Of a stretch of DNA of 64,000 nucleotides, positions 1 to 64,000 are shown piece after piece. The position numbers were made by a program, and so were the translations under genes. The notes under the pieces were generated by a model, which had not been told where the DNA came from, ran no database searches, and worked only from the letters and a program-made list of their open reading frames with translations. Origin of the DNA: an uncultured Acidobacteriota bacterium (GTDB taxonomy: Bacteria > Acidobacteriota > Vicinamibacteria > Fen-336); the NCBI GenBank assembly GCA_963720545.1, contig OY970399.1, positions 2,016,001 to 2,080,000 on the forward strand, read 5' to 3'. How positions within the stretch are numbered: position 1 is the first letter of the stretch; each line of letters starts with the position of its first letter.

Positions 1-1527
1 GTCGTTGAGGATGACACCGGGATTGAGGGTGCCGGCGGGGTCGAGCAGCTTCTTGATCGCTACCATCGCCGCATAAGCCGGCTCGCCCCACTCGCGCTTC
101 ACGAACGGCGCCATGTTGCGCCCCGAGCCGTGCTCTGCCTTGAGGGCGCCGTCGTACTTGCCGATGATGACGTCGGCCAGCTCGTCCATGAAGCGCTCGT
201 AGCGCTCGACCGTCGCCTTGCGGGCGAAATCTTCCGCCAGCAGGAAGTGCAGGTTGCCGTCGCGCGCATGGCCGACGATCGAGGCACCCGGATACCCGTG
301 GCGCACGAACAGCCGCTGCAGGTCGGCGATGCCCTCCGCGAGCCGCTCGCGCGGCACCAGCACGTCCTCGGTGATGAGCGTCGTGCCGGGCGGGCGGGCG
401 CCGCCGACGGTGGCGAACAGGCCCTTGCGCAGCTTCCACAAGCGCTCGCGGCGCGGGGCGTCGGTCGTGAACTCCGGCGCGCGCAGCAGCTCGAAAGCGT
501 AGAGGGCGCGGGCTGCGCGCTGCACGGCCGCATCGAGATCGCCTCCGTCCGCCTCGCGAAATTCGACGAGCAGCGCGGCGGTGTCGTCGCCGATGGCAAA
601 CGGGGGCGGCGGCGCGTCGAGCGAGCGCAGGCAGGCTGCGTCCATGATCTCGATGGCGGCGGCGCCGGCAGCGGCGAGCGGGTCCACCGCGTCGCCGGCA
701 TCGGTGAGCCGCGCGAAGTACACGAGGTCGGTGGCGCGCAGCGGCGGATCGGGCACGGTGCGCAGCGTCATCGCGGCCACGAAGCCGAGGGTGCCCTGCG
801 AGCCGACCATGAGGTGCGCGAGGATCTGCGCGGCACTGTCGTGCTCGAGGAACGACTGCAGGCTGTAGCCCATGGTGTTCTTGCGCTGCACCTTGGTGCG
901 GATGCGCGCGGCGAGCGCCGCGTCGGCCCGGACCGAGTCGCGCATGGCGATGAGGCCGCGGTGCACGTCGGGGCGGTCCGCAAGCAGGCGCGCGTCGGCG
1001 TCCTCGGATCCGGTATCGACGCGGGTGCCGTCGGCGAGCAAAAAACGCGCGCTCGCCAGTGTGTGGTAGGTGTTCTGCACGACGCCGCAGCACATCCCCG
1101 AGGAGTTGTTGGCGAAGATGCCGCCCATCATCGCCGCGTCGATCGACGCGGGATCGGGGCCGATGCGGCGTGCGAAGGGTGCCAGCAGGCGGTTCAGGTG
1201 GCCGCCGATCACTCCTGGCGCGGTGCGCACCAGCCGGCCCTCGTCCAGGACTTCGTGGGCACGAAAGTGCGGCGCCAGCTCCACCAGCAGGTCGTCGCTC
1301 AGCGCCTGCCCCGAGAGCGAGGTGCCGGCGGTGCGAAACGTCAGATGACGGCCGGCGCGCCGCGCGTAGTCGAGAAGCGCCGCGACGTCGTCCTCGTCGC
1401 GCGGCCGCACGATGGCTTGCGGCATCAGGCGGTAGAGCGACGCGTCGGCGGAGCGCACCAGGCGGTCGATGCTGCGGTCGAGCACCGCCGCCGCGCCGAG
1501 GACCCGCCGCAGTTCAGCGTTGCTCAT
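1..1527 (-). CDS. FAD-binding oxidoreductase (D-lactate dehydrogenase Dld-II/GlcD-like), runs off window end
   Basis: Manual translation from ATG 1527: MSNAELRRVLG...DASLYRLMPQAIVRP...FRTAGTSLSGQA...GPDPASIDAAMMGGIFANNSSGMCCG; FAD-binding_4 motifs and GSEGTLG, HARDGNLH, SLKAEHG further on. Confidence 0.85.
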   Translation of the reverse strand, partial: MSNAELRRVLGAAAVLDRSIDRLVRSADASLYRLMPQAIVRPRDEDDVAALLDYARRAGRHLTFRTAGTSLSGQALSDDLLVELAPHFRAHEVLDEGRLVRTAPGVIGGHLNRLLAPFARRIGPDPASIDAAMMGGIFANNSSGMCCGVVQNTYHTLASARFLLADGTRVDTGSEDADARLLADRPDVHRGLIAMRDSVRADAALAARIRTKVQRKNTMGYSLQSFLEHDSAAQILAHLMVGSQGTLGFVAAMTLRTVPDPPLRATDLVYFARLTDAGDAVDPLAAAGAAAIEIMDAACLRSLDAPPPPFAIGDDTAALLVEFREADGGDLDAAVQRAARALYAFELLRAPEFTTDAPRRERLWKLRKGLFATVGGARPPGTTLITEDVLVPRERLAEGIADLQRLFVRHGYPGASIVGHARDGNLHFLLAEDFARKATVERYERFMDELADVIIGKYDGALKAEHGSGRNMAPFVKREWGEPAYAAMVAIKKLLDPAGTLNPGVILND

Positions 1528-1584
1528 GGTGCGCGCATGATTCTAAGATCCGCCGTCGTCAACGTCGTCCGAGGGAGGCTCGAC

Positions 1585-2043
1585 ATGCAGCGCACACTAC
1601 TCTTTGCCGCCGGTCTTGCGGCCGGACTGCTGGTCGCGGCGCCCAGCGGCCGCGGCGCCGAACCGGCCCGCAAGGTCATAAACCTGCCTGCACGGCAGGT
1701 CGCGGCACCGTTCAGCGACAGCATCCTTGCCGGCAACACCTTGTATCTCGCCGGCAAGATCGGCCTCGATCCGGCGACCCGCAAGGTGCCCGCCGATGCC
1801 GACCAGGAAGCGCGGCTCATGCTCGATGCGATGCAGGCCAACCTGGCGGCGGCCGGCCTCACCATGGACGACCTCGTGAAGGTTGAGGTGCACTGTTCGG
1901 ACGTGTCGCTCTACGACCGCTTCAATGCCGTCTACAAGACCTACTTCAAGCACAGCGATTATCCGGCACGCGCCTTTCTCGGCTCGGGCCCGCTGCTGTT
2001 CGGCGCCCGCTTCGAGATCACCGGCGTCGCGGTGAAGCCCTGA
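1585..2043 (+). CDS. RidA/YjgF/UK114 family protein with N-terminal signal peptide
   Basis: GGGAGG RBS before ATG 1585; APFSDSILAGNTLYLAGKIG, FNAVYKTYF, YPARA, FEITGVA motifs. Confidence 0.85.
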   Translation: MQRTLLFAAGLAAGLLVAAPSGRGAEPARKVINLPARQVAAPFSDSILAGNTLYLAGKIGLDPATRKVPADADQEARLMLDAMQANLAAAGLTMDDLVKVEVHCSDVSLYDRFNAVYKTYFKHSDYPARAFLGSGPLLFGARFEITGVAVKP

Positions 2044-2045
2044 TC

Positions 2046-2093
2046 CGTTTTCCCGAAGCGGCCAATTTCGTTGGCGCCCGCGAGGGATCTCTG
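2046..2093. repeat. REP-like intergenic repeat, copy 1
   Basis: CGTTTTCCCGAAGCGGCCAATTTCGTTGGCGCCCGCGAGGGATCTCTG; 45/48 identical to 3805-3852; between convergent genes. Confidence 0.8.
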
Positions 2094-2107
2094 GAGATGC
2101 TCCCGCC

Positions 2108-2599
2108 CTAGCGCGAAAAATCGCCGACCGCGACCCACAGCCGCTGCACGTCGCCGCCGGCGTCGATGGTGAGAGTCGAGGTCTTCGTGGTCGTCAGCCG
2201 GTCGCGCACCATGCCGCGTGCGTCGGTGCGCAGCACGCGGCCGTTGGAGAAGAGGGCGCCCTCGGATGCCTTCAGCTTCACCTGCACCCCCGGCCACACG
2301 GCGCCGCCCGGCTTTTTCACGCGAATGAGGATCTGCGCCGCGCCGCCGCCCGGCGGCAGGGTGCGCGGCTCGCTCCAGGCGCTCACGAGCGGCCCCGAAA
2401 CCCGCGCCGGCTCGCCGCCATGCTGCGCCGGCGACGAGGACCTGGGGGTGGGCGACGGCGATGGAGTGGGCTTCGTGGCGCCGGGGCGCGACGGGGCGGG
2501 TGAAGGCTTGCCCGGCGCTCGCGGCCCGGGCTGGGCATGGCATGCCGCAAACAGCAGGCACACCCCAACGAGGAAACGGCCACGGCTCACGTGTTCCAT
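2108..2599 (-). CDS. Putative lipoprotein with Pro-rich linker and Ig-like (Big_1-like) domain
   Basis: MEHVSRGRFLVGVCLLFAAC lipobox-like; PSPAPS/PTPSPSPTP linker; PGVQVKLKASEG...TDARG beta-rich domain. Confidence 0.55.
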   Translation of the reverse strand: MEHVSRGRFLVGVCLLFAACHAQPGPRAPGKPSPAPSRPGATKPTPSPSPTPRSSSPAQHGGEPARVSGPLVSAWSEPRTLPPGGGAAQILIRVKKPGGAVWPGVQVKLKASEGALFSNGRVLRTDARGMVRDRLTTTKTSTLTIDAGGDVQRLWVAVGDFSR

Positions 2600-2670
2600 C
2601 CTACACGGGGGCGCGCCGCGATTGACCCCCATCGCCCCGGCACGTAATCTCCCCAGCGGAACCACTTTTC

Positions 2671-3792
2671 GTGCAGGATTTTCTCCCCGGTTCGTCGGCC
2701 GACGGCCCTGAAGGCAGGTCACAGGTCCGCATCTCCACCGACAACCTGCGGCGGTCCCTGGCGATCGTCGCCGCCAACACCCTCGGCCCGGTTGCCCGCT
2801 TCCTGACGTGGTTCTACGCGGTCCTGCTGGTGATCCATTCGGTCGTGGTGCCGTGGCCGCAGAAGACCTGGATGATGGCGAGCGCGCTGGGCACGGCACT
2901 GCTGCTGGGCGCCTTCCAGTACGGGGTCAAGCAGGGCTATGTGTCGATGCGGTACGTTCACGGCTTCGAGGGCCTGGTCGCGGGACTGCTGATCTGGAAC
3001 TCGATCCTGCAGCTGTACCTGATGGCCGATCCGCGCCAGACGACGAACGTGGTGCTGATCCTCGCCGGCTGCGGTTTCCTGTTCGTGTCGCGCGGCTGGC
3101 TGCTGCTCGCCATCGCCTTCGCGGTGCTCGGCTGGTCGCTTTGCATGTACCTCATCGGCGTGTCGGTGTCCGACTGGGCGCACTACGGGTTCGCGGTCGC
3201 GGAAGCGTCGCTGGTCGGGTACTTCGTCCACGTCGTCACCATCCGCCGCCTGCAGCACCTGCACCTCACCGAGACCGCGCACAAGCAGCGGCTCGAGCAG
3301 ACCTCGGAAGAGTTCCGGCGCCTGGCGCTCGTGGATACGCTCACCGAGGTGGACAACCGGCGCAGCCTGATGAACGTCGGCGAGCATCGGCTGCGGCTCG
3401 CCCAGCGCACCGGCCAGGCGCTGACCCTGCTGTTCGTGGACATCGACAACATGAAGGTGATCAACGACGCCCACGGACACCAGGAAGGCGACCGCGCGCT
3501 GCGCGACACCGCGAAGATCATGCTCGCGACCTTCCGCGACTCGGACATCGTGGCGCGCATCGGCGGCGACGAGTTCTGTGCGCTCGTCGAGGGCTATTCG
3601 GAAGAGAACGGCCCGGAGAAGCGGCTGCAGGTCGCGATCGACCACTCGAACGCGCAGCGCCAGCGCGGCTATCGCCTCTCGGTGAGCGTCGGCACCGCGG
3701 TCTTCGATCCGGGCAATCCCTGCTCGATGGAGGACCTCATCGAACGGGCCGACCGGTCGATGTACGAACAGAAGAAGAAACGGCCGGCGTAA
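2671..3792 (+). CDS. Membrane-bound diguanylate cyclase (GGDEF)
   Basis: Several N-terminal TM segments; [34 protein letters not shown]. Confidence 0.9.
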
Positions 3793-3804
3793 CCACCGCA
3801 GGAT

Positions 3805-3852
3805 CGTTTTCCCGAAGCGGCCCATTGCGTTGGCGGCCGCGAGGGATCTCTG
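3805..3852. repeat. REP-like intergenic repeat, copy 2
   Basis: CGTTTTCCCGAAGCGGCCCATTGCGTTGGCGGCCGCGAGGGATCTCTG between convergent GGDEF and dnaE2 genes. Confidence 0.8.
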
Positions 3853-6936
<3,084 letters not shown>

Positions 6937-6941
6937 GGGGA

Positions 6942-6971
6942 ATCCTATAGCGAACAAAAGGCGAAAGTAAA
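6942..6971 (-). promoter_or_regulatory. Putative LexA (SOS) box within a sigma70-like promoter of dnaE2
   Basis: TAGCGAACAAAAGGCGAAAGT (6948-6968; GAAC-N7-GAAA), identical to the copy upstream of imuA; TTTACT...TAGGAT on the minus strand. Confidence 0.7.
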
Positions 6972-7086
6972 TACGCACACGGAAACGCCTGCCGCCCTTT
7001 TGGAACCGCATCCGCATGGCTCTCGTATAATCAGCACCTGCCTTGTATCTTGTTCAAAATTACAGATTTAGCTTAGCGAGGGTCCC

Positions 7087-9135
7087 ATGACCAAGGTCCG
7101 CATCGCCGCGCTCGCCGTGCTTGCCGCAGCGCTCGCCTCGGGCGGCGGTTCGCTGCGCGCCCAGGAAAAGGAAGCGGCAGCGGCATTGAAGCCGGGGTTC
7201 GACATCCGCACGCTCGACCGCAGCGTGTCGGCGTGCGACGACTTCTACCAGTTTGCCTGCGGCGGCTGGCTCAAGCAGGCCGAGATCCCGGCCGATCGTT
7301 CCCGCTGGGGGCGGTCCTCGGAACTCGGTGCGCGCAACGAAGCGACGCTGCACGAGATCCTCGAGGAAGTGTCGAAGGACGACCCGAAGCGCGACCCGGT
7401 GAACCGCCAGATCGGCGACGCGTACGCGGCGTGCATGGACCAGGCCGGCATCGAGAAGCTGGGGCTTGGCCCCATCAAGCCTGAGCTCGACCGCATCGCG
7501 GCGCTCGCCGGCACCGACGGCATCCCGGCGCTCACCGGCGAGCTGCACATGATCGGCGTCAACGTGCTCTTCGGCTTCGGCGCCGAGCAGGACTTCAAGG
7601 TGCCAAGCCAGATCCTCGCCATCGCCGACCAGGGCGGGCTGGGCCTGCCCGACCGCGACTACTACTTCAAGGACGATGCGAAGTCGAAGGAGATCCGCGA
7701 CGGCTACGTCGCCCATGTCACGAAGATGATGACGCTCGCCGGCGAGTCTGCAGAGCAGGCGGCGGCGGCGGCGAAGGCGGTGATGGCGTTCGAGACGGCG
7801 CTCGCGAACGTGTCGGCCGACCGGCTGAGCCGCCGCGATCCCGCAAGCCTCTACCACCCCACCGAGCGCAAGGACCTGCAGCCGCTGACGCCGCACTTCT
7901 CCTGGGACGCGTATTTCAAGACGATCGCGGCGCCGTCCATCGCGAGCGTCAACATCACGCATCCGGAATTCTTCAAGGGCTTCGACGCGGCGATCACGGC
8001 AACCGACCTCGCCGCCTGGAAGACCTACTTCAAGTGGCAGACGATCCACGCCGCGGCGCCGCTGCTGCCGAAGGCGTTCGTCGACGAGAACTTCGCGTTC
8101 TACGGTGCGGCGCTCACCGGCGCCAAGGAACTGCGGCCGCGCTGGAAGACCTGCGTCGAGCGCGTGGACAACGAGCTGGGCGAGGCGCTCGGCAAGTCGT
8201 TCGTCGAGCGCCGCTTCGGCGCCGACGGCAAGGCGCGCATGCTGGCGATGGTTGCGGCACTCGAGAAGTCGCTGCGCGCCGACATCAAGACCGTGCCGTG
8301 GATGACCGAAGCAACGCGCGCCAAGGCGCTCGAGAAGCTCACGGCCTTCGGCACCAAGATCGGCTATCCCGACACCTGGCGCGACTATTCGTCGATCAAG
8401 GTGACGCGCGGCGATGCCGTCGGCAACTCCGACCGCGCCACCCGCTTCGAGTTCGCGCGCCAGCTCGCACGGATCGGCAAGCCGCTCGACCGCAAGGAAT
8501 GGAGCATGACGCCGCCGACCGTGAACGCCGGCTACCATCCGCTGCGCAACGACATCAGCTTCCCCGCCGGCATCCTGCAGCCGCCGTTCTTCGACAAGGA
8601 CATCGACGACCCGATCAACTTCGGCGGCATCGGCGCCGTCATCGGCCATGAAATGACGCACGGCTTCGACGACCAGGGCCGCCAGTTCGCCGCCGACGGC
8701 AGCCTCACCGACTGGTGGACCGAGGTCGACGGCAAGGAGTTCGAGAAGCGCGCCGCCTGCATCGCCGACGAGTACAGCGGGTTCACGGCCATAGACGACG
8801 TCAAGCTGAACGGCAAGCTGACGCTCGGCGAGAACGTCGCCGACAACGGCGGCGTGCGCATCGCCTACGCGGCGCTCCTCGACCTGCTGGGCGGCAAGCA
8901 GGCGGCGTCGATCGACGGCTTCACGCCGCAGCAGCGTTTCTTCCTCGGCTACGGCCAGATCTGGTGCGAGCAGCAGCGCCCGGAGATGGCGCGGCTGCGC
9001 GCCCAGGTGGACGTGCACTCGACCGCTCAGGCGCGCGTCAATGGTGTGGTGTCCAACATGCCGGAGTTCGCGCAGGCGTTCGGCTGCGCGGCCGGGGCGA
9101 AGATGGTGCGCGCCAACGCCTGCAAGGTCTGGTAA
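7087..9135 (+). CDS. M13 family metallopeptidase (neprilysin/PepO-like), secreted
   Basis: Signal peptide; CDDFYQFACGGW, VNAGY, GHEMTHGFDDQG, TLGENVADNGG. Confidence 0.95.
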   Translation: MTKVRIAALAVLAAALASGGGSLRAQEKEAAAALKPGFDIRTLDRSVSACDDFYQFACGGWLKQAEIPADRSRWGRSSELGARNEATLHEILEEVSKDDPKRDPVNRQIGDAYAACMDQAGIEKLGLGPIKPELDRIAALAGTDGIPALTGELHMIGVNVLFGFGAEQDFKVPSQILAIADQGGLGLPDRDYYFKDDAKSKEIRDGYVAHVTKMMTLAGESAEQAAAAAKAVMAFETALANVSADRLSRRDPASLYHPTERKDLQPLTPHFSWDAYFKTIAAPSIASVNITHPEFFKGFDAAITATDLAAWKTYFKWQTIHAAAPLLPKAFVDENFAFYGAALTGAKELRPRWKTCVERVDNELGEALGKSFVERRFGADGKARMLAMVAALEKSLRADIKTVPWMTEATRAKALEKLTAFGTKIGYPDTWRDYSSIKVTRGDAVGNSDRATRFEFARQLARIGKPLDRKEWSMTPPTVNAGYHPLRNDISFPAGILQPPFFDKDIDDPINFGGIGAVIGHEMTHGFDDQGRQFAADGSLTDWWTEVDGKEFEKRAACIADEYSGFTAIDDVKLNGKLTLGENVADNGGVRIAYAALLDLLGGKQAASIDGFTPQQRFFLGYGQIWCEQQRPEMARLRAQVDVHSTAQARVNGVVSNMPEFAQAFGCAAGAKMVRANACKVW

Positions 9136-10626
9136 CTACTCGACCCGCCCCTCCAAAAACCAACGCTGGCGGGGGCGGTCGTAGTAGATCCACAGCACGT
9201 CGCCGCTTGCGAGCGACGCGAAGTAGTACTCGCGCTGCACCTCGCCGCGCCACCAGCCGCCGGCGAGGACGTAGGGGCCGGTGAATTTCTCGACCCGGCC
9301 ATGCTCGATGCCGCGCAGCAGCCAGCCGTCGGGCTCATGCCGCGGCCGCGGCGGCAGCGACACGGGCTTGTCGTAGAGCCGGCGCACCAGCGGGCGTAGC
9401 GGCACCACGCGCGGCTTCGCTCCGGCGGAATCGAGCCGCTGCAACGGCTGCCATTCGAAGCCGGCGCGCGGCAGGTGCGCGTCGCGCAGCACCGCGCGCA
9501 CCACCGCGTCGTCGCCAAGCTCCGAACGCAGGCGCGCGAACGCGCGCGCCATGGCATCGTAGTCGCGCCGCCCGCGGGTGATGGCGAGCCGGATCTGCTC
9601 GGCCGGCGCGCGCACGCCTTGCGCCTCGAGGCCGATGGCGACGACACCGCAGCGCAGGACCAGGGTGCCAAGCCGCAGCCGCAGCAGGTTCAAGACCTGC
9701 ACGCCGTCGAGGGTGGGCGCGGCGGTGCGGATGCACTCCTCCTGCAGCGAATGGTCGTCGAGCTGCAGGTGGATGCGCAGCGCCGTCAGCGCCTCGCCGC
9801 GCTGGCGCAGGTCGTAAAGCAGCGGATCGAGCAGCTGCTTGCACGCGAACAGCAGGCGTTCGACGTCGGAATCGGGATAGCCGAGGTCGTGGTCGCGCCG
9901 CAGTTTGACAACCGGCGGCTGCGGCAGAAGCGGCGAGAACGCCTTGCCGGCCGCGAGGCAGTGCAGCGACCACGCCGCCTTGCCGAAGCGCTCCAGCAGT
10001 CCCTCGGCTGGCAGCTCGAGAAACTCGCCCAGGTTGCGGATGCCGAGCTGCAGCAAGTCGTCGCGCACCGCGGCCTCGAAGTCGAGGAGCCTCAGGGGTA
10101 CGCGGCGCATCGCCGCCTGCTCTTCCGCGGCGCTCTCGAAAACCCGGGTCTCGCGGACCAGGCGGGTGGTGGCGTAGGTGCCGAAGCGGCTGAAACCAAC
10201 CACGATGCCGGCGGCCAACGAAGCCGCGGCGCAATCGTCGCGGATGGCCTTGGCCCACTGCGCTAGTTGCGGGTAGAGGCGGCGAAAGCCGCTGGCGTCG
10301 AGCCAGAAGATTCCCGGCAATCCCGGCGCGGGTTCGACGTGCGGCGTGAAGCGGTGCAGGCGCGCCGCCAGTTCTGCCACCAGAGCACTCGTGGCAGCCT
10401 CGGACACGGTGCCGGCGCGCAGCTCGCGGCACACGGCGAGCGCCGCGGCATAGCGCTGCCCCGGCAGCACGCCGCCACGCCGCGCCTGCTCGTTGACGTA
10501 GCGCAGGAGCGCCGTCGGCTTGTCTTCCGCGACCACCGCCACCGGCTGGTCGCGCCACTCGGGGTGCTCGCGCAGCAGCTGCTGCAGCGGCAGCGCCGGC
10601 GCGTCAACGCAAGCCAGCCGGCCCAC
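9136..10626 (-). CDS. imuB: Y-family polymerase-like protein ImuB
   Basis: LACVDAPALPLQ, VNEQARRGGVLPG, QLGIRNLGEF, C-terminal GGWW/REYY/LWIYYD; follows imuA. Confidence 0.85.
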   Translation of the reverse strand: MGRLACVDAPALPLQQLLREHPEWRDQPVAVVAEDKPTALLRYVNEQARRGGVLPGQRYAAALAVCRELRAGTVSEAATSALVAELAARLHRFTPHVEPAPGLPGIFWLDASGFRRLYPQLAQWAKAIRDDCAAASLAAGIVVGFSRFGTYATTRLVRETRVFESAAEEQAAMRRVPLRLLDFEAAVRDDLLQLGIRNLGEFLELPAEGLLERFGKAAWSLHCLAAGKAFSPLLPQPPVVKLRRDHDLGYPDSDVERLLFACKQLLDPLLYDLRQRGEALTALRIHLQLDDHSLQEECIRTAAPTLDGVQVLNLLRLRLGTLVLRCGVVAIGLEAQGVRAPAEQIRLAITRGRRDYDAMARAFARLRSELGDDAVVRAVLRDAHLPRAGFEWQPLQRLDSAGAKPRVVPLRPLVRRLYDKPVSLPPRPRHEPDGWLLRGIEHGRVEKFTGPYVLAGGWWRGEVQREYYFASLASGDVLWIYYDRPRQRWFLEGRVE

Positions 10627-11242
10627 GGCACGCCTCCGTCGCGGTGGCTCCCGGGCCGCGGCGCTTGTCTTTCAGCACCGCCACCTGCACCTGCATGGCG
10701 CCGCTTTTGGCAACGCTGCGCACGGCTTCGGCGCGCAGGGAAACGAGCGAGCTGATGGATGCGGACGCCGCGGGCTTGTCGGTGAGGAACACGATCGCCG
10801 TTTCGTGCTTCTGGGCCAGGCCCGCGAGCCGCGTGAGGATGGCGGCCTGGGCATGGCCCGAGAGGGCGCCCGCGGCGCGGTCGAGGTCGATGACGATGAG
10901 GCCGAAGGCGCCGCTGCGCGCCAGCTGCTCGGCGGCGCGGCCGGCTTTCGCCGCATCGGCGGCGCGCACCACCGCGAGGCTCGCGAGGTCGATGCCGCCG
11001 TCGGCGGCGTCGCGCGGCAGGAATGAGCTGCCGCGCACCAGCACCCAGGCCGCCGGCTCGCCGGCCTGCTGCGCGTCGAGCACCAGGCCGAAGGCCGCGG
11101 TAAGCCGCGCCGAGGCCGGCGCGTTCGACAGCTCGCACAGGCGGCCGTTCAATTCCGTGAGGGAAAATCCGCGGGCGGACGCGGGCGCCGCGCTGACGAG
11201 ATCGCGCAGGCGCAGCATCGGACTCTGGAGCACGCGAGCCAC
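10604..11242 (-). CDS. imuA: RecA-like ImuA protein
   Basis: GRLCELS, GIDLASLAVV, AEQLARSGAFGLIVID RecA-fold motifs; overlaps the imuB start. Confidence 0.8.
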   Translation of the reverse strand: MARVLQSPMLRLRDLVSAAPASARGFSLTELNGRLCELSNAPASARLTAAFGLVLDAQQAGEPAAWVLVRGSSFLPRDAADGGIDLASLAVVRAADAAKAGRAAEQLARSGAFGLIVIDLDRAAGALSGHAQAAILTRLAGLAQKHETAIVFLTDKPAASASISSLVSLRAEAVRSVAKSGAMQVQVAVLKDKRRGPGATATEACRGPAGLR

Positions 11243-11247
11243 AGCTC

Positions 11248-11275
11248 ACTGTAGCGAACAAAAGGCGAAAGTCAA
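11248..11275 (-). promoter_or_regulatory. Promoter of imuA (TTGACT-16bp-TACAGT) with a putative LexA box in the spacer
   Basis: Exact 21-bp copy TAGCGAACAAAAGGCGAAAGT at 11252-11272; GTG start 5 bp after the -10 element. Confidence 0.7.
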
Positions 11276-11330
11276 CCTGAACCGCCTCGCGGATCAAGTA
11301 GATTGCGCTGAGCAACAAAGGAGCTGCCCA

Positions 11331-12752
11331 GTGCATCGTCTCGCCTTGACTGCCGTGCTCGTCGCCGCCACCTTCCTGCCGCTCGCCCACGCCGACAACG
11401 TGGACGACTTCATCAAGGCGGACATGGCGGCCCGCAAGATTCCCGGGGTGGCGATAGCGATCACCCGCGACGGCAAGGTGATCCGCGCGCAGGGCTACGG
11501 CCTCGCGAACATCGAACACCAGGTACCGGTGAAGCCGGAGACGGTGTTCCAGTCGGGCTCGGTCGGCAAGCAGTTCACCTCGATGGCGATCATGATGCTG
11601 GCGGAAGCCGGCAAGCTGTCGATCGACGACCCCGTTTCCAAGTATTTCGGCCCGACGCCGCTGAGCTGGAAGCCGATCAAGCTGCGCCACCTGCTCACCC
11701 ACACGTCCGGCATCAAGGACTGGGGCGAGCCGGAGCTCGACAACCGCCGCGACTACACCGAAGACCAGCTGGTGGCGGTGGCGAAGAAGCTGCCGCTCGA
11801 TTTCGTTCCCGGGACGCAGTGGAGCTACAGCAACACCGGCTACGTGCTGCTCGGCATCGTCATCCACAAGGTGAGCGGCCAGTTCTACGGCGACTTCCTG
11901 CAAGAGCGGGTCTTCAAGCCGCTCGGCATGAGCCGAACGCGCGTCATCAGCGAGCGCGACATCATCGCCGACCGCGCTGCCGGCTATGAGCTCGTGAAGG
12001 ACGAGCTGAAGAACCAGGAGTGGGTTTCGCCCATGCTCAACACCACGGCCGACGGCTCGCTCTACACCACGGTTCTCGACCTCGCGAAGTGGGACGCGGC
12101 GCTGCACGGCGAAGCGCTCGTGAAGAAGGCGACGCTCGACACGCTGTGGACGCCGGTGACGCTCAAGAACGGCCAGACCCGCCAGTACGGCTTCGGCTGG
12201 GGTTTCGACGTGCAACGCGGCCACCGCATCATCGAACACGGCGGCTCGTGGCAGGGCTTCCGCGCCACGGTCACGCGCTACGTGGACGACGGCCTCGGCA
12301 TCCTGATCCTCGCGAACCTGGCGCAGGCGCAGCCCGAGGCGATGAGCCACGCGGTGGCGGGCCTCCTCGAACCGGCGCTGGCGCTGCCCGATCCGCGCAA
12401 GCCCGGCACCGATCCCGACCCGAAGCGCTCGGCGGCGCTCGCGGAGCTGCTCGCGAACTGGACCGTGTTCAAGCCGGCGCCGCTCATGGCCACGGCGCTC
12501 AGCACGGACAACTCGCAAACGCCGCGCTCGAAGGCGGGCCGCAAGTACGTCGGCGACGTGCTTGCGAAGAAGACCTCGTTCGATTTCCTGGTCAGCGACG
12601 ACGTCGCCGGCAAGGGCTTCGTGCGCCGCAGCGTCCCGGTTGCGAGCATCCTGCACTACGGGCTGCAGGCCGGCGGCAAGGCCTACACGATGCGCTTCTT
12701 TCTCGATGCCGACGGCAGGGTCATCGAGTTCGACTCCGAAGAAGCGGACTAG
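11331..12752 (+). CDS. Serine hydrolase, beta-lactamase class C/PBP-like family
   Basis: Signal peptide; FQSGSVGK (SxxK), LLTHTSG, YSN, HGG motifs. Confidence 0.9.
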   Translation: MHRLALTAVLVAATFLPLAHADNVDDFIKADMAARKIPGVAIAITRDGKVIRAQGYGLANIEHQVPVKPETVFQSGSVGKQFTSMAIMMLAEAGKLSIDDPVSKYFGPTPLSWKPIKLRHLLTHTSGIKDWGEPELDNRRDYTEDQLVAVAKKLPLDFVPGTQWSYSNTGYVLLGIVIHKVSGQFYGDFLQERVFKPLGMSRTRVISERDIIADRAAGYELVKDELKNQEWVSPMLNTTADGSLYTTVLDLAKWDAALHGEALVKKATLDTLWTPVTLKNGQTRQYGFGWGFDVQRGHRIIEHGGSWQGFRATVTRYVDDGLGILILANLAQAQPEAMSHAVAGLLEPALALPDPRKPGTDPDPKRSAALAELLANWTVFKPAPLMATALSTDNSQTPRSKAGRKYVGDVLAKKTSFDFLVSDDVAGKGFVRRSVPVASILHYGLQAGGKAYTMRFFLDADGRVIEFDSEEAD

Positions 12753-12754
12753 CG

Positions 12755-13567
12755 ATGCCCGCGGCAAAGTCGCAGACAAAGCCGAAGCGGAAGCCGCAGG
12801 CAATCGCGAAGGGCGCGCGCCAATACCATCTGGGCATCGCGCCCGGCGACCTCGCGCCTTACGTGATGCTGGTCGGCGATCCGGCGCGCGCCGACAAGGT
12901 GGCCGCGCACTTCGACAAGCGCCAGGGCGAGTGGCGGCACCGCGAGTTCGTCACCATCACCGGCACCTACCAGGGATTTCCGCTCACCGTCACCGGCACC
13001 GGCATCGGCCCCGACAACATGGAGATCACCGTCATCGAGATGAGCCAGGTGCGGCGCAACCTGACCTTCATCCGCGTCGGCTCGTGCGGCGCGCTGCAGC
13101 CCGACATCGAGCTCGGCGACCTGGTGGTTTCGACCGGTGCGGTGCGCCTCGAGAACACGACCACCTACTTCGTCCCCGAGGGCTACCCGGCCGTCGCCCA
13201 CCATGAAGTGACGGCCGCGATCATCGCCGCATGCCGCAAGACCAAGGCTCCGCACCACGTCGGCATCACCGCCAGCGCGCCTGGGTTCTTCGGCGCGCAG
13301 TCGCGCGACCTGCCGCCGTTCTCGCCGCGCTACGCCGACCTGCCAGGTGACCTCGGCAAGCTCGGCGTCAAGAACCTGGAGATGGAGATCAGCGCGCTCT
13401 TCACGCTGGCGTCGATCGGCGGCCATCGCGCCGGCGCCTTGTGCGCGGTCTACGCGCAGCGGCCGCGCGGCATCTTCGCCGACGCCCGGCAGCGCGACAC
13501 CGCCGAGGCGCGCGCCATCCGTGCCGGGCTCGCGGCGTTTGCGGAGCTTGCCTCAGCCGCGCGCTGA
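12755..13567 (+). CDS. Nucleoside (uridine) phosphorylase family protein
   Basis: YHLGI, LVGDPARA, HREF, GIGPD, IRVGSCGALQ, NLEME. Confidence 0.85.
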   Translation: MPAAKSQTKPKRKPQAIAKGARQYHLGIAPGDLAPYVMLVGDPARADKVAAHFDKRQGEWRHREFVTITGTYQGFPLTVTGTGIGPDNMEITVIEMSQVRRNLTFIRVGSCGALQPDIELGDLVVSTGAVRLENTTTYFVPEGYPAVAHHEVTAAIIAACRKTKAPHHVGITASAPGFFGAQSRDLPPFSPRYADLPGDLGKLGVKNLEMEISALFTLASIGGHRAGALCAVYAQRPRGIFADARQRDTAEARAIRAGLAAFAELASAAR

Positions 13568-15763
13568 TTTTTCTGGGTAGAGCCGCTCGAACTCCGGGTC
13601 GCCGTGCAGCTGCGTGAGGTCGGGATCGCGGCGCGTCCAGTCGCTGTCGCGGAAGCCGGCGTTCCAGGCGCGCTTCAGTGCGTCCAGGGCGTCCGCACGG
13701 CGGTCCATGGCGGCGAACGCGCACGCCGCGTTGTAGGCGACGAGGCCGTCGTTCGGCCGCAGCACCAGCGCCAGGCTCGCTTCGCGTGCCGCGTCCTCGA
13801 TGCGGCCTTCGTCGGCATAGGCGCCGGCCAGCAGGATCCGGGCGCGCGCGTCCTCGGGAGTGCGCAGCAGGTGCGCCTCCACCGCCTGCACGTGCCGCTG
13901 GCGCAGGTTCTTCAAGGCGTCCTGCTTGCCGAGCGCCGCGAGCGCATTCAGGATCGGCACGTGGACGTTGTGGTCGTTGCCGCTCGCCTCGATCGCTTCC
14001 TCGGCGATGCGCTCGATCTCCTGGTACTGTCCGGTCGAGAACAGCGAGCGCAGCAGCAGGTAGTAGCCGCTGTCGGTGTCGGGCTTCTCCTTGAGGACGG
14101 CGCGCGCGATGTCCACAGCCGTCTGGTACTCGCCGTTCGCGTAGCAGAGCCAACCCTGCGCGGCCTTGGCGTCCGGCAGGTGCGGCGCCAGCGACACTGC
14201 CTTGGCGGAGGTGGTGCGCACCCGCTCCAGCCATGAGGGCTCCGAGCCGAAGTTGACGTAGAGGATGGCGCAGACGTTCGCCATCGCGGCGTAGGCGAGC
14301 GCGAAGGTCGGGTCCTGCGTGACCGCGTGCTCGTAGAGCTGCAGCGCAAACTCCATGTCCTGGCGCACCAGGCGGCGCGCGTAGCTGCGGCCGCGCAGGA
14401 ACAGGTCGTAGGCCTGCAGGTTCTCGGTGGGCTTGGCGGCGAGCGCCTGCTGCTCCTGCGGCGTCAGCGTGATGCGCAGCGCCTCGGCGATCTTGTGCGC
14501 GATCTCGTCCTGCAACTCGAAGACGTCGGCCATCTCGCGGTCGTAGCGCTCGGTCCACAGCGGGAAGTCGGTCTGCGTGTCCACGAGCTGCACGCTGATG
14601 CGCAGGCGGGTGCCCGCGCGCCGCAGGCTGCCGGCGAGCACATAGGCGGCGCCGAGCTGCTGGCCCAGCTCGGTGGGCGTGACGTGGCGGTCGCGGTACG
14701 GCAGCACCGTCGGGCGCGAGAAGATGCGCAGCCCCTTGATCTTGGTCAGCTCGGTGATGATGTCTTCGGTGACGCCGTCGCGCAGGTACTCCTCTTCCTT
14801 CGAGCCGCTCGGGTTCTCGAAGTAGAGCACCGCCACCGACTTCTCCGCCATGCGGCCGCCGCGCGAAGCGCCGGACGACGAGTCGCGGCCGCCGGAGTCG
14901 AGGTCGCGCTGCAGGCGCAGCAGGTCGGTCTTGAGGTCGGTCGCCGACTGGTAGCGCAGCGCGCGGTTCTTCTCGAGCGCCTTGCCGAGGATGCGGCCGA
15001 GTTCGGCGGGCAGCGCCGCGTTCACCTGGTGCGGGGGCGCCGGTTCGCGGTTCAGGATCGCGTCGAAGATGACGGCCGAGGTCTCGCCGGGGAACGGCAG
15101 CGCGCCGGTCGCCGCCTGGTAGAGCACCGTGCCGAGCGAGAACAGGTCGGTGCGCGCGTCGGTCAGCTGGCCGCGCGCCTGCTCGGGCGACATGTAGGAG
15201 ACGGTGCCGAGCGCCGAGCCGGCCTTGGTGAGCTGCTCCGGCTGCACGCCGGTCGGCTCCTCCGAGAGCTGCGAGACGCCGGCCTTCCCCACGCGGTCGA
15301 TCTTGGCGAGGCCGAAGTCGAGGATCTTCGCCTGGTCGCGGCTGTTGACGAAGATGTTCGCCGGCTTCAGGTCGCGGTGGACGATGCCGCGCGCGTGCGC
15401 CGACTCGAGCGCGTCGGCCACCTGCACCGCGATGCGCAGCACCGCGCCGAGGTCGAGCTCGCGCGCGGCGATCTTCGCGGCCAGCGTCTGCCCCTCGAGC
15501 AGCTCCATCACGATGAAGTGCTGGCCGTCGTGCTGTTCGATCGCGTAGACCGTGCAGATGCCGGGATGGTTGAGGGCGGACGCGGCGCGCGCCTCGCGCT
15601 GGAAACGCTCGAGGGCGTGCGCGTCCTGTGCCGTTTCCGGAGGCAGGAACTTGAGGGCGACCTTGCGGCCGAGGCTGCGATCGTCGGCTTCGTAGACGAC
15701 GCCCATGCCGCCGCTGCCGAGCTTCGCGGTGATGCCGTAATGCGAGACAGTCTGGCCGATCAT
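13553..15763 (-). CDS. Ser/Thr protein kinase with TolB-like N domain and TPR repeats
   Basis: LGSGGMGVVY, VALK, HRDLKPAN, DFGLAK, YMSPEQ; SVAVLYFEN; TPR-like C terminus. Confidence 0.92.
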   Translation of the reverse strand: MIGQTVSHYGITAKLGSGGMGVVYEADDRSLGRKVALKFLPPETAQDAHALERFQREARAASALNHPGICTVYAIEQHDGQHFIVMELLEGQTLAAKIAARELDLGAVLRIAVQVADALESAHARGIVHRDLKPANIFVNSRDQAKILDFGLAKIDRVGKAGVSQLSEEPTGVQPEQLTKAGSALGTVSYMSPEQARGQLTDARTDLFSLGTVLYQAATGALPFPGETSAVIFDAILNREPAPPHQVNAALPAELGRILGKALEKNRALRYQSATDLKTDLLRLQRDLDSGGRDSSSGASRGGRMAEKSVAVLYFENPSGSKEEEYLRDGVTEDIITELTKIKGLRIFSRPTVLPYRDRHVTPTELGQQLGAAYVLAGSLRRAGTRLRISVQLVDTQTDFPLWTERYDREMADVFELQDEIAHKIAEALRITLTPQEQQALAAKPTENLQAYDLFLRGRSYARRLVRQDMEFALQLYEHAVTQDPTFALAYAAMANVCAILYVNFGSEPSWLERVRTTSAKAVSLAPHLPDAKAAQGWLCYANGEYQTAVDIARAVLKEKPDTDSGYYLLLRSLFSTGQYQEIERIAEEAIEASGNDHNVHVPILNALAALGKQDALKNLRQRHVQAVEAHLLRTPEDARARILLAGAYADEGRIEDAAREASLALVLRPNDGLVAYNAACAFAAMDRRADALDALKRAWNAGFRDSDWTRRDPDLTQLHGDPEFERLYPEKSARG

Positions 15764-15839
15764 TGCTTGGGGGAAGCCCCGGAGGAGTTCAGCGATGCTA
15801 GCCGCGCTCACCGGGCGCGTCAAAGAACGGCGCGTTCGG

Positions 15840-17372
15840 TCAGTGCACGATGAATCTGGCGATCGCGGCCTTGAGCCGCGCATGCTCCGCCTTGCGGATG
15901 TACATCATGTGGCCGGCCTCGAAGTATTCGATCGCGATGTTCTTGCGCAGCGACTCCGGCAGGCCGAGGTGCGCCACCGAAAACGGCGTGTCGAAGTAGG
16001 GCGTGGCGAGGTCGTAGTAGCCGGAGGTGAACAAGACGCGCAGCGCCGGGTTCGAGGTCATCGCCTTGCGCAGGTCCTCGGCGACGTTGACGTAGCGGTT
16101 CTGCGCCTCGTCCCAGTTCCACGACGGCAGGTCGGCCGACGACTCGTACTTGAGGTCGGTCTGGTAGTTGAGCGTGCGCCGCAGGTGGTCGTTGAGGAGC
16201 GCCACGTAGCCGACGCCCACCGCCGACGACGCCGGGTCGTATTCCGACTGCTCGCCCGCCGAGTCGCGGTCGTAGCCGGTGAAGCGCATGTCGAGCCGGC
16301 CGACGATCTTGCCGTCGCCGCGCAGCAGCTCCTTGAGGAAGCGGCTGTTGTCCACCCGCAGGTTGGAGCGCAGCACGTAGTCGGTGCTGAGCCCGGTGAG
16401 CCGTGCGAACTTCGCGGCGGTCGCCTGGCGCGCCTCCGCGCCGAGCCAGTCGCCCTGCAGCAGCGCCGCCGCGTACTCGCCGAGCGCAAACTCCTCGGCT
16501 TCCTTCAGCAGGCTGCGCAGGTCCTTCTGCTGCAGGTCGGCCGCGAGTTTCTTGTGGTACCAGGCCGCCGCCGCATAACTCGGGAAGTGCACGATCCAGG
16601 CGACGTCGTTGCCGACGTTCATCTCCTCGTTCTGCCAGTTGAGGATGGTGGACACCTGCACCAGCCCGTTCAGGTAGATGCCGTGGCTCTCCTGGAGATA
16701 GAGCGCGAGGCCCGCCGATCGGGTGGTGCCGTAGCTCTCGCCGGCGATGTACTTCGGCGAGGCCCAGCGGCCGTTCTTCGAGAGCCACTGGCGCATCAGG
16801 TCGGCGATCGACGTGATGTCGCCTTTCAGCCCCCAGAACTCCTTGGGGTCGACGCCGGGGGCGGGGCGGCTGAAGCCGGTGCCGATCGGGTCGATGAAGA
16901 CGAGGTCGGTGATGTCGAGGATCGAGTACGGGTTGTCGGCCAGCTCGCCCGGCGGCGGCAGCGCGAAGCCTTCGTCGTCCGAGCGCACCTTCTTCGGGCC
17001 GAAGGCGCCCATCTGCACCCAAACCGCCGCCGAGCCCGGGCCGCCGTTGAAGCTGAAGGTCACCGGCCGCTTCGCGTCGGCGCCGTCCTTCACGTAGGCG
17101 ACGTAGAACATCGACGCCTTCGCCTTGCCCTTGTCGTCGCGCAGGATCAAGGTCCCCGCGGTGGCCGTGTAGGCGATGCGCTGGCCATCGAGGGTCAGCA
17201 CGTGCTTGGTGACGGCGCTGGTTTCCTTCGGCTCGGGTGCGTCGTCGTCCTTCTTCACCTCTGTGGCTTCGCCGCTCTTCACCGTGACGGTGGTGGTTTC
17301 CTGAGCCAGGGCGAGGAGCGGTGCTGCGGCGAAGAGACCGAAGGTGGCGGCGACCAGGCGTAGTTTCAGCAT
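15840..17372 (-). CDS. S10 family serine carboxypeptidase, secreted
   Basis: FNGGPGS, DPIGTGFS, GESYG, GYYDLATP, AGHMMY. Confidence 0.9.
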   Translation of the reverse strand: MLKLRLVAATFGLFAAAPLLALAQETTTVTVKSGEATEVKKDDDAPEPKETSAVTKHVLTLDGQRIAYTATAGTLILRDDKGKAKASMFYVAYVKDGADAKRPVTFSFNGGPGSAAVWVQMGAFGPKKVRSDDEGFALPPPGELADNPYSILDITDLVFIDPIGTGFSRPAPGVDPKEFWGLKGDITSIADLMRQWLSKNGRWASPKYIAGESYGTTRSAGLALYLQESHGIYLNGLVQVSTILNWQNEEMNVGNDVAWIVHFPSYAAAAWYHKKLAADLQQKDLRSLLKEAEEFALGEYAAALLQGDWLGAEARQATAAKFARLTGLSTDYVLRSNLRVDNSRFLKELLRGDGKIVGRLDMRFTGYDRDSAGEQSEYDPASSAVGVGYVALLNDHLRRTLNYQTDLKYESSADLPSWNWDEAQNRYVNVAEDLRKAMTSNPALRVLFTSGYYDLATPYFDTPFSVAHLGLPESLRKNIAIEYFEAGHMMYIRKAEHARLKAAIARFIVH

Positions 17373-17409
17373 GGGCGCGAGACTAGCGCAGCCGCGGCGG
17401 CGGCGCGAT

Positions 17410-18036
17410 TCAGCCGGTCGAACGCTCGTCGGCCGTGCGGCGCATCGCGGCGCGCAGCACCGCCGCAACCCAGCGGGCTTCGGGCACCGACGTGAGCACC
17501 GGCGCGAGCGACGGGTTGAACGGGGTGACGCGGTCGCCGCGCACCAGCGTCACCAGCCTGTCGGTCTGCACGATGCGCGAATCGCGCGAGCGCGGATAGC
17601 GCCGCGGCCACGGCCAGAGACCGCGCAGCACGAAGACCGCGTCGGCGGCGACGCGCACGCTCCGCGGTGAACGCAGCACCGCCGAAAGCAGGAAGCCGCC
17701 GATGAGCGTGAAGACGCCGGCCCACACCCGCGGCGCGCCCTGGATCCAGCCAAGGAGCGTTGCCTTCCATCCGGTGGCAGCCGCGCGCAGGGCTTCGGCG
17801 CCCGCCGGATCCCATTCGATGCCGAAAGCGAGCACCGGCACCGCCAGCGCCGCGAGCGCCGCAGCCAGCCAGACCACGAGCCGCGCGCTCAACGGATAGC
17901 GCACCGTGACGTGCTGGCCGCCGTCCTCGACGATGACCCTGCTGACCGGCGGGCGCGGCAGGTCGGCGAGCAGGACATCGTCGCCACCCCCCGGCTGCGA
18001 ATCCGTCAGCTTCCGGTCCGCCACAGCGTTCAGCAT
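17410..18036 (-). CDS. Hypothetical membrane protein
   Basis: Two hydrophobic segments; co-oriented with neighbouring genes. Confidence 0.5.
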   Translation of the reverse strand: MLNAVADRKLTDSQPGGGDDVLLADLPRPPVSRVIVEDGGQHVTVRYPLSARLVVWLAAALAALAVPVLAFGIEWDPAGAEALRAAATGWKATLLGWIQGAPRVWAGVFTLIGGFLLSAVLRSPRSVRVAADAVFVLRGLWPWPRRYPRSRDSRIVQTDRLVTLVRGDRVTPFNPSLAPVLTSVPEARWVAAVLRAAMRRTADERSTG

Positions 18037-18076
18037 ACCCTCGCCATGGGACACCGCCCGCCGGCGAACCGTTCCG

Positions 18077-19156
18077 TCACCCGGCGGCGCGGACGTCCTG
18101 GCCGTGCGCGCCGCACGTCGCGAGGAGGCGGGTTTCGCCGCCGGGCCAGGTCGTGACCCAGAGCCCGTGGTCGCGGATGTCGGTGTGCGGTTCGAGGCGC
18201 ACCCAGGCGAGCGGCTGCGCGTCGGTCGCGCGGGCGCCGGCGTCGCGAAGCGCCGCATGGAAGGCGTTGCGAGTGGCGACATCGAAGTATTCGTCCACGA
18301 TCGAGTGGAACACAACCGTGGCCGCGCCCTTCAGGGGCTCGGCGAGTTGCTGCGGCAGCCATTCGGCGACCGACGCCTGGTCGACCGGCGCGGGCACGGC
18401 GCGCGCCAGCGCCAAGGCGCCTTCGAGGCGGGCGAAGCGCGGCAGCTGGTCGGCCCACACGGAAGAGCGCAGCGCGAGACGCGCCTCGTCGCTCGCAGGG
18501 TCGAGTGGCCGTGGGTCGCAACCGCGGCGCGACACGATGCGCAGTTTGAGGTCGGTGCGGGGCGGCGCGTCGCGCCACATGCCGGTCAGGTCCACCGGAC
18601 TGTCGGCCGGCCCGAAAAATGCGCCGCCACCGCCGTAGCGGAATTGGTCGAGCCGCAGGTTGAGGCCGGCGCTCGAGCCCACTTCGAGGAGCGACATCGC
18701 CAGGGGGCCCGGGCGCGTCGCGACCTCGAGCAGCCCGCGGATGAGTGCTGCCGAGCGGCCCACCTCGTTGGTCTGGCACGGCAACGCCGCCGCGTCGGCG
18801 AGGAACGAAGCGTGCTCCTGAAGCGCCGGCAGCAGCGCGCCGCAGGCGGCGGCGATGTCGCCATCGCCGCCGACGCCCGGGTAGTGCGCAGCCAGCGCAG
18901 GCGCCTTGCCCGTCAGCACGACACGGTGCAGCGCGGCCATGAAGCGCAGCGCCAGCGCGTTGCCGCGGCCGGGCGCGAGGTGGCCGCGCAGGATGCTCCA
19001 GGCGATGCCTTCCTTCTCGGCGTCGTCGGCGGCGATCGCCAGCAGCGCGGCATAGAGCGGCGAGTTCATGAACGCGCAGATGCGTCCCTGCTCGCGCAAC
19101 TGCCAGGCGATGTGCGCGACGGGCCGGTCAACGCCCGGGCCGCCAGCGCCGCTCAC
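18077..19156 (-). CDS. DUF2332 family protein (methyltransferase-like fold)
   Basis: SPLY, CQTNEVGRS, EVGSSAGLNL, RRGCD, VWADQ, HGQ motifs. Confidence 0.75.
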   Translation of the reverse strand: MSGAGGPGVDRPVAHIAWQLREQGRICAFMNSPLYAALLAIAADDAEKEGIAWSILRGHLAPGRGNALALRFMAALHRVVLTGKAPALAAHYPGVGGDGDIAAACGALLPALQEHASFLADAAALPCQTNEVGRSAALIRGLLEVATRPGPLAMSLLEVGSSAGLNLRLDQFRYGGGGAFFGPADSPVDLTGMWRDAPPRTDLKLRIVSRRGCDPRPLDPASDEARLALRSSVWADQLPRFARLEGALALARAVPAPVDQASVAEWLPQQLAEPLKGAATVVFHSIVDEYFDVATRNAFHAALRDAGARATDAQPLAWVRLEPHTDIRDHGLWVTTWPGGETRLLATCGAHGQDVRAAG

Positions 19157-19851
19157 GAGGGAGCGAGCGCCTTGCGCACCGTGTCCGGAAGGTATTCGGC
19201 GGCGCAGCGCGCGAGGAACTCGTCGTAGTCGGCGACCGCTTCGTCGGGAACGGCGCCGTGAGTTGCGAACTGTTCGCGGCTGAAGGTGGTGGTGATGCCG
19301 ATTGTGCGCATGCCTGCGGCCTGCGCGGCAAGAATACCGAGCGCTGCGTCTTCGAAGGCGAGGCAGTCGCCGGGCGGCACGCCCACGAGCCGCGCCGCCT
19401 CGATGAACACGTCCGGAAATGGCTTGCCGCGCGGCACTTCGTCGCTGCGTGCCGTGAACGGCTGGAGCTGCGGCAGGCCCAGCTCGCGCAGCGTGTGTTC
19501 GACGTTGAGGCGCGGCGCGGAAGTGGCGAGCCCGACGCCGATGCCGTGCTCGAACAGCACCTGCAGGAGCCGGTCGAGGCCGGGCAGCGCGCGCAGCCGG
19601 CCCGCCGAGAGCGTGCGGTACTCGGCTTCCTTCTCCTCGGCGAACTCGCGCTGCTCGGCGGCGCTCAGCTCGCGGCCCATGAGCGCCGGGAAGATGTCGC
19701 GGTTGCGCTTGCCGTCGTACTTCGACCGGTCATCGGAACCGAGCGCCGGCAAGCCGTGGCGCACCATGAAGCGTGAGAACGATTCGATGTGGATCGCCAT
19801 GTTGTCGACCAGCGTGCCGTCGAGGTCGAAGATGAAGGCGCGCGGCGTCAT
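19153..19851 (-). CDS. HAD family phosphatase (beta-phosphoglucomutase-like)
   Basis: FDLDGTLVD, ATS, GKPFPD, FED. Confidence 0.9.
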   Translation of the reverse strand: MTPRAFIFDLDGTLVDNMAIHIESFSRFMVRHGLPALGSDDRSKYDGKRNRDIFPALMGRELSAAEQREFAEEKEAEYRTLSAGRLRALPGLDRLLQVLFEHGIGVGLATSAPRLNVEHTLRELGLPQLQPFTARSDEVPRGKPFPDVFIEAARLVGVPPGDCLAFEDAALGILAAQAAGMRTIGITTTFSREQFATHGAVPDEAVADYDEFLARCAAEYLPDTVRKALAPS

Positions 19852-20648
19852 TTGGCTCCCTGCGCCGGGCCGGCGATGGCGACCACGGGATGGAGAGGCC
19901 AGTCGCGCGACTCGGTGCCATAGAAGACCCGCTCGAGGAACAGGCCCGAGGGTGGTGCCGTGAGCGCCGCCGGAAAGGCCGACGGGGTCGAGAGCAGCTG
20001 CTCAACGGCGGCCGGGCCGATGCGGCCGCGGCCCACCTCCGCCAGCACGCCAATCACGCGCCGCATCATCTTCCACAGGAAGTGCGAGCCCACCACTCTT
20101 ATGAGGATGAGTTCGCCCTCGGTGCGCAGCAGCGCGCGCTCGATCGCCACCTTGGTCGATTTCTCGTCGGGGTCGTCGGCGGTGAAGGCGCGAAAGTCGT
20201 GCAGGCCGAGGAGCTTCTTGAGCGCGTCGCTCATTGCTCTCTCGTCCAGGCGGTCCTTGATCCACCAGACGAACGGCTTGCCGAAGGCGGTGCGCCGCCG
20301 CGAGATCTGGTAGAGGTAGCCGCGCGCCTGCGCGTCGTGGCGCGCGTGAAAGCGGCTCGGCACGCCCTGCGCGTCCACCACGTGCACGTCGCTCGGCAGC
20401 TCGTCATTGATCGCCTTGCGCAATTCCTCGGGCGTGAGCCGGGTGTTGAGGTCGAGGTGCGCCACCTGCCCCAGCGCGTGCACGCCGGCATCGGTGCGCC
20501 CCGCGCCGTAGAGCTCGAAGTCGGTGCGCTCCGAGACGCGGCGCACGACGGCGGTGATCTCCCCCGCCACCGTGCGCGCGTTTTTCTGTATCTGCCACCC
20601 GCTGTAGCGGGTGCCGACGTACTCGACGGTCAGCCTGAAGCGCGCCAT
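19848..20648 (-). CDS. truA: tRNA pseudouridine(38-40) synthase
   Basis: EYVGTRYSGWQ, AGRTDAGVHA, FHARHDA, FLWKMMR, TAPPSGLFL. Confidence 0.95.
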   Translation of the reverse strand: MARFRLTVEYVGTRYSGWQIQKNARTVAGEITAVVRRVSERTDFELYGAGRTDAGVHALGQVAHLDLNTRLTPEELRKAINDELPSDVHVVDAQGVPSRFHARHDAQARGYLYQISRRRTAFGKPFVWWIKDRLDERAMSDALKKLLGLHDFRAFTADDPDEKSTKVAIERALLRTEGELILIRVVGSHFLWKMMRRVIGVLAEVGRGRIGPAAVEQLLSTPSAFPAALTAPPSGLFLERVFYGTESRDWPLHPVVAIAGPAQGAK

Positions 20649-20688
20649 TGCTGCAAGGTTACCAGCGCGGCACGGGCGGCCCCGCGGA

Positions 20689-22132
20689 CTAGAACTGGTT
20701 CCAGAGGTACTGGTTCGTCACCTCGTGATGGAACTGCACTTCGCTGGTCTTGATCTGCGCGCCCAGCGCCTTCGGGCAGCGATCGGCCTGCGCCTGCTTC
20801 AGCTCGGCGAACTTGTCGCGCACTTCCTCGCCGAGGATCTGCGCCACGAAGCGGCTCGACTTGAAGGCGCGCAGCGCGTCGTAGATGTTGTCGGGCAGGA
20901 AGCGCGTGCGGCTGCGCTTGTCGTCGTTCTGCTCGAGCTTCGGGCCCTCGAGCCCGGTCTTGAGGAACGTGTAGAACGCGAGATACGGGTTGGCGTCGGG
21001 GGCGATCGAACGCACCTCGATGCGCGCCGTCTTTTCGTTGCCGATGGGGATGCGCACCATGGCGCCGCGGTCGATTGCGGAAGCCTTGATCTGGTTGGGC
21101 GCCTCGAAGTGCGGGTCGAGGCGGCGGTACGAGTTGACGCTCGAGTTGAGGATCAGGCAGATGTCGTTGGCGCTCGTCAGCATCCGGTCGATGAACTGCC
21201 AGCCGGCCTTGCTGAGCCCGTCCTGGCCCTTCTTGTCGTGGAAAATGTTCTTGCCGCCTTTGCTCAGCGACAGGTTGGTGTGCATGCCGCTGCCGTTGAC
21301 GCCGGTCACCGGCTTGGGCAGGAAGCTCGCGGTCATGTCCATGTTGCGCGCCACCTGGCGGCACATCAGCTTGTAGAGCGCGACGTTGTCGGCCGCGATC
21401 ACCGCCTCGGTGTACGAGTAGTTCATCTCGAACTGGCTCGGCGCCACTTCGGGATGGTCCTTCTCGTTCTGGAAGCCCATGGCGCGCTGCACTTCGGCCG
21501 CGGTGTCGATGAAGCGGCGCAGCGCGTCGTTGGGCAGCGAGTGGTAGTAGCCGCCGGTCGAAAGGAACTCGAAGTTGTGGGTCTCGTGATAGTGGCGCTC
21601 GGCGTCCTTGCCGCTGAACACGAAGCCCTCGATCTCGTTCGCGAGGTGGGCGGTGATGCCCTCCTTGCGGTAGAGCGCCTCGCAGTAGTGCTTCAGCACC
21701 GTGCGCATGTCGGCCGGGTAGGGCGCGCCGTCGCGGCCGCGCACCTCGGCGAACACCAGCACCTTGCCCGGGCCGAAGACGTCGGCGGGCAGCCAGTAGA
21801 AGGCGGGCCAGTCGACCGCGAGGCGCAGGTCGGACTCGTGCTGCGCCGAGAAGCCGCGGATCGAAGAACCGTCGAAGGTCAGGTTGTCGGCCGAGCTCCA
21901 GCAGGAACTTCTTGTCGTAGTCGAGCATGTGCAGCCGGCCCTCGAGGTCGGAGAAGCACACGGTGACCGCCTTGATGCGCTTCTCGCTCGCCAGGTACTT
22001 GAGCCGCTGGTCGGCGATCTTCTTCGGGTCGGCGCGCTTGATGCGCGACTGCTTGGCTTCGAGGTTCATGGCCTCGAGCTCGTCGTAGGGAATCTCGAGG
22101 AAATCGCGCAGTCCGCTCGTTGCCACCATCAA
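20689..22132 (-). CDS. glnA: Glutamine synthetase (type I family); one frameshift near 21896
   Basis: FSDLEGRL in one frame, then FDGSSIRGF, HPEVAPSQFE, FLPKPVTGVNGSGMH, NSYRRL, RIEVRS, ANPYL in another; extra base in GAG C TCG GCC GAC. Confidence 0.88.
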
Positions 22133-22209
22133 CCTCCCGGGGAAGAATGGAGGATCTTAGGAGAAGCATTAATCTGCGTCAACTAAGACTTAGTGCAGCG
22201 TGATTAAGC

Positions 22210-23292
22210 TTACTTTCCTTTGTCGCGAATCTTGTAAAGCGAGCGTGCCGCCTTGTGAATCACCTTGTCGGCACGCTTCCTCTCGAGTGTCCGCAGCCGC
22301 GATTCCTGCAGCGAAACCGCGGCCTCGGCCTCGCCCTGCAACTTGCGCCAGCTCTCGAGGCGCTCGGCAAGGAGGCGGCCCGAGGCAATCGCGGCGCGCA
22401 CCGCGCAGCCGGGCTCCCGGTCGTGGGCGCAGTCGCGAAAGCGGCAGTCCGCGGCGAGTGTCGTGACGTCGTCGAACGCCTGGTCGAGCGTCTCCTCGCT
22501 CTCCCACAGCTGGATTTCGCGCATCCCGGGGTTGTCGATGATGAGGACGCCGTCGGCAAGGCGGATCAGCTCGCGGTGGGTGGTGGTGTGCCGGCCGCGC
22601 TGATCGCCCGAGCGCACTTCCTGGGTGGCGAAGCGGTGCTCGCCGACCAGCCGGTTGATGAGCGTCGACTTGCCGACCCCGGACGAGCCGATGACACAGA
22701 TGGTTTCGCCGGGACGCAGGTACGGATCGACCTGCTCGAAGCCGCCGCCCCAGCGCGAACTGACCGCGATCACCGGCACTTCCCCGGCGATCGAGGTGAT
22801 CTCCCAGATGCGCGCCGGCGGGTCGTCGCACAGGTCGAGCTTGTTGAGGATCACCACCGGCCGCGCGCCGCTGCGGTGCGCAAGCGCCAGGTAGCGCTCG
22901 AGCCGCCGCGGGTTGAAGTCGGCGTCGAGGCCCATCATCAGGAAGGCGGTGTCCACGTTCGCGGCCACCACCTGCTCGCTCGTCACCTCGCCGGCGGCCT
23001 TGCGGACGAACTGGCTCTTGCGCGGCACGATCGCGTGGATGGTGCCGCGCGATTCGCTGAAGCGCGGCCGCAGCGCCACCCAGTCGCCGATCGCCGGAAA
23101 GGCGCCGGCGCTCTGCGCGCGGTGGCGGAGGCGGCCGGCGATGTCGCAGAGAAGCTCGGCGTCCTGGGTCTGGCAGCGGAACAGGTGCTGGAACTGGGCG
23201 ACCGCGCGGCCGGGGATGAAGCCGTCTTCGCGAGGCATGGCGTCCCAGGCGCGCTGCCATTCGTCCGTGAAGCCCCAGTCAGCAAGCGCCAT
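22210..23292 (-). CDS. rsgA: Ribosome small subunit-dependent GTPase A
   Basis: NKLD, GSSGVGKST, GRHTT, DNPG, CRFRDCAHDREPGC. Confidence 0.95.
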   Translation of the reverse strand: MALADWGFTDEWQRAWDAMPREDGFIPGRAVAQFQHLFRCQTQDAELLCDIAGRLRHRAQSAGAFPAIGDWVALRPRFSESRGTIHAIVPRKSQFVRKAAGEVTSEQVVAANVDTAFLMMGLDADFNPRRLERYLALAHRSGARPVVILNKLDLCDDPPARIWEITSIAGEVPVIAVSSRWGGGFEQVDPYLRPGETICVIGSSGVGKSTLINRLVGEHRFATQEVRSGDQRGRHTTTHRELIRLADGVLIIDNPGMREIQLWESEETLDQAFDDVTTLAADCRFRDCAHDREPGCAVRAAIASGRLLAERLESWRKLQGEAEAAVSLQESRLRTLERKRADKVIHKAARSLYKIRDKGK

Positions 23293-23356
23293 CGCTATTG
23301 CACATTATTGAGTATGGGGGGACCAGTCAAAGGAAGCCCTGTCATAAACTCGCGGC

Positions 23357-24682
23357 ATGCCCACCGAGACGCAACCCGCAGACATCAAGACCCTGGCCCG
23401 CGACACCGGTTCCCTGCCGGCCGCGCGCGTGGCGAGCCTCGCCTTTGGCATGAAGGGCTCGGAGATATTGCGCATCGCCGGCGAGGTGCGCGCCATGGTC
23501 GCCGCCGGCAACGCGGTCTGCGACCTCACCGTGGGTGACTTCTCGCCGCAGCAGTTCCGCGTGCCCCGCAAGCTCGCCGACGGCACCAGGAAGGCGCTGA
23601 CCCGAGGCGAAACCAACTATCCGCCGTCGAACGGGGTAGCGGCGCTGCGCGAAGCGGCGCAGCGCTTCTACGCACGCGAACTCGGTCTGGAGTACCCGCT
23701 CGAATCGGTGCTGGTCGCAAGCGGCGCGCGGCCGCTCATCTACGCCCTGTTTCGCACCGTCTGCGACGCCGGCGACCGCGTCGTCTATCCGGTGCCGAGC
23801 TGGAACAACAACCACTACGCGTACCTGGTGGAGGCTCAGGGCGTACCGGTGGTGTGCGGCCCGGACGCGCAGTTCATGCCGACCGCGGCGCAACTGGCGC
23901 CGCACCTGCGCGGCGCGCGCCTCCTCTGCCTCAACTCGCCCCTCAACCCGTGCGGCACGGTCATAGCACCCGATGCGCTGCGCGCCATCTGCGACCTGGT
24001 GCTGGACGAGAACGCGCGCCGCGACGCGCGCGGCGAACGGCCGCTCTACCTGATGTACGACCACATCTATTGGATGCTCTGCTTCGGCGCGGCGCAACAC
24101 GTGACGCCGCCCGGCCTGGTACCGGAGATGGCGCGCTTCACCGTGATGATCGACGGCATTTCGAAGGCGTTCGCCGCCACCGGGTTGCGCGTCGGCTTCG
24201 GCTTCGGGCCGACCGACGTGATCGCGCGCATGTCTTCCTTCCTCGGCCACGTCGGCGCCTGGGCGCCGCGTCCCGAGCAGTTCGCGACCGCGGCGCTGCT
24301 CGACGATCCGGAAGCGATCGCCGCCTATCACGCCCGGTTCAAGGCAGCGGTCGAGAAGCGCCTGGTCCTGCTGCACGAGGGTTTCCAGGCGATGCGCGCG
24401 CGCGGCCTCGCGATCGAAAGCGTCGCGCCAATGGGCGCCATCTACCTGTCGGCGCGGATCTTTCCTTTCGGCAAGACGACGCCCGACGGCGTGCGCCTCG
24501 ATGGCAACGAAGCCATCCGCAAGTACCTGCTCGCAGCCGCCGGCATGGCGGTGGTGCCGTTCGGCGCGTTCGGCGCAACCGTCGACGACGGCTGGTTCCG
24601 CCTCAGCGTCGGCGCCGTCAGCGTGGCCGACATCAAGGCCGCGCTGCCGCGGCTCGACGCGGCGCTCCTGGCGCTGCGCTAG
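23357..24682 (+). CDS. PLP-dependent aminotransferase class I/II (aspartate aminotransferase-like)
   Basis: NSPLNPCG, YDHIY, SKAFAATGLRVG, WFRLS. Confidence 0.9.
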   Translation: MPTETQPADIKTLARDTGSLPAARVASLAFGMKGSEILRIAGEVRAMVAAGNAVCDLTVGDFSPQQFRVPRKLADGTRKALTRGETNYPPSNGVAALREAAQRFYARELGLEYPLESVLVASGARPLIYALFRTVCDAGDRVVYPVPSWNNNHYAYLVEAQGVPVVCGPDAQFMPTAAQLAPHLRGARLLCLNSPLNPCGTVIAPDALRAICDLVLDENARRDARGERPLYLMYDHIYWMLCFGAAQHVTPPGLVPEMARFTVMIDGISKAFAATGLRVGFGFGPTDVIARMSSFLGHVGAWAPRPEQFATAALLDDPEAIAAYHARFKAAVEKRLVLLHEGFQAMRARGLAIESVAPMGAIYLSARIFPFGKTTPDGVRLDGNEAIRKYLLAAAGMAVVPFGAFGATVDDGWFRLSVGAVSVADIKAALPRLDAALLALR

Positions 24683-24684
24683 TC

Positions 24685-26211
24685 CTGCTCCTCAACGAGC
24701 TGGTCGCAGCGTCCCTCGCGGTGGCCGCGGTGCGCGGGCGCCTCGAAAAGGTCGAGCGCCTGGCCGCGGCGCTGTCGCGATGCGCTCCCGAGGAAGTCGA
24801 AATCGCCGTCGACTATCTCACCGGCGGCCTGCCGCAGGGGCGCATCGGCGTCGCCTGGGCGACGATCGAGCAGGCCCGGCACGAGACGTCGGCAGCTGCC
24901 GCAACCCTCACCCTCGCTGCCGTGGACGCAGCATTCAGCCGGATCGCGGCGGCGCGCGGCGGCGGTTCGGGCGCCGCACGCAGCGCGCTGCTCGCCGAGC
25001 TCTTTCGCCAGGCAACCGCCGAAGAGCAGGATTTCCTGACGCGTCTGCTGTTGGGCGAACTACGGCAGGGCGCCCTCGAGGGCGTGGTGGCGGACGCGGT
25101 GGCGCGGGCGGCGAAGGTCGGCTCGGCCACCATCCGCCGCGCGTGGATGATGGCCGGTTCGCTGCCGGCGGTGGCGCGGGCGGCGCTGGTCGAAGGCGAG
25201 GCCGGACTCGCGCGCTTCAACGTGCAGCTGATGCGCCCGGTGCAGCCGATGCTCGCCGATTCGGCCGACAACATCGACGCGGCGCTCGACCTCGCTGGCG
25301 AAGAGGTGGCGCTCGAATGGAAGCTCGATGGCGCGCGCATCCAGGCGCACAAGGCCGGCGACGAGGTGCGGGTGTTCTCGCGCGCGCTGCGCGAGGTGAC
25401 GCGCGCCGTGCCCGAGGTGGTGGCGGTGGTTCAGGCGCTGCCGGCCGCGACCGGCATCTTCGACGGCGAGGCGATCGCGCTGCGCGCGGATGGGTCGCCG
25501 CTCCCGTTCCAGGTGACGATGTCGCGCTTCGGCCGCAAGCGCGGTGTCGACGAGCGCCTCGACGCGCTGCCGCTCAGCACGGTGCTGTTCGACTGCCTCT
25601 ACCTCGACGACGTGCCGCTGCTCGACGAGCCGCAGCACAAGCGCTTCGATGCGCTTTGCGACCAGGCCGAGGGCCTCGTGGTGCGTCACCTGCGCCGGCC
25701 GAGCCGCGAACAAGCCGCGGAATTCGTCGCCGCCGCGCACCGCGCCGGCCACGAGGGCGTGATGGTGAAGAGCCTCGCGGCGCCCTATGCGGCCGGCCGG
25801 CGCGGCCGCTCGTGGATCAAGGTCAAGGCGGCGCGCACGCTCGACCTCGTCATCCTCGCCGCCGAATGGGGCAGCGGCCGGCGCAAGGGCTGGCTGAGCA
25901 ACCTGCACCTCGGCGCGCGCGATCCGGCAAGCGGCCAGTTCGTGATGCTCGGCAAGACCTTCAAGGGGCTGACGGACGAGATGCTCGCCTGGCAGACCAA
26001 GCACCTGCTGACGCTCGAGACCGCTCGCGAGGCGCACGTGGTGCACGTGCGGCCGGAACTGGTGGTGGAGATCGCGTTCAACGAAATCCAGACGAGCCTG
26101 CGCTATCCGGGCGGCATGGCGCTGCGCTTCGCGCGCGTCAAGGGCTACCGTCCCGACAAGAGCGCGGCGGATGCCGACACCATCGACACGGTGCGCGCGC
26201 TGCACGGTTAG
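24685..26211 (+). CDS. ATP-dependent DNA ligase (LigB-like); start codon uncertain
   Basis: EWKLDGARIQAH, FDGE, EGVMVK, WIKVK, TLDLVI, ALRFARV. Confidence 0.9.
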   Translation: MLLNELVAASLAVAAVRGRLEKVERLAAALSRCAPEEVEIAVDYLTGGLPQGRIGVAWATIEQARHETSAAAATLTLAAVDAAFSRIAAARGGGSGAARSALLAELFRQATAEEQDFLTRLLLGELRQGALEGVVADAVARAAKVGSATIRRAWMMAGSLPAVARAALVEGEAGLARFNVQLMRPVQPMLADSADNIDAALDLAGEEVALEWKLDGARIQAHKAGDEVRVFSRALREVTRAVPEVVAVVQALPAATGIFDGEAIALRADGSPLPFQVTMSRFGRKRGVDERLDALPLSTVLFDCLYLDDVPLLDEPQHKRFDALCDQAEGLVVRHLRRPSREQAAEFVAAAHRAGHEGVMVKSLAAPYAAGRRGRSWIKVKAARTLDLVILAAEWGSGRRKGWLSNLHLGARDPASGQFVMLGKTFKGLTDEMLAWQTKHLLTLETAREAHVVHVRPELVVEIAFNEIQTSLRYPGGMALRFARVKGYRPDKSAADADTIDTVRALHG

Positions 26212-26220
26212 AGTGGGGGA

Positions 26221-27279
26221 ATGCCCACAACCAAGGTCTTTGCAGCAGCCAGCGCAACAGCACCCCTGACCGCCGCCACCATCGAACGGCGCGCACCCAC
26301 GGCGCACGACGTGCAGATCGAGATCCAGTTCTGCGGCGTCTGCCACTCCGACCTCCACCAGGCCCGCAACGAGTGGAACGACTTCATGCCGACGCAGTAC
26401 CCGTGCGTTCCCGGGCACGAGATCGTCGGCCGCGTGACCGCCGTCGGCGACGCGGTGACACGCTTCAACCCGGGCGACACCGCTGCCGTCGGCTGCCTGG
26501 TCGATTCCTGCGGCAAGTGCCCCGAATGCCTCGCGGCCGACGAGCTCTATTGCCGCAACGGCGCCACCTTCACCTACAACGGCACCGACAAGCACAGCGG
26601 CGGTTACACCTTCGGCGGCTACTCGGCAAGCATCGTGGTGAACGAACGCTTCGCGCTGATGGTGCCGAAGAACCTCGACCCCGCGGCGGCGGCGCCGCTC
26701 TTGTGCGCCGGCATCACCACCTACTCGCCGCTGCGGCACTGGAACGTGGGTCCGGGCCAGAAGGTCGGCATCGTCGGCCTCGGCGGCCTCGGCCACGTGG
26801 CCGTGAAGCTGGCGAAGGCGATGGGCGCCGAAGTCGTGCTGTTCACCACCTCGGCTGGCAAGATCGAGGACGGCAAGCGGCTCGGCGCGTCGTCGGTGGT
26901 CGTTTCGAAGAACGCCGACGAGATGGCGCCGCACGCCAACACCTTCGACTTCATCCTCGACACGGTGTCGGCCAACCACGACATCAACGCCTACCTGCAG
27001 CTGGTGAAGCGGGACGGCACGATGGTGCTGGTGGGCGCGCCGCCGACGCCGATCGCACTCATCGGCTTCAACCTGTTGTTCGGCCGCAAGCGCCTCGCAG
27101 GCTCGTTGATCGGCGGCCTCGCCGAAACCCAGGAGATGCTCGACTTCTGCGGCAAGCACAACATCACTGCCGACATCGAGAAGATCCCGATGCAGAAGAT
27201 CAACGACGCTTACGAGCGGCTGCTTCGCAGCAACGTGAAGTACCGCTTCGTGATCGACATGGCGACGCTTTCGGCCTAA
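26221..27279 (+). CDS. Zn-dependent NAD(P)H alcohol/aldehyde dehydrogenase (CAD/YahK-like)
   Basis: CGVCHSD, GHEIVG, CGKCPEC...C, LLCAGITTY, GLGGLG. Confidence 0.93.
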   Translation: MPTTKVFAAASATAPLTAATIERRAPTAHDVQIEIQFCGVCHSDLHQARNEWNDFMPTQYPCVPGHEIVGRVTAVGDAVTRFNPGDTAAVGCLVDSCGKCPECLAADELYCRNGATFTYNGTDKHSGGYTFGGYSASIVVNERFALMVPKNLDPAAAAPLLCAGITTYSPLRHWNVGPGQKVGIVGLGGLGHVAVKLAKAMGAEVVLFTTSAGKIEDGKRLGASSVVVSKNADEMAPHANTFDFILDTVSANHDINAYLQLVKRDGTMVLVGAPPTPIALIGFNLLFGRKRLAGSLIGGLAETQEMLDFCGKHNITADIEKIPMQKINDAYERLLRSNVKYRFVIDMATLSA

Positions 27280-27980
27280 GCGGCACTGCGCTCCGCACGC
27301 CGGCGAATGGCGCGCAGCCATTCGCCGCGGATCAGGGCGCTGCCGGGAAAGATCGCCCGCCAGTAGTAGTCGAACGAGCGCCGCGCGGCGGCGTCGGGCG
27401 CCAGCACGCGCGTCTCGGTGACCAGCCGGCAGCGCTCGCCGGCCCCGTCTTCGATTCGGAAATTCATCAGCGCCTGGGTGGAACGGCCGATGAGCGTACC
27501 GAGGACCACTTCGCGGCCGGGTGCATCGGCAAGCACCTCGAAGATGCCGGCGGCGGCGGTCGAGAGAATGGACTCGCGGGCAGGCGCGTTCAGGATGCCC
27601 GCGGGACGGGCGCGCAGGTGCGGCGCTCGAATCCACGTGAGGATGCGAAACAGCGGCATCTCGCCGGCCGTGACCTCGCGCACGGCCCGGTCAACCGCCG
27701 CCGGGGAGGCGGCGATCGCAATCGTGTGCCGTTCGGCGAAGTGCCACTCGGGCAGGATGCGGCCGAGCTCGCTGTCGTCGCCTGCGCGCCTGCGCACGAG
27801 CGGCGGCGGCGTCATGCGCGGGACGAGCAGCACCGCTGCGGCGCCGCAGGCTGCGGCGGCTGCGGCCGCGAGCCGCGTCACACCGAGGCGCTTCGTCGGC
27901 AGTGCCAAATTGAGGATTCCGGCCAGGAGCAACAGGGCGCCGGCGTACGCTGTGATCGAGAACAACCTGTTCCGCGCCAT
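27276..27980 (-). CDS. Hypothetical membrane protein with a SRPBCC/DUF2867-like C-terminal domain
   Basis: Two TM segments then FAERH...LVTETRV...FDYYWRAIFPGSALIR. Confidence 0.55.
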   Translation of the reverse strand: MARNRLFSITAYAGALLLLAGILNLALPTKRLGVTRLAAAAAAACGAAAVLLVPRMTPPPLVRRRAGDDSELGRILPEWHFAERHTIAIAASPAAVDRAVREVTAGEMPLFRILTWIRAPHLRARPAGILNAPARESILSTAAAGIFEVLADAPGREVVLGTLIGRSTQALMNFRIEDGAGERCRLVTETRVLAPDAAARRSFDYYWRAIFPGSALIRGEWLRAIRRRAERSAA

Positions 27981-28016
27981 CCCCAAAGAGCCTAGATCAG
28001 CCGATACACTGGGGAC

Positions 28017-28355
28017 ATGAAGCTGCGTGCCGCGCGACTGTGCCTGGACTGCGAGGAGATGCACGATCAGCCCCGCTGTCCGGCCTGCACCTCGGAGACG
28101 TTCGTGTACATGACGCGCTGGGTGCCGGAGCCCGACCCCCGGGCGCCGAGGCCGCAGGCCGTGACCTCGCCCGACGCGGAGGTCTACAAGGAACTGGTGG
28201 GAACGAAGGGCGCGCCTCCCGCAAACAGGAAGAAGCGCGGTCGCCGGCTGCTGAAGAGCGGCGTGATCAGCCTGGCGGCGGTCGGTGTCGTCGGCTGGTT
28301 CCTCGGCGGCCGGCGCAGCTCCTCGTCTGCACCGTCCGGCCCGCCGCTCGGCTGA
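28017..28355 (+). CDS. Small Zn-ribbon protein with C-terminal membrane anchor
   Basis: CLDCEE...CPACTS; basic patch then VISLAAVGVVGWFLGG. Confidence 0.6.
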   Translation: MKLRAARLCLDCEEMHDQPRCPACTSETFVYMTRWVPEPDPRAPRPQAVTSPDAEVYKELVGTKGAPPANRKKRGRRLLKSGVISLAAVGVVGWFLGGRRSSSSAPSGPPLG

Positions 28356-29987
28356 TCAGGGGTTCGCGGCGGGGCGCACCGTCGGATAGGCGATGCCGAG
28401 CTGCTCCAGGTAGCTCTTGTAGCGCGTGGCGTCGTAGTAGAAGGGCTTCATCTGCGGGCGGTACTTCGCCATCACTTGTTCGTTGAGCCAGATCGCCGGC
28501 TTGTCCTCGGCGCGCATCAGCGGCGTGTACTTCAGCTCCTTGGTCTGGACGTCGTTGAAGTAGGTCCACGCCGCCTTCACGAGTTCCGGCTTCAGCAGGA
28601 TGTCGAGCATCGTCATCGCCTGCGCCTTGGCGCCGGCGGTTGCGCCCTTGTGGGCGATGGGTGTTGCCATCGCGACGGAGTTCGCCCAGTTGTGGCCGGG
28701 CAGGTCCGGGATGTTCGACGGGTAGCGCAGCGTGATGGTGGGCACCGCCCACGACACGTCGCCGATGTCGTCCGAGCCGCCGCCGCGCAGGTCCTCTTCC
28801 TTCTCGGGGGGCGTGCCCAGCTTGTCGAGCTCGACCGCGAGGCCCTTCTCCTTGACCTTCAGCTCCTTCTGCAGCGCCTTGGCGAGCGCCTGGTCGGCGG
28901 CGTCCCATTTCGGCAGGCCCACGGCCTTGATGTTCGCGTCCATCGCTTCCGCGATCGGCCGGCTCATGTGCTCAGGCCACGCCGAGCCGAGGACCGCCTG
29001 GGTGAAGGTGGTGCCGGTCATGAGCGCCGCGCCCTCCGCGATCTTGGTGCCCATGTCCCACATTTCCTTCACGCGCGGGTAGTCGGTTTCGCGGAAGTAG
29101 TACCAGACGGACGCCTTGCGCGGCACCACGTTCGGCTGGTCGCCACCGCTGGTGATGATCGAGTGCGAGCGCTGCTGGGTGCGCAGGTGCTCGCGCTTGA
29201 AGTTCCAGCCGACGTCCATCAGCTCTACCGCGTCGAGCGCGCTCTTGCCGCGCCACGGCGCGCCGGCGGAGTGCGCGGTTTCGCCGAGGAAGGTGTATTC
29301 GACGGAGACGACGCCGTTCACCTGGGCGTTGACGCCCCATGAGGTCGCGAAGTTGTCGTCCACGTGGGAAAAGAGGCACACGTCCACGTCCTTGAAGACA
29401 CCCGCCCGCACCAGATACGCCTTGGTGCCGAGCAGTTCCTCGGCGACGCCCGGCCAGATCCGGAGCGTTCCCGGCAGGTGCTCACGCTCCATCAGCTTCT
29501 TCACCGCGATCGCGGCCGTGATGTTCACCGCCTGGCCCGAGTTGTGGCCCTCGCCGTGCCCCGGAGCGCCCTCGACGAGCGCCTCGTGATAGGCAACACC
29601 GGGCTTTTGCGAGGCTTGCGGGATGCCGTCGATGTCGGACCCGAGTGCGATCACCGGCTTGCCCGATCCCCAGGTCGCGGTCCACGCGGTGGGGATGCCG
29701 GCGACGCCCTTCTCCACCTTGAAGCCGTTCTTCTCGAGAATCGCGATGAGGTAGCGGCTCGTCTCCACCTCCTGGAAACCAAGCTCGCCGAAGCTGAAGA
29801 TGGAGTCGATCGCCTGTTGGGTGAAGACCTGCATCGCCTCGACATCCGCAGCGGCCTCGCGCTTCAGTTTCTCGACGCGGGGATCGGGCTTCGGGGGCTT
29901 CGCCGGCCTGGCCGGGGCCGCAGCGGCGCCCGCTGCGACGCCGCCAAGAGCCAGTGCGGCCACGACCAACAGACATCTTGCCTTCAT
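28356..29987 (-). CDS. M20 amidohydrolase (AbgB-like), exported
   Basis: Signal peptide; ELGFQE, GHGEGHN, AEE, AHSAGAPWRGKSALDA, GSDDIGDVSW. Confidence 0.88.
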   Translation of the reverse strand: MKARCLLVVAALALGGVAAGAAAAPARPAKPPKPDPRVEKLKREAAADVEAMQVFTQQAIDSIFSFGELGFQEVETSRYLIAILEKNGFKVEKGVAGIPTAWTATWGSGKPVIALGSDIDGIPQASQKPGVAYHEALVEGAPGHGEGHNSGQAVNITAAIAVKKLMEREHLPGTLRIWPGVAEELLGTKAYLVRAGVFKDVDVCLFSHVDDNFATSWGVNAQVNGVVSVEYTFLGETAHSAGAPWRGKSALDAVELMDVGWNFKREHLRTQQRSHSIITSGGDQPNVVPRKASVWYYFRETDYPRVKEMWDMGTKIAEGAALMTGTTFTQAVLGSAWPEHMSRPIAEAMDANIKAVGLPKWDAADQALAKALQKELKVKEKGLAVELDKLGTPPEKEEDLRGGGSDDIGDVSWAVPTITLRYPSNIPDLPGHNWANSVAMATPIAHKGATAGAKAQAMTMLDILLKPELVKAAWTYFNDVQTKELKYTPLMRAEDKPAIWLNEQVMAKYRPQMKPFYYDATRYKSYLEQLGIAYPTVRPAANP

Positions 29988-30066
29988 CGTGCCTCCATCG
30001 TCATGCTTCGATTGTCCGAATGCTATTCTGGTCGCGCCCACAAATCCCACAGCGAAAGGACGTCTC

Positions 30067-31005
30067 ATGATTCACGAGAGCATCCTCGGCACCATCGGCA
30101 ATACGCCAGTCGTGCGCATCAACCGCCTCGCGCCTTCCGGGATCACGATGTACGTCAAGTGCGAGTTCTTCAACCCGATGAGCTCGGTGAAGGACCGGCT
30201 CGCGATCGCGCTCATCGAGGACGCCGAAAGAAAAGGCACGCTGAAGCCCGGGCAGACGGTGATCGAGCCAACCTCGGGCAACACCGGCATCGCGCTTGCC
30301 ATGGTCTGCGCGGTCAAGGGCTATCCGTTCGTCGCCGTCATGTCGGACAGCTTCAGTGTCGAGCGGCGCAAGCTGATGAAGGCGCTGGGCGCGAAGGTGA
30401 TCCTGCACCCCGCGGCGGAGCGCGGCAGCGGCATGGTGCGCCGCTGCAAGGAGCTCGCCGAGCAGCACGGCTTCTTCTTCCCGCAGCAGTTCGAGAACCC
30501 GGCGAACCCCGAGTACCACCGCAAGACCACGGGGCCGGAGATCATCCGCGACTTCTCGGGCAAGCGCCTCGACTATTTCGTGAGCGGCATCGGCACCGGC
30601 GGCACCATCACCGGTGCGGGCGAAGTGCTGAAGGCGGCGCGGCCGGACGTGAAGATCGTGTACACCGAGCCCGCCGGCGCCCCGATCGTCACCAAGGGCG
30701 AATGGCAGCCGCACAAGATCCAGGGCTGGAACCCCGACTTCGTTCCCGGGGTCTTCAACCGCGAGGTCTTCGACGAGTCGGAAACGGTCACCGACGTCGA
30801 GGCGCGCGACACCGCTCGGCAGCTGGCCACGAAGGAAGGGCTGTTCTGCGGCATCTCCTCGGGCGCGACGTTCGCGGCGGCCCTCAAGGTCGCAAAGCGC
30901 GCCGCGCAGGGCGCCGTGATCCTCGCGATGCTGCCGGACACCGGGGAACGCTACCTGTCCACCTTCCTGTTCGAGGGGATCACCGAGGAAACGGACACCG
31001 TCTAG
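30067..31005 (+). CDS. cysK: Cysteine synthase A
   Basis: IGNTP, SVKDR, PTSGNTG, QQFENPAN, GIGTGGT, HKIQG, PDTGERYLST. Confidence 0.93.
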   Translation: MIHESILGTIGNTPVVRINRLAPSGITMYVKCEFFNPMSSVKDRLAIALIEDAERKGTLKPGQTVIEPTSGNTGIALAMVCAVKGYPFVAVMSDSFSVERRKLMKALGAKVILHPAAERGSGMVRRCKELAEQHGFFFPQQFENPANPEYHRKTTGPEIIRDFSGKRLDYFVSGIGTGGTITGAGEVLKAARPDVKIVYTEPAGAPIVTKGEWQPHKIQGWNPDFVPGVFNREVFDESETVTDVEARDTARQLATKEGLFCGISSGATFAAALKVAKRAAQGAVILAMLPDTGERYLSTFLFEGITEETDTV

Positions 31006-31108
31006 ACCACAAGCTCCTCTTTTGTGCGATGGTTGAGATGATGGTTCATCCGGAACGAGGCAGTCCCCGCCTCGGCACTCATCAATACAATCTGCGAAGG
31101 AGGCGTTT

Positions 31109-31486
31109 GTGGCTCTGAAGGATTCCTACAGCGACGTTCTGACGGGCGCGTCCAACACGGGCGTCAAGGTGACGGACGTGAAGGAAGAGGGCGGCAAGCT
31201 CAAGATCTGGGCGACCGCCGAATACCAGTATGACAAGGACCGGCTCTGGGATGCGGTCAAGAAGCACGCGAACTGGGAGAAGGAAGTGTCGCTCGACGTC
31301 AAGGTTACGAACAGCGATGTCTTCGGCTACCACACCGTGCAGTCGGGCGACACCCTCTCGAAGATCGCGAAGTCGGCCTACGACAACGCTGGCGCCTACA
31401 ACAAGATCTTCGAGGCCAACCGCGACATCCTCACCGACCCCAACATGATCAAGCCGGGCCAGCGCCTCAAGATCCCCAATAAGTAG
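31109..31486 (+). CDS. LysM domain protein (YgaU/Kbp-like)
   Basis: GGAGG RBS; HTVQSGDTLSKIA...YNKIFEANR...IKPGQRLKIP. Confidence 0.88.
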   Translation: MALKDSYSDVLTGASNTGVKVTDVKEEGGKLKIWATAEYQYDKDRLWDAVKKHANWEKEVSLDVKVTNSDVFGYHTVQSGDTLSKIAKSAYDNAGAYNKIFEANRDILTDPNMIKPGQRLKIPNK

Positions 31487-31511
31487 GAGGCGCGACCCGT
31501 CGCCCGTCAAG

Positions 31512-31547
31512 AGCCGGAGCCCGCAAGGGTCTCCGGCTTTTCTGTTT
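31512..31547 (+). terminator. Rho-independent terminator
   Basis: AGCCGGAG-CCC-GCAA-GGG-T-CTCCGGCT hairpin followed by TTTCTGTTT. Confidence 0.8.
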
Positions 31548-31588
31548 CGGATGTAGCATTCGGCGACTTCACTGCTCAGGAGGCTCCG

Positions 31589-32140
31589 ATGAAGAGTTCG
31601 CGCTGGTTGAAGCTCGGGACGATGGCGGCGCTCGTGGTCGGTCTTGCGAATGTGGCGGCGGCGAGCAGCACGCCGACGAGCGTCACGCCCACCCCGACGC
31701 CAACGCCAACCCCCGTGCCACAGGTGCGGACATTGATCCGCCAGGGGCCGTTCGACAGCCCGAACGAGAAGGTCGGGGTCTGTCACCTTCAGCCAATGCC
31801 GACAGGCGCAGGCGATCTGGAGCTCATCGTCGACTGGACCTTTGCGGACAGCAGTACGTCGGGGTCTGGCATCGTGAGCGGGACCTGCGTGCAGGACAAC
31901 GTCTTCAATCCTGATCGCGCGACCTGTACGAAGCTCCGCGCAGTCGGTGCAGGCGCGGCGCCCAAGCCGCGGAACGGCAGGCGCGCAACAATGCCGCGGC
32001 CGGCAGCGTATCAGATGATTACTGGTTCGTTCGACGGGCCGCACAAAGAGTCGTTCTCCTACCAGATCTTCAGAACGTCACCCCTGGCACCAGCTCGACC
32101 GGGACCCGCGTGCCGGCCGAAATCATCAGCTTGCAATTGA
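31589..32140 (+). CDS. Hypothetical secreted protein with (PT)n linker
   Basis: AGGAGG RBS; signal peptide; TPTPTPTPTP. Confidence 0.6.
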   Translation: MKSSRWLKLGTMAALVVGLANVAAASSTPTSVTPTPTPTPTPVPQVRTLIRQGPFDSPNEKVGVCHLQPMPTGAGDLELIVDWTFADSSTSGSGIVSGTCVQDNVFNPDRATCTKLRAVGAGAAPKPRNGRRATMPRPAAYQMITGSFDGPHKESFSYQIFRTSPLAPARPGPACRPKSSACN

Positions 32141-32367
32141 TGCCGGTTGCAAGCCATAGGTCCGCTTCTTATTAATCAATGACTTAGAGAAGCCGGAGGG
32201 CTCGCGACCCGCGGCGCCATCGCCTGTGGTCTTTGCACGTCGCGCGTGCTAACGTCCTTGCCAGAATGACTCTGGACCCGGGTCAAGCCCGGGCGTGTTG
32301 CGACGTTCCTACCTCAGGCTTCGCCGGCCCGCCCCCCTCGTGTCCCGCATCGTAAGGAGAAGTACGC

Positions 32368-33639
32368 TTGGCCGCTAATGCCGCCCAGGACGAGCAAAGA
32401 CTCGCCCTCTTCATAGATTTCGAAAACATCGCCATCGGCGTCAGGGACGCCCACTACCCCAAGTTCGACGTCAACCTCGTGCTGGAGCGCCTGCTCGAAA
32501 AGGGCAAGGTCCTCGCGAAGAAGGCGTACGCCGACTGGAACCGCTACAACGACTACAAGCGCTCGTTCCACGAGGCCGCCATCGAACTGATCGAAGTGCC
32601 CCAGAAGTCCATGGGCGGCAAGAACTCCGCCGACATCCGGCTGGTGGTCGACGCCATGGACATGTCGTTCCAGAAGGAGCACATCAACTGCTTCGTGATC
32701 GCCTCCGGCGATTCCGACTTTTCGCCGCTGGTCTCGAAGCTGAAGGAAAACAACAAGTACGTGATCGGCCTCGGGGTGAAGAACTCCACCTCGGACCTGC
32801 TCATGGACAACTGCGACGAGTTCATCTTCTATGAAGACCTCGTGCGCGGGCAGCGCCTGCCGCTGCCGGTGATCCCCAACGTGCCGGAGAAGGTGCAGGA
32901 AGCCTTCGGCCTGCTGGTGGACGCGATCGTCGCGCTGCAGCGCGAGAACAAGGAAGTGCTCTGGGGCTCCATGGTGAAGGAAACCATGAAGCGCAAGAAG
33001 CCTTCGTTCAACGAGACCTACTACGGGTTCCGTTCCTTCAGCCACCTGCTCGAGGATGCGCAGCGCCGCGGCATCGTGACGCTGCGCCGCGACCAGCGCT
33101 CCGGCAGCTACGTCATCGAGGACCTGGCGGCCGGCGGCATGGGCGCGCTCAGCAACTCGCCCGTGCGGCCCGATTCGGCAAGCACCGGCGGCGCGCCCGG
33201 CAACGGACACGCCCGGCCGCAGGCGGTACCCGCGGCGAACGCCGCGCCGCTCGAAGCCGGCAGTGGTGCTGGCGCAGGGGAAACGAACGGCGAGGCGGGC
33301 CAGCGCGACCGCAATCCGCGCAGCCGGCGCGGCCGCGGACGGGGCCGGGGACGTGGGCGCGGCCTCGGTGTTCCGGGCGCCGCGGGTGCCGCCGCGGGAG
33401 CCGCGGGCGGCGAACCGCTGGGCCACGAGGACGATCACGACCAGGATCACGATTACGACGGCGACCCGGGCGAGCACGGCGACCATGGCGACGACTCGCG
33501 CGCTTCGGCCGCGCCCGACAGCCCGGAATCCGCGCGCGACCGCATCAGCATCGTGGCGCCGCAGGCCCCGCAACCGGAAGAGAGGCACGACTTCTCGCTC
33601 CTCTCCTGGTTCCGGCGCGACACCGACAAACCCGAGTAA
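32368..33639 (+). CDS. NYN domain protein with OST-HTH/LOTUS domain and low-complexity tail
   Basis: LFIDFEN, GKNSADI, SGDSDFSPL, CDEFIFY; PSFNETYYGFRSFSHLL. Confidence 0.88.
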   Translation: MAANAAQDEQRLALFIDFENIAIGVRDAHYPKFDVNLVLERLLEKGKVLAKKAYADWNRYNDYKRSFHEAAIELIEVPQKSMGGKNSADIRLVVDAMDMSFQKEHINCFVIASGDSDFSPLVSKLKENNKYVIGLGVKNSTSDLLMDNCDEFIFYEDLVRGQRLPLPVIPNVPEKVQEAFGLLVDAIVALQRENKEVLWGSMVKETMKRKKPSFNETYYGFRSFSHLLEDAQRRGIVTLRRDQRSGSYVIEDLAAGGMGALSNSPVRPDSASTGGAPGNGHARPQAVPAANAAPLEAGSGAGAGETNGEAGQRDRNPRSRRGRGRGRGRGRGLGVPGAAGAAAGAAGGEPLGHEDDHDQDHDYDGDPGEHGDHGDDSRASAAPDSPESARDRISIVAPQAPQPEERHDFSLLSWFRRDTDKPE

Positions 33640-33664
33640 CCGACCGCTCGCAACACCCCGGAAT

Positions 33665-33673
33665 TGCTATAAT
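33665..33673 (+). promoter_or_regulatory. Extended -10 promoter of tRNA-Glu
   Basis: TGcTATAAT about 21 bp upstream of the tRNA. Confidence 0.6.
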
Positions 33674-33694
33674 TCCGGGGTTCCGCGCATCCGT

Positions 33695-33769
33695 GGCGCT
33701 ATCGTCTAGGGGTTAGGACGGGTGGTTCTCAGCCATCAAACCAGGGTTCGATTCCCTGTAGCGCTACCA
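33695..33769 (+). tRNA. tRNA-Glu(CTC)
   Basis: GGCGCTA acceptor stem with TAGCGCT, anticodon arm GGTGG-TT-CTC-AG-CCATC, GGTTCGATTCC T-loop, encoded CCA. Confidence 0.95.
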
Positions 33770-33884
33770 ACACCGCGGCGGCGCTGGCCAGTAGGCGAGA
33801 CGCGAGACACGGCGATGCCTCGGAATTTTTCAAACTAGGTGCAGACACTCAGAAGATTCGTTAGCAGCCCGGCGTAGCCCGCTT

Positions 33885-34208
33885 GTGGCCTCGGCTGCGG
33901 TAGGGGATTCCCCCCATATCCCAATCGACATCACACGCGCATACTCCAGCTCAATGCCCCTGCAGCGTCTTTACGCGCTGTTGCCTGCACGCTATCCCAA
34001 GCCTCATGCGGAGATCGAGTCTCATGCCACCGTGCTCACCTGGCAAAAGGACGGAGCGTCCCTTCTTCTGACCGTGGGGTCGAATCTCATCGGCTACGCG
34101 GCGGTGATCGACGGCAAGGCACTGCGCGGCACAGCCGTGTTTCCTTTGGATGGCGAGGAACTCCCGGACCCTATTGGAGAGATTCTGGAGAAGATGTTTC
34201 CGACATAG
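33885..34208 (+). CDS. Hypothetical protein
   Basis: Protein-like composition; start uncertain. Confidence 0.45.
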   Translation: MASAAVGDSPHIPIDITRAYSSSMPLQRLYALLPARYPKPHAEIESHATVLTWQKDGASLLLTVGSNLIGYAAVIDGKALRGTAVFPLDGEELPDPIGEILEKMFPT

Positions 34209-34228
34209 GGAGCGATGAGCGTTGAGCC

Positions 34229-35827
34229 CTATTCGTCGACTCCAGCTCGTTTGGCCAGCAACTCGCGCAACGTGTGAAGGTCGGGCGGCTTGGTCATGTG
34301 ATGACTGAAGCCAGCAGCAGTTGATCGTTGCTGGTCCTCTTCCTGGCCCCAGCCCGTAAGCGCGATGAGGATAATGCCGCGATACGCGGAATCGGCGCGA
34401 ATGCGGCGCGCAACCTCGTAGCCGTCCATACCCGGCATGCCGATGTCGAGAAGAACCGCCTCGGGATGAAAAGCCTCGAGGGCCGCGAGTGCGGCATGGC
34501 CACTGTGGCACACGGAGACCGTCGCTCCAAGTGCGTGGAGCAGAGAGCCAAGACTGTCGGCCGCGTCGGCGTTGTCGTCGACAACCAGCACGCGACGGGG
34601 CGGGAAATCAGCGAGCGGCTCAGTAGTACGGCTACCTGGCGACGCGTACTCCTCACGCATCAGCGGCAGGTGGACCAGAAACTCGGTGCCGCCGCCGCTG
34701 CTTGAAGTGCGCGCCTCGACACGGCCGCCGTGCAGTTCCACCAGGCTGCGCACCAGCGTCAGCCCGATCCCGAGACCGCCTTGCGAGCGCCGGTTAGAGC
34801 GGTCGACTTGAGTGAACATCTCGAACACGGCGCCAAGTTGGTCGGGTGGTATGCCAATGCCGTTGTCGAGCACCGAAACGACGCACCCATCGTTCTCACG
34901 TCGCGCGCCCAGCTCGATCCGTCCACCTGGGTTGGTGTACTTCACTGCATTGCCGAGCAGGTTCGCAAACACCTGAGTCAGTCGCATCGCGTCGCCGGCC
35001 ACGACCAGCGACTCGCTTGGCGGCGCGAGGATGAGTTCATGGCCGGCCGCGTTGAGCGCTGGACGACAGGTTTCGGCGGCCGATAGCACGACCAGCCAGA
35101 TGTCGATTGGCTCGCGCTGCACCTCAACCACGCCGCGGGTGATTCGCGAGACTTCGAGCAGATCGTCGACCAGCCGCGTCAGGTGGGTGACCTGCCGCTC
35201 CATGAGTGCCGTCACTCGTGCCACGTCTGGATCCGTGCGGGCAGTCGCCTTCAACAGGTGCAGGCCAGTGGTCAGGGGTGCCAGAGGATTGCGCAATTCG
35301 TGTCCGAGCGTTGCCAGGAACTCGTCCTTGCGCTGGTCGGAGCGTCGCAAAAGTTCCTCGACCTGGACCCGCTCGGCGAGGTTGTCGCGAATCTGATACT
35401 GACGCTCGCGGGCGCGCAGTGCCGTGCGTACAGAACTTACGAGCGTTGCGACCCGCAGCGGCCGTTCGAGAACGGTTACATTGCCGAGGGAGCGGACGGC
35501 ATCGCCGAGATTCGAAGAGTCGGCTCCAGGCCGCGCCAGCACCAGGACCGGCGGGTCCGACCAGGGTGGCTGTTCGGCGAGTGCCCGGGACAACGCGGCG
35601 GTGCGGGTGCCCGACAGGCTCTCCTCCGCGAGCAGCAGGGCCGAAGCGCCGCTGCCCAGCGCCTCGACAATGGCGTCCAGGTCTGGGCAGATCGTGACGC
35701 TGATGCCGGAGGACGACAGCACCGATTCGGCAAGCGCGGCATCCCTGGCGGTGGCAGCGAGCACCAGCACCCGCGCATCGAGGCTTGCAGAGTCGCGACC
35801 TTCTACGACTTTGGCGTCGGTTCCCAC
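34229..35827 (-). CDS. Hybrid sensor histidine kinase/response regulator
   Basis: N-terminal REC-like domain; LGHELRNPL, NLLGNAVKY, DNGIG, GGLGIGL; C-terminal LLDIGMPGMDG. Confidence 0.92.
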   Translation of the reverse strand: MGTDAKVVEGRDSASLDARVLVLAATARDAALAESVLSSSGISVTICPDLDAIVEALGSGASALLLAEESLSGTRTAALSRALAEQPPWSDPPVLVLARPGADSSNLGDAVRSLGNVTVLERPLRVATLVSSVRTALRARERQYQIRDNLAERVQVEELLRRSDQRKDEFLATLGHELRNPLAPLTTGLHLLKATARTDPDVARVTALMERQVTHLTRLVDDLLEVSRITRGVVEVQREPIDIWLVVLSAAETCRPALNAAGHELILAPPSESLVVAGDAMRLTQVFANLLGNAVKYTNPGGRIELGARRENDGCVVSVLDNGIGIPPDQLGAVFEMFTQVDRSNRRSQGGLGIGLTLVRSLVELHGGRVEARTSSSGGGTEFLVHLPLMREEYASPGSRTTEPLADFPPRRVLVVDDNADAADSLGSLLHALGATVSVCHSGHAALAALEAFHPEAVLLDIGMPGMDGYEVARRIRADSAYRGIILIALTGWGQEEDQQRSTAAGFSHHMTKPPDLHTLRELLAKRAGVDE

Positions 35828-37305
35828 GGCCCGCCCGATCCCTCGTACACCGGCATACCGGTCAGCACGCCGCGGAACTCACGGAGCACTTCGCCAACGA
35901 CGATGCCGCCCTGGTCGAGGCGGAACTCGCGGATGGTGCGCTCGTGCCTGCTGCCGCGCTTCTTGACGATCGAGATCGCCTGTCGCAACTCGCCCGCCGC
36001 TTCGAAATAACGCAAGAGCAGTACTGCGTCGGCAAGGTAGGTCGCGTCGATGGGGGTGACCATCTGCGCACCGATGAGCCCCTGGTGCGCTCCGACCAGG
36101 ATCGTTGCGACGTTCTTCTGTCCGAGATATATCAGCAGTTCGTGCAGCTGGATGGTGAGGAAACGTTCTTCCGGCATCGCATTCAGGTAGCCATTCAAGC
36201 TGTCGATCACGACGATGGCGGCCTGGTCTTCGACGGCAACGCTCACCGAGTGCATGAACTCACCGGGCGTCAACTCAGCTGGATCGATCTGGCGCACCAC
36301 CACGATGCCGGCCTCGACGTGCTGTCGCAGGGGGATCTGGAGCGCCTCGCAGCGCGACAAGAGCGTCTTGGGGCTCTCGTCGAACAGGAACATTGCGCCG
36401 CGCTGGCCGCGTCCGGCGGCCGCGGTTACAAACTGAGCCGCGAGCGTTGACTTCCCGGTGCCGGCGGCACCGACGAACAGCGTACTCGTGCCTTGCTCTA
36501 TGCCGCCGCCCATGAGCGTGTCGAGCTCGGTCACGTCGCTCCGCAGTTTGCCGCGGAGCGTGTCAATTCGGTGTTCGGCGGCGACCAGCCGCGGAAACAC
36601 AAGGAGACCGCCGCGGCGGATCACGAAATCGTGGTAGCCGCCACGAAACTGCATGCCGCGATACTTGACTATCCGTAGCCGGCGGCGTTCATTGCCGTAT
36701 TCCGGGTGGCGCTGTTCCAGCGTGACGACACCGTGCGCGAGGCTCTGCATCTGCAGGTCGCGGTCGGTCGCTGTCATGTCGTCAAGCAGCACGACGGTGC
36801 ACTGTCGACGGGAGAAGAACTGCTTGAGGGTCAGGATCTGGCGGCGATAGCGCAGCGGGTTGCCGGCCAGCAGACGCACCTCGGAGAGCGAATCGAACAC
36901 CACCCGCGACGGCTTGAGTCGTTCGACAGAAGTCAGTATCGGCTTCATGGTCGAAGCCAGCTCGACCTCGGAGGGATGGAAAAGGGTGTTTTCATCGTCG
37001 CCTTCGAAAGACGACTCGATCGGGGCCAACTCGTGAATGGCTATGCCGTCCAGGCTCCAGCCATGTGAGCGTGCGACGGCCTGAATCTCCTCGGAGGTCT
37101 CGGAAAAGGTGACGTAGAGGACCACCTCCCCCTGCGCGGCTCCAGCCATGAGGAATTGCAACGCGAGCGTCGTCTTGCCGGTGCCGGGCACCCCTTCGAC
37201 AACGTACATCCGGTTGCGGATGAATCCGCCTGCGAGGACATCGTCGAGGCCGGGTATGTTTGTGGACGCAATGCCGTCAGGGGGTGAAGGCGCCGGTGCC
37301 ACCAT
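35803..37305 (-). CDS. KaiC-like double-domain ATPase
   Basis: Two Walker A motifs (GVPGTGKT, GAAGTGKS), FSET/FDES, DSL, KYRG/KKRG. Confidence 0.9.
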   Translation of the reverse strand: MVAPAPSPPDGIASTNIPGLDDVLAGGFIRNRMYVVEGVPGTGKTTLALQFLMAGAAQGEVVLYVTFSETSEEIQAVARSHGWSLDGIAIHELAPIESSFEGDDENTLFHPSEVELASTMKPILTSVERLKPSRVVFDSLSEVRLLAGNPLRYRRQILTLKQFFSRRQCTVVLLDDMTATDRDLQMQSLAHGVVTLEQRHPEYGNERRRLRIVKYRGMQFRGGYHDFVIRRGGLLVFPRLVAAEHRIDTLRGKLRSDVTELDTLMGGGIEQGTSTLFVGAAGTGKSTLAAQFVTAAAGRGQRGAMFLFDESPKTLLSRCEALQIPLRQHVEAGIVVVRQIDPAELTPGEFMHSVSVAVEDQAAIVVIDSLNGYLNAMPEERFLTIQLHELLIYLGQKNVATILVGAHQGLIGAQMVTPIDATYLADAVLLLRYFEAAGELRQAISIVKKRGSRHERTIREFRLDQGGIVVGEVLREFRGVLTGMPVYEGSGGPWEPTPKS

Positions 37306-37413
37306 GCTGACGCTCCTTGGAAGGCGGCGGCTTGATGGATCGGCTGCGCGCGCCAACAGTGTACTCCGCAATTTCGCGTTGGGTTTAAGTTACCATCGAG
37401 TCGATGGAGCAAG

Positions 37414-39048
37414 ATGGCGGGACTCCGGCTGCCCGCTAGCCGTTTCGGCGCGCACGCCATCGTCGTCCTTGCCGTGTGGCCGCTGCACAGCGCCTTCCTG
37501 GCGATGCTGGAGGCGCGGCGGATTCCCTACTTCCGGGTCGGCTGGTCGCAGGCGGCCGGCGGTTCGGCGGCGGGCCTGGTGCTCCTTCTGCCCGACTTGT
37601 TGCTATGCGCCGCGCTGGCGCTCGGCGTCTTGTGGTTCTTGTTCTCGCACCTCGGCACGACGCCGCAGCAGCGCGGCTTCCGTCTCAAGCTGCTGGCCGA
37701 GCCGGTGCTGCTCTACACGGGGCTCGCTTTCGGCGTCCTGCTCTTTTACCCAGGGGTCTCCGCGCAGCCGATGTTCCGTTGGTTCGGCGAGCTGCCGGCC
37801 GCCACCATCCCCGCCGGCCTGCTGGCTGCGATCCTGCTCGGGTCGTGGCTCCTCGCGGCACCTCGCCGCGCCGCGCGCCTGGCCGCCGCCATCATCCTGA
37901 TCGGGGTGACGGCGCCGGCAATGGTGTTGGTGCGTGGCCGGATTGCCGGTGCGTTCGGCAAGCCCTCCGACCTGGTGGTGCTCGGCCTCGATTCGGTCTC
38001 GCAGCAAGACGACGTCGATGCGCTGCGCGGCTTCATCGCGGAGAGAGGCGGCGCCTGGTACGAGCAGCCCATGACGCCGGGCCTCATGACGAACGCCGTC
38101 TGGGCGAGTGTCCTGACCATGAGCCCGGTGCGCGAGCACGGCATCTTCCACACTTTCCAGCAGTTGCCCGAAGGCCCGGCGCCGCTGCTCCGCGAAGCGA
38201 CCGCGCGCGGCTACCACAGCGTGTCGGTGTTTCCCGATCAGCTCACCTGCGCCGCCGGTTCCGAGGCAGGCTTCGACGTCGATCGCAGCGGTCCGATCGG
38301 TTGGCGCCAGCTGGTCTTGCCGATCGTGGAGAACAACACCCTGCTGCTGCCGCTGCTCAAGCCGCTGCTGCCGCGGTTCTGGCCCTCGGCGGCCCCGCCC
38401 AACCACGCCGGCACCTTCACCTACGACCTCGACCGCGAGCTGCGTGAGATCTTCCTCGCTGGCCGCGGGCAGCGGCCGACGCTGGTGATGGCGCACCTCA
38501 CCTACCTTCACCATGCGGCGTATCCGCGCTATCTCGACCTGACGCGGGCGCAGATCGGCCGCGTGCTCCGGGCACCGGCGCGCCTGGCGCGCGACCGCAC
38601 CTTCGACTGGCAGGCGGGCGACCGGGCGGGCGATCCGATCGCGATCCGCAGCTTCAAGCTGGCGCGCCTTCAGGAGGCCATCGCGAGCGCGGCCGGCGCG
38701 ACAGCCTTCTCGAAGGAAGGCCGCCTCGTGCTCTTCTCGGACCACGGCGACCGCCGCGGCATCACCATGGAGAACTTCGCCGAACCGCGCTTCCACCGGG
38801 TGGTGCTCGCCACCGTCGGCTTGCCGCAGCGGGCCCGCGACGTGCCGCTGTCGCTCATCGACATCGGGACGCTCGCCGGGCTCGCGACGCGGCCGCCGCA
38901 GGAGCCGGCGGTCGAGTTCACGCTGGCGCCGCCGCACATGTGGCCGCGACTGCTGGAGCGCGCCCGGCTGCGCTGGTCGGGCGCCGTGGAGCTCGATTCG
39001 CGGCAATTGGCGCGGGTTTTTGCGACTCTCGAGAAGAGTCCAAGGTAG
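37414..39048 (+). CDS. Membrane protein with alkaline phosphatase/sulfatase-superfamily domain
   Basis: About 5 TM segments; VVLGLDS, AHLTYLH, LFSDHG, SLIDI. Confidence 0.6.
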   Translation: MAGLRLPASRFGAHAIVVLAVWPLHSAFLAMLEARRIPYFRVGWSQAAGGSAAGLVLLLPDLLLCAALALGVLWFLFSHLGTTPQQRGFRLKLLAEPVLLYTGLAFGVLLFYPGVSAQPMFRWFGELPAATIPAGLLAAILLGSWLLAAPRRAARLAAAIILIGVTAPAMVLVRGRIAGAFGKPSDLVVLGLDSVSQQDDVDALRGFIAERGGAWYEQPMTPGLMTNAVWASVLTMSPVREHGIFHTFQQLPEGPAPLLREATARGYHSVSVFPDQLTCAAGSEAGFDVDRSGPIGWRQLVLPIVENNTLLLPLLKPLLPRFWPSAAPPNHAGTFTYDLDRELREIFLAGRGQRPTLVMAHLTYLHHAAYPRYLDLTRAQIGRVLRAPARLARDRTFDWQAGDRAGDPIAIRSFKLARLQEAIASAAGATAFSKEGRLVLFSDHGDRRGITMENFAEPRFHRVVLATVGLPQRARDVPLSLIDIGTLAGLATRPPQEPAVEFTLAPPHMWPRLLERARLRWSGAVELDSRQLARVFATLEKSPR

Positions 39049-39125
39049 CCGGTGCGCCGCGAGACCGGTTGTTATACTCGCTGCGAGATAGCGAGCGCCA
39101 GCGGACGCAGCGGTCGAAGATAGCC

Positions 39126-41534
39126 ATGCGAAGCCCCCTCGAAAAACTCGTCGAAGACTTGCCCGACATGGTCTGCCTGTTCCTGCCGGACGGCCGCCTG
39201 ACGTACGCCAACCGCGCCTATCGTGCGCAGTTCGAGATTGCCGAGGATGCAAACCTCGCTGAGTTCAGCTGGATTCCGCTGGTTCACCCCGAGGACCTGC
39301 CACGCGTCGAAGCGCTCATCGCCAGCGCGACTCCAGCGGCGCCCGAGGTGATCATCGACACCCGCGTCGTCGCCGGGAACGGCACCGTGCGCCTGACGCA
39401 GTGGATCTGCCGCGCGCTCTTCGACGAGTCCGGGCAGTTCCTGGTGTTCACGGCCGCCGGCCGCGAAGTCACCGACCTGAGGCGCAGCGAGCTGGACGGC
39501 GCGCGCTTGTCCGCGATCGTTGCGGATGCGGACGACGCCATCATCAGCAAGACGCTCGACGGCATCATCACCTCGTGGAATCGCGCCGCCGAGTCGATGT
39601 TCGGCTACACGGCCGAGGAAGCGATCGGCCTCCCCATCACCACCATAATCCCGTCCGAACGGCTCCCGGAGGAGGCCGAGATCCTGTCGCGTCTGCGCCG
39701 CGGCGAGGCCATGACCCATTTCGAGACCGAACGGATCACCAAGTACGGCGTGCTGCTGCCGGTGTCCCTCAGCGTCTCGCCGATGCGCGACAGGAGCGGG
39801 CGGATCATCGGCGCTTCGAAGGTGCTGCGCGACAACAGCGAGCGCCGCCGCATCGAGGGCAACTTCCGCAGGACGGTCCAGAACCTCGAGGTCCTGTACC
39901 GGCTCGTCGACCGCATCGCTCGCGCCACCGGCCGCGACGAAGTCTGCGAGGCGGGGCTGGCGGCGATCCTGCTGGTGTCGCGCGCCAGTCGCGCCAGCAT
40001 CCTCACTTTCGACGACGCCGGCGTCATGCGCTTCACCTGCTGGTCCGGGCTGTCCGACGGCTACCGCGCCGCGGTCGCGGGCCACTCGCCCTGGAAGGTG
40101 GACGCCGTCGATCCCGAGCCGATCTTCATCGAGGACGTGGCGGCCGCGACGACTCTCGGCGAGCTCAAGGGAGTGGTGCTTGGCGAAGGCATCAAGGCCA
40201 TGGGCTTCGTGCCGCTCGTGGACCAGGGCCGCCTCCTCGGCAAGTTCATGGTGTACCACGACCAGCCGCACCGCTTCGGCTCGGACGAGGTGCAGCTGGC
40301 GACGGTCGTGGCGCAGCACGTCAGCTTCGGCCTGTCGCGCGCGGCCGCCGACGAGTCGATCGGCCGGTTGCTGGTGCGCGAACAGGGTGCCCGCCAGGAC
40401 GCCGACCTGGCGCGGGCCGAGGCGGTGGCCGCGAACCGCGCCAAGGACGACTTCCTGGCGATGCTGGCGCACGAGCTGCGCAACCCGCTTGGCGTCGTCG
40501 TCAACGCCATAGCGCTCGTGGACGACTCGGTGCTCGACGCCGAGGCGCAGCGCGCGACCGGCATGGTGCGGCGCCAGGCCGCCCACCTCGCGCACCTGCT
40601 CGACGACCTGCTCGACGTCGCGCGCATCACCCGCGGCTACATCGCGCTGGAGCGGCGCGTGCTCGACATACGCACCGCGGTGCGGCACGCGACCGAGGCG
40701 CAGCACCGCATGCTCGAGGCCAAGGGCCAGCTGCTGACGGCGGTGGTGCCCGACACGCCCGTGTGCGTCACCGGCGACCCGGCGCGCCTGCAGCAGGTGC
40801 TCGGCAACCTCATCGACAACGCCTCGAAGTACACGCCCGCGGGCGGTTCCATCTGGGTGGAGCTGGAGGCGCTCGACAACGAGGCGGTGTTGCGGGTGCG
40901 CGACAACGGCAGCGGCATCCCCGAGCAGAGCCTCGAATCGGTGTTCGAGCTGTTCACCCAGGCGAACCCGACGTTGGCCCGCTCCGCCGGCGGCCTCGGC
41001 ATCGGGCTCACAATGGTGCGGCGGCTGGTCGAGATGCACGGCGGTTCGGTGGTCGCGCACAGCAATGGGCCTGACCTCGGCACCGAAATGACGGTACGCC
41101 TGCCGCTCTCCGCCGGCGACGCGCGCGGCGAGCGCCGCGAAACGCCCAGCGTGCCCGCGCTGCGGCGCCGCATCCTGCTGGTCGAGGACAATGCCGACGG
41201 ACGCGAGAGCCTGTGCGCGGTGCTGCGCGGGCAGGGCCACGAGGTGTTCGCGGCCGCGAACGGCCGCGACGGGATCGAGGCGGGCCTCGAGCACCGGCCC
41301 GACGTGGCGCTCATCGACATCGGCCTGCCGGACATCGACGGCTACCAGGTCGCGCGCACCCTGCGCGCCGGCCGCGGGCCCGGCATCCGCCTCATCGCCC
41401 TCACCGGCTACGGCCAGGCGGACGACCGGACGCGGGCGCTGCAGGCCGGCTTCGACCTGCACCTCGTCAAACCGGTCGAGCCGCGCCAACTGAGCGCGGC
41501 GCTCCAGGACCTCGCGGAGATCGGCGCCGGCTAA
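39126..41534 (+). CDS. PAS-PAS-GAF hybrid histidine kinase/response regulator
   Basis: VHPED, DAIISKTLDGIITSWN, LAHELRNPL, DNGSG, GGLGIGL, LIDIGLPDIDG. Confidence 0.92.
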   Translation: MRSPLEKLVEDLPDMVCLFLPDGRLTYANRAYRAQFEIAEDANLAEFSWIPLVHPEDLPRVEALIASATPAAPEVIIDTRVVAGNGTVRLTQWICRALFDESGQFLVFTAAGREVTDLRRSELDGARLSAIVADADDAIISKTLDGIITSWNRAAESMFGYTAEEAIGLPITTIIPSERLPEEAEILSRLRRGEAMTHFETERITKYGVLLPVSLSVSPMRDRSGRIIGASKVLRDNSERRRIEGNFRRTVQNLEVLYRLVDRIARATGRDEVCEAGLAAILLVSRASRASILTFDDAGVMRFTCWSGLSDGYRAAVAGHSPWKVDAVDPEPIFIEDVAAATTLGELKGVVLGEGIKAMGFVPLVDQGRLLGKFMVYHDQPHRFGSDEVQLATVVAQHVSFGLSRAAADESIGRLLVREQGARQDADLARAEAVAANRAKDDFLAMLAHELRNPLGVVVNAIALVDDSVLDAEAQRATGMVRRQAAHLAHLLDDLLDVARITRGYIALERRVLDIRTAVRHATEAQHRMLEAKGQLLTAVVPDTPVCVTGDPARLQQVLGNLIDNASKYTPAGGSIWVELEALDNEAVLRVRDNGSGIPEQSLESVFELFTQANPTLARSAGGLGIGLTMVRRLVEMHGGSVVAHSNGPDLGTEMTVRLPLSAGDARGERRETPSVPALRRRILLVEDNADGRESLCAVLRGQGHEVFAAANGRDGIEAGLEHRPDVALIDIGLPDIDGYQVARTLRAGRGPGIRLIALTGYGQADDRTRALQAGFDLHLVKPVEPRQLSAALQDLAEIGAG

Positions 41535-41536
41535 CT

Positions 41537-41591
41537 TCCTATTGCAGACCCATAGGAGCAGGAGTACATTTCCTATGGTTTGGCAATAGGA
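41537..41591 (+). promoter_or_regulatory. Tandem palindromic operators flanking the promoter of the ADOP permease
   Basis: Two TCCTAT-N9-ATAGGA sites (41537-41557, 41571-41591) around TTGCAG-17bp-TACATT. Confidence 0.7.
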
Positions 41592-41597
41592 GCGTTC

Positions 41598-44318
41598 ATG
41601 GTCGCGTGGCAGAGGTTCTGGCGGCGCCTGCGCGGCTCGTTCGCCGGCGCGCGCGCCGACCGCGAGTTCCAGGAAGAGCTGCGCGCGCACCTCGAGATGC
41701 AGGTTGCCGACAACCTGCGCGCCGGGCTGTCTCCAGGTGAAGCACTGCGCCAGGCGCGGTTGGCGCTCGGCGGCTTCGAGACGGCGCGCGCGCGGCAGCG
41801 CGAGCAGCGCGGCCTGCCGCTTCTCGACTCGCTGGGGCGCAATCTCCGGCTCGCCCTGCGCACGCTCATGCGCAGCTCCGGCTTCACTCTCGTCGCACTC
41901 ACCGTGCTGGCTCTCGGCACCGGCGCCAATACGCTGATGTTCGGTGTCGTCAATGCCGTGCTGCTTCGGCCCCTGCCCTACCCCGGCGCCTCCGACCTCG
42001 TCCTGGTGCAGCCGGTGTTCAGCGCCAACGATGCAGCTGCAGCAGCGTCGGTGCCCGATTTCGAGTTGCTGCGTGCGCAGAACCGCAGCTTCCGGGGCCT
42101 CGATGCCTTCTATTCGCGGTCGGCCGACATCGCGGGCGGCAGCGATCCCGACCCCGAGCGCGTGCGTGCGCTGGTCGTGTCCGCCGGTTTTCTCGGCGTG
42201 TTGCAGACCCCGCCGGCTCTCGGCCGGGACTTCGCGCGCGGCGACGAGACCTGGGGAGAGCATCGCGTGGTGCTCCTCAGCGACGGACTCTGGCACAGGC
42301 GGTTCGGCGCCGACCCGAATGTCGTTGGACAAAGGCTGACACTGAACGCCGAGCCCCACACCGTGATCGGCGTGCTGCCGCGCGGCTTTTCCTTCGTCGG
42401 CCGCGACGCACAGCTGCTGGTGCCGATGTCCTTTGCGCCCGGCGACAACCTCAACTCGCGCAACAACTTCTTCCTCGCCATGGTTGGCCGGCCGCGCCCG
42501 GGCGTGTCGCCCAGCCAGGCGCAGGGCGATCTCGAGGCGATTCACGCGCGGATCGCTGCCGAGCATCCGGAGAACCGCGGCATGCACATCGGCGTGCGCG
42601 GCCTGCAGGACTCGCTGGTCGGCGAGGTGCGGCCGTCGCTCTATGCGCTCCTGGGCGCCGTCGCGCTGGTCCTGCTCATCGCCTGCGCCAACCTGGCGAG
42701 CCTCAACCTGGCCCGCGCCGCCGGGCGGCGCCGCGACGTGGCGCTGCGCATTGCGCTTGGCGCCAGCCGTCGCAGCATCCTGATGCAGTTCCTCACCGAG
42801 AGCGTGCTGCTGGCTTTCGTCGGCAGCCTGCTCGGCCTGCTGCTCGCGGCTTCGGGAGTCGCCCTCGTCAATTCGCTCAGCCAGGCGGTGCTGCCGCGGG
42901 CTGCGGATGTCCGGCTCGACGGCACGGTGCTCGCCATGACCGCCGCGGTCGCGCTCTTCATCGCCGTTCTCGCCGGCCTCGGCCCGGCGCTGCGTGCGTC
43001 GGGCGAAGCGCCAAACAGCGCGCTCAAGGAAGGCAGCCGCTCCGTCGGCGACAGCCGCGGGCACCGCCTGCGCTCGCTGCTGGTCGCGGCCGAAGTGGCG
43101 CTGTGCCTGGTGCTACTCATCGGCGCGGGGCTGCTGGTCGAGAGCCTGCGCAGGCTGACGGGTGTCGATCCCGGTTTCGTCGCAAGCGACGTCGTCACAT
43201 TCCAGTTGAGCGTGCCGCGGCGCGACTACGTGGACGATGGGCTGGAGCGCCAGTTCTCGCCACTCGCCTACACGAAGGCCGCCGCATTTTTCGCGGCGGC
43301 AGTGCGCGAAGCGAGCGCAGTCACCGGAGTGGAGTCTGCCGGCGCCGTCAACGCCCTGCCGCTGATGGGCGAGGTCTGGGGCAAGAACGCGACCCTCTAC
43401 GACCGGCCGCTGCCAGCGACGCTGCGTGACTTGCCCACCATCCAGTACCGCGTGGTCGAGGGCGACTATTTCGGCGCGCTCGGCATTCGCATCGTGCGCG
43501 GCCGCGCGTTCACCGGCGCCGACAGCCTCGGCGCGGGCAACGTCGCGGTGGTGAACGAAGAGATGGCGCGGCTCTACTGGCCGCAGCAGGACCCTCTCGG
43601 CAAGGTGTTGTCCGTGAACCCGCCGCGCAGCCTGGTGCCCGAAGGATCCGTGCCGGCCGACTATGAGCCGACGCTGTTCACCATCGTGGGGGTTGCGGCG
43701 AACGCCCGTTACGGCGAGCTGCGCGCAGCGGCACCGTCGCTCGTCTATGTGCCGTTCGCCCAAGGGTCCGAAGGCACCACCGGCATGTACCTCGCGGTAC
43801 GCACCGCCTCGAGCCCGGCCGCGGTGATCGACGCGGTGCGCGCGCGCTTGCGGCGCCTCGACCCGCGCATCCCGCTGTCGAACGTGCAGACGATGCAGGC
43901 CCGGGTCGATGCGGCCACCGGCCGGCCGCGACTGCAGGCCGTCATCCTCGGCGCGTTCGCGGGCCTGGCGCTGCTGCTGTCGCTGGTCGGCGTGCACGGC
44001 GTCATGCGGCAGGCGACCGAGGAACGGATGCGCGAAGTCGGCATCCGCATGGCGATGGGAGCCGACGCGGCCTCGGTGCTGCGCCTTTTCCTGCGACACG
44101 CCTTCCTGCTGGTCGCCGCGGGCCTTGCGGCAGGTGTCGCCGGTGCCGTTGCGCTCACGCGCGCGTTGCGCAGCATGCTGTTCGCCGTCAGCCCGACCGA
44201 GCCGCGCGTCTACCTGGCACTCACCCTCGCGCTCGGGATTGCCGGCGCTCTCGCCGCGTGGCTGTCGGCGCGGCGCGCCACCCGCCTCGACCCGCTGGCG
44301 GTGCTGCGCGAGGATTAG
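41598..44318 (+). CDS. ABC transporter permease, ADOP (acidobacterial duplicated orphan permease, MacB/FtsX-like) family
   Basis: EELRAHLE...ARLALGG prefix, ALGTGANT, LLIACANLA, RIALGAS, EVGIRMAMGA, RLDPLAVLRED. Confidence 0.9.
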   Translation: MVAWQRFWRRLRGSFAGARADREFQEELRAHLEMQVADNLRAGLSPGEALRQARLALGGFETARARQREQRGLPLLDSLGRNLRLALRTLMRSSGFTLVALTVLALGTGANTLMFGVVNAVLLRPLPYPGASDLVLVQPVFSANDAAAAASVPDFELLRAQNRSFRGLDAFYSRSADIAGGSDPDPERVRALVVSAGFLGVLQTPPALGRDFARGDETWGEHRVVLLSDGLWHRRFGADPNVVGQRLTLNAEPHTVIGVLPRGFSFVGRDAQLLVPMSFAPGDNLNSRNNFFLAMVGRPRPGVSPSQAQGDLEAIHARIAAEHPENRGMHIGVRGLQDSLVGEVRPSLYALLGAVALVLLIACANLASLNLARAAGRRRDVALRIALGASRRSILMQFLTESVLLAFVGSLLGLLLAASGVALVNSLSQAVLPRAADVRLDGTVLAMTAAVALFIAVLAGLGPALRASGEAPNSALKEGSRSVGDSRGHRLRSLLVAAEVALCLVLLIGAGLLVESLRRLTGVDPGFVASDVVTFQLSVPRRDYVDDGLERQFSPLAYTKAAAFFAAAVREASAVTGVESAGAVNALPLMGEVWGKNATLYDRPLPATLRDLPTIQYRVVEGDYFGALGIRIVRGRAFTGADSLGAGNVAVVNEEMARLYWPQQDPLGKVLSVNPPRSLVPEGSVPADYEPTLFTIVGVAANARYGELRAAAPSLVYVPFAQGSEGTTGMYLAVRTASSPAAVIDAVRARLRRLDPRIPLSNVQTMQARVDAATGRPRLQAVILGAFAGLALLLSLVGVHGVMRQATEERMREVGIRMAMGADAASVLRLFLRHAFLLVAAGLAAGVAGAVALTRALRSMLFAVSPTEPRVYLALTLALGIAGALAAWLSARRATRLDPLAVLRED

Positions 44319-44320
44319 CG

Positions 44321-45328
44321 CTAGACGGCGACCGTGGCGCCCGTCTCCATCGAACGGCGCGCCGCGGCGGCAATGCGCAGTGCGGCAACACCGTCGTCGA
44401 GCGTCACCGCCGGCCTCTTGTTCTCCAGCACGTTGACCGCGAAATCCTGCAGTTGCAGCGTGTACGCGCGCTCGAAGCGCTCCATGAAGAAGGGCACCGT
44501 GTCGTGCGCCACCGAGTTCCGCGTCATGACGAAGAGCGGCGTCTCGCGCAGGTAGCCGATGCGCAGCGTGCCCGCGGTGCCGAGCAGTTCGGTCGAGATG
44601 TCATAACCGTAGACGCCGTTGCGCGACAGGTCCACCACCCCGAGGCGGCCGTCGGCGAAGGTGAGGCTGACCACTGCGTTGTCGATGTCGCCCACCGAGC
44701 ACAGCTCCGGAAACGCGAGCGTGCCCGCGATGGTGTGCACCGAGCGCACCTCGCCCATGAAGAAGCGCGCCAGGTCGAAGTCGTGGATGCCCATGTCGAG
44801 GATCATGCCGCCGCTGCTGCGCGGGTCGGCGTATTCGAGCGAGGTGCGGTGCGGATCGCGCGACGTCGACTTGAACAGCACCGCGGTGCCGATGGCGCCC
44901 GCCGCGAGCTGGCGCTTTGCCGCGACGTAGCCGGGATCGAAGCGGCGCATGAAGCCCATCTGCACGAAGCTGCCCGCGCGCGCGGCGGCATCGCGCATCT
45001 CTTCGGCATCGGCGACGCTGAGCGCCGGCGGCTTCTCGCAAAATGCCGGCTTGCCACGGGCGGCGGCCGCCAGCACCAGCTCCTTGTGGGTGTTCGTCGG
45101 GCTGACGATCACCACCGCCTCCACCTCCGGCGCCGCGATCAGCGCGAGCGGATCGGCGGTGTGAAGAGGCACCTCGAACTCTTCAGCACTCTCGCGCGCG
45201 GCGCACGCGTCGATGTCGGCCACCGCCACGAGCCGCGCCTGCGGGATGCGGGTCGCGAGGTCGCGGGCGTAGACGCGGCCGAGCCGCCCCAGGCCGACGA
45301 CGCCGATGCCGAGGCGGCGCCTGCTCAA
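44321..45328 (-). CDS. iolG: Inositol 2-dehydrogenase (Gfo/Idh/MocA family)
   Basis: GLGRLG, CEKP, GFMRRFD, DMGIHDFD, YGYD, FMERF; iol gene context. Confidence 0.85.
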   Translation of the reverse strand: MSRRRLGIGVVGLGRLGRVYARDLATRIPQARLVAVADIDACAARESAEEFEVPLHTADPLALIAAPEVEAVVIVSPTNTHKELVLAAAARGKPAFCEKPPALSVADAEEMRDAAARAGSFVQMGFMRRFDPGYVAAKRQLAAGAIGTAVLFKSTSRDPHRTSLEYADPRSSGGMILDMGIHDFDLARFFMGEVRSVHTIAGTLAFPELCSVGDIDNAVVSLTFADGRLGVVDLSRNGVYGYDISTELLGTAGTLRIGYLRETPLFVMTRNSVAHDTVPFFMERFERAYTLQLQDFAVNVLENKRPAVTLDDGVAALRIAAAARRSMETGATVAV

Positions 45329-46287
45329 TGCGCCGCGCCCTTCGTCACCAGCTCGATCCTCACCCGCTGGTCGGCCGCGACCGCTTCCCCGCGCAGCAGC
45401 TTCACGGCGCTTTCCACCGCGACTCGGCCCATTTCTGCCGGAAACTGCGCGACCGACGCCGCCATGGTGCCCGCTGCGATCGCCTTGCGGGCGTCGTCCA
45501 CCGCATCGAAGCCGACCACCATGATCTTGCCGGTCTTGTTGGCCGCCGCAATCGCCTCCATTGCACCGAGCGCCATCATGTCGTTGCAGGCGAACACCGC
45601 GTCGATCTCGGGATGCGCCTGCAGCATGTTCTGGAAGACGTTGAAGCCGAGGTCGCGCTCCCAGTTGGCGGGCTGCGACGCGACGATGACGATGCCCGGA
45701 TGCGCGGCGAGCGCCTGCTTCAACCCCTGCATGCGCGAGTCGCCGGTCTCGTGGCCGGGAATCCCCTCGAGCACCGCGAGCTTCGCCTTGCCTCCTGTCA
45801 CGGTGGCGATGTATTCGCCGGCGAGCCGCCCGCCCTCGCTGTTGTCCGAGCCGACGAACGAGCCGATCTTCACGTGAGCCTCGGCCGCCGCCGTCGGATC
45901 GACGCGGGTGTCGACCACCACCACCGGGATCGACGCGGCATTCGCCTTGCTGATCGCCGGCACGATCTCGCGCGAGCCGCTCGGCGTGATCGCGAGCGCG
46001 CCGATCCCTGTCTGCACCAGGTTCTCGACGATCTGCATCTGCTTCTCGACGTCGATCTCGCGCTCGGCCGCCTGCACCACCAGCTCGACTCCGGCCTTCT
46101 GCGCAGCCTCCTCGGCGCCGCGCTGCATGTCGATGAAGAACGGGCTGTTGAGCGTCTTCAGCACCAGCGCGATGCGCGGCTTGCTGCCCGCTGCCGGCGC
46201 CGGCTGCTGCGCACGGCAGCCGGGTAACGCAAAGACGGCGGCCGATGCCAGCGTGCCAATGGCGGCGAGATGATGCCGAATCTTCAT
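45325..46287 (-). CDS. Sugar ABC transporter substrate-binding lipoprotein (RbsB-like)
   Basis: ALPGC lipobox; TLNSPFF, SDNSEGG, NDMMALG, GFDA. Confidence 0.9.
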   Translation of the reverse strand: MKIRHHLAAIGTLASAAVFALPGCRAQQPAPAAGSKPRIALVLKTLNSPFFIDMQRGAEEAAQKAGVELVVQAAEREIDVEKQMQIVENLVQTGIGALAITPSGSREIVPAISKANAASIPVVVVDTRVDPTAAAEAHVKIGSFVGSDNSEGGRLAGEYIATVTGGKAKLAVLEGIPGHETGDSRMQGLKQALAAHPGIVIVASQPANWERDLGFNVFQNMLQAHPEIDAVFACNDMMALGAMEAIAAANKTGKIMVVGFDAVDDARKAIAAGTMAASVAQFPAEMGRVAVESAVKLLRGEAVAADQRVRIELVTKGAAH

Positions 46288-47252
46288 GGATGCCTCCTGG
46301 AGTTCTTGAGGACCGAGTCGAGCAGCACGGCCGAGACGATGACGCTGCCGATCACCACCTGCTGCAGGAACGAGGAGATGCCGAGCAGGTTGAGGCCGTT
46401 GCGCAGCACCCCCATGATCAGCGCGCCAATGAGCGTGCCGCCCGCCGAGCCGGAGCCGCCCAGCAGGCTGGTGCCGCCGATGACGGCTGCCGCGATCGCA
46501 TCGAGCTCGTACGAAATGCCCGCGATCGGCTGCGCCGAGTTGATGCGCGCGGTGAGCAGGACGGCCGCGAACGCGCTGGCGAGGCCGGACAGCGCGTAGA
46601 CCACCGTCTTGTGGAACGCGACCGCGACGCCCGAGAGCCGCGCCGCCTCCTCGTTGCCGCCGATCGCGAACACGTAGCGGCCGAAGCGGGTGCGCGTCAG
46701 CATGAAGTGCGCGCCGACGTAGACGACGATCGTCACCAGCACCGGTACCGGGATGCCGGCGACGCGCCCGGTGGCGATGCCGCGAAAGGACGCCTCGAAG
46801 CCGGAGATCGGCCGGCCGTCGGTGAACAGCAGCGCCAGGCCGCGCGCCACGCTCATCATGCCGAGGGTGGCGATGAACGGCGGCAGCCGGCCGCGCGTGA
46901 TCAGGAGGCCGTTGCACACGCCGCACACCGTGCCGGCCGCGAGGCTCAGCGGGATGGCGAGCGCCGGCGGGTAGCCGGCCTTGAGCGCCGCTCCGAGCAC
47001 CACGCCGGCGAGCGCGACGATCGAACCCACCGACAGGTCGATGCCGCCGGTGAGGATGACGCAGGTCATGCCCACGGCGATGACCGCGTTGATCGAGGTC
47101 TGCTCGCAGACATTGAGGAGGTTCGACACGGTGAGGAAATACGGCGTCACGAACGCCAGCAGGACGCAGAGGCCGAAAAGGCCCGCGAGCGTTCCCAGCT
47201 CACGGTGGCCGCGCAGCTTCGCCAGCGCCGATCCGAGCAGGGGCGCTTTCAT
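46284..47252 (-). CDS. Sugar ABC transporter permease (RbsC-like)
   Basis: GGIDLSVGS, PPFIATLG, AIGGNEEAARLSG, YELDAIAAAVIGGTSL. Confidence 0.92.
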   Translation of the reverse strand: MKAPLLGSALAKLRGHRELGTLAGLFGLCVLLAFVTPYFLTVSNLLNVCEQTSINAVIAVGMTCVILTGGIDLSVGSIVALAGVVLGAALKAGYPPALAIPLSLAAGTVCGVCNGLLITRGRLPPFIATLGMMSVARGLALLFTDGRPISGFEASFRGIATGRVAGIPVPVLVTIVVYVGAHFMLTRTRFGRYVFAIGGNEEAARLSGVAVAFHKTVVYALSGLASAFAAVLLTARINSAQPIAGISYELDAIAAAVIGGTSLLGGSGSAGGTLIGALIMGVLRNGLNLLGISSFLQQVVIGSVIVSAVLLDSVLKNSRRHP

Positions 47253-48751
47253 GAAGCTTGCGCCTCAGCTTCGCCAAGCGCGGCCGCCAGCACCTGCGCC
47301 TGGGTGGCGCCGACGGCGTCGAACTGCGCGGCCACGCGGCCCCGGCTCAGCACCAGGATACGGTCGCTCATGCCGAGTATCTCCGGCAGCTCGGACGAGA
47401 TCATCAGGATGGCGGCGCCGCGGGCGGTGAGCGCATTCATCAGCTCGTAGATCTCGACCTTCGCGGACACGTCGATGCCACGCGTCGGTTCATCCATCAG
47501 CAGCACCTCGGTGCTGGCGGCGAGCCACTTGCCCAGCACCACCTTCTGCTGGTTGCCGCCGGACAGGTGCACCACCGGCTGCCCGAGGCGCTGGGTCTTG
47601 ATGCGCAGGCCGTCGACCTGCGCCTGCGCCAGCGCCCGCGCGCGCCGCTCGTCGACCACCCCGAAGCGGCACAGGCGCGCAGTGCTTGGCAGCGAAAGGT
47701 TGTCGCCCACCGAGAGGCCGAGCACCAGGCCCTGGGTCTTGCGGTCTTCCGGCAGCAGGCCGATGCCGAGCGCTATGGCGGCCCGCGGCGAGGCTGCGCG
47801 CAGTTCGCGGCCGCCCACGAGCACCCGTCCGCTGTCGGCGCGGTCCGCGCCCGCGAGCACCCGCGCCAGTTCGGTGCGGCCCGCGCCGAGCAGCCCGGCG
47901 ACGCCGACGATCTCGCCGCGCCGCAGGCTGAAGCTGACATTGGCGAAGGCGCCGTGGCGGCCGAGGTTCTCGACCCGCAGCAGCTCCTCGCCCGGCACGC
48001 CGCGCCGCCGCGGGTAGTGGTCGCTGAGATCGCGGTTGGCCATGAGGCGGATCATCTCGGCCACTGGCGTCGCGGCGACGTCGCAGGTGGCCACATTGCG
48101 GCCGTCGCGCAGGATGGTGGCGCGCGCGCCGATGCGCTTCACTTCGTCCATGCGGTGCGAGATGTAGATGACCGCGACGCCGCGCGCCGTCAGCTTCGCG
48201 ATCGCCGCGAACAGCGCGCCGATCTCGGCGTCGGTGAGGGCCGAGGTCGGCTCGTCCATGATCAGGATGCGCGGCTCTTCGCGCAGCGACTTCGCCACTT
48301 CCACCATCTGCTGTTGCGCCACGCTGAGCAGCCCCACCGGCGTGTCGGCATCGATCGCGATGCCGAGCCCGCGCAGCAGCCGGTCGGTCTCCGCGCGCTG
48401 CGCCTTGCGATCGACCACGCCGAAGGCAGAGCGCTCGCGGCCGAGGAAGACGTTCTCGGCAGCCGACAGCTGCGGCACCAGGTTGAGTTCCTGGTAGATG
48501 GTGCGGATGCCGCGTGCCTGCGCGTCGCGCGGCCCGGCGAGCGTCATTGCCTCGCCGCCCAGCTCGATGCGGCCGGCGTCCATGCGCACGGCGCCGCTGA
48601 GGATCTTCATCAGTGTCGACTTGCCGGCGCCGTTCTCGCCGAGCAGCACGTGCACCTCGCCGCGCGCCACTTCGAGCGAGACGTCGTCGAGCGCCACGAC
48701 ACCCGGATAGGCCTTGCGGATGCCGCTCATGCACAGCGCAACGCCACTCAC
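47249..48751 (-). CDS. Sugar ABC transporter ATP-binding protein (RbsA-like)
   Basis: GENGAGKST, MDEPT, ISH, PEDRK, LSGGNQQK. Confidence 0.93.
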   Translation of the reverse strand: MSGVALCMSGIRKAYPGVVALDDVSLEVARGEVHVLLGENGAGKSTLMKILSGAVRMDAGRIELGGEAMTLAGPRDAQARGIRTIYQELNLVPQLSAAENVFLGRERSAFGVVDRKAQRAETDRLLRGLGIAIDADTPVGLLSVAQQQMVEVAKSLREEPRILIMDEPTSALTDAEIGALFAAIAKLTARGVAVIYISHRMDEVKRIGARATILRDGRNVATCDVAATPVAEMIRLMANRDLSDHYPRRRGVPGEELLRVENLGRHGAFANVSFSLRRGEIVGVAGLLGAGRTELARVLAGADRADSGRVLVGGRELRAASPRAAIALGIGLLPEDRKTQGLVLGLSVGDNLSLPSTARLCRFGVVDERRARALAQAQVDGLRIKTQRLGQPVVHLSGGNQQKVVLGKWLAASTEVLLMDEPTRGIDVSAKVEIYELMNALTARGAAILMISSELPEILGMSDRILVLSRGRVAAQFDAVGATQAQVLAAALGEAEAQAS

Positions 48752-49782
48752 CGCGTCGCCTCGGGGCGTTCAGCCGGCGGCGGCGCGGTGCTGCCCCGTA
48801 CCACCAGGCGCGGCGAGAGCACCGCCCGCCGCGGCCGCACGCGCTTGTCCTCGAGCCGGTCGAGCAGGCTCGAGACCGCGATCTGCCCCATCTCCAGCCG
48901 CGGCTGGTGCACGGTGGTCAGCGAGATGTGGCGCAGCGCCGCGAGCGAGGTGTTGTCGTAGCCGACCAGCGAGATGTCGTCGGGCACGCGCAGCCCGCGC
49001 TCTTCCACCGCGTTCAGGACGCCGATGGCGGCGAGATCGTTGGAGGCGAAGATGGCGGTGGGCCGCGGCCGCTCGTCGAGCAGCAGCAGCGCGCCCGAGT
49101 GCCCGCCCTCTTCGGTGAAGGCGCCCGGCACCACGCGCGCGAACCTGGCGAGGCGCAGCTGCTTCATCGCGTCCTGGTAGCCGCTGCGCCGCGCCGCGGC
49201 GCCGGCGCCCTGGCCGCCGTCGATATGCGCGATGCGCTTGTGGCCGAGCGAAGCGCAGTGCTTCACCACCGCAACGCCGCCCGCCCAGTCGTCGTTGGTC
49301 ACCGATGCCACCGACGCCGCCTTCGCCGCGCGTCCGACAAGCACCACCGGGATCTCGCGGCTGGCGATCGCGATGATGCGGCTCTCGAGCAGGGGTGCGG
49401 CGACGATCAGCCCGTCGACGCGCAGTTGCAGCAGCGCCTCGATCGCTTCATCCTCTTGCAGGGGGTTGCGGTTGCCGGTGTTGAGCAGCACCTGGTAGCC
49501 GGCGCGCGCCGCCTGGTCCTGGATGCCGGTGACCACATCAGCGAAGAAGGGATTGTGCAGGTCGGACACCATCACGCCGATCAGCCGCGTGCGCCGCTGC
49601 ACCAGTCCGCGCGCCATCGCGTTCGGCCGGTAGCCGAGTTCGCGGGCGGCGGCCAGCACCGCGGCGCGGCGCTGCGGCCGCACGTGCCGGCCGCCGCGGA
49701 TCACCAGCGAGACGAGGCTCTTCGAGACGCCCGCGCGCTGCGCGACGTCGGTGATCGTCGGCCGGCTTCGTTCCTTGACCAC
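48748..49782 (-). CDS. LacI family transcriptional regulator
   Basis: TITDVAQRAGVSKSLVS, LGYRPNAMARGL, VPDDISLVGYD. Confidence 0.93.
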   Translation of the reverse strand: MVKERSRPTITDVAQRAGVSKSLVSLVIRGGRHVRPQRRAAVLAAARELGYRPNAMARGLVQRRTRLIGVMVSDLHNPFFADVVTGIQDQAARAGYQVLLNTGNRNPLQEDEAIEALLQLRVDGLIVAAPLLESRIIAIASREIPVVLVGRAAKAASVASVTNDDWAGGVAVVKHCASLGHKRIAHIDGGQGAGAAARRSGYQDAMKQLRLARFARVVPGAFTEEGGHSGALLLLDERPRPTAIFASNDLAAIGVLNAVEERGLRVPDDISLVGYDNTSLAALRHISLTTVHQPRLEMGQIAVSSLLDRLEDKRVRPRRAVLSPRLVVRGSTAPPPAERPEATR

Positions 49783-49832
49783 TTGACAGCCGACTCCTTG
49801 GCTCGCTAGCTTACCGCCGGTGGAACGTTCCA
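49783..49832 (+). promoter_or_regulatory. iolB promoter with LacI-type operator
   Basis: TTGACA-18bp-TAGCTT, then perfect palindrome TGGAACGTTCCA at 49821-49832. Confidence 0.7.
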
Positions 49833-50710
49833 AAGAAACGCAGCTCCACATCCCCGCGGGCAGCGCCGCGGCGGGCGCTGCGGGCGGCGACCTGCTGGTG
49901 ATCACGCCCGAATCGGCGGGCTGGTCGTTCGCGGGATTGCGCGTCGTGAAGATTGCGCCGGGCAGGAGCCGCGCCTTCCAGGCCGGACGCGACGAGCTGC
50001 TGGTGCTGCCGCTGACCGGCAGCGCGACCGTGCGCTGCGAAGGCAAGAGCGTTCGCGCTCGAAGGACGCGCGTCGGTGTTCGCGCGCGTCAGCGACTTCG
50101 CCTACGTGCCAGCGGCGCCGCGTTCGAGATCGAGAGCGAGGGCGGCGGCGAGTTCGCGCTGCCGGCGGCCCGCGCGCGCCGCAAGCTGGCGGCGGCCTAC
50201 GGCCCGGCCGAATCGGTCGCGATCGAGATTCGCGGCAAGGGCAGCGCGACCCGGCAGGTCAACAACTTCTGCGCACCCGGCGCCTTCGAGGCCGACCGCC
50301 TGGTGGCCGTCGAGGTGCTCACCCCCGGCGGCAACTGGTCGTCCTATCCCCCGCACAAGCACGATGAAGCCCGTGCCGGCGAGGCCATCCTCGAGGAGAT
50401 CTACTATTTCCGCGTCGCTGGCAAGGACGGCTTCGGCTTCCACCGCACCTACACCGACGACGGCGCCATCGATGCGAACGCCTGCATCCGCGACGGCGAT
50501 GCGTTTCTCATCCCGCGCGGCTATCATGGGCCATCGGTCGCGGCCCCCGACCATCCTCTTTATTACCTGAACGTCCTGGCGGGCCCCGCCGCTGAGCGCA
50601 CCATGGCTTTTTGCGACGACCCGCGCCACGCCTGGATCCGCGCCGGGTGGGCAAACCAGGCTCCGGACCCACGTGTGCCGATGACCTCGGCGCGCGCGGG
50701 CGCACGGTAA
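49820..50710 (+). CDS. iolB: 5-deoxy-glucuronate isomerase; compensating frameshifts at about 50051 and 50110
   Basis: ITPESAGW, TPGGNWSSYPPHKHD, EEIYYF, PRGYHGP, YYLNVLAGP; the conserved GRASVF...DFAYVP segment is in a shifted frame. Confidence 0.9.
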   Translation: MERSKETQLHIPAGSAAAGAAGGDLLVITPESAGWSFAGLRVVKIAPGRSRAFQAGRDELLVLPLTGSATVRCEGKSVRARRTRVGVRARQRLRLRASGAAFEIESEGGGEFALPAARARRKLAAAYGPAESVAIEIRGKGSATRQVNNFCAPGAFEADRLVAVEVLTPGGNWSSYPPHKHDEARAGEAILEEIYYFRVAGKDGFGFHRTYTDDGAIDANACIRDGDAFLIPRGYHGPSVAAPDHPLYYLNVLAGPAAERTMAFCDDPRHAWIRAGWANQAPDPRVPMTSARAGAR

Positions 50711-50721
50711 GGGCGGAGGCC

Positions 50722-52548
50722 ATGGCGACGCGGCGGCTGACCACCGCGCAGGCGCTGGTCGAGTTCCTGGCGGTGCAGCACACCGTGCGCGACGGTATGG
50801 AGCGGCGGCTGGTGCCGCGCATGCTCGGCATCTTCGGCCACGGCAACGTCGCCGGCATCGGCCAGGCGCTGCAGCAGGCGCGGGCGCGCATGCCGTTCAT
50901 GCTGGTGCGCAACGAACAGGCGATGGTGCACATGGCCGCCGGCTTCGCGAAGATGGCGAACCGCCTGCAGACGCTGGCGTGCACCACATCGGTGGGTCCC
51001 GGCGCCACCAACATGATCACAGGCGCCGCCGGCGCCACCATCAACCGCCTGCCGGTGCTGCTGCTCCCCGGCGACGTGTTCGCGAACCGTTCGGTGAACC
51101 CGGTGCTGCAGCAGCTCGAGCATCCGCTGTCGCCAGATATTTCGGTGAACGATGCTTTTGTGCCAGTAAGCCGCTTCTTCGACCGGATCAACCGGCCCGA
51201 ACAGCTCGCCGCCTCGCTGCTCGAGGCGATGCGCGTCCTGACGAGCCCCGCGGCGACCGGTGCCGTGACCATCGCGATGCCGGAGGACGTGCAAAGCGAG
51301 GCGTGGGACTTTCCCGAGCGCCTGTTCGAGAAGCGAATCTGGCGCGTGGGCCGGCCCGTTCCGGAAGGCGAACAGATCGCCGCCGCGGCGACGCTCATCC
51401 GCGCTGCCGCCAGGCCGATGATCGTCGCGGGCGGCGGGGTGCTCTACTCGGAAGCGAGTGCAGCGCTCGACGCCCTCGTGACGCGAACCGGCATTCCCGT
51501 GGCGGAGACGCAGGCGGGAAAGGGCGCGCTGCCGTTCGACCATCCCGCGGCGCTCGGCGCGATGGGAACCACCGGCACGCCCGGCGCCAACCGCTGCGCC
51601 CGCGAAGCCGACCTCGTCGTCGGCATCGGCACACGGTACTCCGACTTCACCACCGCATCGAAGACGGCGTTCCAGGACGAGGCGGTCCGCTTCGTCAACA
51701 TCAACGTGAGCGCCGCCGATGCCGCGAAACACGCCGGCCTGCCGCTGGTCGGCGACGCGCGTGCCGCGCTCGAAGCGCTGCACCAGGCGCTGGCCGGTCA
51801 TGCGGTGGCGCCGGCGTGGCGTGCCGCGGCGCAGGCGGCAAACAAGGAATGGGACGCCGAGGTCGCGCGGCTCTACGCGCTGGGCCATGGCCCGCTGCCG
51901 GCGCAGAGCGAAGTGATCGGCGCCGTCAACGACACGGCGCAACCACGCGATGTCGTGGTGTGCGCGGCGGGCAGCGCCCCGGGCGACCTGCACAAGCTGT
52001 GGCGCAGCCGCGATCCGAAGGGCTACCACGTCGAGTACGGCTACTCGTGCATGGGCTACGAGATTCCCGGCGGACTCGGCGTGCGGCTCGCAGCCCCCGA
52101 CCGCGACGTGTTCGTGATCGTGGGCGACGGCTCGTGGCTGATGATGTCGAGCGAACTCGCCACCGCCGTGCAGGAACGCATCAAGGTGGTGGTGGTGCTC
52201 ATCGACAACGGCGGCTTTGCCTCGATCGGCGGGCTCTCCGAGTCGCTCGGCAGCGGCGGCTTCGGCACCGTCTATCCGCGGCGGGTCGATTTCGAGGCGA
52301 ACGCGCGCAGCCTGGGTGTCGCGACCACGCTGGCCCCGGACATCGCGAGCCTGCGTGAGGCGCTGCGCGCCGCCAAGGCGGGCAACGCGGCGCACGTCAT
52401 CGTCATCCGCACCGACCGCGAGGCGCGCGTTGGTGGCTACGACAGCTGGTGGGACGTGCCGGCGGCGGAGGTCTCCGAAATGCCGTCGGTCCAGGCCGCG
52501 CGCGCGGCATACGAGGCGGCGCGCCGCAAGAAGCGCGACCTCCTGTAG
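50722..52548 (+). CDS. iolD: 3D-(3,5/4)-trihydroxycyclohexane-1,2-dione acylhydrolase
   Basis: RLTTAQALV, GIFGHGNVAG, RNEQAM, PVLQQLE, EYGYSCMGYEI, GDGS, SWWDVP. Confidence 0.95.
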   Translation: MATRRLTTAQALVEFLAVQHTVRDGMERRLVPRMLGIFGHGNVAGIGQALQQARARMPFMLVRNEQAMVHMAAGFAKMANRLQTLACTTSVGPGATNMITGAAGATINRLPVLLLPGDVFANRSVNPVLQQLEHPLSPDISVNDAFVPVSRFFDRINRPEQLAASLLEAMRVLTSPAATGAVTIAMPEDVQSEAWDFPERLFEKRIWRVGRPVPEGEQIAAAATLIRAAARPMIVAGGGVLYSEASAALDALVTRTGIPVAETQAGKGALPFDHPAALGAMGTTGTPGANRCAREADLVVGIGTRYSDFTTASKTAFQDEAVRFVNINVSAADAAKHAGLPLVGDARAALEALHQALAGHAVAPAWRAAAQAANKEWDAEVARLYALGHGPLPAQSEVIGAVNDTAQPRDVVVCAAGSAPGDLHKLWRSRDPKGYHVEYGYSCMGYEIPGGLGVRLAAPDRDVFVIVGDGSWLMMSSELATAVQERIKVVVVLIDNGGFASIGGLSESLGSGGFGTVYPRRVDFEANARSLGVATTLAPDIASLREALRAAKAGNAAHVIVIRTDREARVGGYDSWWDVPAAEVSEMPSVQAARAAYEAARRKKRDLL

Positions 52549-52564
52549 CTGTAGCATCTTGCGA

Positions 52565-54241
52565 ATGAACGCAAAGACCAGGCCGTTGTCCCTTGCGCTC
52601 GCGGTGCTGGCGCTCGCGTGCCAGTCAACGAGCGGCCAGACGACCGGCGGCACGGCCGCCGCGGCGTCTCCTGCCAAACCCAGACTCATCCTGTTCGTTT
52701 CCGTGGACCAGATGAAAGCGGAGTATTTGCAGCGGTTCGCGCCGCTCTACAAGGCCGGGTTCAAGCGTCTGCTCGACCAGGGTGCGGTCTTCGCCAACGC
52801 CTACTACCGCCACGCCAACACCGAGACCGGGCCCGGGCATTCGGTGCTGCTCTCGGGGCGACACGCCGACACTTCCGGGATTGTCTCGAACGAGTGGTAC
52901 GACGAGCGCATCGCCGGCGAACTGAACGTGGTGGGCGACCCGGTGCAGACGACGGTTGGCGGCAAGGGTTTCGCGGCGTCGCCGGCGAATTTCCTGGCAA
53001 CGACCGTTGGCGACGCCTTGAAGAAGGCAAACCCGGCGTCGCGCGTCCTCGGCGTGTCGATGAAGGACCGCTCGGCCATTCTCATGGCCGGCCGCCGCGC
53101 CGACGGCGCCTTCTGGTACGAGGGCAGCACCGGCCAGTTCATCAGCAGCACCTACTATTTTCGCGACGGCAAGGCGCCCGCCTGGCTCGACCAGTGGAAC
53201 GCGGCGCGCAAGATCGACGCTTACGCCGGCAAGAGCTGGGAACGGCTGCTCGGCGACCTCGCGATCTATGAAAAGTATGCCGGCCCCGACGCGGTCGAGG
53301 GCGAGTCGGACCGCAAAGCCATCCTTTTCCCGCACCCGGTCGTCGGCGAAGCGGGTTCGGCGAAGCTCGGCGATTCGGTGCGCGCCACGCCGTTCATCGA
53401 CGAGCTGACCCTCGACATCGCGCTGCGCGTCGTGGACGAGTACCAGCTGGGCAAGGACGACGTCACCGACCTGCTGGCGGTGGGCTTCTCGGCCAACGAC
53501 GTCGTCGGCCACATGTACGGGCCCGACAGCCAGGAGATGCTCGACCAGCAGTTGCGCCTCGACCAGACCCTGGGCCGGCTGTTCGACGCCATCGACGAAC
53601 GGGTTGGCAAAGGCAACTGGGTGTTCGGCCTGTCTGCCGACCACGGCGCCATGCCCCTCGTCGAGGTGCTGCAAAAGCAGGGCCTGCCGGCCAAGCGCAT
53701 TCGCGACGAAGACGTGTTCGGCCCGGTGCAGGCGGCGGTGGCGCGGGCGTTTCCGGGCAAGGCCGACCTGCTGAATCCGTACGACGCGAGCCCGCCGAAC
53801 GGCTACCTCAACCTCGCGGCAATCCAGGCCGCGGGCCTGAAGCGCGCCGACGTGGAAGCGGTGGTGCGCAAGGCGCTGATGGCCACCGGCCTGGTCGACC
53901 GCGTCTACATGCATTCCGACTTCATCGGCGACCCGCCCGCGGACGATCCCGAGTTTCCGCTGTTCCGCGCCGCGTTCTTCGCGCCGCGCAGCCCGCACTA
54001 CATCGTCCGCCTGAAGAAGTGGCTGTATCTCAGCGATCGCCCGGGTGGCACCGGCCACGGCACGGTCCAGGAGTACGACCGCCACGTACCCGTAGCTTTC
54101 ATGGGACCGTGGATCAAGCACGGCGCCTTCACGGCGTCGGCCGGCCCTGAAGACATCGCGCCGACGCTGTCGAAGATCCTGGGCTTCGACTACCGGCTCG
54201 AGAAGGGCCAGCGGATCCTGGAGGAAGCACTGGCGCGATGA
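52565..54241 (+). CDS. Alkaline phosphatase family lipoprotein (PafA-like)
   Basis: LALAC lipobox; SVDQ, TETGPGH, SMKDRSAI, DVVGHMYGPDS, SADHG, TGHG. Confidence 0.88.
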   Translation: MNAKTRPLSLALAVLALACQSTSGQTTGGTAAAASPAKPRLILFVSVDQMKAEYLQRFAPLYKAGFKRLLDQGAVFANAYYRHANTETGPGHSVLLSGRHADTSGIVSNEWYDERIAGELNVVGDPVQTTVGGKGFAASPANFLATTVGDALKKANPASRVLGVSMKDRSAILMAGRRADGAFWYEGSTGQFISSTYYFRDGKAPAWLDQWNAARKIDAYAGKSWERLLGDLAIYEKYAGPDAVEGESDRKAILFPHPVVGEAGSAKLGDSVRATPFIDELTLDIALRVVDEYQLGKDDVTDLLAVGFSANDVVGHMYGPDSQEMLDQQLRLDQTLGRLFDAIDERVGKGNWVFGLSADHGAMPLVEVLQKQGLPAKRIRDEDVFGPVQAAVARAFPGKADLLNPYDASPPNGYLNLAAIQAAGLKRADVEAVVRKALMATGLVDRVYMHSDFIGDPPADDPEFPLFRAAFFAPRSPHYIVRLKKWLYLSDRPGGTGHGTVQEYDRHVPVAFMGPWIKHGAFTASAGPEDIAPTLSKILGFDYRLEKGQRILEEALAR

Positions 54242-55287
54242 AAATGCGCCTCACCACCGAGCGCGGCGCCGATTTCTGGAACGACTCGTGCGCGCCCAAC
54301 GAGCTGGCGGAGGCGGTGGCGGCCGGCGCCACCGGCGCTACTTCCAACCCGGTCATCGTGTACGCGGCCGTCAAGGCCGACCCGAAGACCTGGATGCCGG
54401 TGATCGACGGCCTCATCGCCGAGCGGACGACCGCTACCGAAGACGACATCGCCTGGGGCCTCATCGAGAGCGTCGGGGCACGCGCGAGTGCGGTGCTCGA
54501 CCCGACTTATGAGCGCACCGCCGGACGCAAGGGCTTTCTCTCGATGCAGGTGAGCCCGAAGCTGTACCGCGACGCCGCGGGCATGGCGAAGCACGGCCGG
54601 CAGCTCGCGGGGGTGGCGCGCAACGTGGCCATCAAGGTGCCCTCGACCGCAGCTGGGATCGCCGCGGGCGTCGAACTGGTGCAGGGTGGCATCAGCGTCA
54701 ACGCCACGGTGAGCTTCACGCTGTCGCAGGTGCTCGCCACGGCCGAGGCGTTCGAGAAGGCGCTCGACGAGGCGCGACAGAAAGGCGCCGACATGACGCG
54801 CCTGCACACCTATATCACCCTCATGGCGGGCCGCCTCGACGACCATCTGCAGCGGGTGATGGCGAAGGAGGGTGTGGTCATCGACCCCGGCCTGCTGCAC
54901 TGGGCCGGCATCGCCGTGTTCAAGAAGGCGCGCCGCATCTTCAAGGAGCGCGGCTATCGCAGCACGCTGCTGGCCGCGGCCTACCGCCATCACCTGCACT
55001 GGTCGCAGCTGATAGGCGAGGGCGTCATCCTCACTATCCCCTACGCGTGGTGGAAGCAGTTCGACGCATCGGACATCGCCGTCACCGACACGCTCGACAC
55101 GCCGGTGAACCCGGCCACGGTGCAGGCGCTCTACGACAACTTCGGCGAATTCCGCGCGGCCTACGACGAAGGTGCCATCACGGCCGACCGTTTTGCGAGC
55201 TACGGCGCCTCGGTCCACACCCTGAACCAGTTCCTCGCCGGCTACCAGGACCTCGTGGGCCTGGTCCGCGACCGCATGCTGCGCTAG
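54238..55287 (+). CDS. Transaldolase family protein
   Basis: WNDS, GATSNP, AIKVPST, VNATVSF, MAGRLDD. Confidence 0.85.
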   Translation: MKMRLTTERGADFWNDSCAPNELAEAVAAGATGATSNPVIVYAAVKADPKTWMPVIDGLIAERTTATEDDIAWGLIESVGARASAVLDPTYERTAGRKGFLSMQVSPKLYRDAAGMAKHGRQLAGVARNVAIKVPSTAAGIAAGVELVQGGISVNATVSFTLSQVLATAEAFEKALDEARQKGADMTRLHTYITLMAGRLDDHLQRVMAKEGVVIDPGLLHWAGIAVFKKARRIFKERGYRSTLLAAAYRHHLHWSQLIGEGVILTIPYAWWKQFDASDIAVTDTLDTPVNPATVQALYDNFGEFRAAYDEGAITADRFASYGASVHTLNQFLAGYQDLVGLVRDRMLR

Positions 55288-56769
55288 CTAGGCGAGACGC
55301 GCCGCGGCGGTTTGCAGCCGCGCCACCACCCGCCCCCGACCCAGGCACAAGAGCACGTCGAAGAGACTCGGTCCCACCGAATTGCCGGTGACCGCGGTGC
55401 GCGCGGCATTGATGAGCACTCCCGCCTTCACCGCGAGCTCGTCGGCGAACCCGCGCAGCGCCGTTTCGAGCGCATCGTGCTCCCAAGCCGGCAGCGCCTC
55501 GTACCGCTTCGCAAGCTCAGGCAGCCAGCCCGCGAGCCGCGGCTCCTTACGCAGGTTCTTGGCGAACGCTTCTTCTTCCATGTCAAAGGTGTCGCTGAAA
55601 TAGGCGCGCCCCGGCCCGGCGAAATCGAGCAAAGTGATGAAGCGCTGGCGGATGAGGTCGACGGCACCCGAAAACCAGCTCCGTTCCGCCCCGCCAGCCG
55701 CCCAACCCTCTTGCCACAAGTCGGCGCTGCGCAGCACCTGCTCCACTTTCGGCAGCAGGTCCTCGAGCGGCATCTTCGACATGTACTGCTGGTTGAGGAA
55801 GAGCGCCTTGCGGTCGGTCCACTGCCGCGGGTCGGTCTCGGAGAAGTTGAGGATGGCGTTGGAGCGCGAGACGCCCTCGAACGAGAACGCCTGGATCAGC
55901 TCGTCGGTGGTGAACATCTCCTGGTCGGTGCCCGGCGACCAGCCGATGAGCGCCAGGAAATTGCGGAACGCCTCGGGCAGGATGCCGCGGTCGCGGTAGG
56001 TGGTGAGCGAAACCACCGGACCGTGGCGCCGCTTGCTGAGCTTGGTGCGGTCGGGCGCGTTGATGAGCGGCAGGTGGGCGAAGGCCGGCGGCTGACGGTC
56101 GAGCGCCTGGTAGAGCAGGATCTGCTTGTGGGTGTTCGAGATGTGGTCCTGGCCGCGGATCACGAACGTGATCGCCATCTCGATGTCGTCGCAGACGACC
56201 ACGTGGTTGTAGAGCGGCGAGCCGTCCGGACGCAGCAGCGCGAAGTCTTCGATGTCGGCATAGCGGCGCGACTGTGTCCCATAGACACGATCTTCGAAAC
56301 TGGTTTCGCCTTCGCCATCCGGAACGCGAAAGCGGATAGTGAACGCAGCACCGGCGTCGGCGCGCTGTTGTGATTCGGAATGAGACAGGTTGCGGCTTGC
56401 CTGGTCGCGCAACCACGGACGCTTGGCGGCATCGGCCGCCTTGCGCTGCGCGTCGAGCTCTTCGCTGGTGGCGAACGAGCGATAGGCCTTGCCCTCCGCG
56501 AGCAGCCGGTGCGCAACCTCGCGGTGGCGCGCGACGCCGTCGCTTTGCAGGAACGGCCCCTCGTCCCATTGCAGCCCGAGCCACTCGAGACCTTCGAGGA
56601 TGCTGCGGGTCTTCGCTTCGTCCGAGCGTTCCTTGTCGGTGTCCTCGATGCGAAGGATGAAGGTGCCCGAATTCTTCTTCGCCCAAAGCCAGTTGAAGAG
56701 CGCGGTGCGCGCACCGCCAACGTGCAGGTAGCCGGTTGGCGAGGGCGCAAAGCGCACGCGTAGTGTCAT
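55288..56769 (-). CDS. gltX: Glutamate--tRNA ligase
   Basis: RFAPSPTGYLHVGG, LRIEDTD, RGQDHISN, KLSKR. Confidence 0.95.
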   Translation of the reverse strand: MTLRVRFAPSPTGYLHVGGARTALFNWLWAKKNSGTFILRIEDTDKERSDEAKTRSILEGLEWLGLQWDEGPFLQSDGVARHREVAHRLLAEGKAYRSFATSEELDAQRKAADAAKRPWLRDQASRNLSHSESQQRADAGAAFTIRFRVPDGEGETSFEDRVYGTQSRRYADIEDFALLRPDGSPLYNHVVVCDDIEMAITFVIRGQDHISNTHKQILLYQALDRQPPAFAHLPLINAPDRTKLSKRRHGPVVSLTTYRDRGILPEAFRNFLALIGWSPGTDQEMFTTDELIQAFSFEGVSRSNAILNFSETDPRQWTDRKALFLNQQYMSKMPLEDLLPKVEQVLRSADLWQEGWAAGGAERSWFSGAVDLIRQRFITLLDFAGPGRAYFSDTFDMEEEAFAKNLRKEPRLAGWLPELAKRYEALPAWEHDALETALRGFADELAVKAGVLINAARTAVTGNSVGPSLFDVLLCLGRGRVVARLQTAAARLA

Positions 56770-56821
56770 TTGTCCCTAGTTTGAGGCAAGACGGCGGGCG
56801 CCGAGGCTGCGCCCGCGACCG

Positions 56822-57520
56822 TTAGGCCGTAGCCGACTTCATCCGCCGGCTCTTGCGAACCTTTTCCCGCGGAATGTTGTAGCGCGCCAGGCGCAGGTAG
56901 ATGGTGCGGCGGGTGACGCCCATGAGCCGCGAAACCCGGGCGATGTTCCACTCGTTGCGGTTCAGGAGCAAAAGGAGCTTTTCCCGCTCCATGTCTTCGA
57001 CGGGGGTCCGCTCGAGGTAGGTTTCCCACTCCTCGACGCTGCGGGTCCGCTCCCGGCCAAAGGTGGCGTCGTTGACCGCCTTGGCGATTATCCGGGAGAA
57101 CTTGGCAAGCCGAGGGATGTCGTGCGGTTCGCAGAAGTGCGGATCGGCGCTATCTATATAGATGAGGGCAACGATGGAGCCGGAGTCGTGAACGGGCACC
57201 ACGGCGAAGCTGGCGATAGCCGTATCGTCGAGGTTTACGCGCCTATCCGCTGATTTATCAGTGACATAGAAGGTATTACCCTTCTCGAGAAAGTCCCGTT
57301 CGCGTTCCCAGACCCCCCCGGCGACGTCGAGAACCGACTGGTCCACCCGACTGGAGGCAAAAAGCCGTATTTTGGAGCCTTCCAGCGTAAAAACGGCCGC
57401 AGAACGGCCATTTGTCAGGGAAGCCATCACTTCCAGCGTGCGCTCAGCCAGCCGCTTGGGGTCGTCCGCCCCCACCACCAGATTTGTAAACGAATCGATC
57501 AGATCCACGTGCGGGTTCAT
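56822..57520 (-). CDS. GAF-like + Fis-type HTH transcriptional regulator without AAA+ domain
   Basis: AGGAG RBS; SFAVVPVHDSGSIVALIYIDS GAF-like segment; C-terminal EREKLLLLLNRNEWNIARVSRLMGVTRRTIYLRL HTH_8. Confidence 0.8.
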   Translation of the reverse strand: MNPHVDLIDSFTNLVVGADDPKRLAERTLEVMASLTNGRSAAVFTLEGSKIRLFASSRVDQSVLDVAGGVWERERDFLEKGNTFYVTDKSADRRVNLDDTAIASFAVVPVHDSGSIVALIYIDSADPHFCEPHDIPRLAKFSRIIAKAVNDATFGRERTRSVEEWETYLERTPVEDMEREKLLLLLNRNEWNIARVSRLMGVTRRTIYLRLARYNIPREKVRKSRRMKSATA

Positions 57521-57731
57521 GCCTGCTCCTCGACGGACTGACTGTATACCCCGACCAGCCCGGCCGTTTGTGATGGGGGATGTCTTAGGAAGCAGTATAA
57601 ATCGTATTGACGAGTAGGTGTATACTTTCCACCGTTTCCTGCTACCCAACAGAGTAGGCGGAGATACGGGCTAGATCACAAAAGAAGTTGGGACGAGGCA
57701 TTGGTAGTTCGTATCTCTCAGATTTAAATCA

Positions 57732-57757
57732 GTTTTTCGATGTACACATCGAAAAAC
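57732..57757. promoter_or_regulatory. Perfect 12-bp inverted repeat (candidate operator) upstream of the repeat-peptide gene
   Basis: GTTTTTCGATGT-AC-ACATCGAAAAAC, immediately before the AGAGGA RBS. Confidence 0.6.
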
Positions 57758-57771
57758 ACAAAGAGGATGAA

Positions 57772-58131
57772 ATGCGTAAGTCGTTTGTGATTGCTGTCAC
57801 TCTTTCGTGTGTCGCGTTAGGTTTTGCGGCGCTCCAATCGTCTGGCGCAAAACAAGCGCACGGCTTCACGAGTGGTCCACCAAGCGTGCAGCTTGCACAT
57901 GGCTTCACGAGTGGTCCGCCCAACGTTCGCGTTGCCCACGGCTTCACGAGCGGTCCGCCGAGCGTCCACGTTGCGCATGGCTTCACCAGCGGTCCGCCGA
58001 ACGTTCGCGTTGCGCATGGCTTCACCAGCGGTCCGCCGGCCGTTCGCGTTGCACATGGCTTCACGAGCGGTCCGCCCAACGTTCGCGTTGCCCATGGCTT
58101 CACCAGTGGTCCGCCGAGGGTCGTCGCCTAG
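57772..58131 (+). CDS. Secreted multi-repeat peptide precursor: 28-aa leader/signal + 7 x 13-aa AHGFTSGPPxVxx
   Basis: AGAGGA RBS; MRKSFVIAVTLSCVALGFAALQSSGAKQ then seven units ending exactly at TAG; only synonymous variation in the core. Confidence 0.85.
   Translation: MRKSFVIAVTLSCVALGFAALQSSGAKQAHGFTSGPPSVQLAHGFTSGPPNVRVAHGFTSGPPSVHVAHGFTSGPPNVRVAHGFTSGPPAVRVAHGFTSGPPNVRVAHGFTSGPPRVVA
57856..58128 (+). repeat. Coding tandem repeat, 7 x 39 bp
   Basis: GCNCAYGGCTTCACSAGYGGTCCRCCN core repeated every 39 bp. Confidence 0.95.
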
Positions 58132-58204
58132 GGTGACAAAGCGCCAGCCGCCGCTCAGGCGTACGTCACGCGGTACCAAACGCCTCCTGTCTTAGGATCA
58201 ATCG

Positions 58205-58933
58205 ATGGCCTCTGCCCCCGCGCCGTGGATTGGAACGTGCATCGAGTGGGCGACCAACGTAGTCGTTATCCTGGCGTTGGTGGGGCTGGTCTACCGACGG
58301 AAATACCGGCAGTCCACGCTTATTGGCATCTATCTCGCCAGCGCTTTGATAACCGATCAAATGATGCTCCGCTGGCCAACGCGTTTTTTCAATCGTTCCT
58401 TTTGGTTTGGGAAGGAACTGCTTCTCAACGTCCTCATGCTGGGTGTGGCGTATGAGGTTGGTCTCCGCGTGCTCCGCGCTTTCCCCGGTGCGCGATCGAC
58501 AGCGCGCCTCTTTGTCGGCCTGATACTGATCGGAACAACCGTCTCTTTGCTTCCGGTGTGGCCAGACGGCGGCGGGGTCACCGGCGCAGCGGTCACCCTG
58601 CAAACAAGGCTTCTTAACGGATCTGTGTGGCTTTTTAGCGGGCTCTCGGCAGTTATTCTTTGGTACCGGCTTCCGGTCGCGCGGCTACAAAAAGCCGTAC
58701 TGGTCGGTTTCGTACCTTTCCTACTCGCGTCAACTGCGGGTCTCAACGTCATTCAGTCCGCAACGACACCGGAGACTCTCGCCGCAATCAAACCGTCGAT
58801 GAATCTGGCTCTCGCCGGTGCCTACCTGGGTCTTGTCACTTATTGGGCGTATGTCATCTGGAAAACCGCCGAGGACACGCTGCAGCGTGGCGAACCAGCT
58901 CATGCCGCGAAGAACGCCACCCAACCCCTGTGA
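58205..58933 (+). CDS. Hypothetical 7-TM membrane protein
   Basis: Seven hydrophobic segments seen by eye, with basic loops after TM1, TM3 and TM5. Confidence 0.8.
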   Translation: MASAPAPWIGTCIEWATNVVVILALVGLVYRRKYRQSTLIGIYLASALITDQMMLRWPTRFFNRSFWFGKELLLNVLMLGVAYEVGLRVLRAFPGARSTARLFVGLILIGTTVSLLPVWPDGGGVTGAAVTLQTRLLNGSVWLFSGLSAVILWYRLPVARLQKAVLVGFVPFLLASTAGLNVIQSATTPETLAAIKPSMNLALAGAYLGLVTYWAYVIWKTAEDTLQRGEPAHAAKNATQPL

Positions 58934-59009
58934 TTTCCGTCACATCCGGGGGGGCCCTGTGCGCTGGGCAACTAGCGCGCCCTAGATCGGTGCTACGATC
59001 CCAAATCTT

Positions 59010-59687
59010 ATGTGGTGGATGGTTGCAACAACGGCAATGGGCGCTTTGGCCCTCCTCTTCCTGCTCGGCAAGCGGAACGAGACCGAGGTCCAGCGCGACT
59101 GGGACACTCTCCTCACGCCAAAGGGCGAAAAGCTCTACCACGCGATTGAAAACCGGTTCCGAGTGGAGCTCGCCTTGGCTGAGATGACCTACGAGGACGC
59201 TTTCTCGGTGCGTGAACTCGGGTCGCACGAGGAGGCGATGCACCTCCTCGATGTCGGCTTCAAGGCCATTGAGCGCTTCTCGCCGGACATGATGAAGATG
59301 CTGTCCACGATGACCGTCTTCTCGCGCATGGTCTCGGCGATGGCGCCGGTTCGTCCGCTGCGGCCCGCCGATTTCAAGCTTTCGCAGCTCGCGAGCCTTG
59401 CGCACCTCAACCGCATCCTGCACCACTTCGTGATCTCGACTTCGGAACGCTATCGCCTGCGCCTGTACATGATTGGCCGCGGCTTCGGCATGGCCGGCCG
59501 CCAGCTCATGAAGTCCACCAAGCGCATCGTCGACAGCTCGCCCGATTCGGCGCTCGAGTGGCAGCAGATCCGCGCGATCCGCCACGACTTCCAGACCCTG
59601 ACCGACGAATCTCTCGAGAGCCTGCGCGTCCTGCTCACTTCGCTGGCAGCCGAACGCAAGGACGTCTACCAGAAGATCGTCGTCTAG
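59010..59687 (+). CDS. Hypothetical protein with N-terminal membrane anchor and helical soluble domain
   Basis: MWWMVATTAMGALALLFLLGKR anchor; GC3-biased codons. Confidence 0.75.
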   Translation: MWWMVATTAMGALALLFLLGKRNETEVQRDWDTLLTPKGEKLYHAIENRFRVELALAEMTYEDAFSVRELGSHEEAMHLLDVGFKAIERFSPDMMKMLSTMTVFSRMVSAMAPVRPLRPADFKLSQLASLAHLNRILHHFVISTSERYRLRLYMIGRGFGMAGRQLMKSTKRIVDSSPDSALEWQQIRAIRHDFQTLTDESLESLRVLLTSLAAERKDVYQKIVV

Positions 59688-59741
59688 GACGGCCCGCCAG
59701 GACCGTCGATCAACCTGTCCGGGCGTTGACGCCCGCCTAGA

Positions 59742-60338
59742 ATGTTGAACAGCATGTCCATCGCCGACGCGGTGCTCGATCGGCTGCTCCAGGTCAATCC
59801 CAGGCAACAGGCCGAAGCACTCCTCAGCTTGATCGCCTCGCATTCAGGCGCCGAGACCAGCGCCTTGTTCCGCGTGACCGCGAAGGACGCTCGACCGGAG
59901 CTGTTCGTCGCCCGCATGGTCGACCAGGCGGCCCTCGACAATGCGGCGGAGTGCTGGAGCACGGACAGCCATCGCCTTGGGGACGGGGAGCCCGTGGACG
60001 GACCCGGTTATCTGGTGATCGGCATTCCCGGCGGCCTCGTCTACCTCTCGGGAAAGCTGCCGATCAGCCGCGAGCGTGCGCAGGAAGTGGTGGGTGCCGC
60101 GAAGCGCGCTCTGTCGTTCGCCATCGGCTGGCGCGAAGCCGTCGCCGAGCCCACCGTGGTCGAATGGCTCGCATCGCGCAGCGCGAGCGAGATTCGCCGC
60201 GAGAAGCTCCTCCAGGTGCTGCGCGACGCCGGCTGGAACAAGGCCAAGGCGGCGCGCATCTGGGGCTGCAGCCGCGCCACCATGTACAACATGATGGAAA
60301 GCCTCGGAATCCCCCTGGACGAGCGCGTCGGAAAATGA
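59742..60338 (+). CDS. Degenerate GAF-like + Fis-type HTH regulator (start may be 59754)
   Basis: C-terminal RREKLLQVLRDAGWNKAKAARIWGCSRATMYNMMESLGI; N-terminal part resembles 56822-57520. Confidence 0.75.
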   Translation: MLNSMSIADAVLDRLLQVNPRQQAEALLSLIASHSGAETSALFRVTAKDARPELFVARMVDQAALDNAAECWSTDSHRLGDGEPVDGPGYLVIGIPGGLVYLSGKLPISRERAQEVVGAAKRALSFAIGWREAVAEPTVVEWLASRSASEIRREKLLQVLRDAGWNKAKAARIWGCSRATMYNMMESLGIPLDERVGK

Positions 60339-60380
60339 CGGCTCAGGTGCGTCTGCACAAGGGCGTATAAGCTCCGGCCG

Positions 60381-61669
60381 GTGATACCGGAGCGGAAATC
60401 CATCGGTTCGCGCCTGATACGGACCGCTTTGGTACTGCTTCTGTTCCTCGCTTCAGTATTTGCCGTTTACGAAGCGACGCGCCGGTTTGGGTTCGTGCAG
60501 GACGACTTCCTGTTTGCACGGCCGTTGACGGCGCGTCAGCTCGCTTCGACGTTTTTCGGGAACTGGGAGCCGTTTGGTCTTGGCAATTCCCATTACCGGC
60601 CGGTGGTGGCGCTGACGCTTGCGGCCGACTACGAGATTCATGGTGTGCGGCCGCGCGGGTACCACGAGACAAACCTCATCCTGCTGGCTTTTTGCGGGCT
60701 GGCGTCTTTCGCGCTGCTGCGGCGGCTGGGCTGCGGGCCGCTGCCTGCATTCCTGGCGAGCCTGGCGTGGCTCGTTCATCCCATGAGCGCGTCCTCGGCG
60801 GCCTGGTGCGCGCAGCGGACCGATTCCGTCATGGCGATCTTCTACCTGCTGGCCGTGCGAGCAGCGCTTGCTCCCGCCTTCTCGAGGACCGAGCTGCTGA
60901 AAGTGCTGGTGTTCGGGGTGCTCGCGCTTGGCTCGAAGGAGATGGCGGTCACGCTACCCGGCCGTCATTGCCATGGCGCTTTGGGTCTTCAAGCCTGCCG
61001 ATTGGCGGCGACGCATCCTGCCGGTCGGTCGGCGGTACGTTGGTGCTCGCGGTGGCGCTGGTCGTTGACTTCAGCCGGCTCTTTCCCGAGAAGACGCATT
61101 TCTATCCCCCACCGCTGGGATACGCGCTGCACATACTCTTCCCAGTCTTCTGGCCAACTTCGTACCTGCACTTCTGGAATGCGCGGATTCCCGATCCGCG
61201 CGATGTCTGGACGGCGCTCGTGTTCTTTGCCGGTTCGGCGTGGCTCGCGATGCGGCACAAGGAACAGTTGTCGCTGCGGTTCGCTGCTGCCGGGCTGCTG
61301 TGGCCGGTCATCACGCTGGTGCCGGTCTTTGGCCTCGATGATCCGGACAGCTACCGGCTTGGATTGCTGCCAGCGTTCGGATTCGCGTTCATCGTGGCCG
61401 CGTTTGCCAATGGGTTTCGGCGGCACCGGCCGGTCGTGCTCCTGGCCGCTGCCGGCCTTGCCATCTGGTTCGTGCCGATGGCGCGCGGCAGTGCGGCGGT
61501 CTGGGGGCCCGGCGGCTTTCAGTACCAGAGCTTGTTGAAGTGGCGCGCGCAGCAGCCCGAGTGGCAGGCGTTACTTACGCCTGAGATGCGGGCGTTGTTC
61601 GAGCGGCAGGTGCGGCGGGATCTGGGGCCGGACTACCTACGGGCTGGACCTACGGAGCCGCAGCGCTAG
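60381..61669 (+). CDS. GT-C-like (TMTC/PMT-type) membrane glycosyltransferase; frameshift near 60960
   Basis: FVQDD, HYRPV, GYHETNLIL, VHPM...AW...RTD, LGSKEMAVTLP, then continues in another frame. Confidence 0.65.
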
Positions 61670-61715
61670 GAGATCCTTCGGGCCAGCGCAAGCGCAAGTA
61701 GCCCTCAGGAAAACG
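61669..61715. repeat. Divergent REP-like element, inverted copy
   Basis: Reverse complement CGTTTTCCTGAGGGC...GCCCGAAGGATCTCC shares both ends with the 2046/3805 repeats; between convergent genes. Confidence 0.6.
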
Positions 61716-61725
61716 GGCTGTGGCC

Positions 61726-63159
61726 TCAGGGCTTCGGTTTCGCGGGTTGCTTAGTCGTTAGCTGGCGGATGACGTCGTAGAACATGGGGACCGCCTTGCG
61801 CAGTTGGTCGGTGCTGATGCGTTCGTCGTCGCCGTGGGTGGTGTTGCTTTCGTCCTGGGTGGCGCCGTAGGTGGTGAAGCCGTAGCAGTTGGGGCCGATG
61901 GTGCGGAACAGGACGCATTCGGTGGCGCCCGACAGAAGCTTGGTGGTGACGGGGACGCCTGGGTAGTTCTTCCTGAAGACACCTTCTGCGATACGGAAGA
62001 GCTCCGTGTCCACCGGGCTCTGGTTGGGGGCGCGGAAGTTGGGGCGCGGCGTGATTTCCACCGTAGGATCGCCGATCACCTTGGTGATCTCGTCGAGGAA
62101 CGCCTTCGGGTCCTCGCCGGGCAGGAGGCGCACGTCGAGTTCGGCTTCGGCGGTGCCTGGGATGACGTTGGTTTTGTAGCCCGCATGCACCACCGTGATC
62201 GAGATGGTGTTGCGCAGCATCGCCGAGACGTCGCGGTCGGCGTAGAGGACGTCGGCCGCCTTCGGGTCCTTGATGGCCGTCGCCAGGTCTTCGTACCAGG
62301 CCTTGCGGTCGCCCGACTGTGGCGCCAGGTCCTTGAAATACTTGGCGACCGACGGGATCACCTTCAGCTCGGTCTTGTAGAGGCGCACCTTCTCGAGCGC
62401 CCGGATCATGCGGTTGAGGGCCGAGTCGGCGATGGGGCGCGAGCCGTGGCCGGGCGTGCCGGTCGTTTTGAGCGTCAGCCAGTAGGGGCCCTTCTCGCCG
62501 GCGCCGAAGCCGAAGTAGACCGGCTTGCCGCTCGCGTCGATCACGTTGTCCGAACCTTCGGTTATGACGTATTCAGCGGGCTTGATGATGTCGAGGAATC
62601 CGGCCGAATCGATGGCGCGGAAGGCGCCCAGGAAGTCCTGCTCCTCGTCGGCGGTGCCCATGAAGATGAGGTCGCGGTCGAGCGCCAGCTTCTCGCGCTT
62701 GGCGCGGATGAAGGCAACCAGCTGGATGATGCCCTCGCTCTTCATGTCCTGCGCGCCGCGGCCCCAGATGGCGCCATCTTTTTCGAGGCCGGAGAAGGGC
62801 GGGACAGACCAGCGCTTCGGGTCGGCCGGCACCACGTCCATGTGGTTCGTCAGCACCACCGGCTTGCGCGCGCCGCTGCCCTTCAGGATTGCGATGACGT
62901 TGGCGCGGCCGGGAGCGAACTCGTCGATGCGCGCCTCGATGCCTTCCTTCTCCAGCACCTTCTTGTAGAAGGCGGCGGCCTTCAGCTCGTTGCCGGGCGG
63001 CACCGTGGTGTCTATCTGCAGGTACTCCTTCAGCAGCGAGACGGCCAGGTCCTGGTACACGGTGTCCGCCGCGGCGGTTGCGGTGTTGGCTGCGGCGGGT
63101 TTTGCGGGCGCCGCTTTGGGCGCGAGAAGGAGCAGGCTGAGGCTTGCGGCTGTGAGCAT
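61726..63159 (-). CDS. M20/M25/M40 family metallopeptidase, exported
   Basis: NHMDVVPA, GRGAQDMKS, ADEE, GHGS, NVIPG, HGDDERI. Confidence 0.9.
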   Translation of the reverse strand: MLTAASLSLLLLAPKAAPAKPAAANTATAAADTVYQDLAVSLLKEYLQIDTTVPPGNELKAAAFYKKVLEKEGIEARIDEFAPGRANVIAILKGSGARKPVVLTNHMDVVPADPKRWSVPPFSGLEKDGAIWGRGAQDMKSEGIIQLVAFIRAKREKLALDRDLIFMGTADEEQDFLGAFRAIDSAGFLDIIKPAEYVITEGSDNVIDASGKPVYFGFGAGEKGPYWLTLKTTGTPGHGSRPIADSALNRMIRALEKVRLYKTELKVIPSVAKYFKDLAPQSGDRKAWYEDLATAIKDPKAADVLYADRDVSAMLRNTISITVVHAGYKTNVIPGTAEAELDVRLLPGEDPKAFLDEITKVIGDPTVEITPRPNFRAPNQSPVDTELFRIAEGVFRKNYPGVPVTTKLLSGATECVLFRTIGPNCYGFTTYGATQDESNTTHGDDERISTDQLRKAVPMFYDVIRQLTTKQPAKPKP

Positions 63160-63221
63160 CCTGGGAGGATAAACTGCCTCGCCAGCCATCGCCATCTTGC
63201 GCCCGAATTGAGGAGACCCTG

Positions 63222-64000
63222 ATGATGCTTCGCTTCGTCGCCGCGGCATGCGTACTTGCTGCCACCGCTTCCAGCCTGCACGCGGCCGGCCGGCCCCTGA
63301 AGATCGACGACATGTTCGCCCTGCACGACGTCTCGGAGCTGGCCTTGAGCCCGGACGGCACGCGCATCGCCTACACGTTGACGAAGACGGACGCGAAAAA
63401 AGACGACACCGACAGCGACATCTACATGATCCCGTTCGCGGGCGGCGCGCCGGTGCGGATCACCACCAGCGAGCAGTCGGAGGAGCACCCCCGGTGGAGC
63501 CCCGACGGCAAGTGGCTGGCGTTCCTGTCCGACCGCGACGACGACAAGGCACAGGTGTACGTGATGCCCACGAGCGGCGGCGAGGGGCGGAAGCTCACCA
63601 ACCTCAAGGGCAGGGTGTCGAGCTTCCAGTGGTCGCACGACAGCACCAGGCTGCTCGTCGTCGCGCGCGATCCGGATCCGGACGACGATGACGATGCTGC
63701 TTCCGCCGCGAGCAAGACGACCGACGCGGAAGACCGGACACCGAAGCCAATCGTCATCAACCGCCGCCAGTTCAAGATGGACGGCACCGGGTACCTCTCC
63801 GATCGCCGCAGCCACCTCTGGGTCTTCGACCTCGCGAGCAAGTCGGCGTTCCAGCTGACGTCGGGCAACTTCGACGACGGCAACCCCGACTGGTCGCCCG
63901 ACGGCCGCTCGGTGGTGTTCGGCTCCAATCGCACCACCGATCCCGACTCGAACAAGAACAGCGACATCTTCGTGATCGACGCCTACCCTGGTGCCAGGCC
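63222..64000 (+). CDS. S9-type (dipeptidyl/acylaminoacyl) peptidase N-terminal beta-propeller with PD40 repeats, partial
   Basis: GAGGAG RBS; MMLRFVAAACVLAATASSLHAAGRPLKIDDMFALHDVSELALSPDGTRIAY; repeated WSPDG; catalytic domain not in window. Confidence 0.75.
   Translation, partial: MMLRFVAAACVLAATASSLHAAGRPLKIDDMFALHDVSELALSPDGTRIAYTLTKTDAKKDDTDSDIYMIPFAGGAPVRITTSEQSEEHPRWSPDGKWLAFLSDRDDDKAQVYVMPTSGGEGRKLTNLKGRVSSFQWSHDSTRLLVVARDPDPDDDDDAASAASKTTDAEDRTPKPIVINRRQFKMDGTGYLSDRRSHLWVFDLASKSAFQLTSGNFDDGNPDWSPDGRSVVFGSNRTTDPDSNKNSDIFVIDAYPGAR

Follow-up and report, generated by a model that had tools for sequence, protein, structure and literature searches.

A 119-aa peptide precursor of an uncultured Acidobacteriota bacterium (57772..58131, + strand) carries a leader followed by seven HGFTSGPP cores with 5-aa x-V-x-V/L-A linkers, and its gene belongs to a cassette, conserved in one order of Vicinamibacteria, that also comprises a divergent GAF–Fis-HTH regulator, a seven-transmembrane (7TM) protein and a membrane-anchored four-helix bundle. 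The precursor ORF is real, is under selection and is part of an apparently undescribed signalling unit. Our main reading, to which we assign a probability of roughly 65%, is that a secreted, protease-released peptide is sensed by the 7TM protein and relayed without a kinase to a regulator of the cassette's own promoter. Judged from sequence, cassette and precursor likely form an undescribed cell-to-cell signalling circuit common to many uncultured soil Acidobacteria. Positions given below are those of the window, i.e. the whole 64,000-nucleotide stretch that was analysed (contig OY970399.1, positions 2,016,001 to 2,080,000 of the forward strand), which has a GC content of 68.7%.

The precursor gene and its repeated cores

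Translation confirmed the layout that had been read from the sequence alone: a 28-residue N-terminus, then seven AHGFTSGPP units at a 13-residue spacing, with the spacers SVQL, NVRV, SVHV, NVRV, AVRV, NVRV and RVVA in that order, and a TAG stop codon. The leader starts with MRK and has a hydrophobic stretch at residues 5-21; this basic-then-hydrophobic arrangement is, as judged by eye, of Sec type, with a putative signal-peptidase site at S24-G25-A26. A GAGGA-like ribosome site lies 5' of the ATG. Directly 5' of the ribosome site is a perfect CGATGTACACATCG-like palindrome (window 57739-57750).

Core codons vary as the sequence-only reading had listed, through synonymous changes alone: the seven cores differ at 6 nucleotide sites, all of them third codon positions, and none of the 8 distinct substitutions alters the protein (chance probability roughly 2e-5). 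The protein-level selection on the core that was proposed there is borne out by a pS of 0.476 and a pN of 0, compared with 0.228 and 0.243, respectively, for the six spacers. The seven cores contain no Cys, Asp or Glu. A Pfam match of the precursor to Extensin_2 (E 1.8e-5) was rejected as reflecting Pro/Ser/His composition, and a lipoprotein reading was likewise rejected, T-L-S-C being unlike a lipobox and the Cys not conserved.

Between 57669 and 57957, a stretch that includes the leader and the first two cores, there are zero differences from a DNA-run contig of another study. The exact AHGFTSGPP core pattern was found neither elsewhere in this genome nor in the 400 other genomes of the class (401 searched in all), where other core-pattern matches carried 1-2 mismatches and occurred at about the rate of a reversed control. 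A protein search with the precursor returned 0 of 4740 candidates at E≤10, and the exact protein is missing from a 15-billion-sequence protein collection; such precursor genes are therefore easily missed.

Transcription of the cassette is weakly hinted at by RNA contigs. One of these (58092-58319, 228 nt) is identical at a depth of 2.2 and may stem from DNA carry-over, and short contigs of low depth also fall in the regulator and helical-protein genes, the word shares of the RNA runs being 0.05-0.07. None of the RNA contigs reaches into the first six cores. The runs that hold the cassette are from soil and rhizosphere.

A four-gene cassette and its precursor family

The 7TM gene was found in 60 of 78 genomes of the order (47 of 59 in the family) and in 5 of 201 genomes of a phylum-wide sample, 3 of these 5 being weak matches in other classes. 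A single-sequence locus scan of genome contigs returned nothing; an alignment-based scan succeeded. Homologues numbered 88 by word search and 740 representatives by profile (E≤0.001), relatives are labelled Vicinamibacteria or Acidobacteriota, and Atlas matches of the 7TM protein are Acidobacteriota clusters. Among 122 distinct 7TM loci, 89 extend far enough downstream to show the helical gene, which 86 of them have; of the 85 that extend far enough upstream, 83 have the regulator.

Gene order in the window is gltX, regulator (divergent), precursor, 242-aa 7TM protein, 225-aa helical protein and a second GAF-like HTH paralogue. In this type I layout the regulator diverges from the precursor, 7TM and helical genes; in type II it is the precursor that diverges from the regulator, 7TM and helical genes. 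The divergence of precursor and regulator, which share a promoter region in both types, is constant across layouts, and the 7TM and helical genes switch sides.

The regulator (56822..57520, − strand) has GAF and Fis-type HTH domains (PF01590 and PF02954) and no AAA+ domain; its ORF reaches 57649, the probable start being the ATG at 57520. The second paralogue (59742..60338, + strand) is 26% identical to the first and specific to this locus. Within the divergent promoter lies a conserved motif, GTATA-N6-TTGAC-N-TGTATACT (57592..57629, + strand), which is a candidate operator or -10 element. GTATACA occurs in 44 of 79 promoter regions versus 1.2 in shuffles. When the 4.09-Mb genome was scored with a matrix derived from 46 of the 78 other regions, this locus being left out, 57592-57629 came 2nd. 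The motif stands ~150 bp from the precursor ATG here, as opposed to ~45 bp in most relatives. The matrix yielded no convincing regulon in the genome, its other top matches being AT-rich stretches; no sigma-70 consensus promoter was found, and three terminator-like sites are at chance level.

A leader-bearing precursor with 1-10 Pro-ended cores was found at 97 of the 98 7TM loci having enough flank, so that the search for similar ORFs beside 7TM homologues suggested by the sequence-only reading was productive. This tally began with a rule pick in 96 of 98 and was then corrected by hand: at L143 the rule pick was wrong, yet a divergent precursor is present; L017 has a multi-core precursor that is frameshifted; and at L077 the 7TM gene is broken and the precursor absent. 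The loose rule also fires in 60 of 400 control regions, which took in internal ATGs of long ORFs. A strict core signature, written after the data were seen and admitting H for this locus, is matched by 80 of the 94 distinct precursors and by none of the 400 control regions. Given the range of copy numbers in relatives, the "exactly seven" of the sequence-only reading is a correct count here and not a special one.

An identical stretch of at least 6 residues is repeated in 26 of the 94 precursors, all 26 of type I and with up to 10 copies (e.g. EGIKGFPP x10, DGGIGPP x8 and DGFTGIPP x3); in one of the 26, L032, the repeat is not the core. The other 68 have no repeated unit. Multi-core precursors are confined to type I loci. 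Whole-gene precursor duplications 5' of one 7TM gene were seen at L016 and L130, as described for phr genes.

Of the 94 precursors, 86 have a core that can be parsed; the first core residue is D (46 precursors), E (39) or H (1, this gene) and the second is G or D, values that hold partly by construction because the core pattern demands D/E/H and then D/G; position 7 is P in 81 of 86. Ahead of the core, V occupies P4 in 44 of 86 precursors (background 6.6%), and 69 of 86 have A, M, L, F, Y, V or C at P1 (background 27%), a P4-P1 pattern that V-R-V-A fits in this precursor. Read in this family register, the core is HGFTSGPP and the Ala is the last spacer residue, so that the 9-aa core AHGFTSGPP of the sequence-only reading is invariant here and begins one residue too early. 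By the same register, HGFTSGPP is, in all seven copies, the His variant of a D/E-G...PP type, the step from Asp to His at position 1 being one base change (GAC to CAC). The proposal of a processed signal cut after the Ala gains support from the V-x-small-(A/M/L) stretch that immediately precedes family cores. The absence of acidic residues noted earlier is true of this member and not of the family, in which D or E starts 85 of 86 cores.

Within flanks of 1.5-4 kb, the conserved neighbours are cassette genes, gltX-like genes and M20/S9 peptidases only. Synteny of gltX was found in 16 of 31 type I versus 0 of 12 type II loci, about half of the matches being at ~30%. The M20 peptidase (window 61726-63249, − strand) is syntenic in 10 of 37 type I and 0 of 25 type II loci, and the S9 peptidase with a PD40/DPPIV_N propeller (window 63222 onward, + strand) in 9 of 37 and 0 of 25; both may be candidates for trimming Pro-ended cores, or syntenic bystanders like gltX. 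No modifying enzyme for RiPP chemistry was seen in the cassette over the same flanks, which agrees with the earlier argument against graspetide, lasso or lanthipeptide chemistry at this locus. Cassette proteins matched no AgrB, ABC exporter or TPR family, and there is no GTPase among the conserved cassette genes.

Several further observations were made around these loci. A split membrane protein in the window (60381-61669, + strand; overlapping ORFs 60381-61538 and 60692-61669; no Pfam match) is probably one frameshifted gene or an assembly indel and was not seen next to the cassette elsewhere. In some type I loci (L004, L040, L055, L058, L060 and L063), the 7TM and helical genes are separated by an additional gene of ~80 aa (…RSARWDVIVEL…), which lies about 730-1020 from the start of the 7TM gene. 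Window 45325-55287 holds sugar ABC transporter, LacI-type regulator, iolB-, iolD- and transaldolase-like ORFs, named from their translations, of which the iolB-like one looks frameshifted near 50000. A distant second 7TM protein of the same family (L166, G000:C1:3713766-3714428; E 7.5e-7), without an adjacent precursor, regulator or helical gene, is possibly an orphan receptor.

In another class, a distant 7TM protein (L163; profile probability 89.5) lies behind a precursor with five ANMPVFPTPP-type repeats, and similar precursor-7TM pairs occur at L187/L188 and L186; a query for the distant 7TM protein of that class matched 2 of its 41 genomes. L186:700-1520 contains, 5' of a distant 7TM gene, two tandem precursors ending in MPIPMC(A/D)PDDPNACGMR, with a Cys pair; the peptides are possibly disulfide-closed. 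L187:1-300 and L188:1800-3310 hold an AEPFLPFPP-repeat precursor, two tandem 7TM genes and one helical protein with the start RRRKEQTWETLL, loosely like that of the 225-aa protein.

Predicted membrane proteins and the proposed circuit

The candidate receptor is a stand-alone 7TM protein of 242 aa (58205..58933, + strand) with a predicted N-out/C-in, GPCR-like arrangement, an orientation favoured by its K/R count (14 inside versus 6 outside). AlphaFold2 produced a model of seven helices at pLDDT 89. In a wide structural search the top 50 rows were all GPCRs or GPCR-like domains, the best GPCR match having a Z of 12.0 (rmsd 5.9, 189 aligned) on a scale where helical bundles can reach Z ~13 by common arrangement; Foldseek gave a best E of 0.033, none at E≤0.001, with GPCRs mixed with microbial rhodopsins. 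The protein belongs to no Pfam or NCBIfam family above cut-off and has no homology at E≤1 to solved structures among PDB sequences. Among 85 members a GPCR Pfam family is absent and one member matches 7TMR-DISM_7TM (E 7e-4). No retinal-type Lys is conserved in helix 7 (189-219), the conserved Lys residues being 70 and 163.

Conservation over 92 sequences, whose columns are not independent, is 0.40 in the outer half of the 7TM protein versus 0.60 in the inner half, the pattern expected of a receptor, and the outer half is the fastest-changing part of the cassette. Identity between this locus and 15 relatives is 0.28 for the outer half, 0.44 for the inner half, 0.60 for the helical protein and 0.65 for the regulator, compared with 0.35, 0.58, 0.74 and 0.76, respectively, among the relatives; since the values are lower across all parts, the divergence concerns the whole locus rather than just the pocket. 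A quick tree of 94 rows, from which L143, L032 and loci without a precursor pick were left out, places this 7TM protein in a clade of 22 rows, 21 of them with multi-core precursors (SH-aLRT 95); its neighbours there are the DGFTGIPP and DGM(T/V)GIPP loci (support 88), and its branch is long (1.31). The multi-core label needs 6 changes on this tree.

Of 59 type I 7TM proteins, 58 retain a basic residue in mid-TM3 (R/K78), the exception being the one described here, from the sole His-core locus. R/K78 is also missing from 4 of 26 type II proteins, yet these four have acidic cores, the five closest relatives (P0003-P0006 and P0008; 48-60% identical) likewise lack it (L, M, L, I and I), and the association of R78 loss with the His core amounts to one event. 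A complex prediction for 7TM residues 1-228 with precursor residues 30-63 scored 0.01 against a mark of 0.32, which counts neither way.

The 225-aa helical protein (59010..59687, + strand) is modelled at pLDDT 91.6 as one N-terminal membrane helix, basic residues and then a four-helix bundle, predicted to be cytoplasmic. Its fold matches (vinculin, Z 12.1; Rsd, Z 11.2; chemoreceptor domains; talin) are generic and tied, and thus show no function. Atlas scores were 0.75 only, the PDB sequence search gave a best E of 0.16, and there was no Pfam or NCBIfam family above cut-off and no MCP family match. Vps5, a weak match in 8 of 58 members, was rejected. Because the helical protein accompanies the cassette so constantly and the inner face of the 7TM protein is conserved, we regard it as a candidate relay or anti-activator.

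The circuit that we propose starts from what the sequences show, namely the ORF, the selection on its cores, the cassette, two predicted folds and a promoter motif conserved across loci; each step from export onwards is inferred. The Sec pathway would export the precursor via its hydrophobic leader, and a general extracellular protease would cut after the V-x-V-A linkers, which resemble sites typical of subtilisin-like enzymes. C-terminal trimming would stop near the Pro-Pro, releasing up to seven short peptides starting HGFTSGPP per precursor, with core repetition raising the dose. The peptide would then bind the variable outer pocket of the GPCR-shaped 7TM protein, and a relay lacking kinase and G protein, in which the membrane-anchored four-helix protein holds or releases the GAF-HTH regulator, would lead to control of the shared divergent promoter and hence to a quorum-type feedback loop. 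By exchanging D/E for H, this lineage would have gained a specificity of its own. A fuller version is tentative, and we would put it somewhat short of an even chance: that Acidobacteria have a neuropeptide-style system, running from polyprotein precursors through identical short peptides, a stand-alone GPCR-fold receptor and a four-helix relay to a GAF-HTH factor, with a specificity switch here, in which all seven copies went from Asp to His and the TM3 arginine was correspondingly lost.

It is unlikely that the precursor stays unreleased, held by an N-terminal helix anchor or cut a single time, with its Pro-rich tail acting as a tethered or short-range 7TM ligand that reports protease activity or the state of the envelope instead of cell density. 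In many members of the family the leader is a long hydrophobic stretch lacking a clear A-x-A site, single-core precursors have a C-terminal core that would need no release, and adhesion GPCRs with tethered agonists lead both fold lists, tied with other GPCRs; however, the P4-P1 pattern conserved before each core suggests cuts at the core start, and up to 10 identical cores suit dose amplification better.

Quite improbable, in our estimation, is a 7TM protein that processes or exports the peptide in an AgrB-like or CPBP-like manner, the peptide acting elsewhere, e.g. intracellularly on the GAF domain. GAF domains bind small ligands, the 7TM gene is the one nearest the precursor in type I loci, and E84 of the 7TM protein is 98% conserved; yet E84 sits at the predicted cytoplasmic end of TM3, the outer half is without conserved His, Cys or Ser (no catalytic residue of these kinds and no His/Cys pair is conserved in the 92 sequences), and the precursors bring their own leaders. 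Furthermore, the 7TM outer face is the most variable and the GAF protein the most conserved, the reverse of the prediction for variable peptides bound by GAF.

We give little credence to the peptide as an output, acting on other organisms or labelling kin or the surface, with the cassette sensing something else. The Pro/Gly-rich cores may loosely resemble plant peptide hormones, and the runs holding the cassette come from soil and rhizosphere, but core type tracks the 7TM tree, though kinship alone could do that, and the 7TM outer face varies along with core type. Hardly credible are the roles raised by the sequence-only reading, namely a peptide that binds metal through its His, or an amyloid or solenoid repeat that is left uncleaved: Xaa-Xaa-His and Xaa-His are known Cu/Ni-binding starts that a cut before V-A-H or A-H would expose, and the linkers alternate polar and hydrophobic residues, but the family register places His at position 1 where ATCUN/Xaa-His needs position 2 or 3 (the real cut site decides), His at position 1 is this lineage's variant (1 of 86 cores, the rest D/E) and metal binding hence not the family role, and the 68 of 94 precursors without a repeat, as well as a Pro-Pro every 13 residues that disfavours continuous beta structure, speak against an amyloid or solenoid.

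Significance and comparison with known systems

Most of what is known about peptide signalling in bacteria comes from Firmicutes, where it runs through kinases or cytoplasmic TPR receptors. The cassette has neither kinase nor TPR receptor, and two of its three proteins lie outside any Pfam family. If the main reading is true, an abundant uncultured soil lineage communicates via a new receptor and relay; if the fuller version is true, a bacterial family of peptide-activated GPCR-fold receptors would be in hand with about 100 natural ligand-receptor pairs. Natural pairs of a short peptide and a small GPCR-shaped protein would allow direct tests of how prokaryotic 7TM folds recognise peptides, which bears on the open question of GPCR origins (PMC13466386, PMC13581589). 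The word "Acidobacter" is absent from the main text of PMC13581589, the supplements of which could list these proteins. No paper on this cassette was found in the literature searched, a body that covers few subscription papers and no supplements. The natural peptide/7TM pairs could also serve as orthogonal signalling parts.

The yeast alpha-factor precursor MFalpha1 has a leader and tandem peptide copies, sensed by the GPCR Ste2. The likeness lies in a leader followed by tandem short peptides with spacers and in a GPCR-like 7TM protein as the likely sensor. In contrast to the yeast system, the cassette is bacterial, has no KR or EA/DA spacers and no G protein, and keeps ligand and receptor genes adjacent in one cell type, and it shows no homology to that system in sequence.

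In RRNPP systems the receptors are TPR proteins of the cytoplasm, which the peptide reaches after import. The cassette differs in having a membrane 7TM protein as partner, a GAF-HTH regulator, no TPR receptor and a diderm Acidobacterium as host. What it shares with Rap-Phr and NprR-NprX, as presented in PMC5199041, is a signal peptide, a linker and a short C-terminal core that is sometimes repeated, intragenic duplication of identical or diverged cores, and cognate pairs that diversify. The same paper states that a single phr gene can hold identical and diverged repeats, reports nprX duplications too, and mentions fungal pheromone repeats (PMC5199041).

AgrC, ComD, HisKA_7TM and 7TMR-DISM proteins offer a further parallel, a multi-pass membrane sensor beside a small peptide gene, and PMC13581589 describes 7TM sensors of bacteria and archaea that have GPCR-like folds, as well as GPCR-like 7TM domains within prokaryotic kinases and cyclases. 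Unlike the Agr/Com systems and the 7TM-fronted kinases and cyclases, the cassette has no kinase, cyclase or response regulator; its 7TM protein stands alone at ~230 aa, and no AgrB or peptidase-ABC exporter was seen. Sensory rhodopsin-Htr pairs resemble it in that a stand-alone prokaryotic 7TM protein is followed by a membrane-embedded helical partner (PMC13466386), whereas here the helix-7 Lys is not conserved, the partner has one membrane helix and no MCP match, and a peptide gene is linked. On the features tested, the cassette is outside the RRNPP, Agr/Com, rhodopsin and RiPP families.
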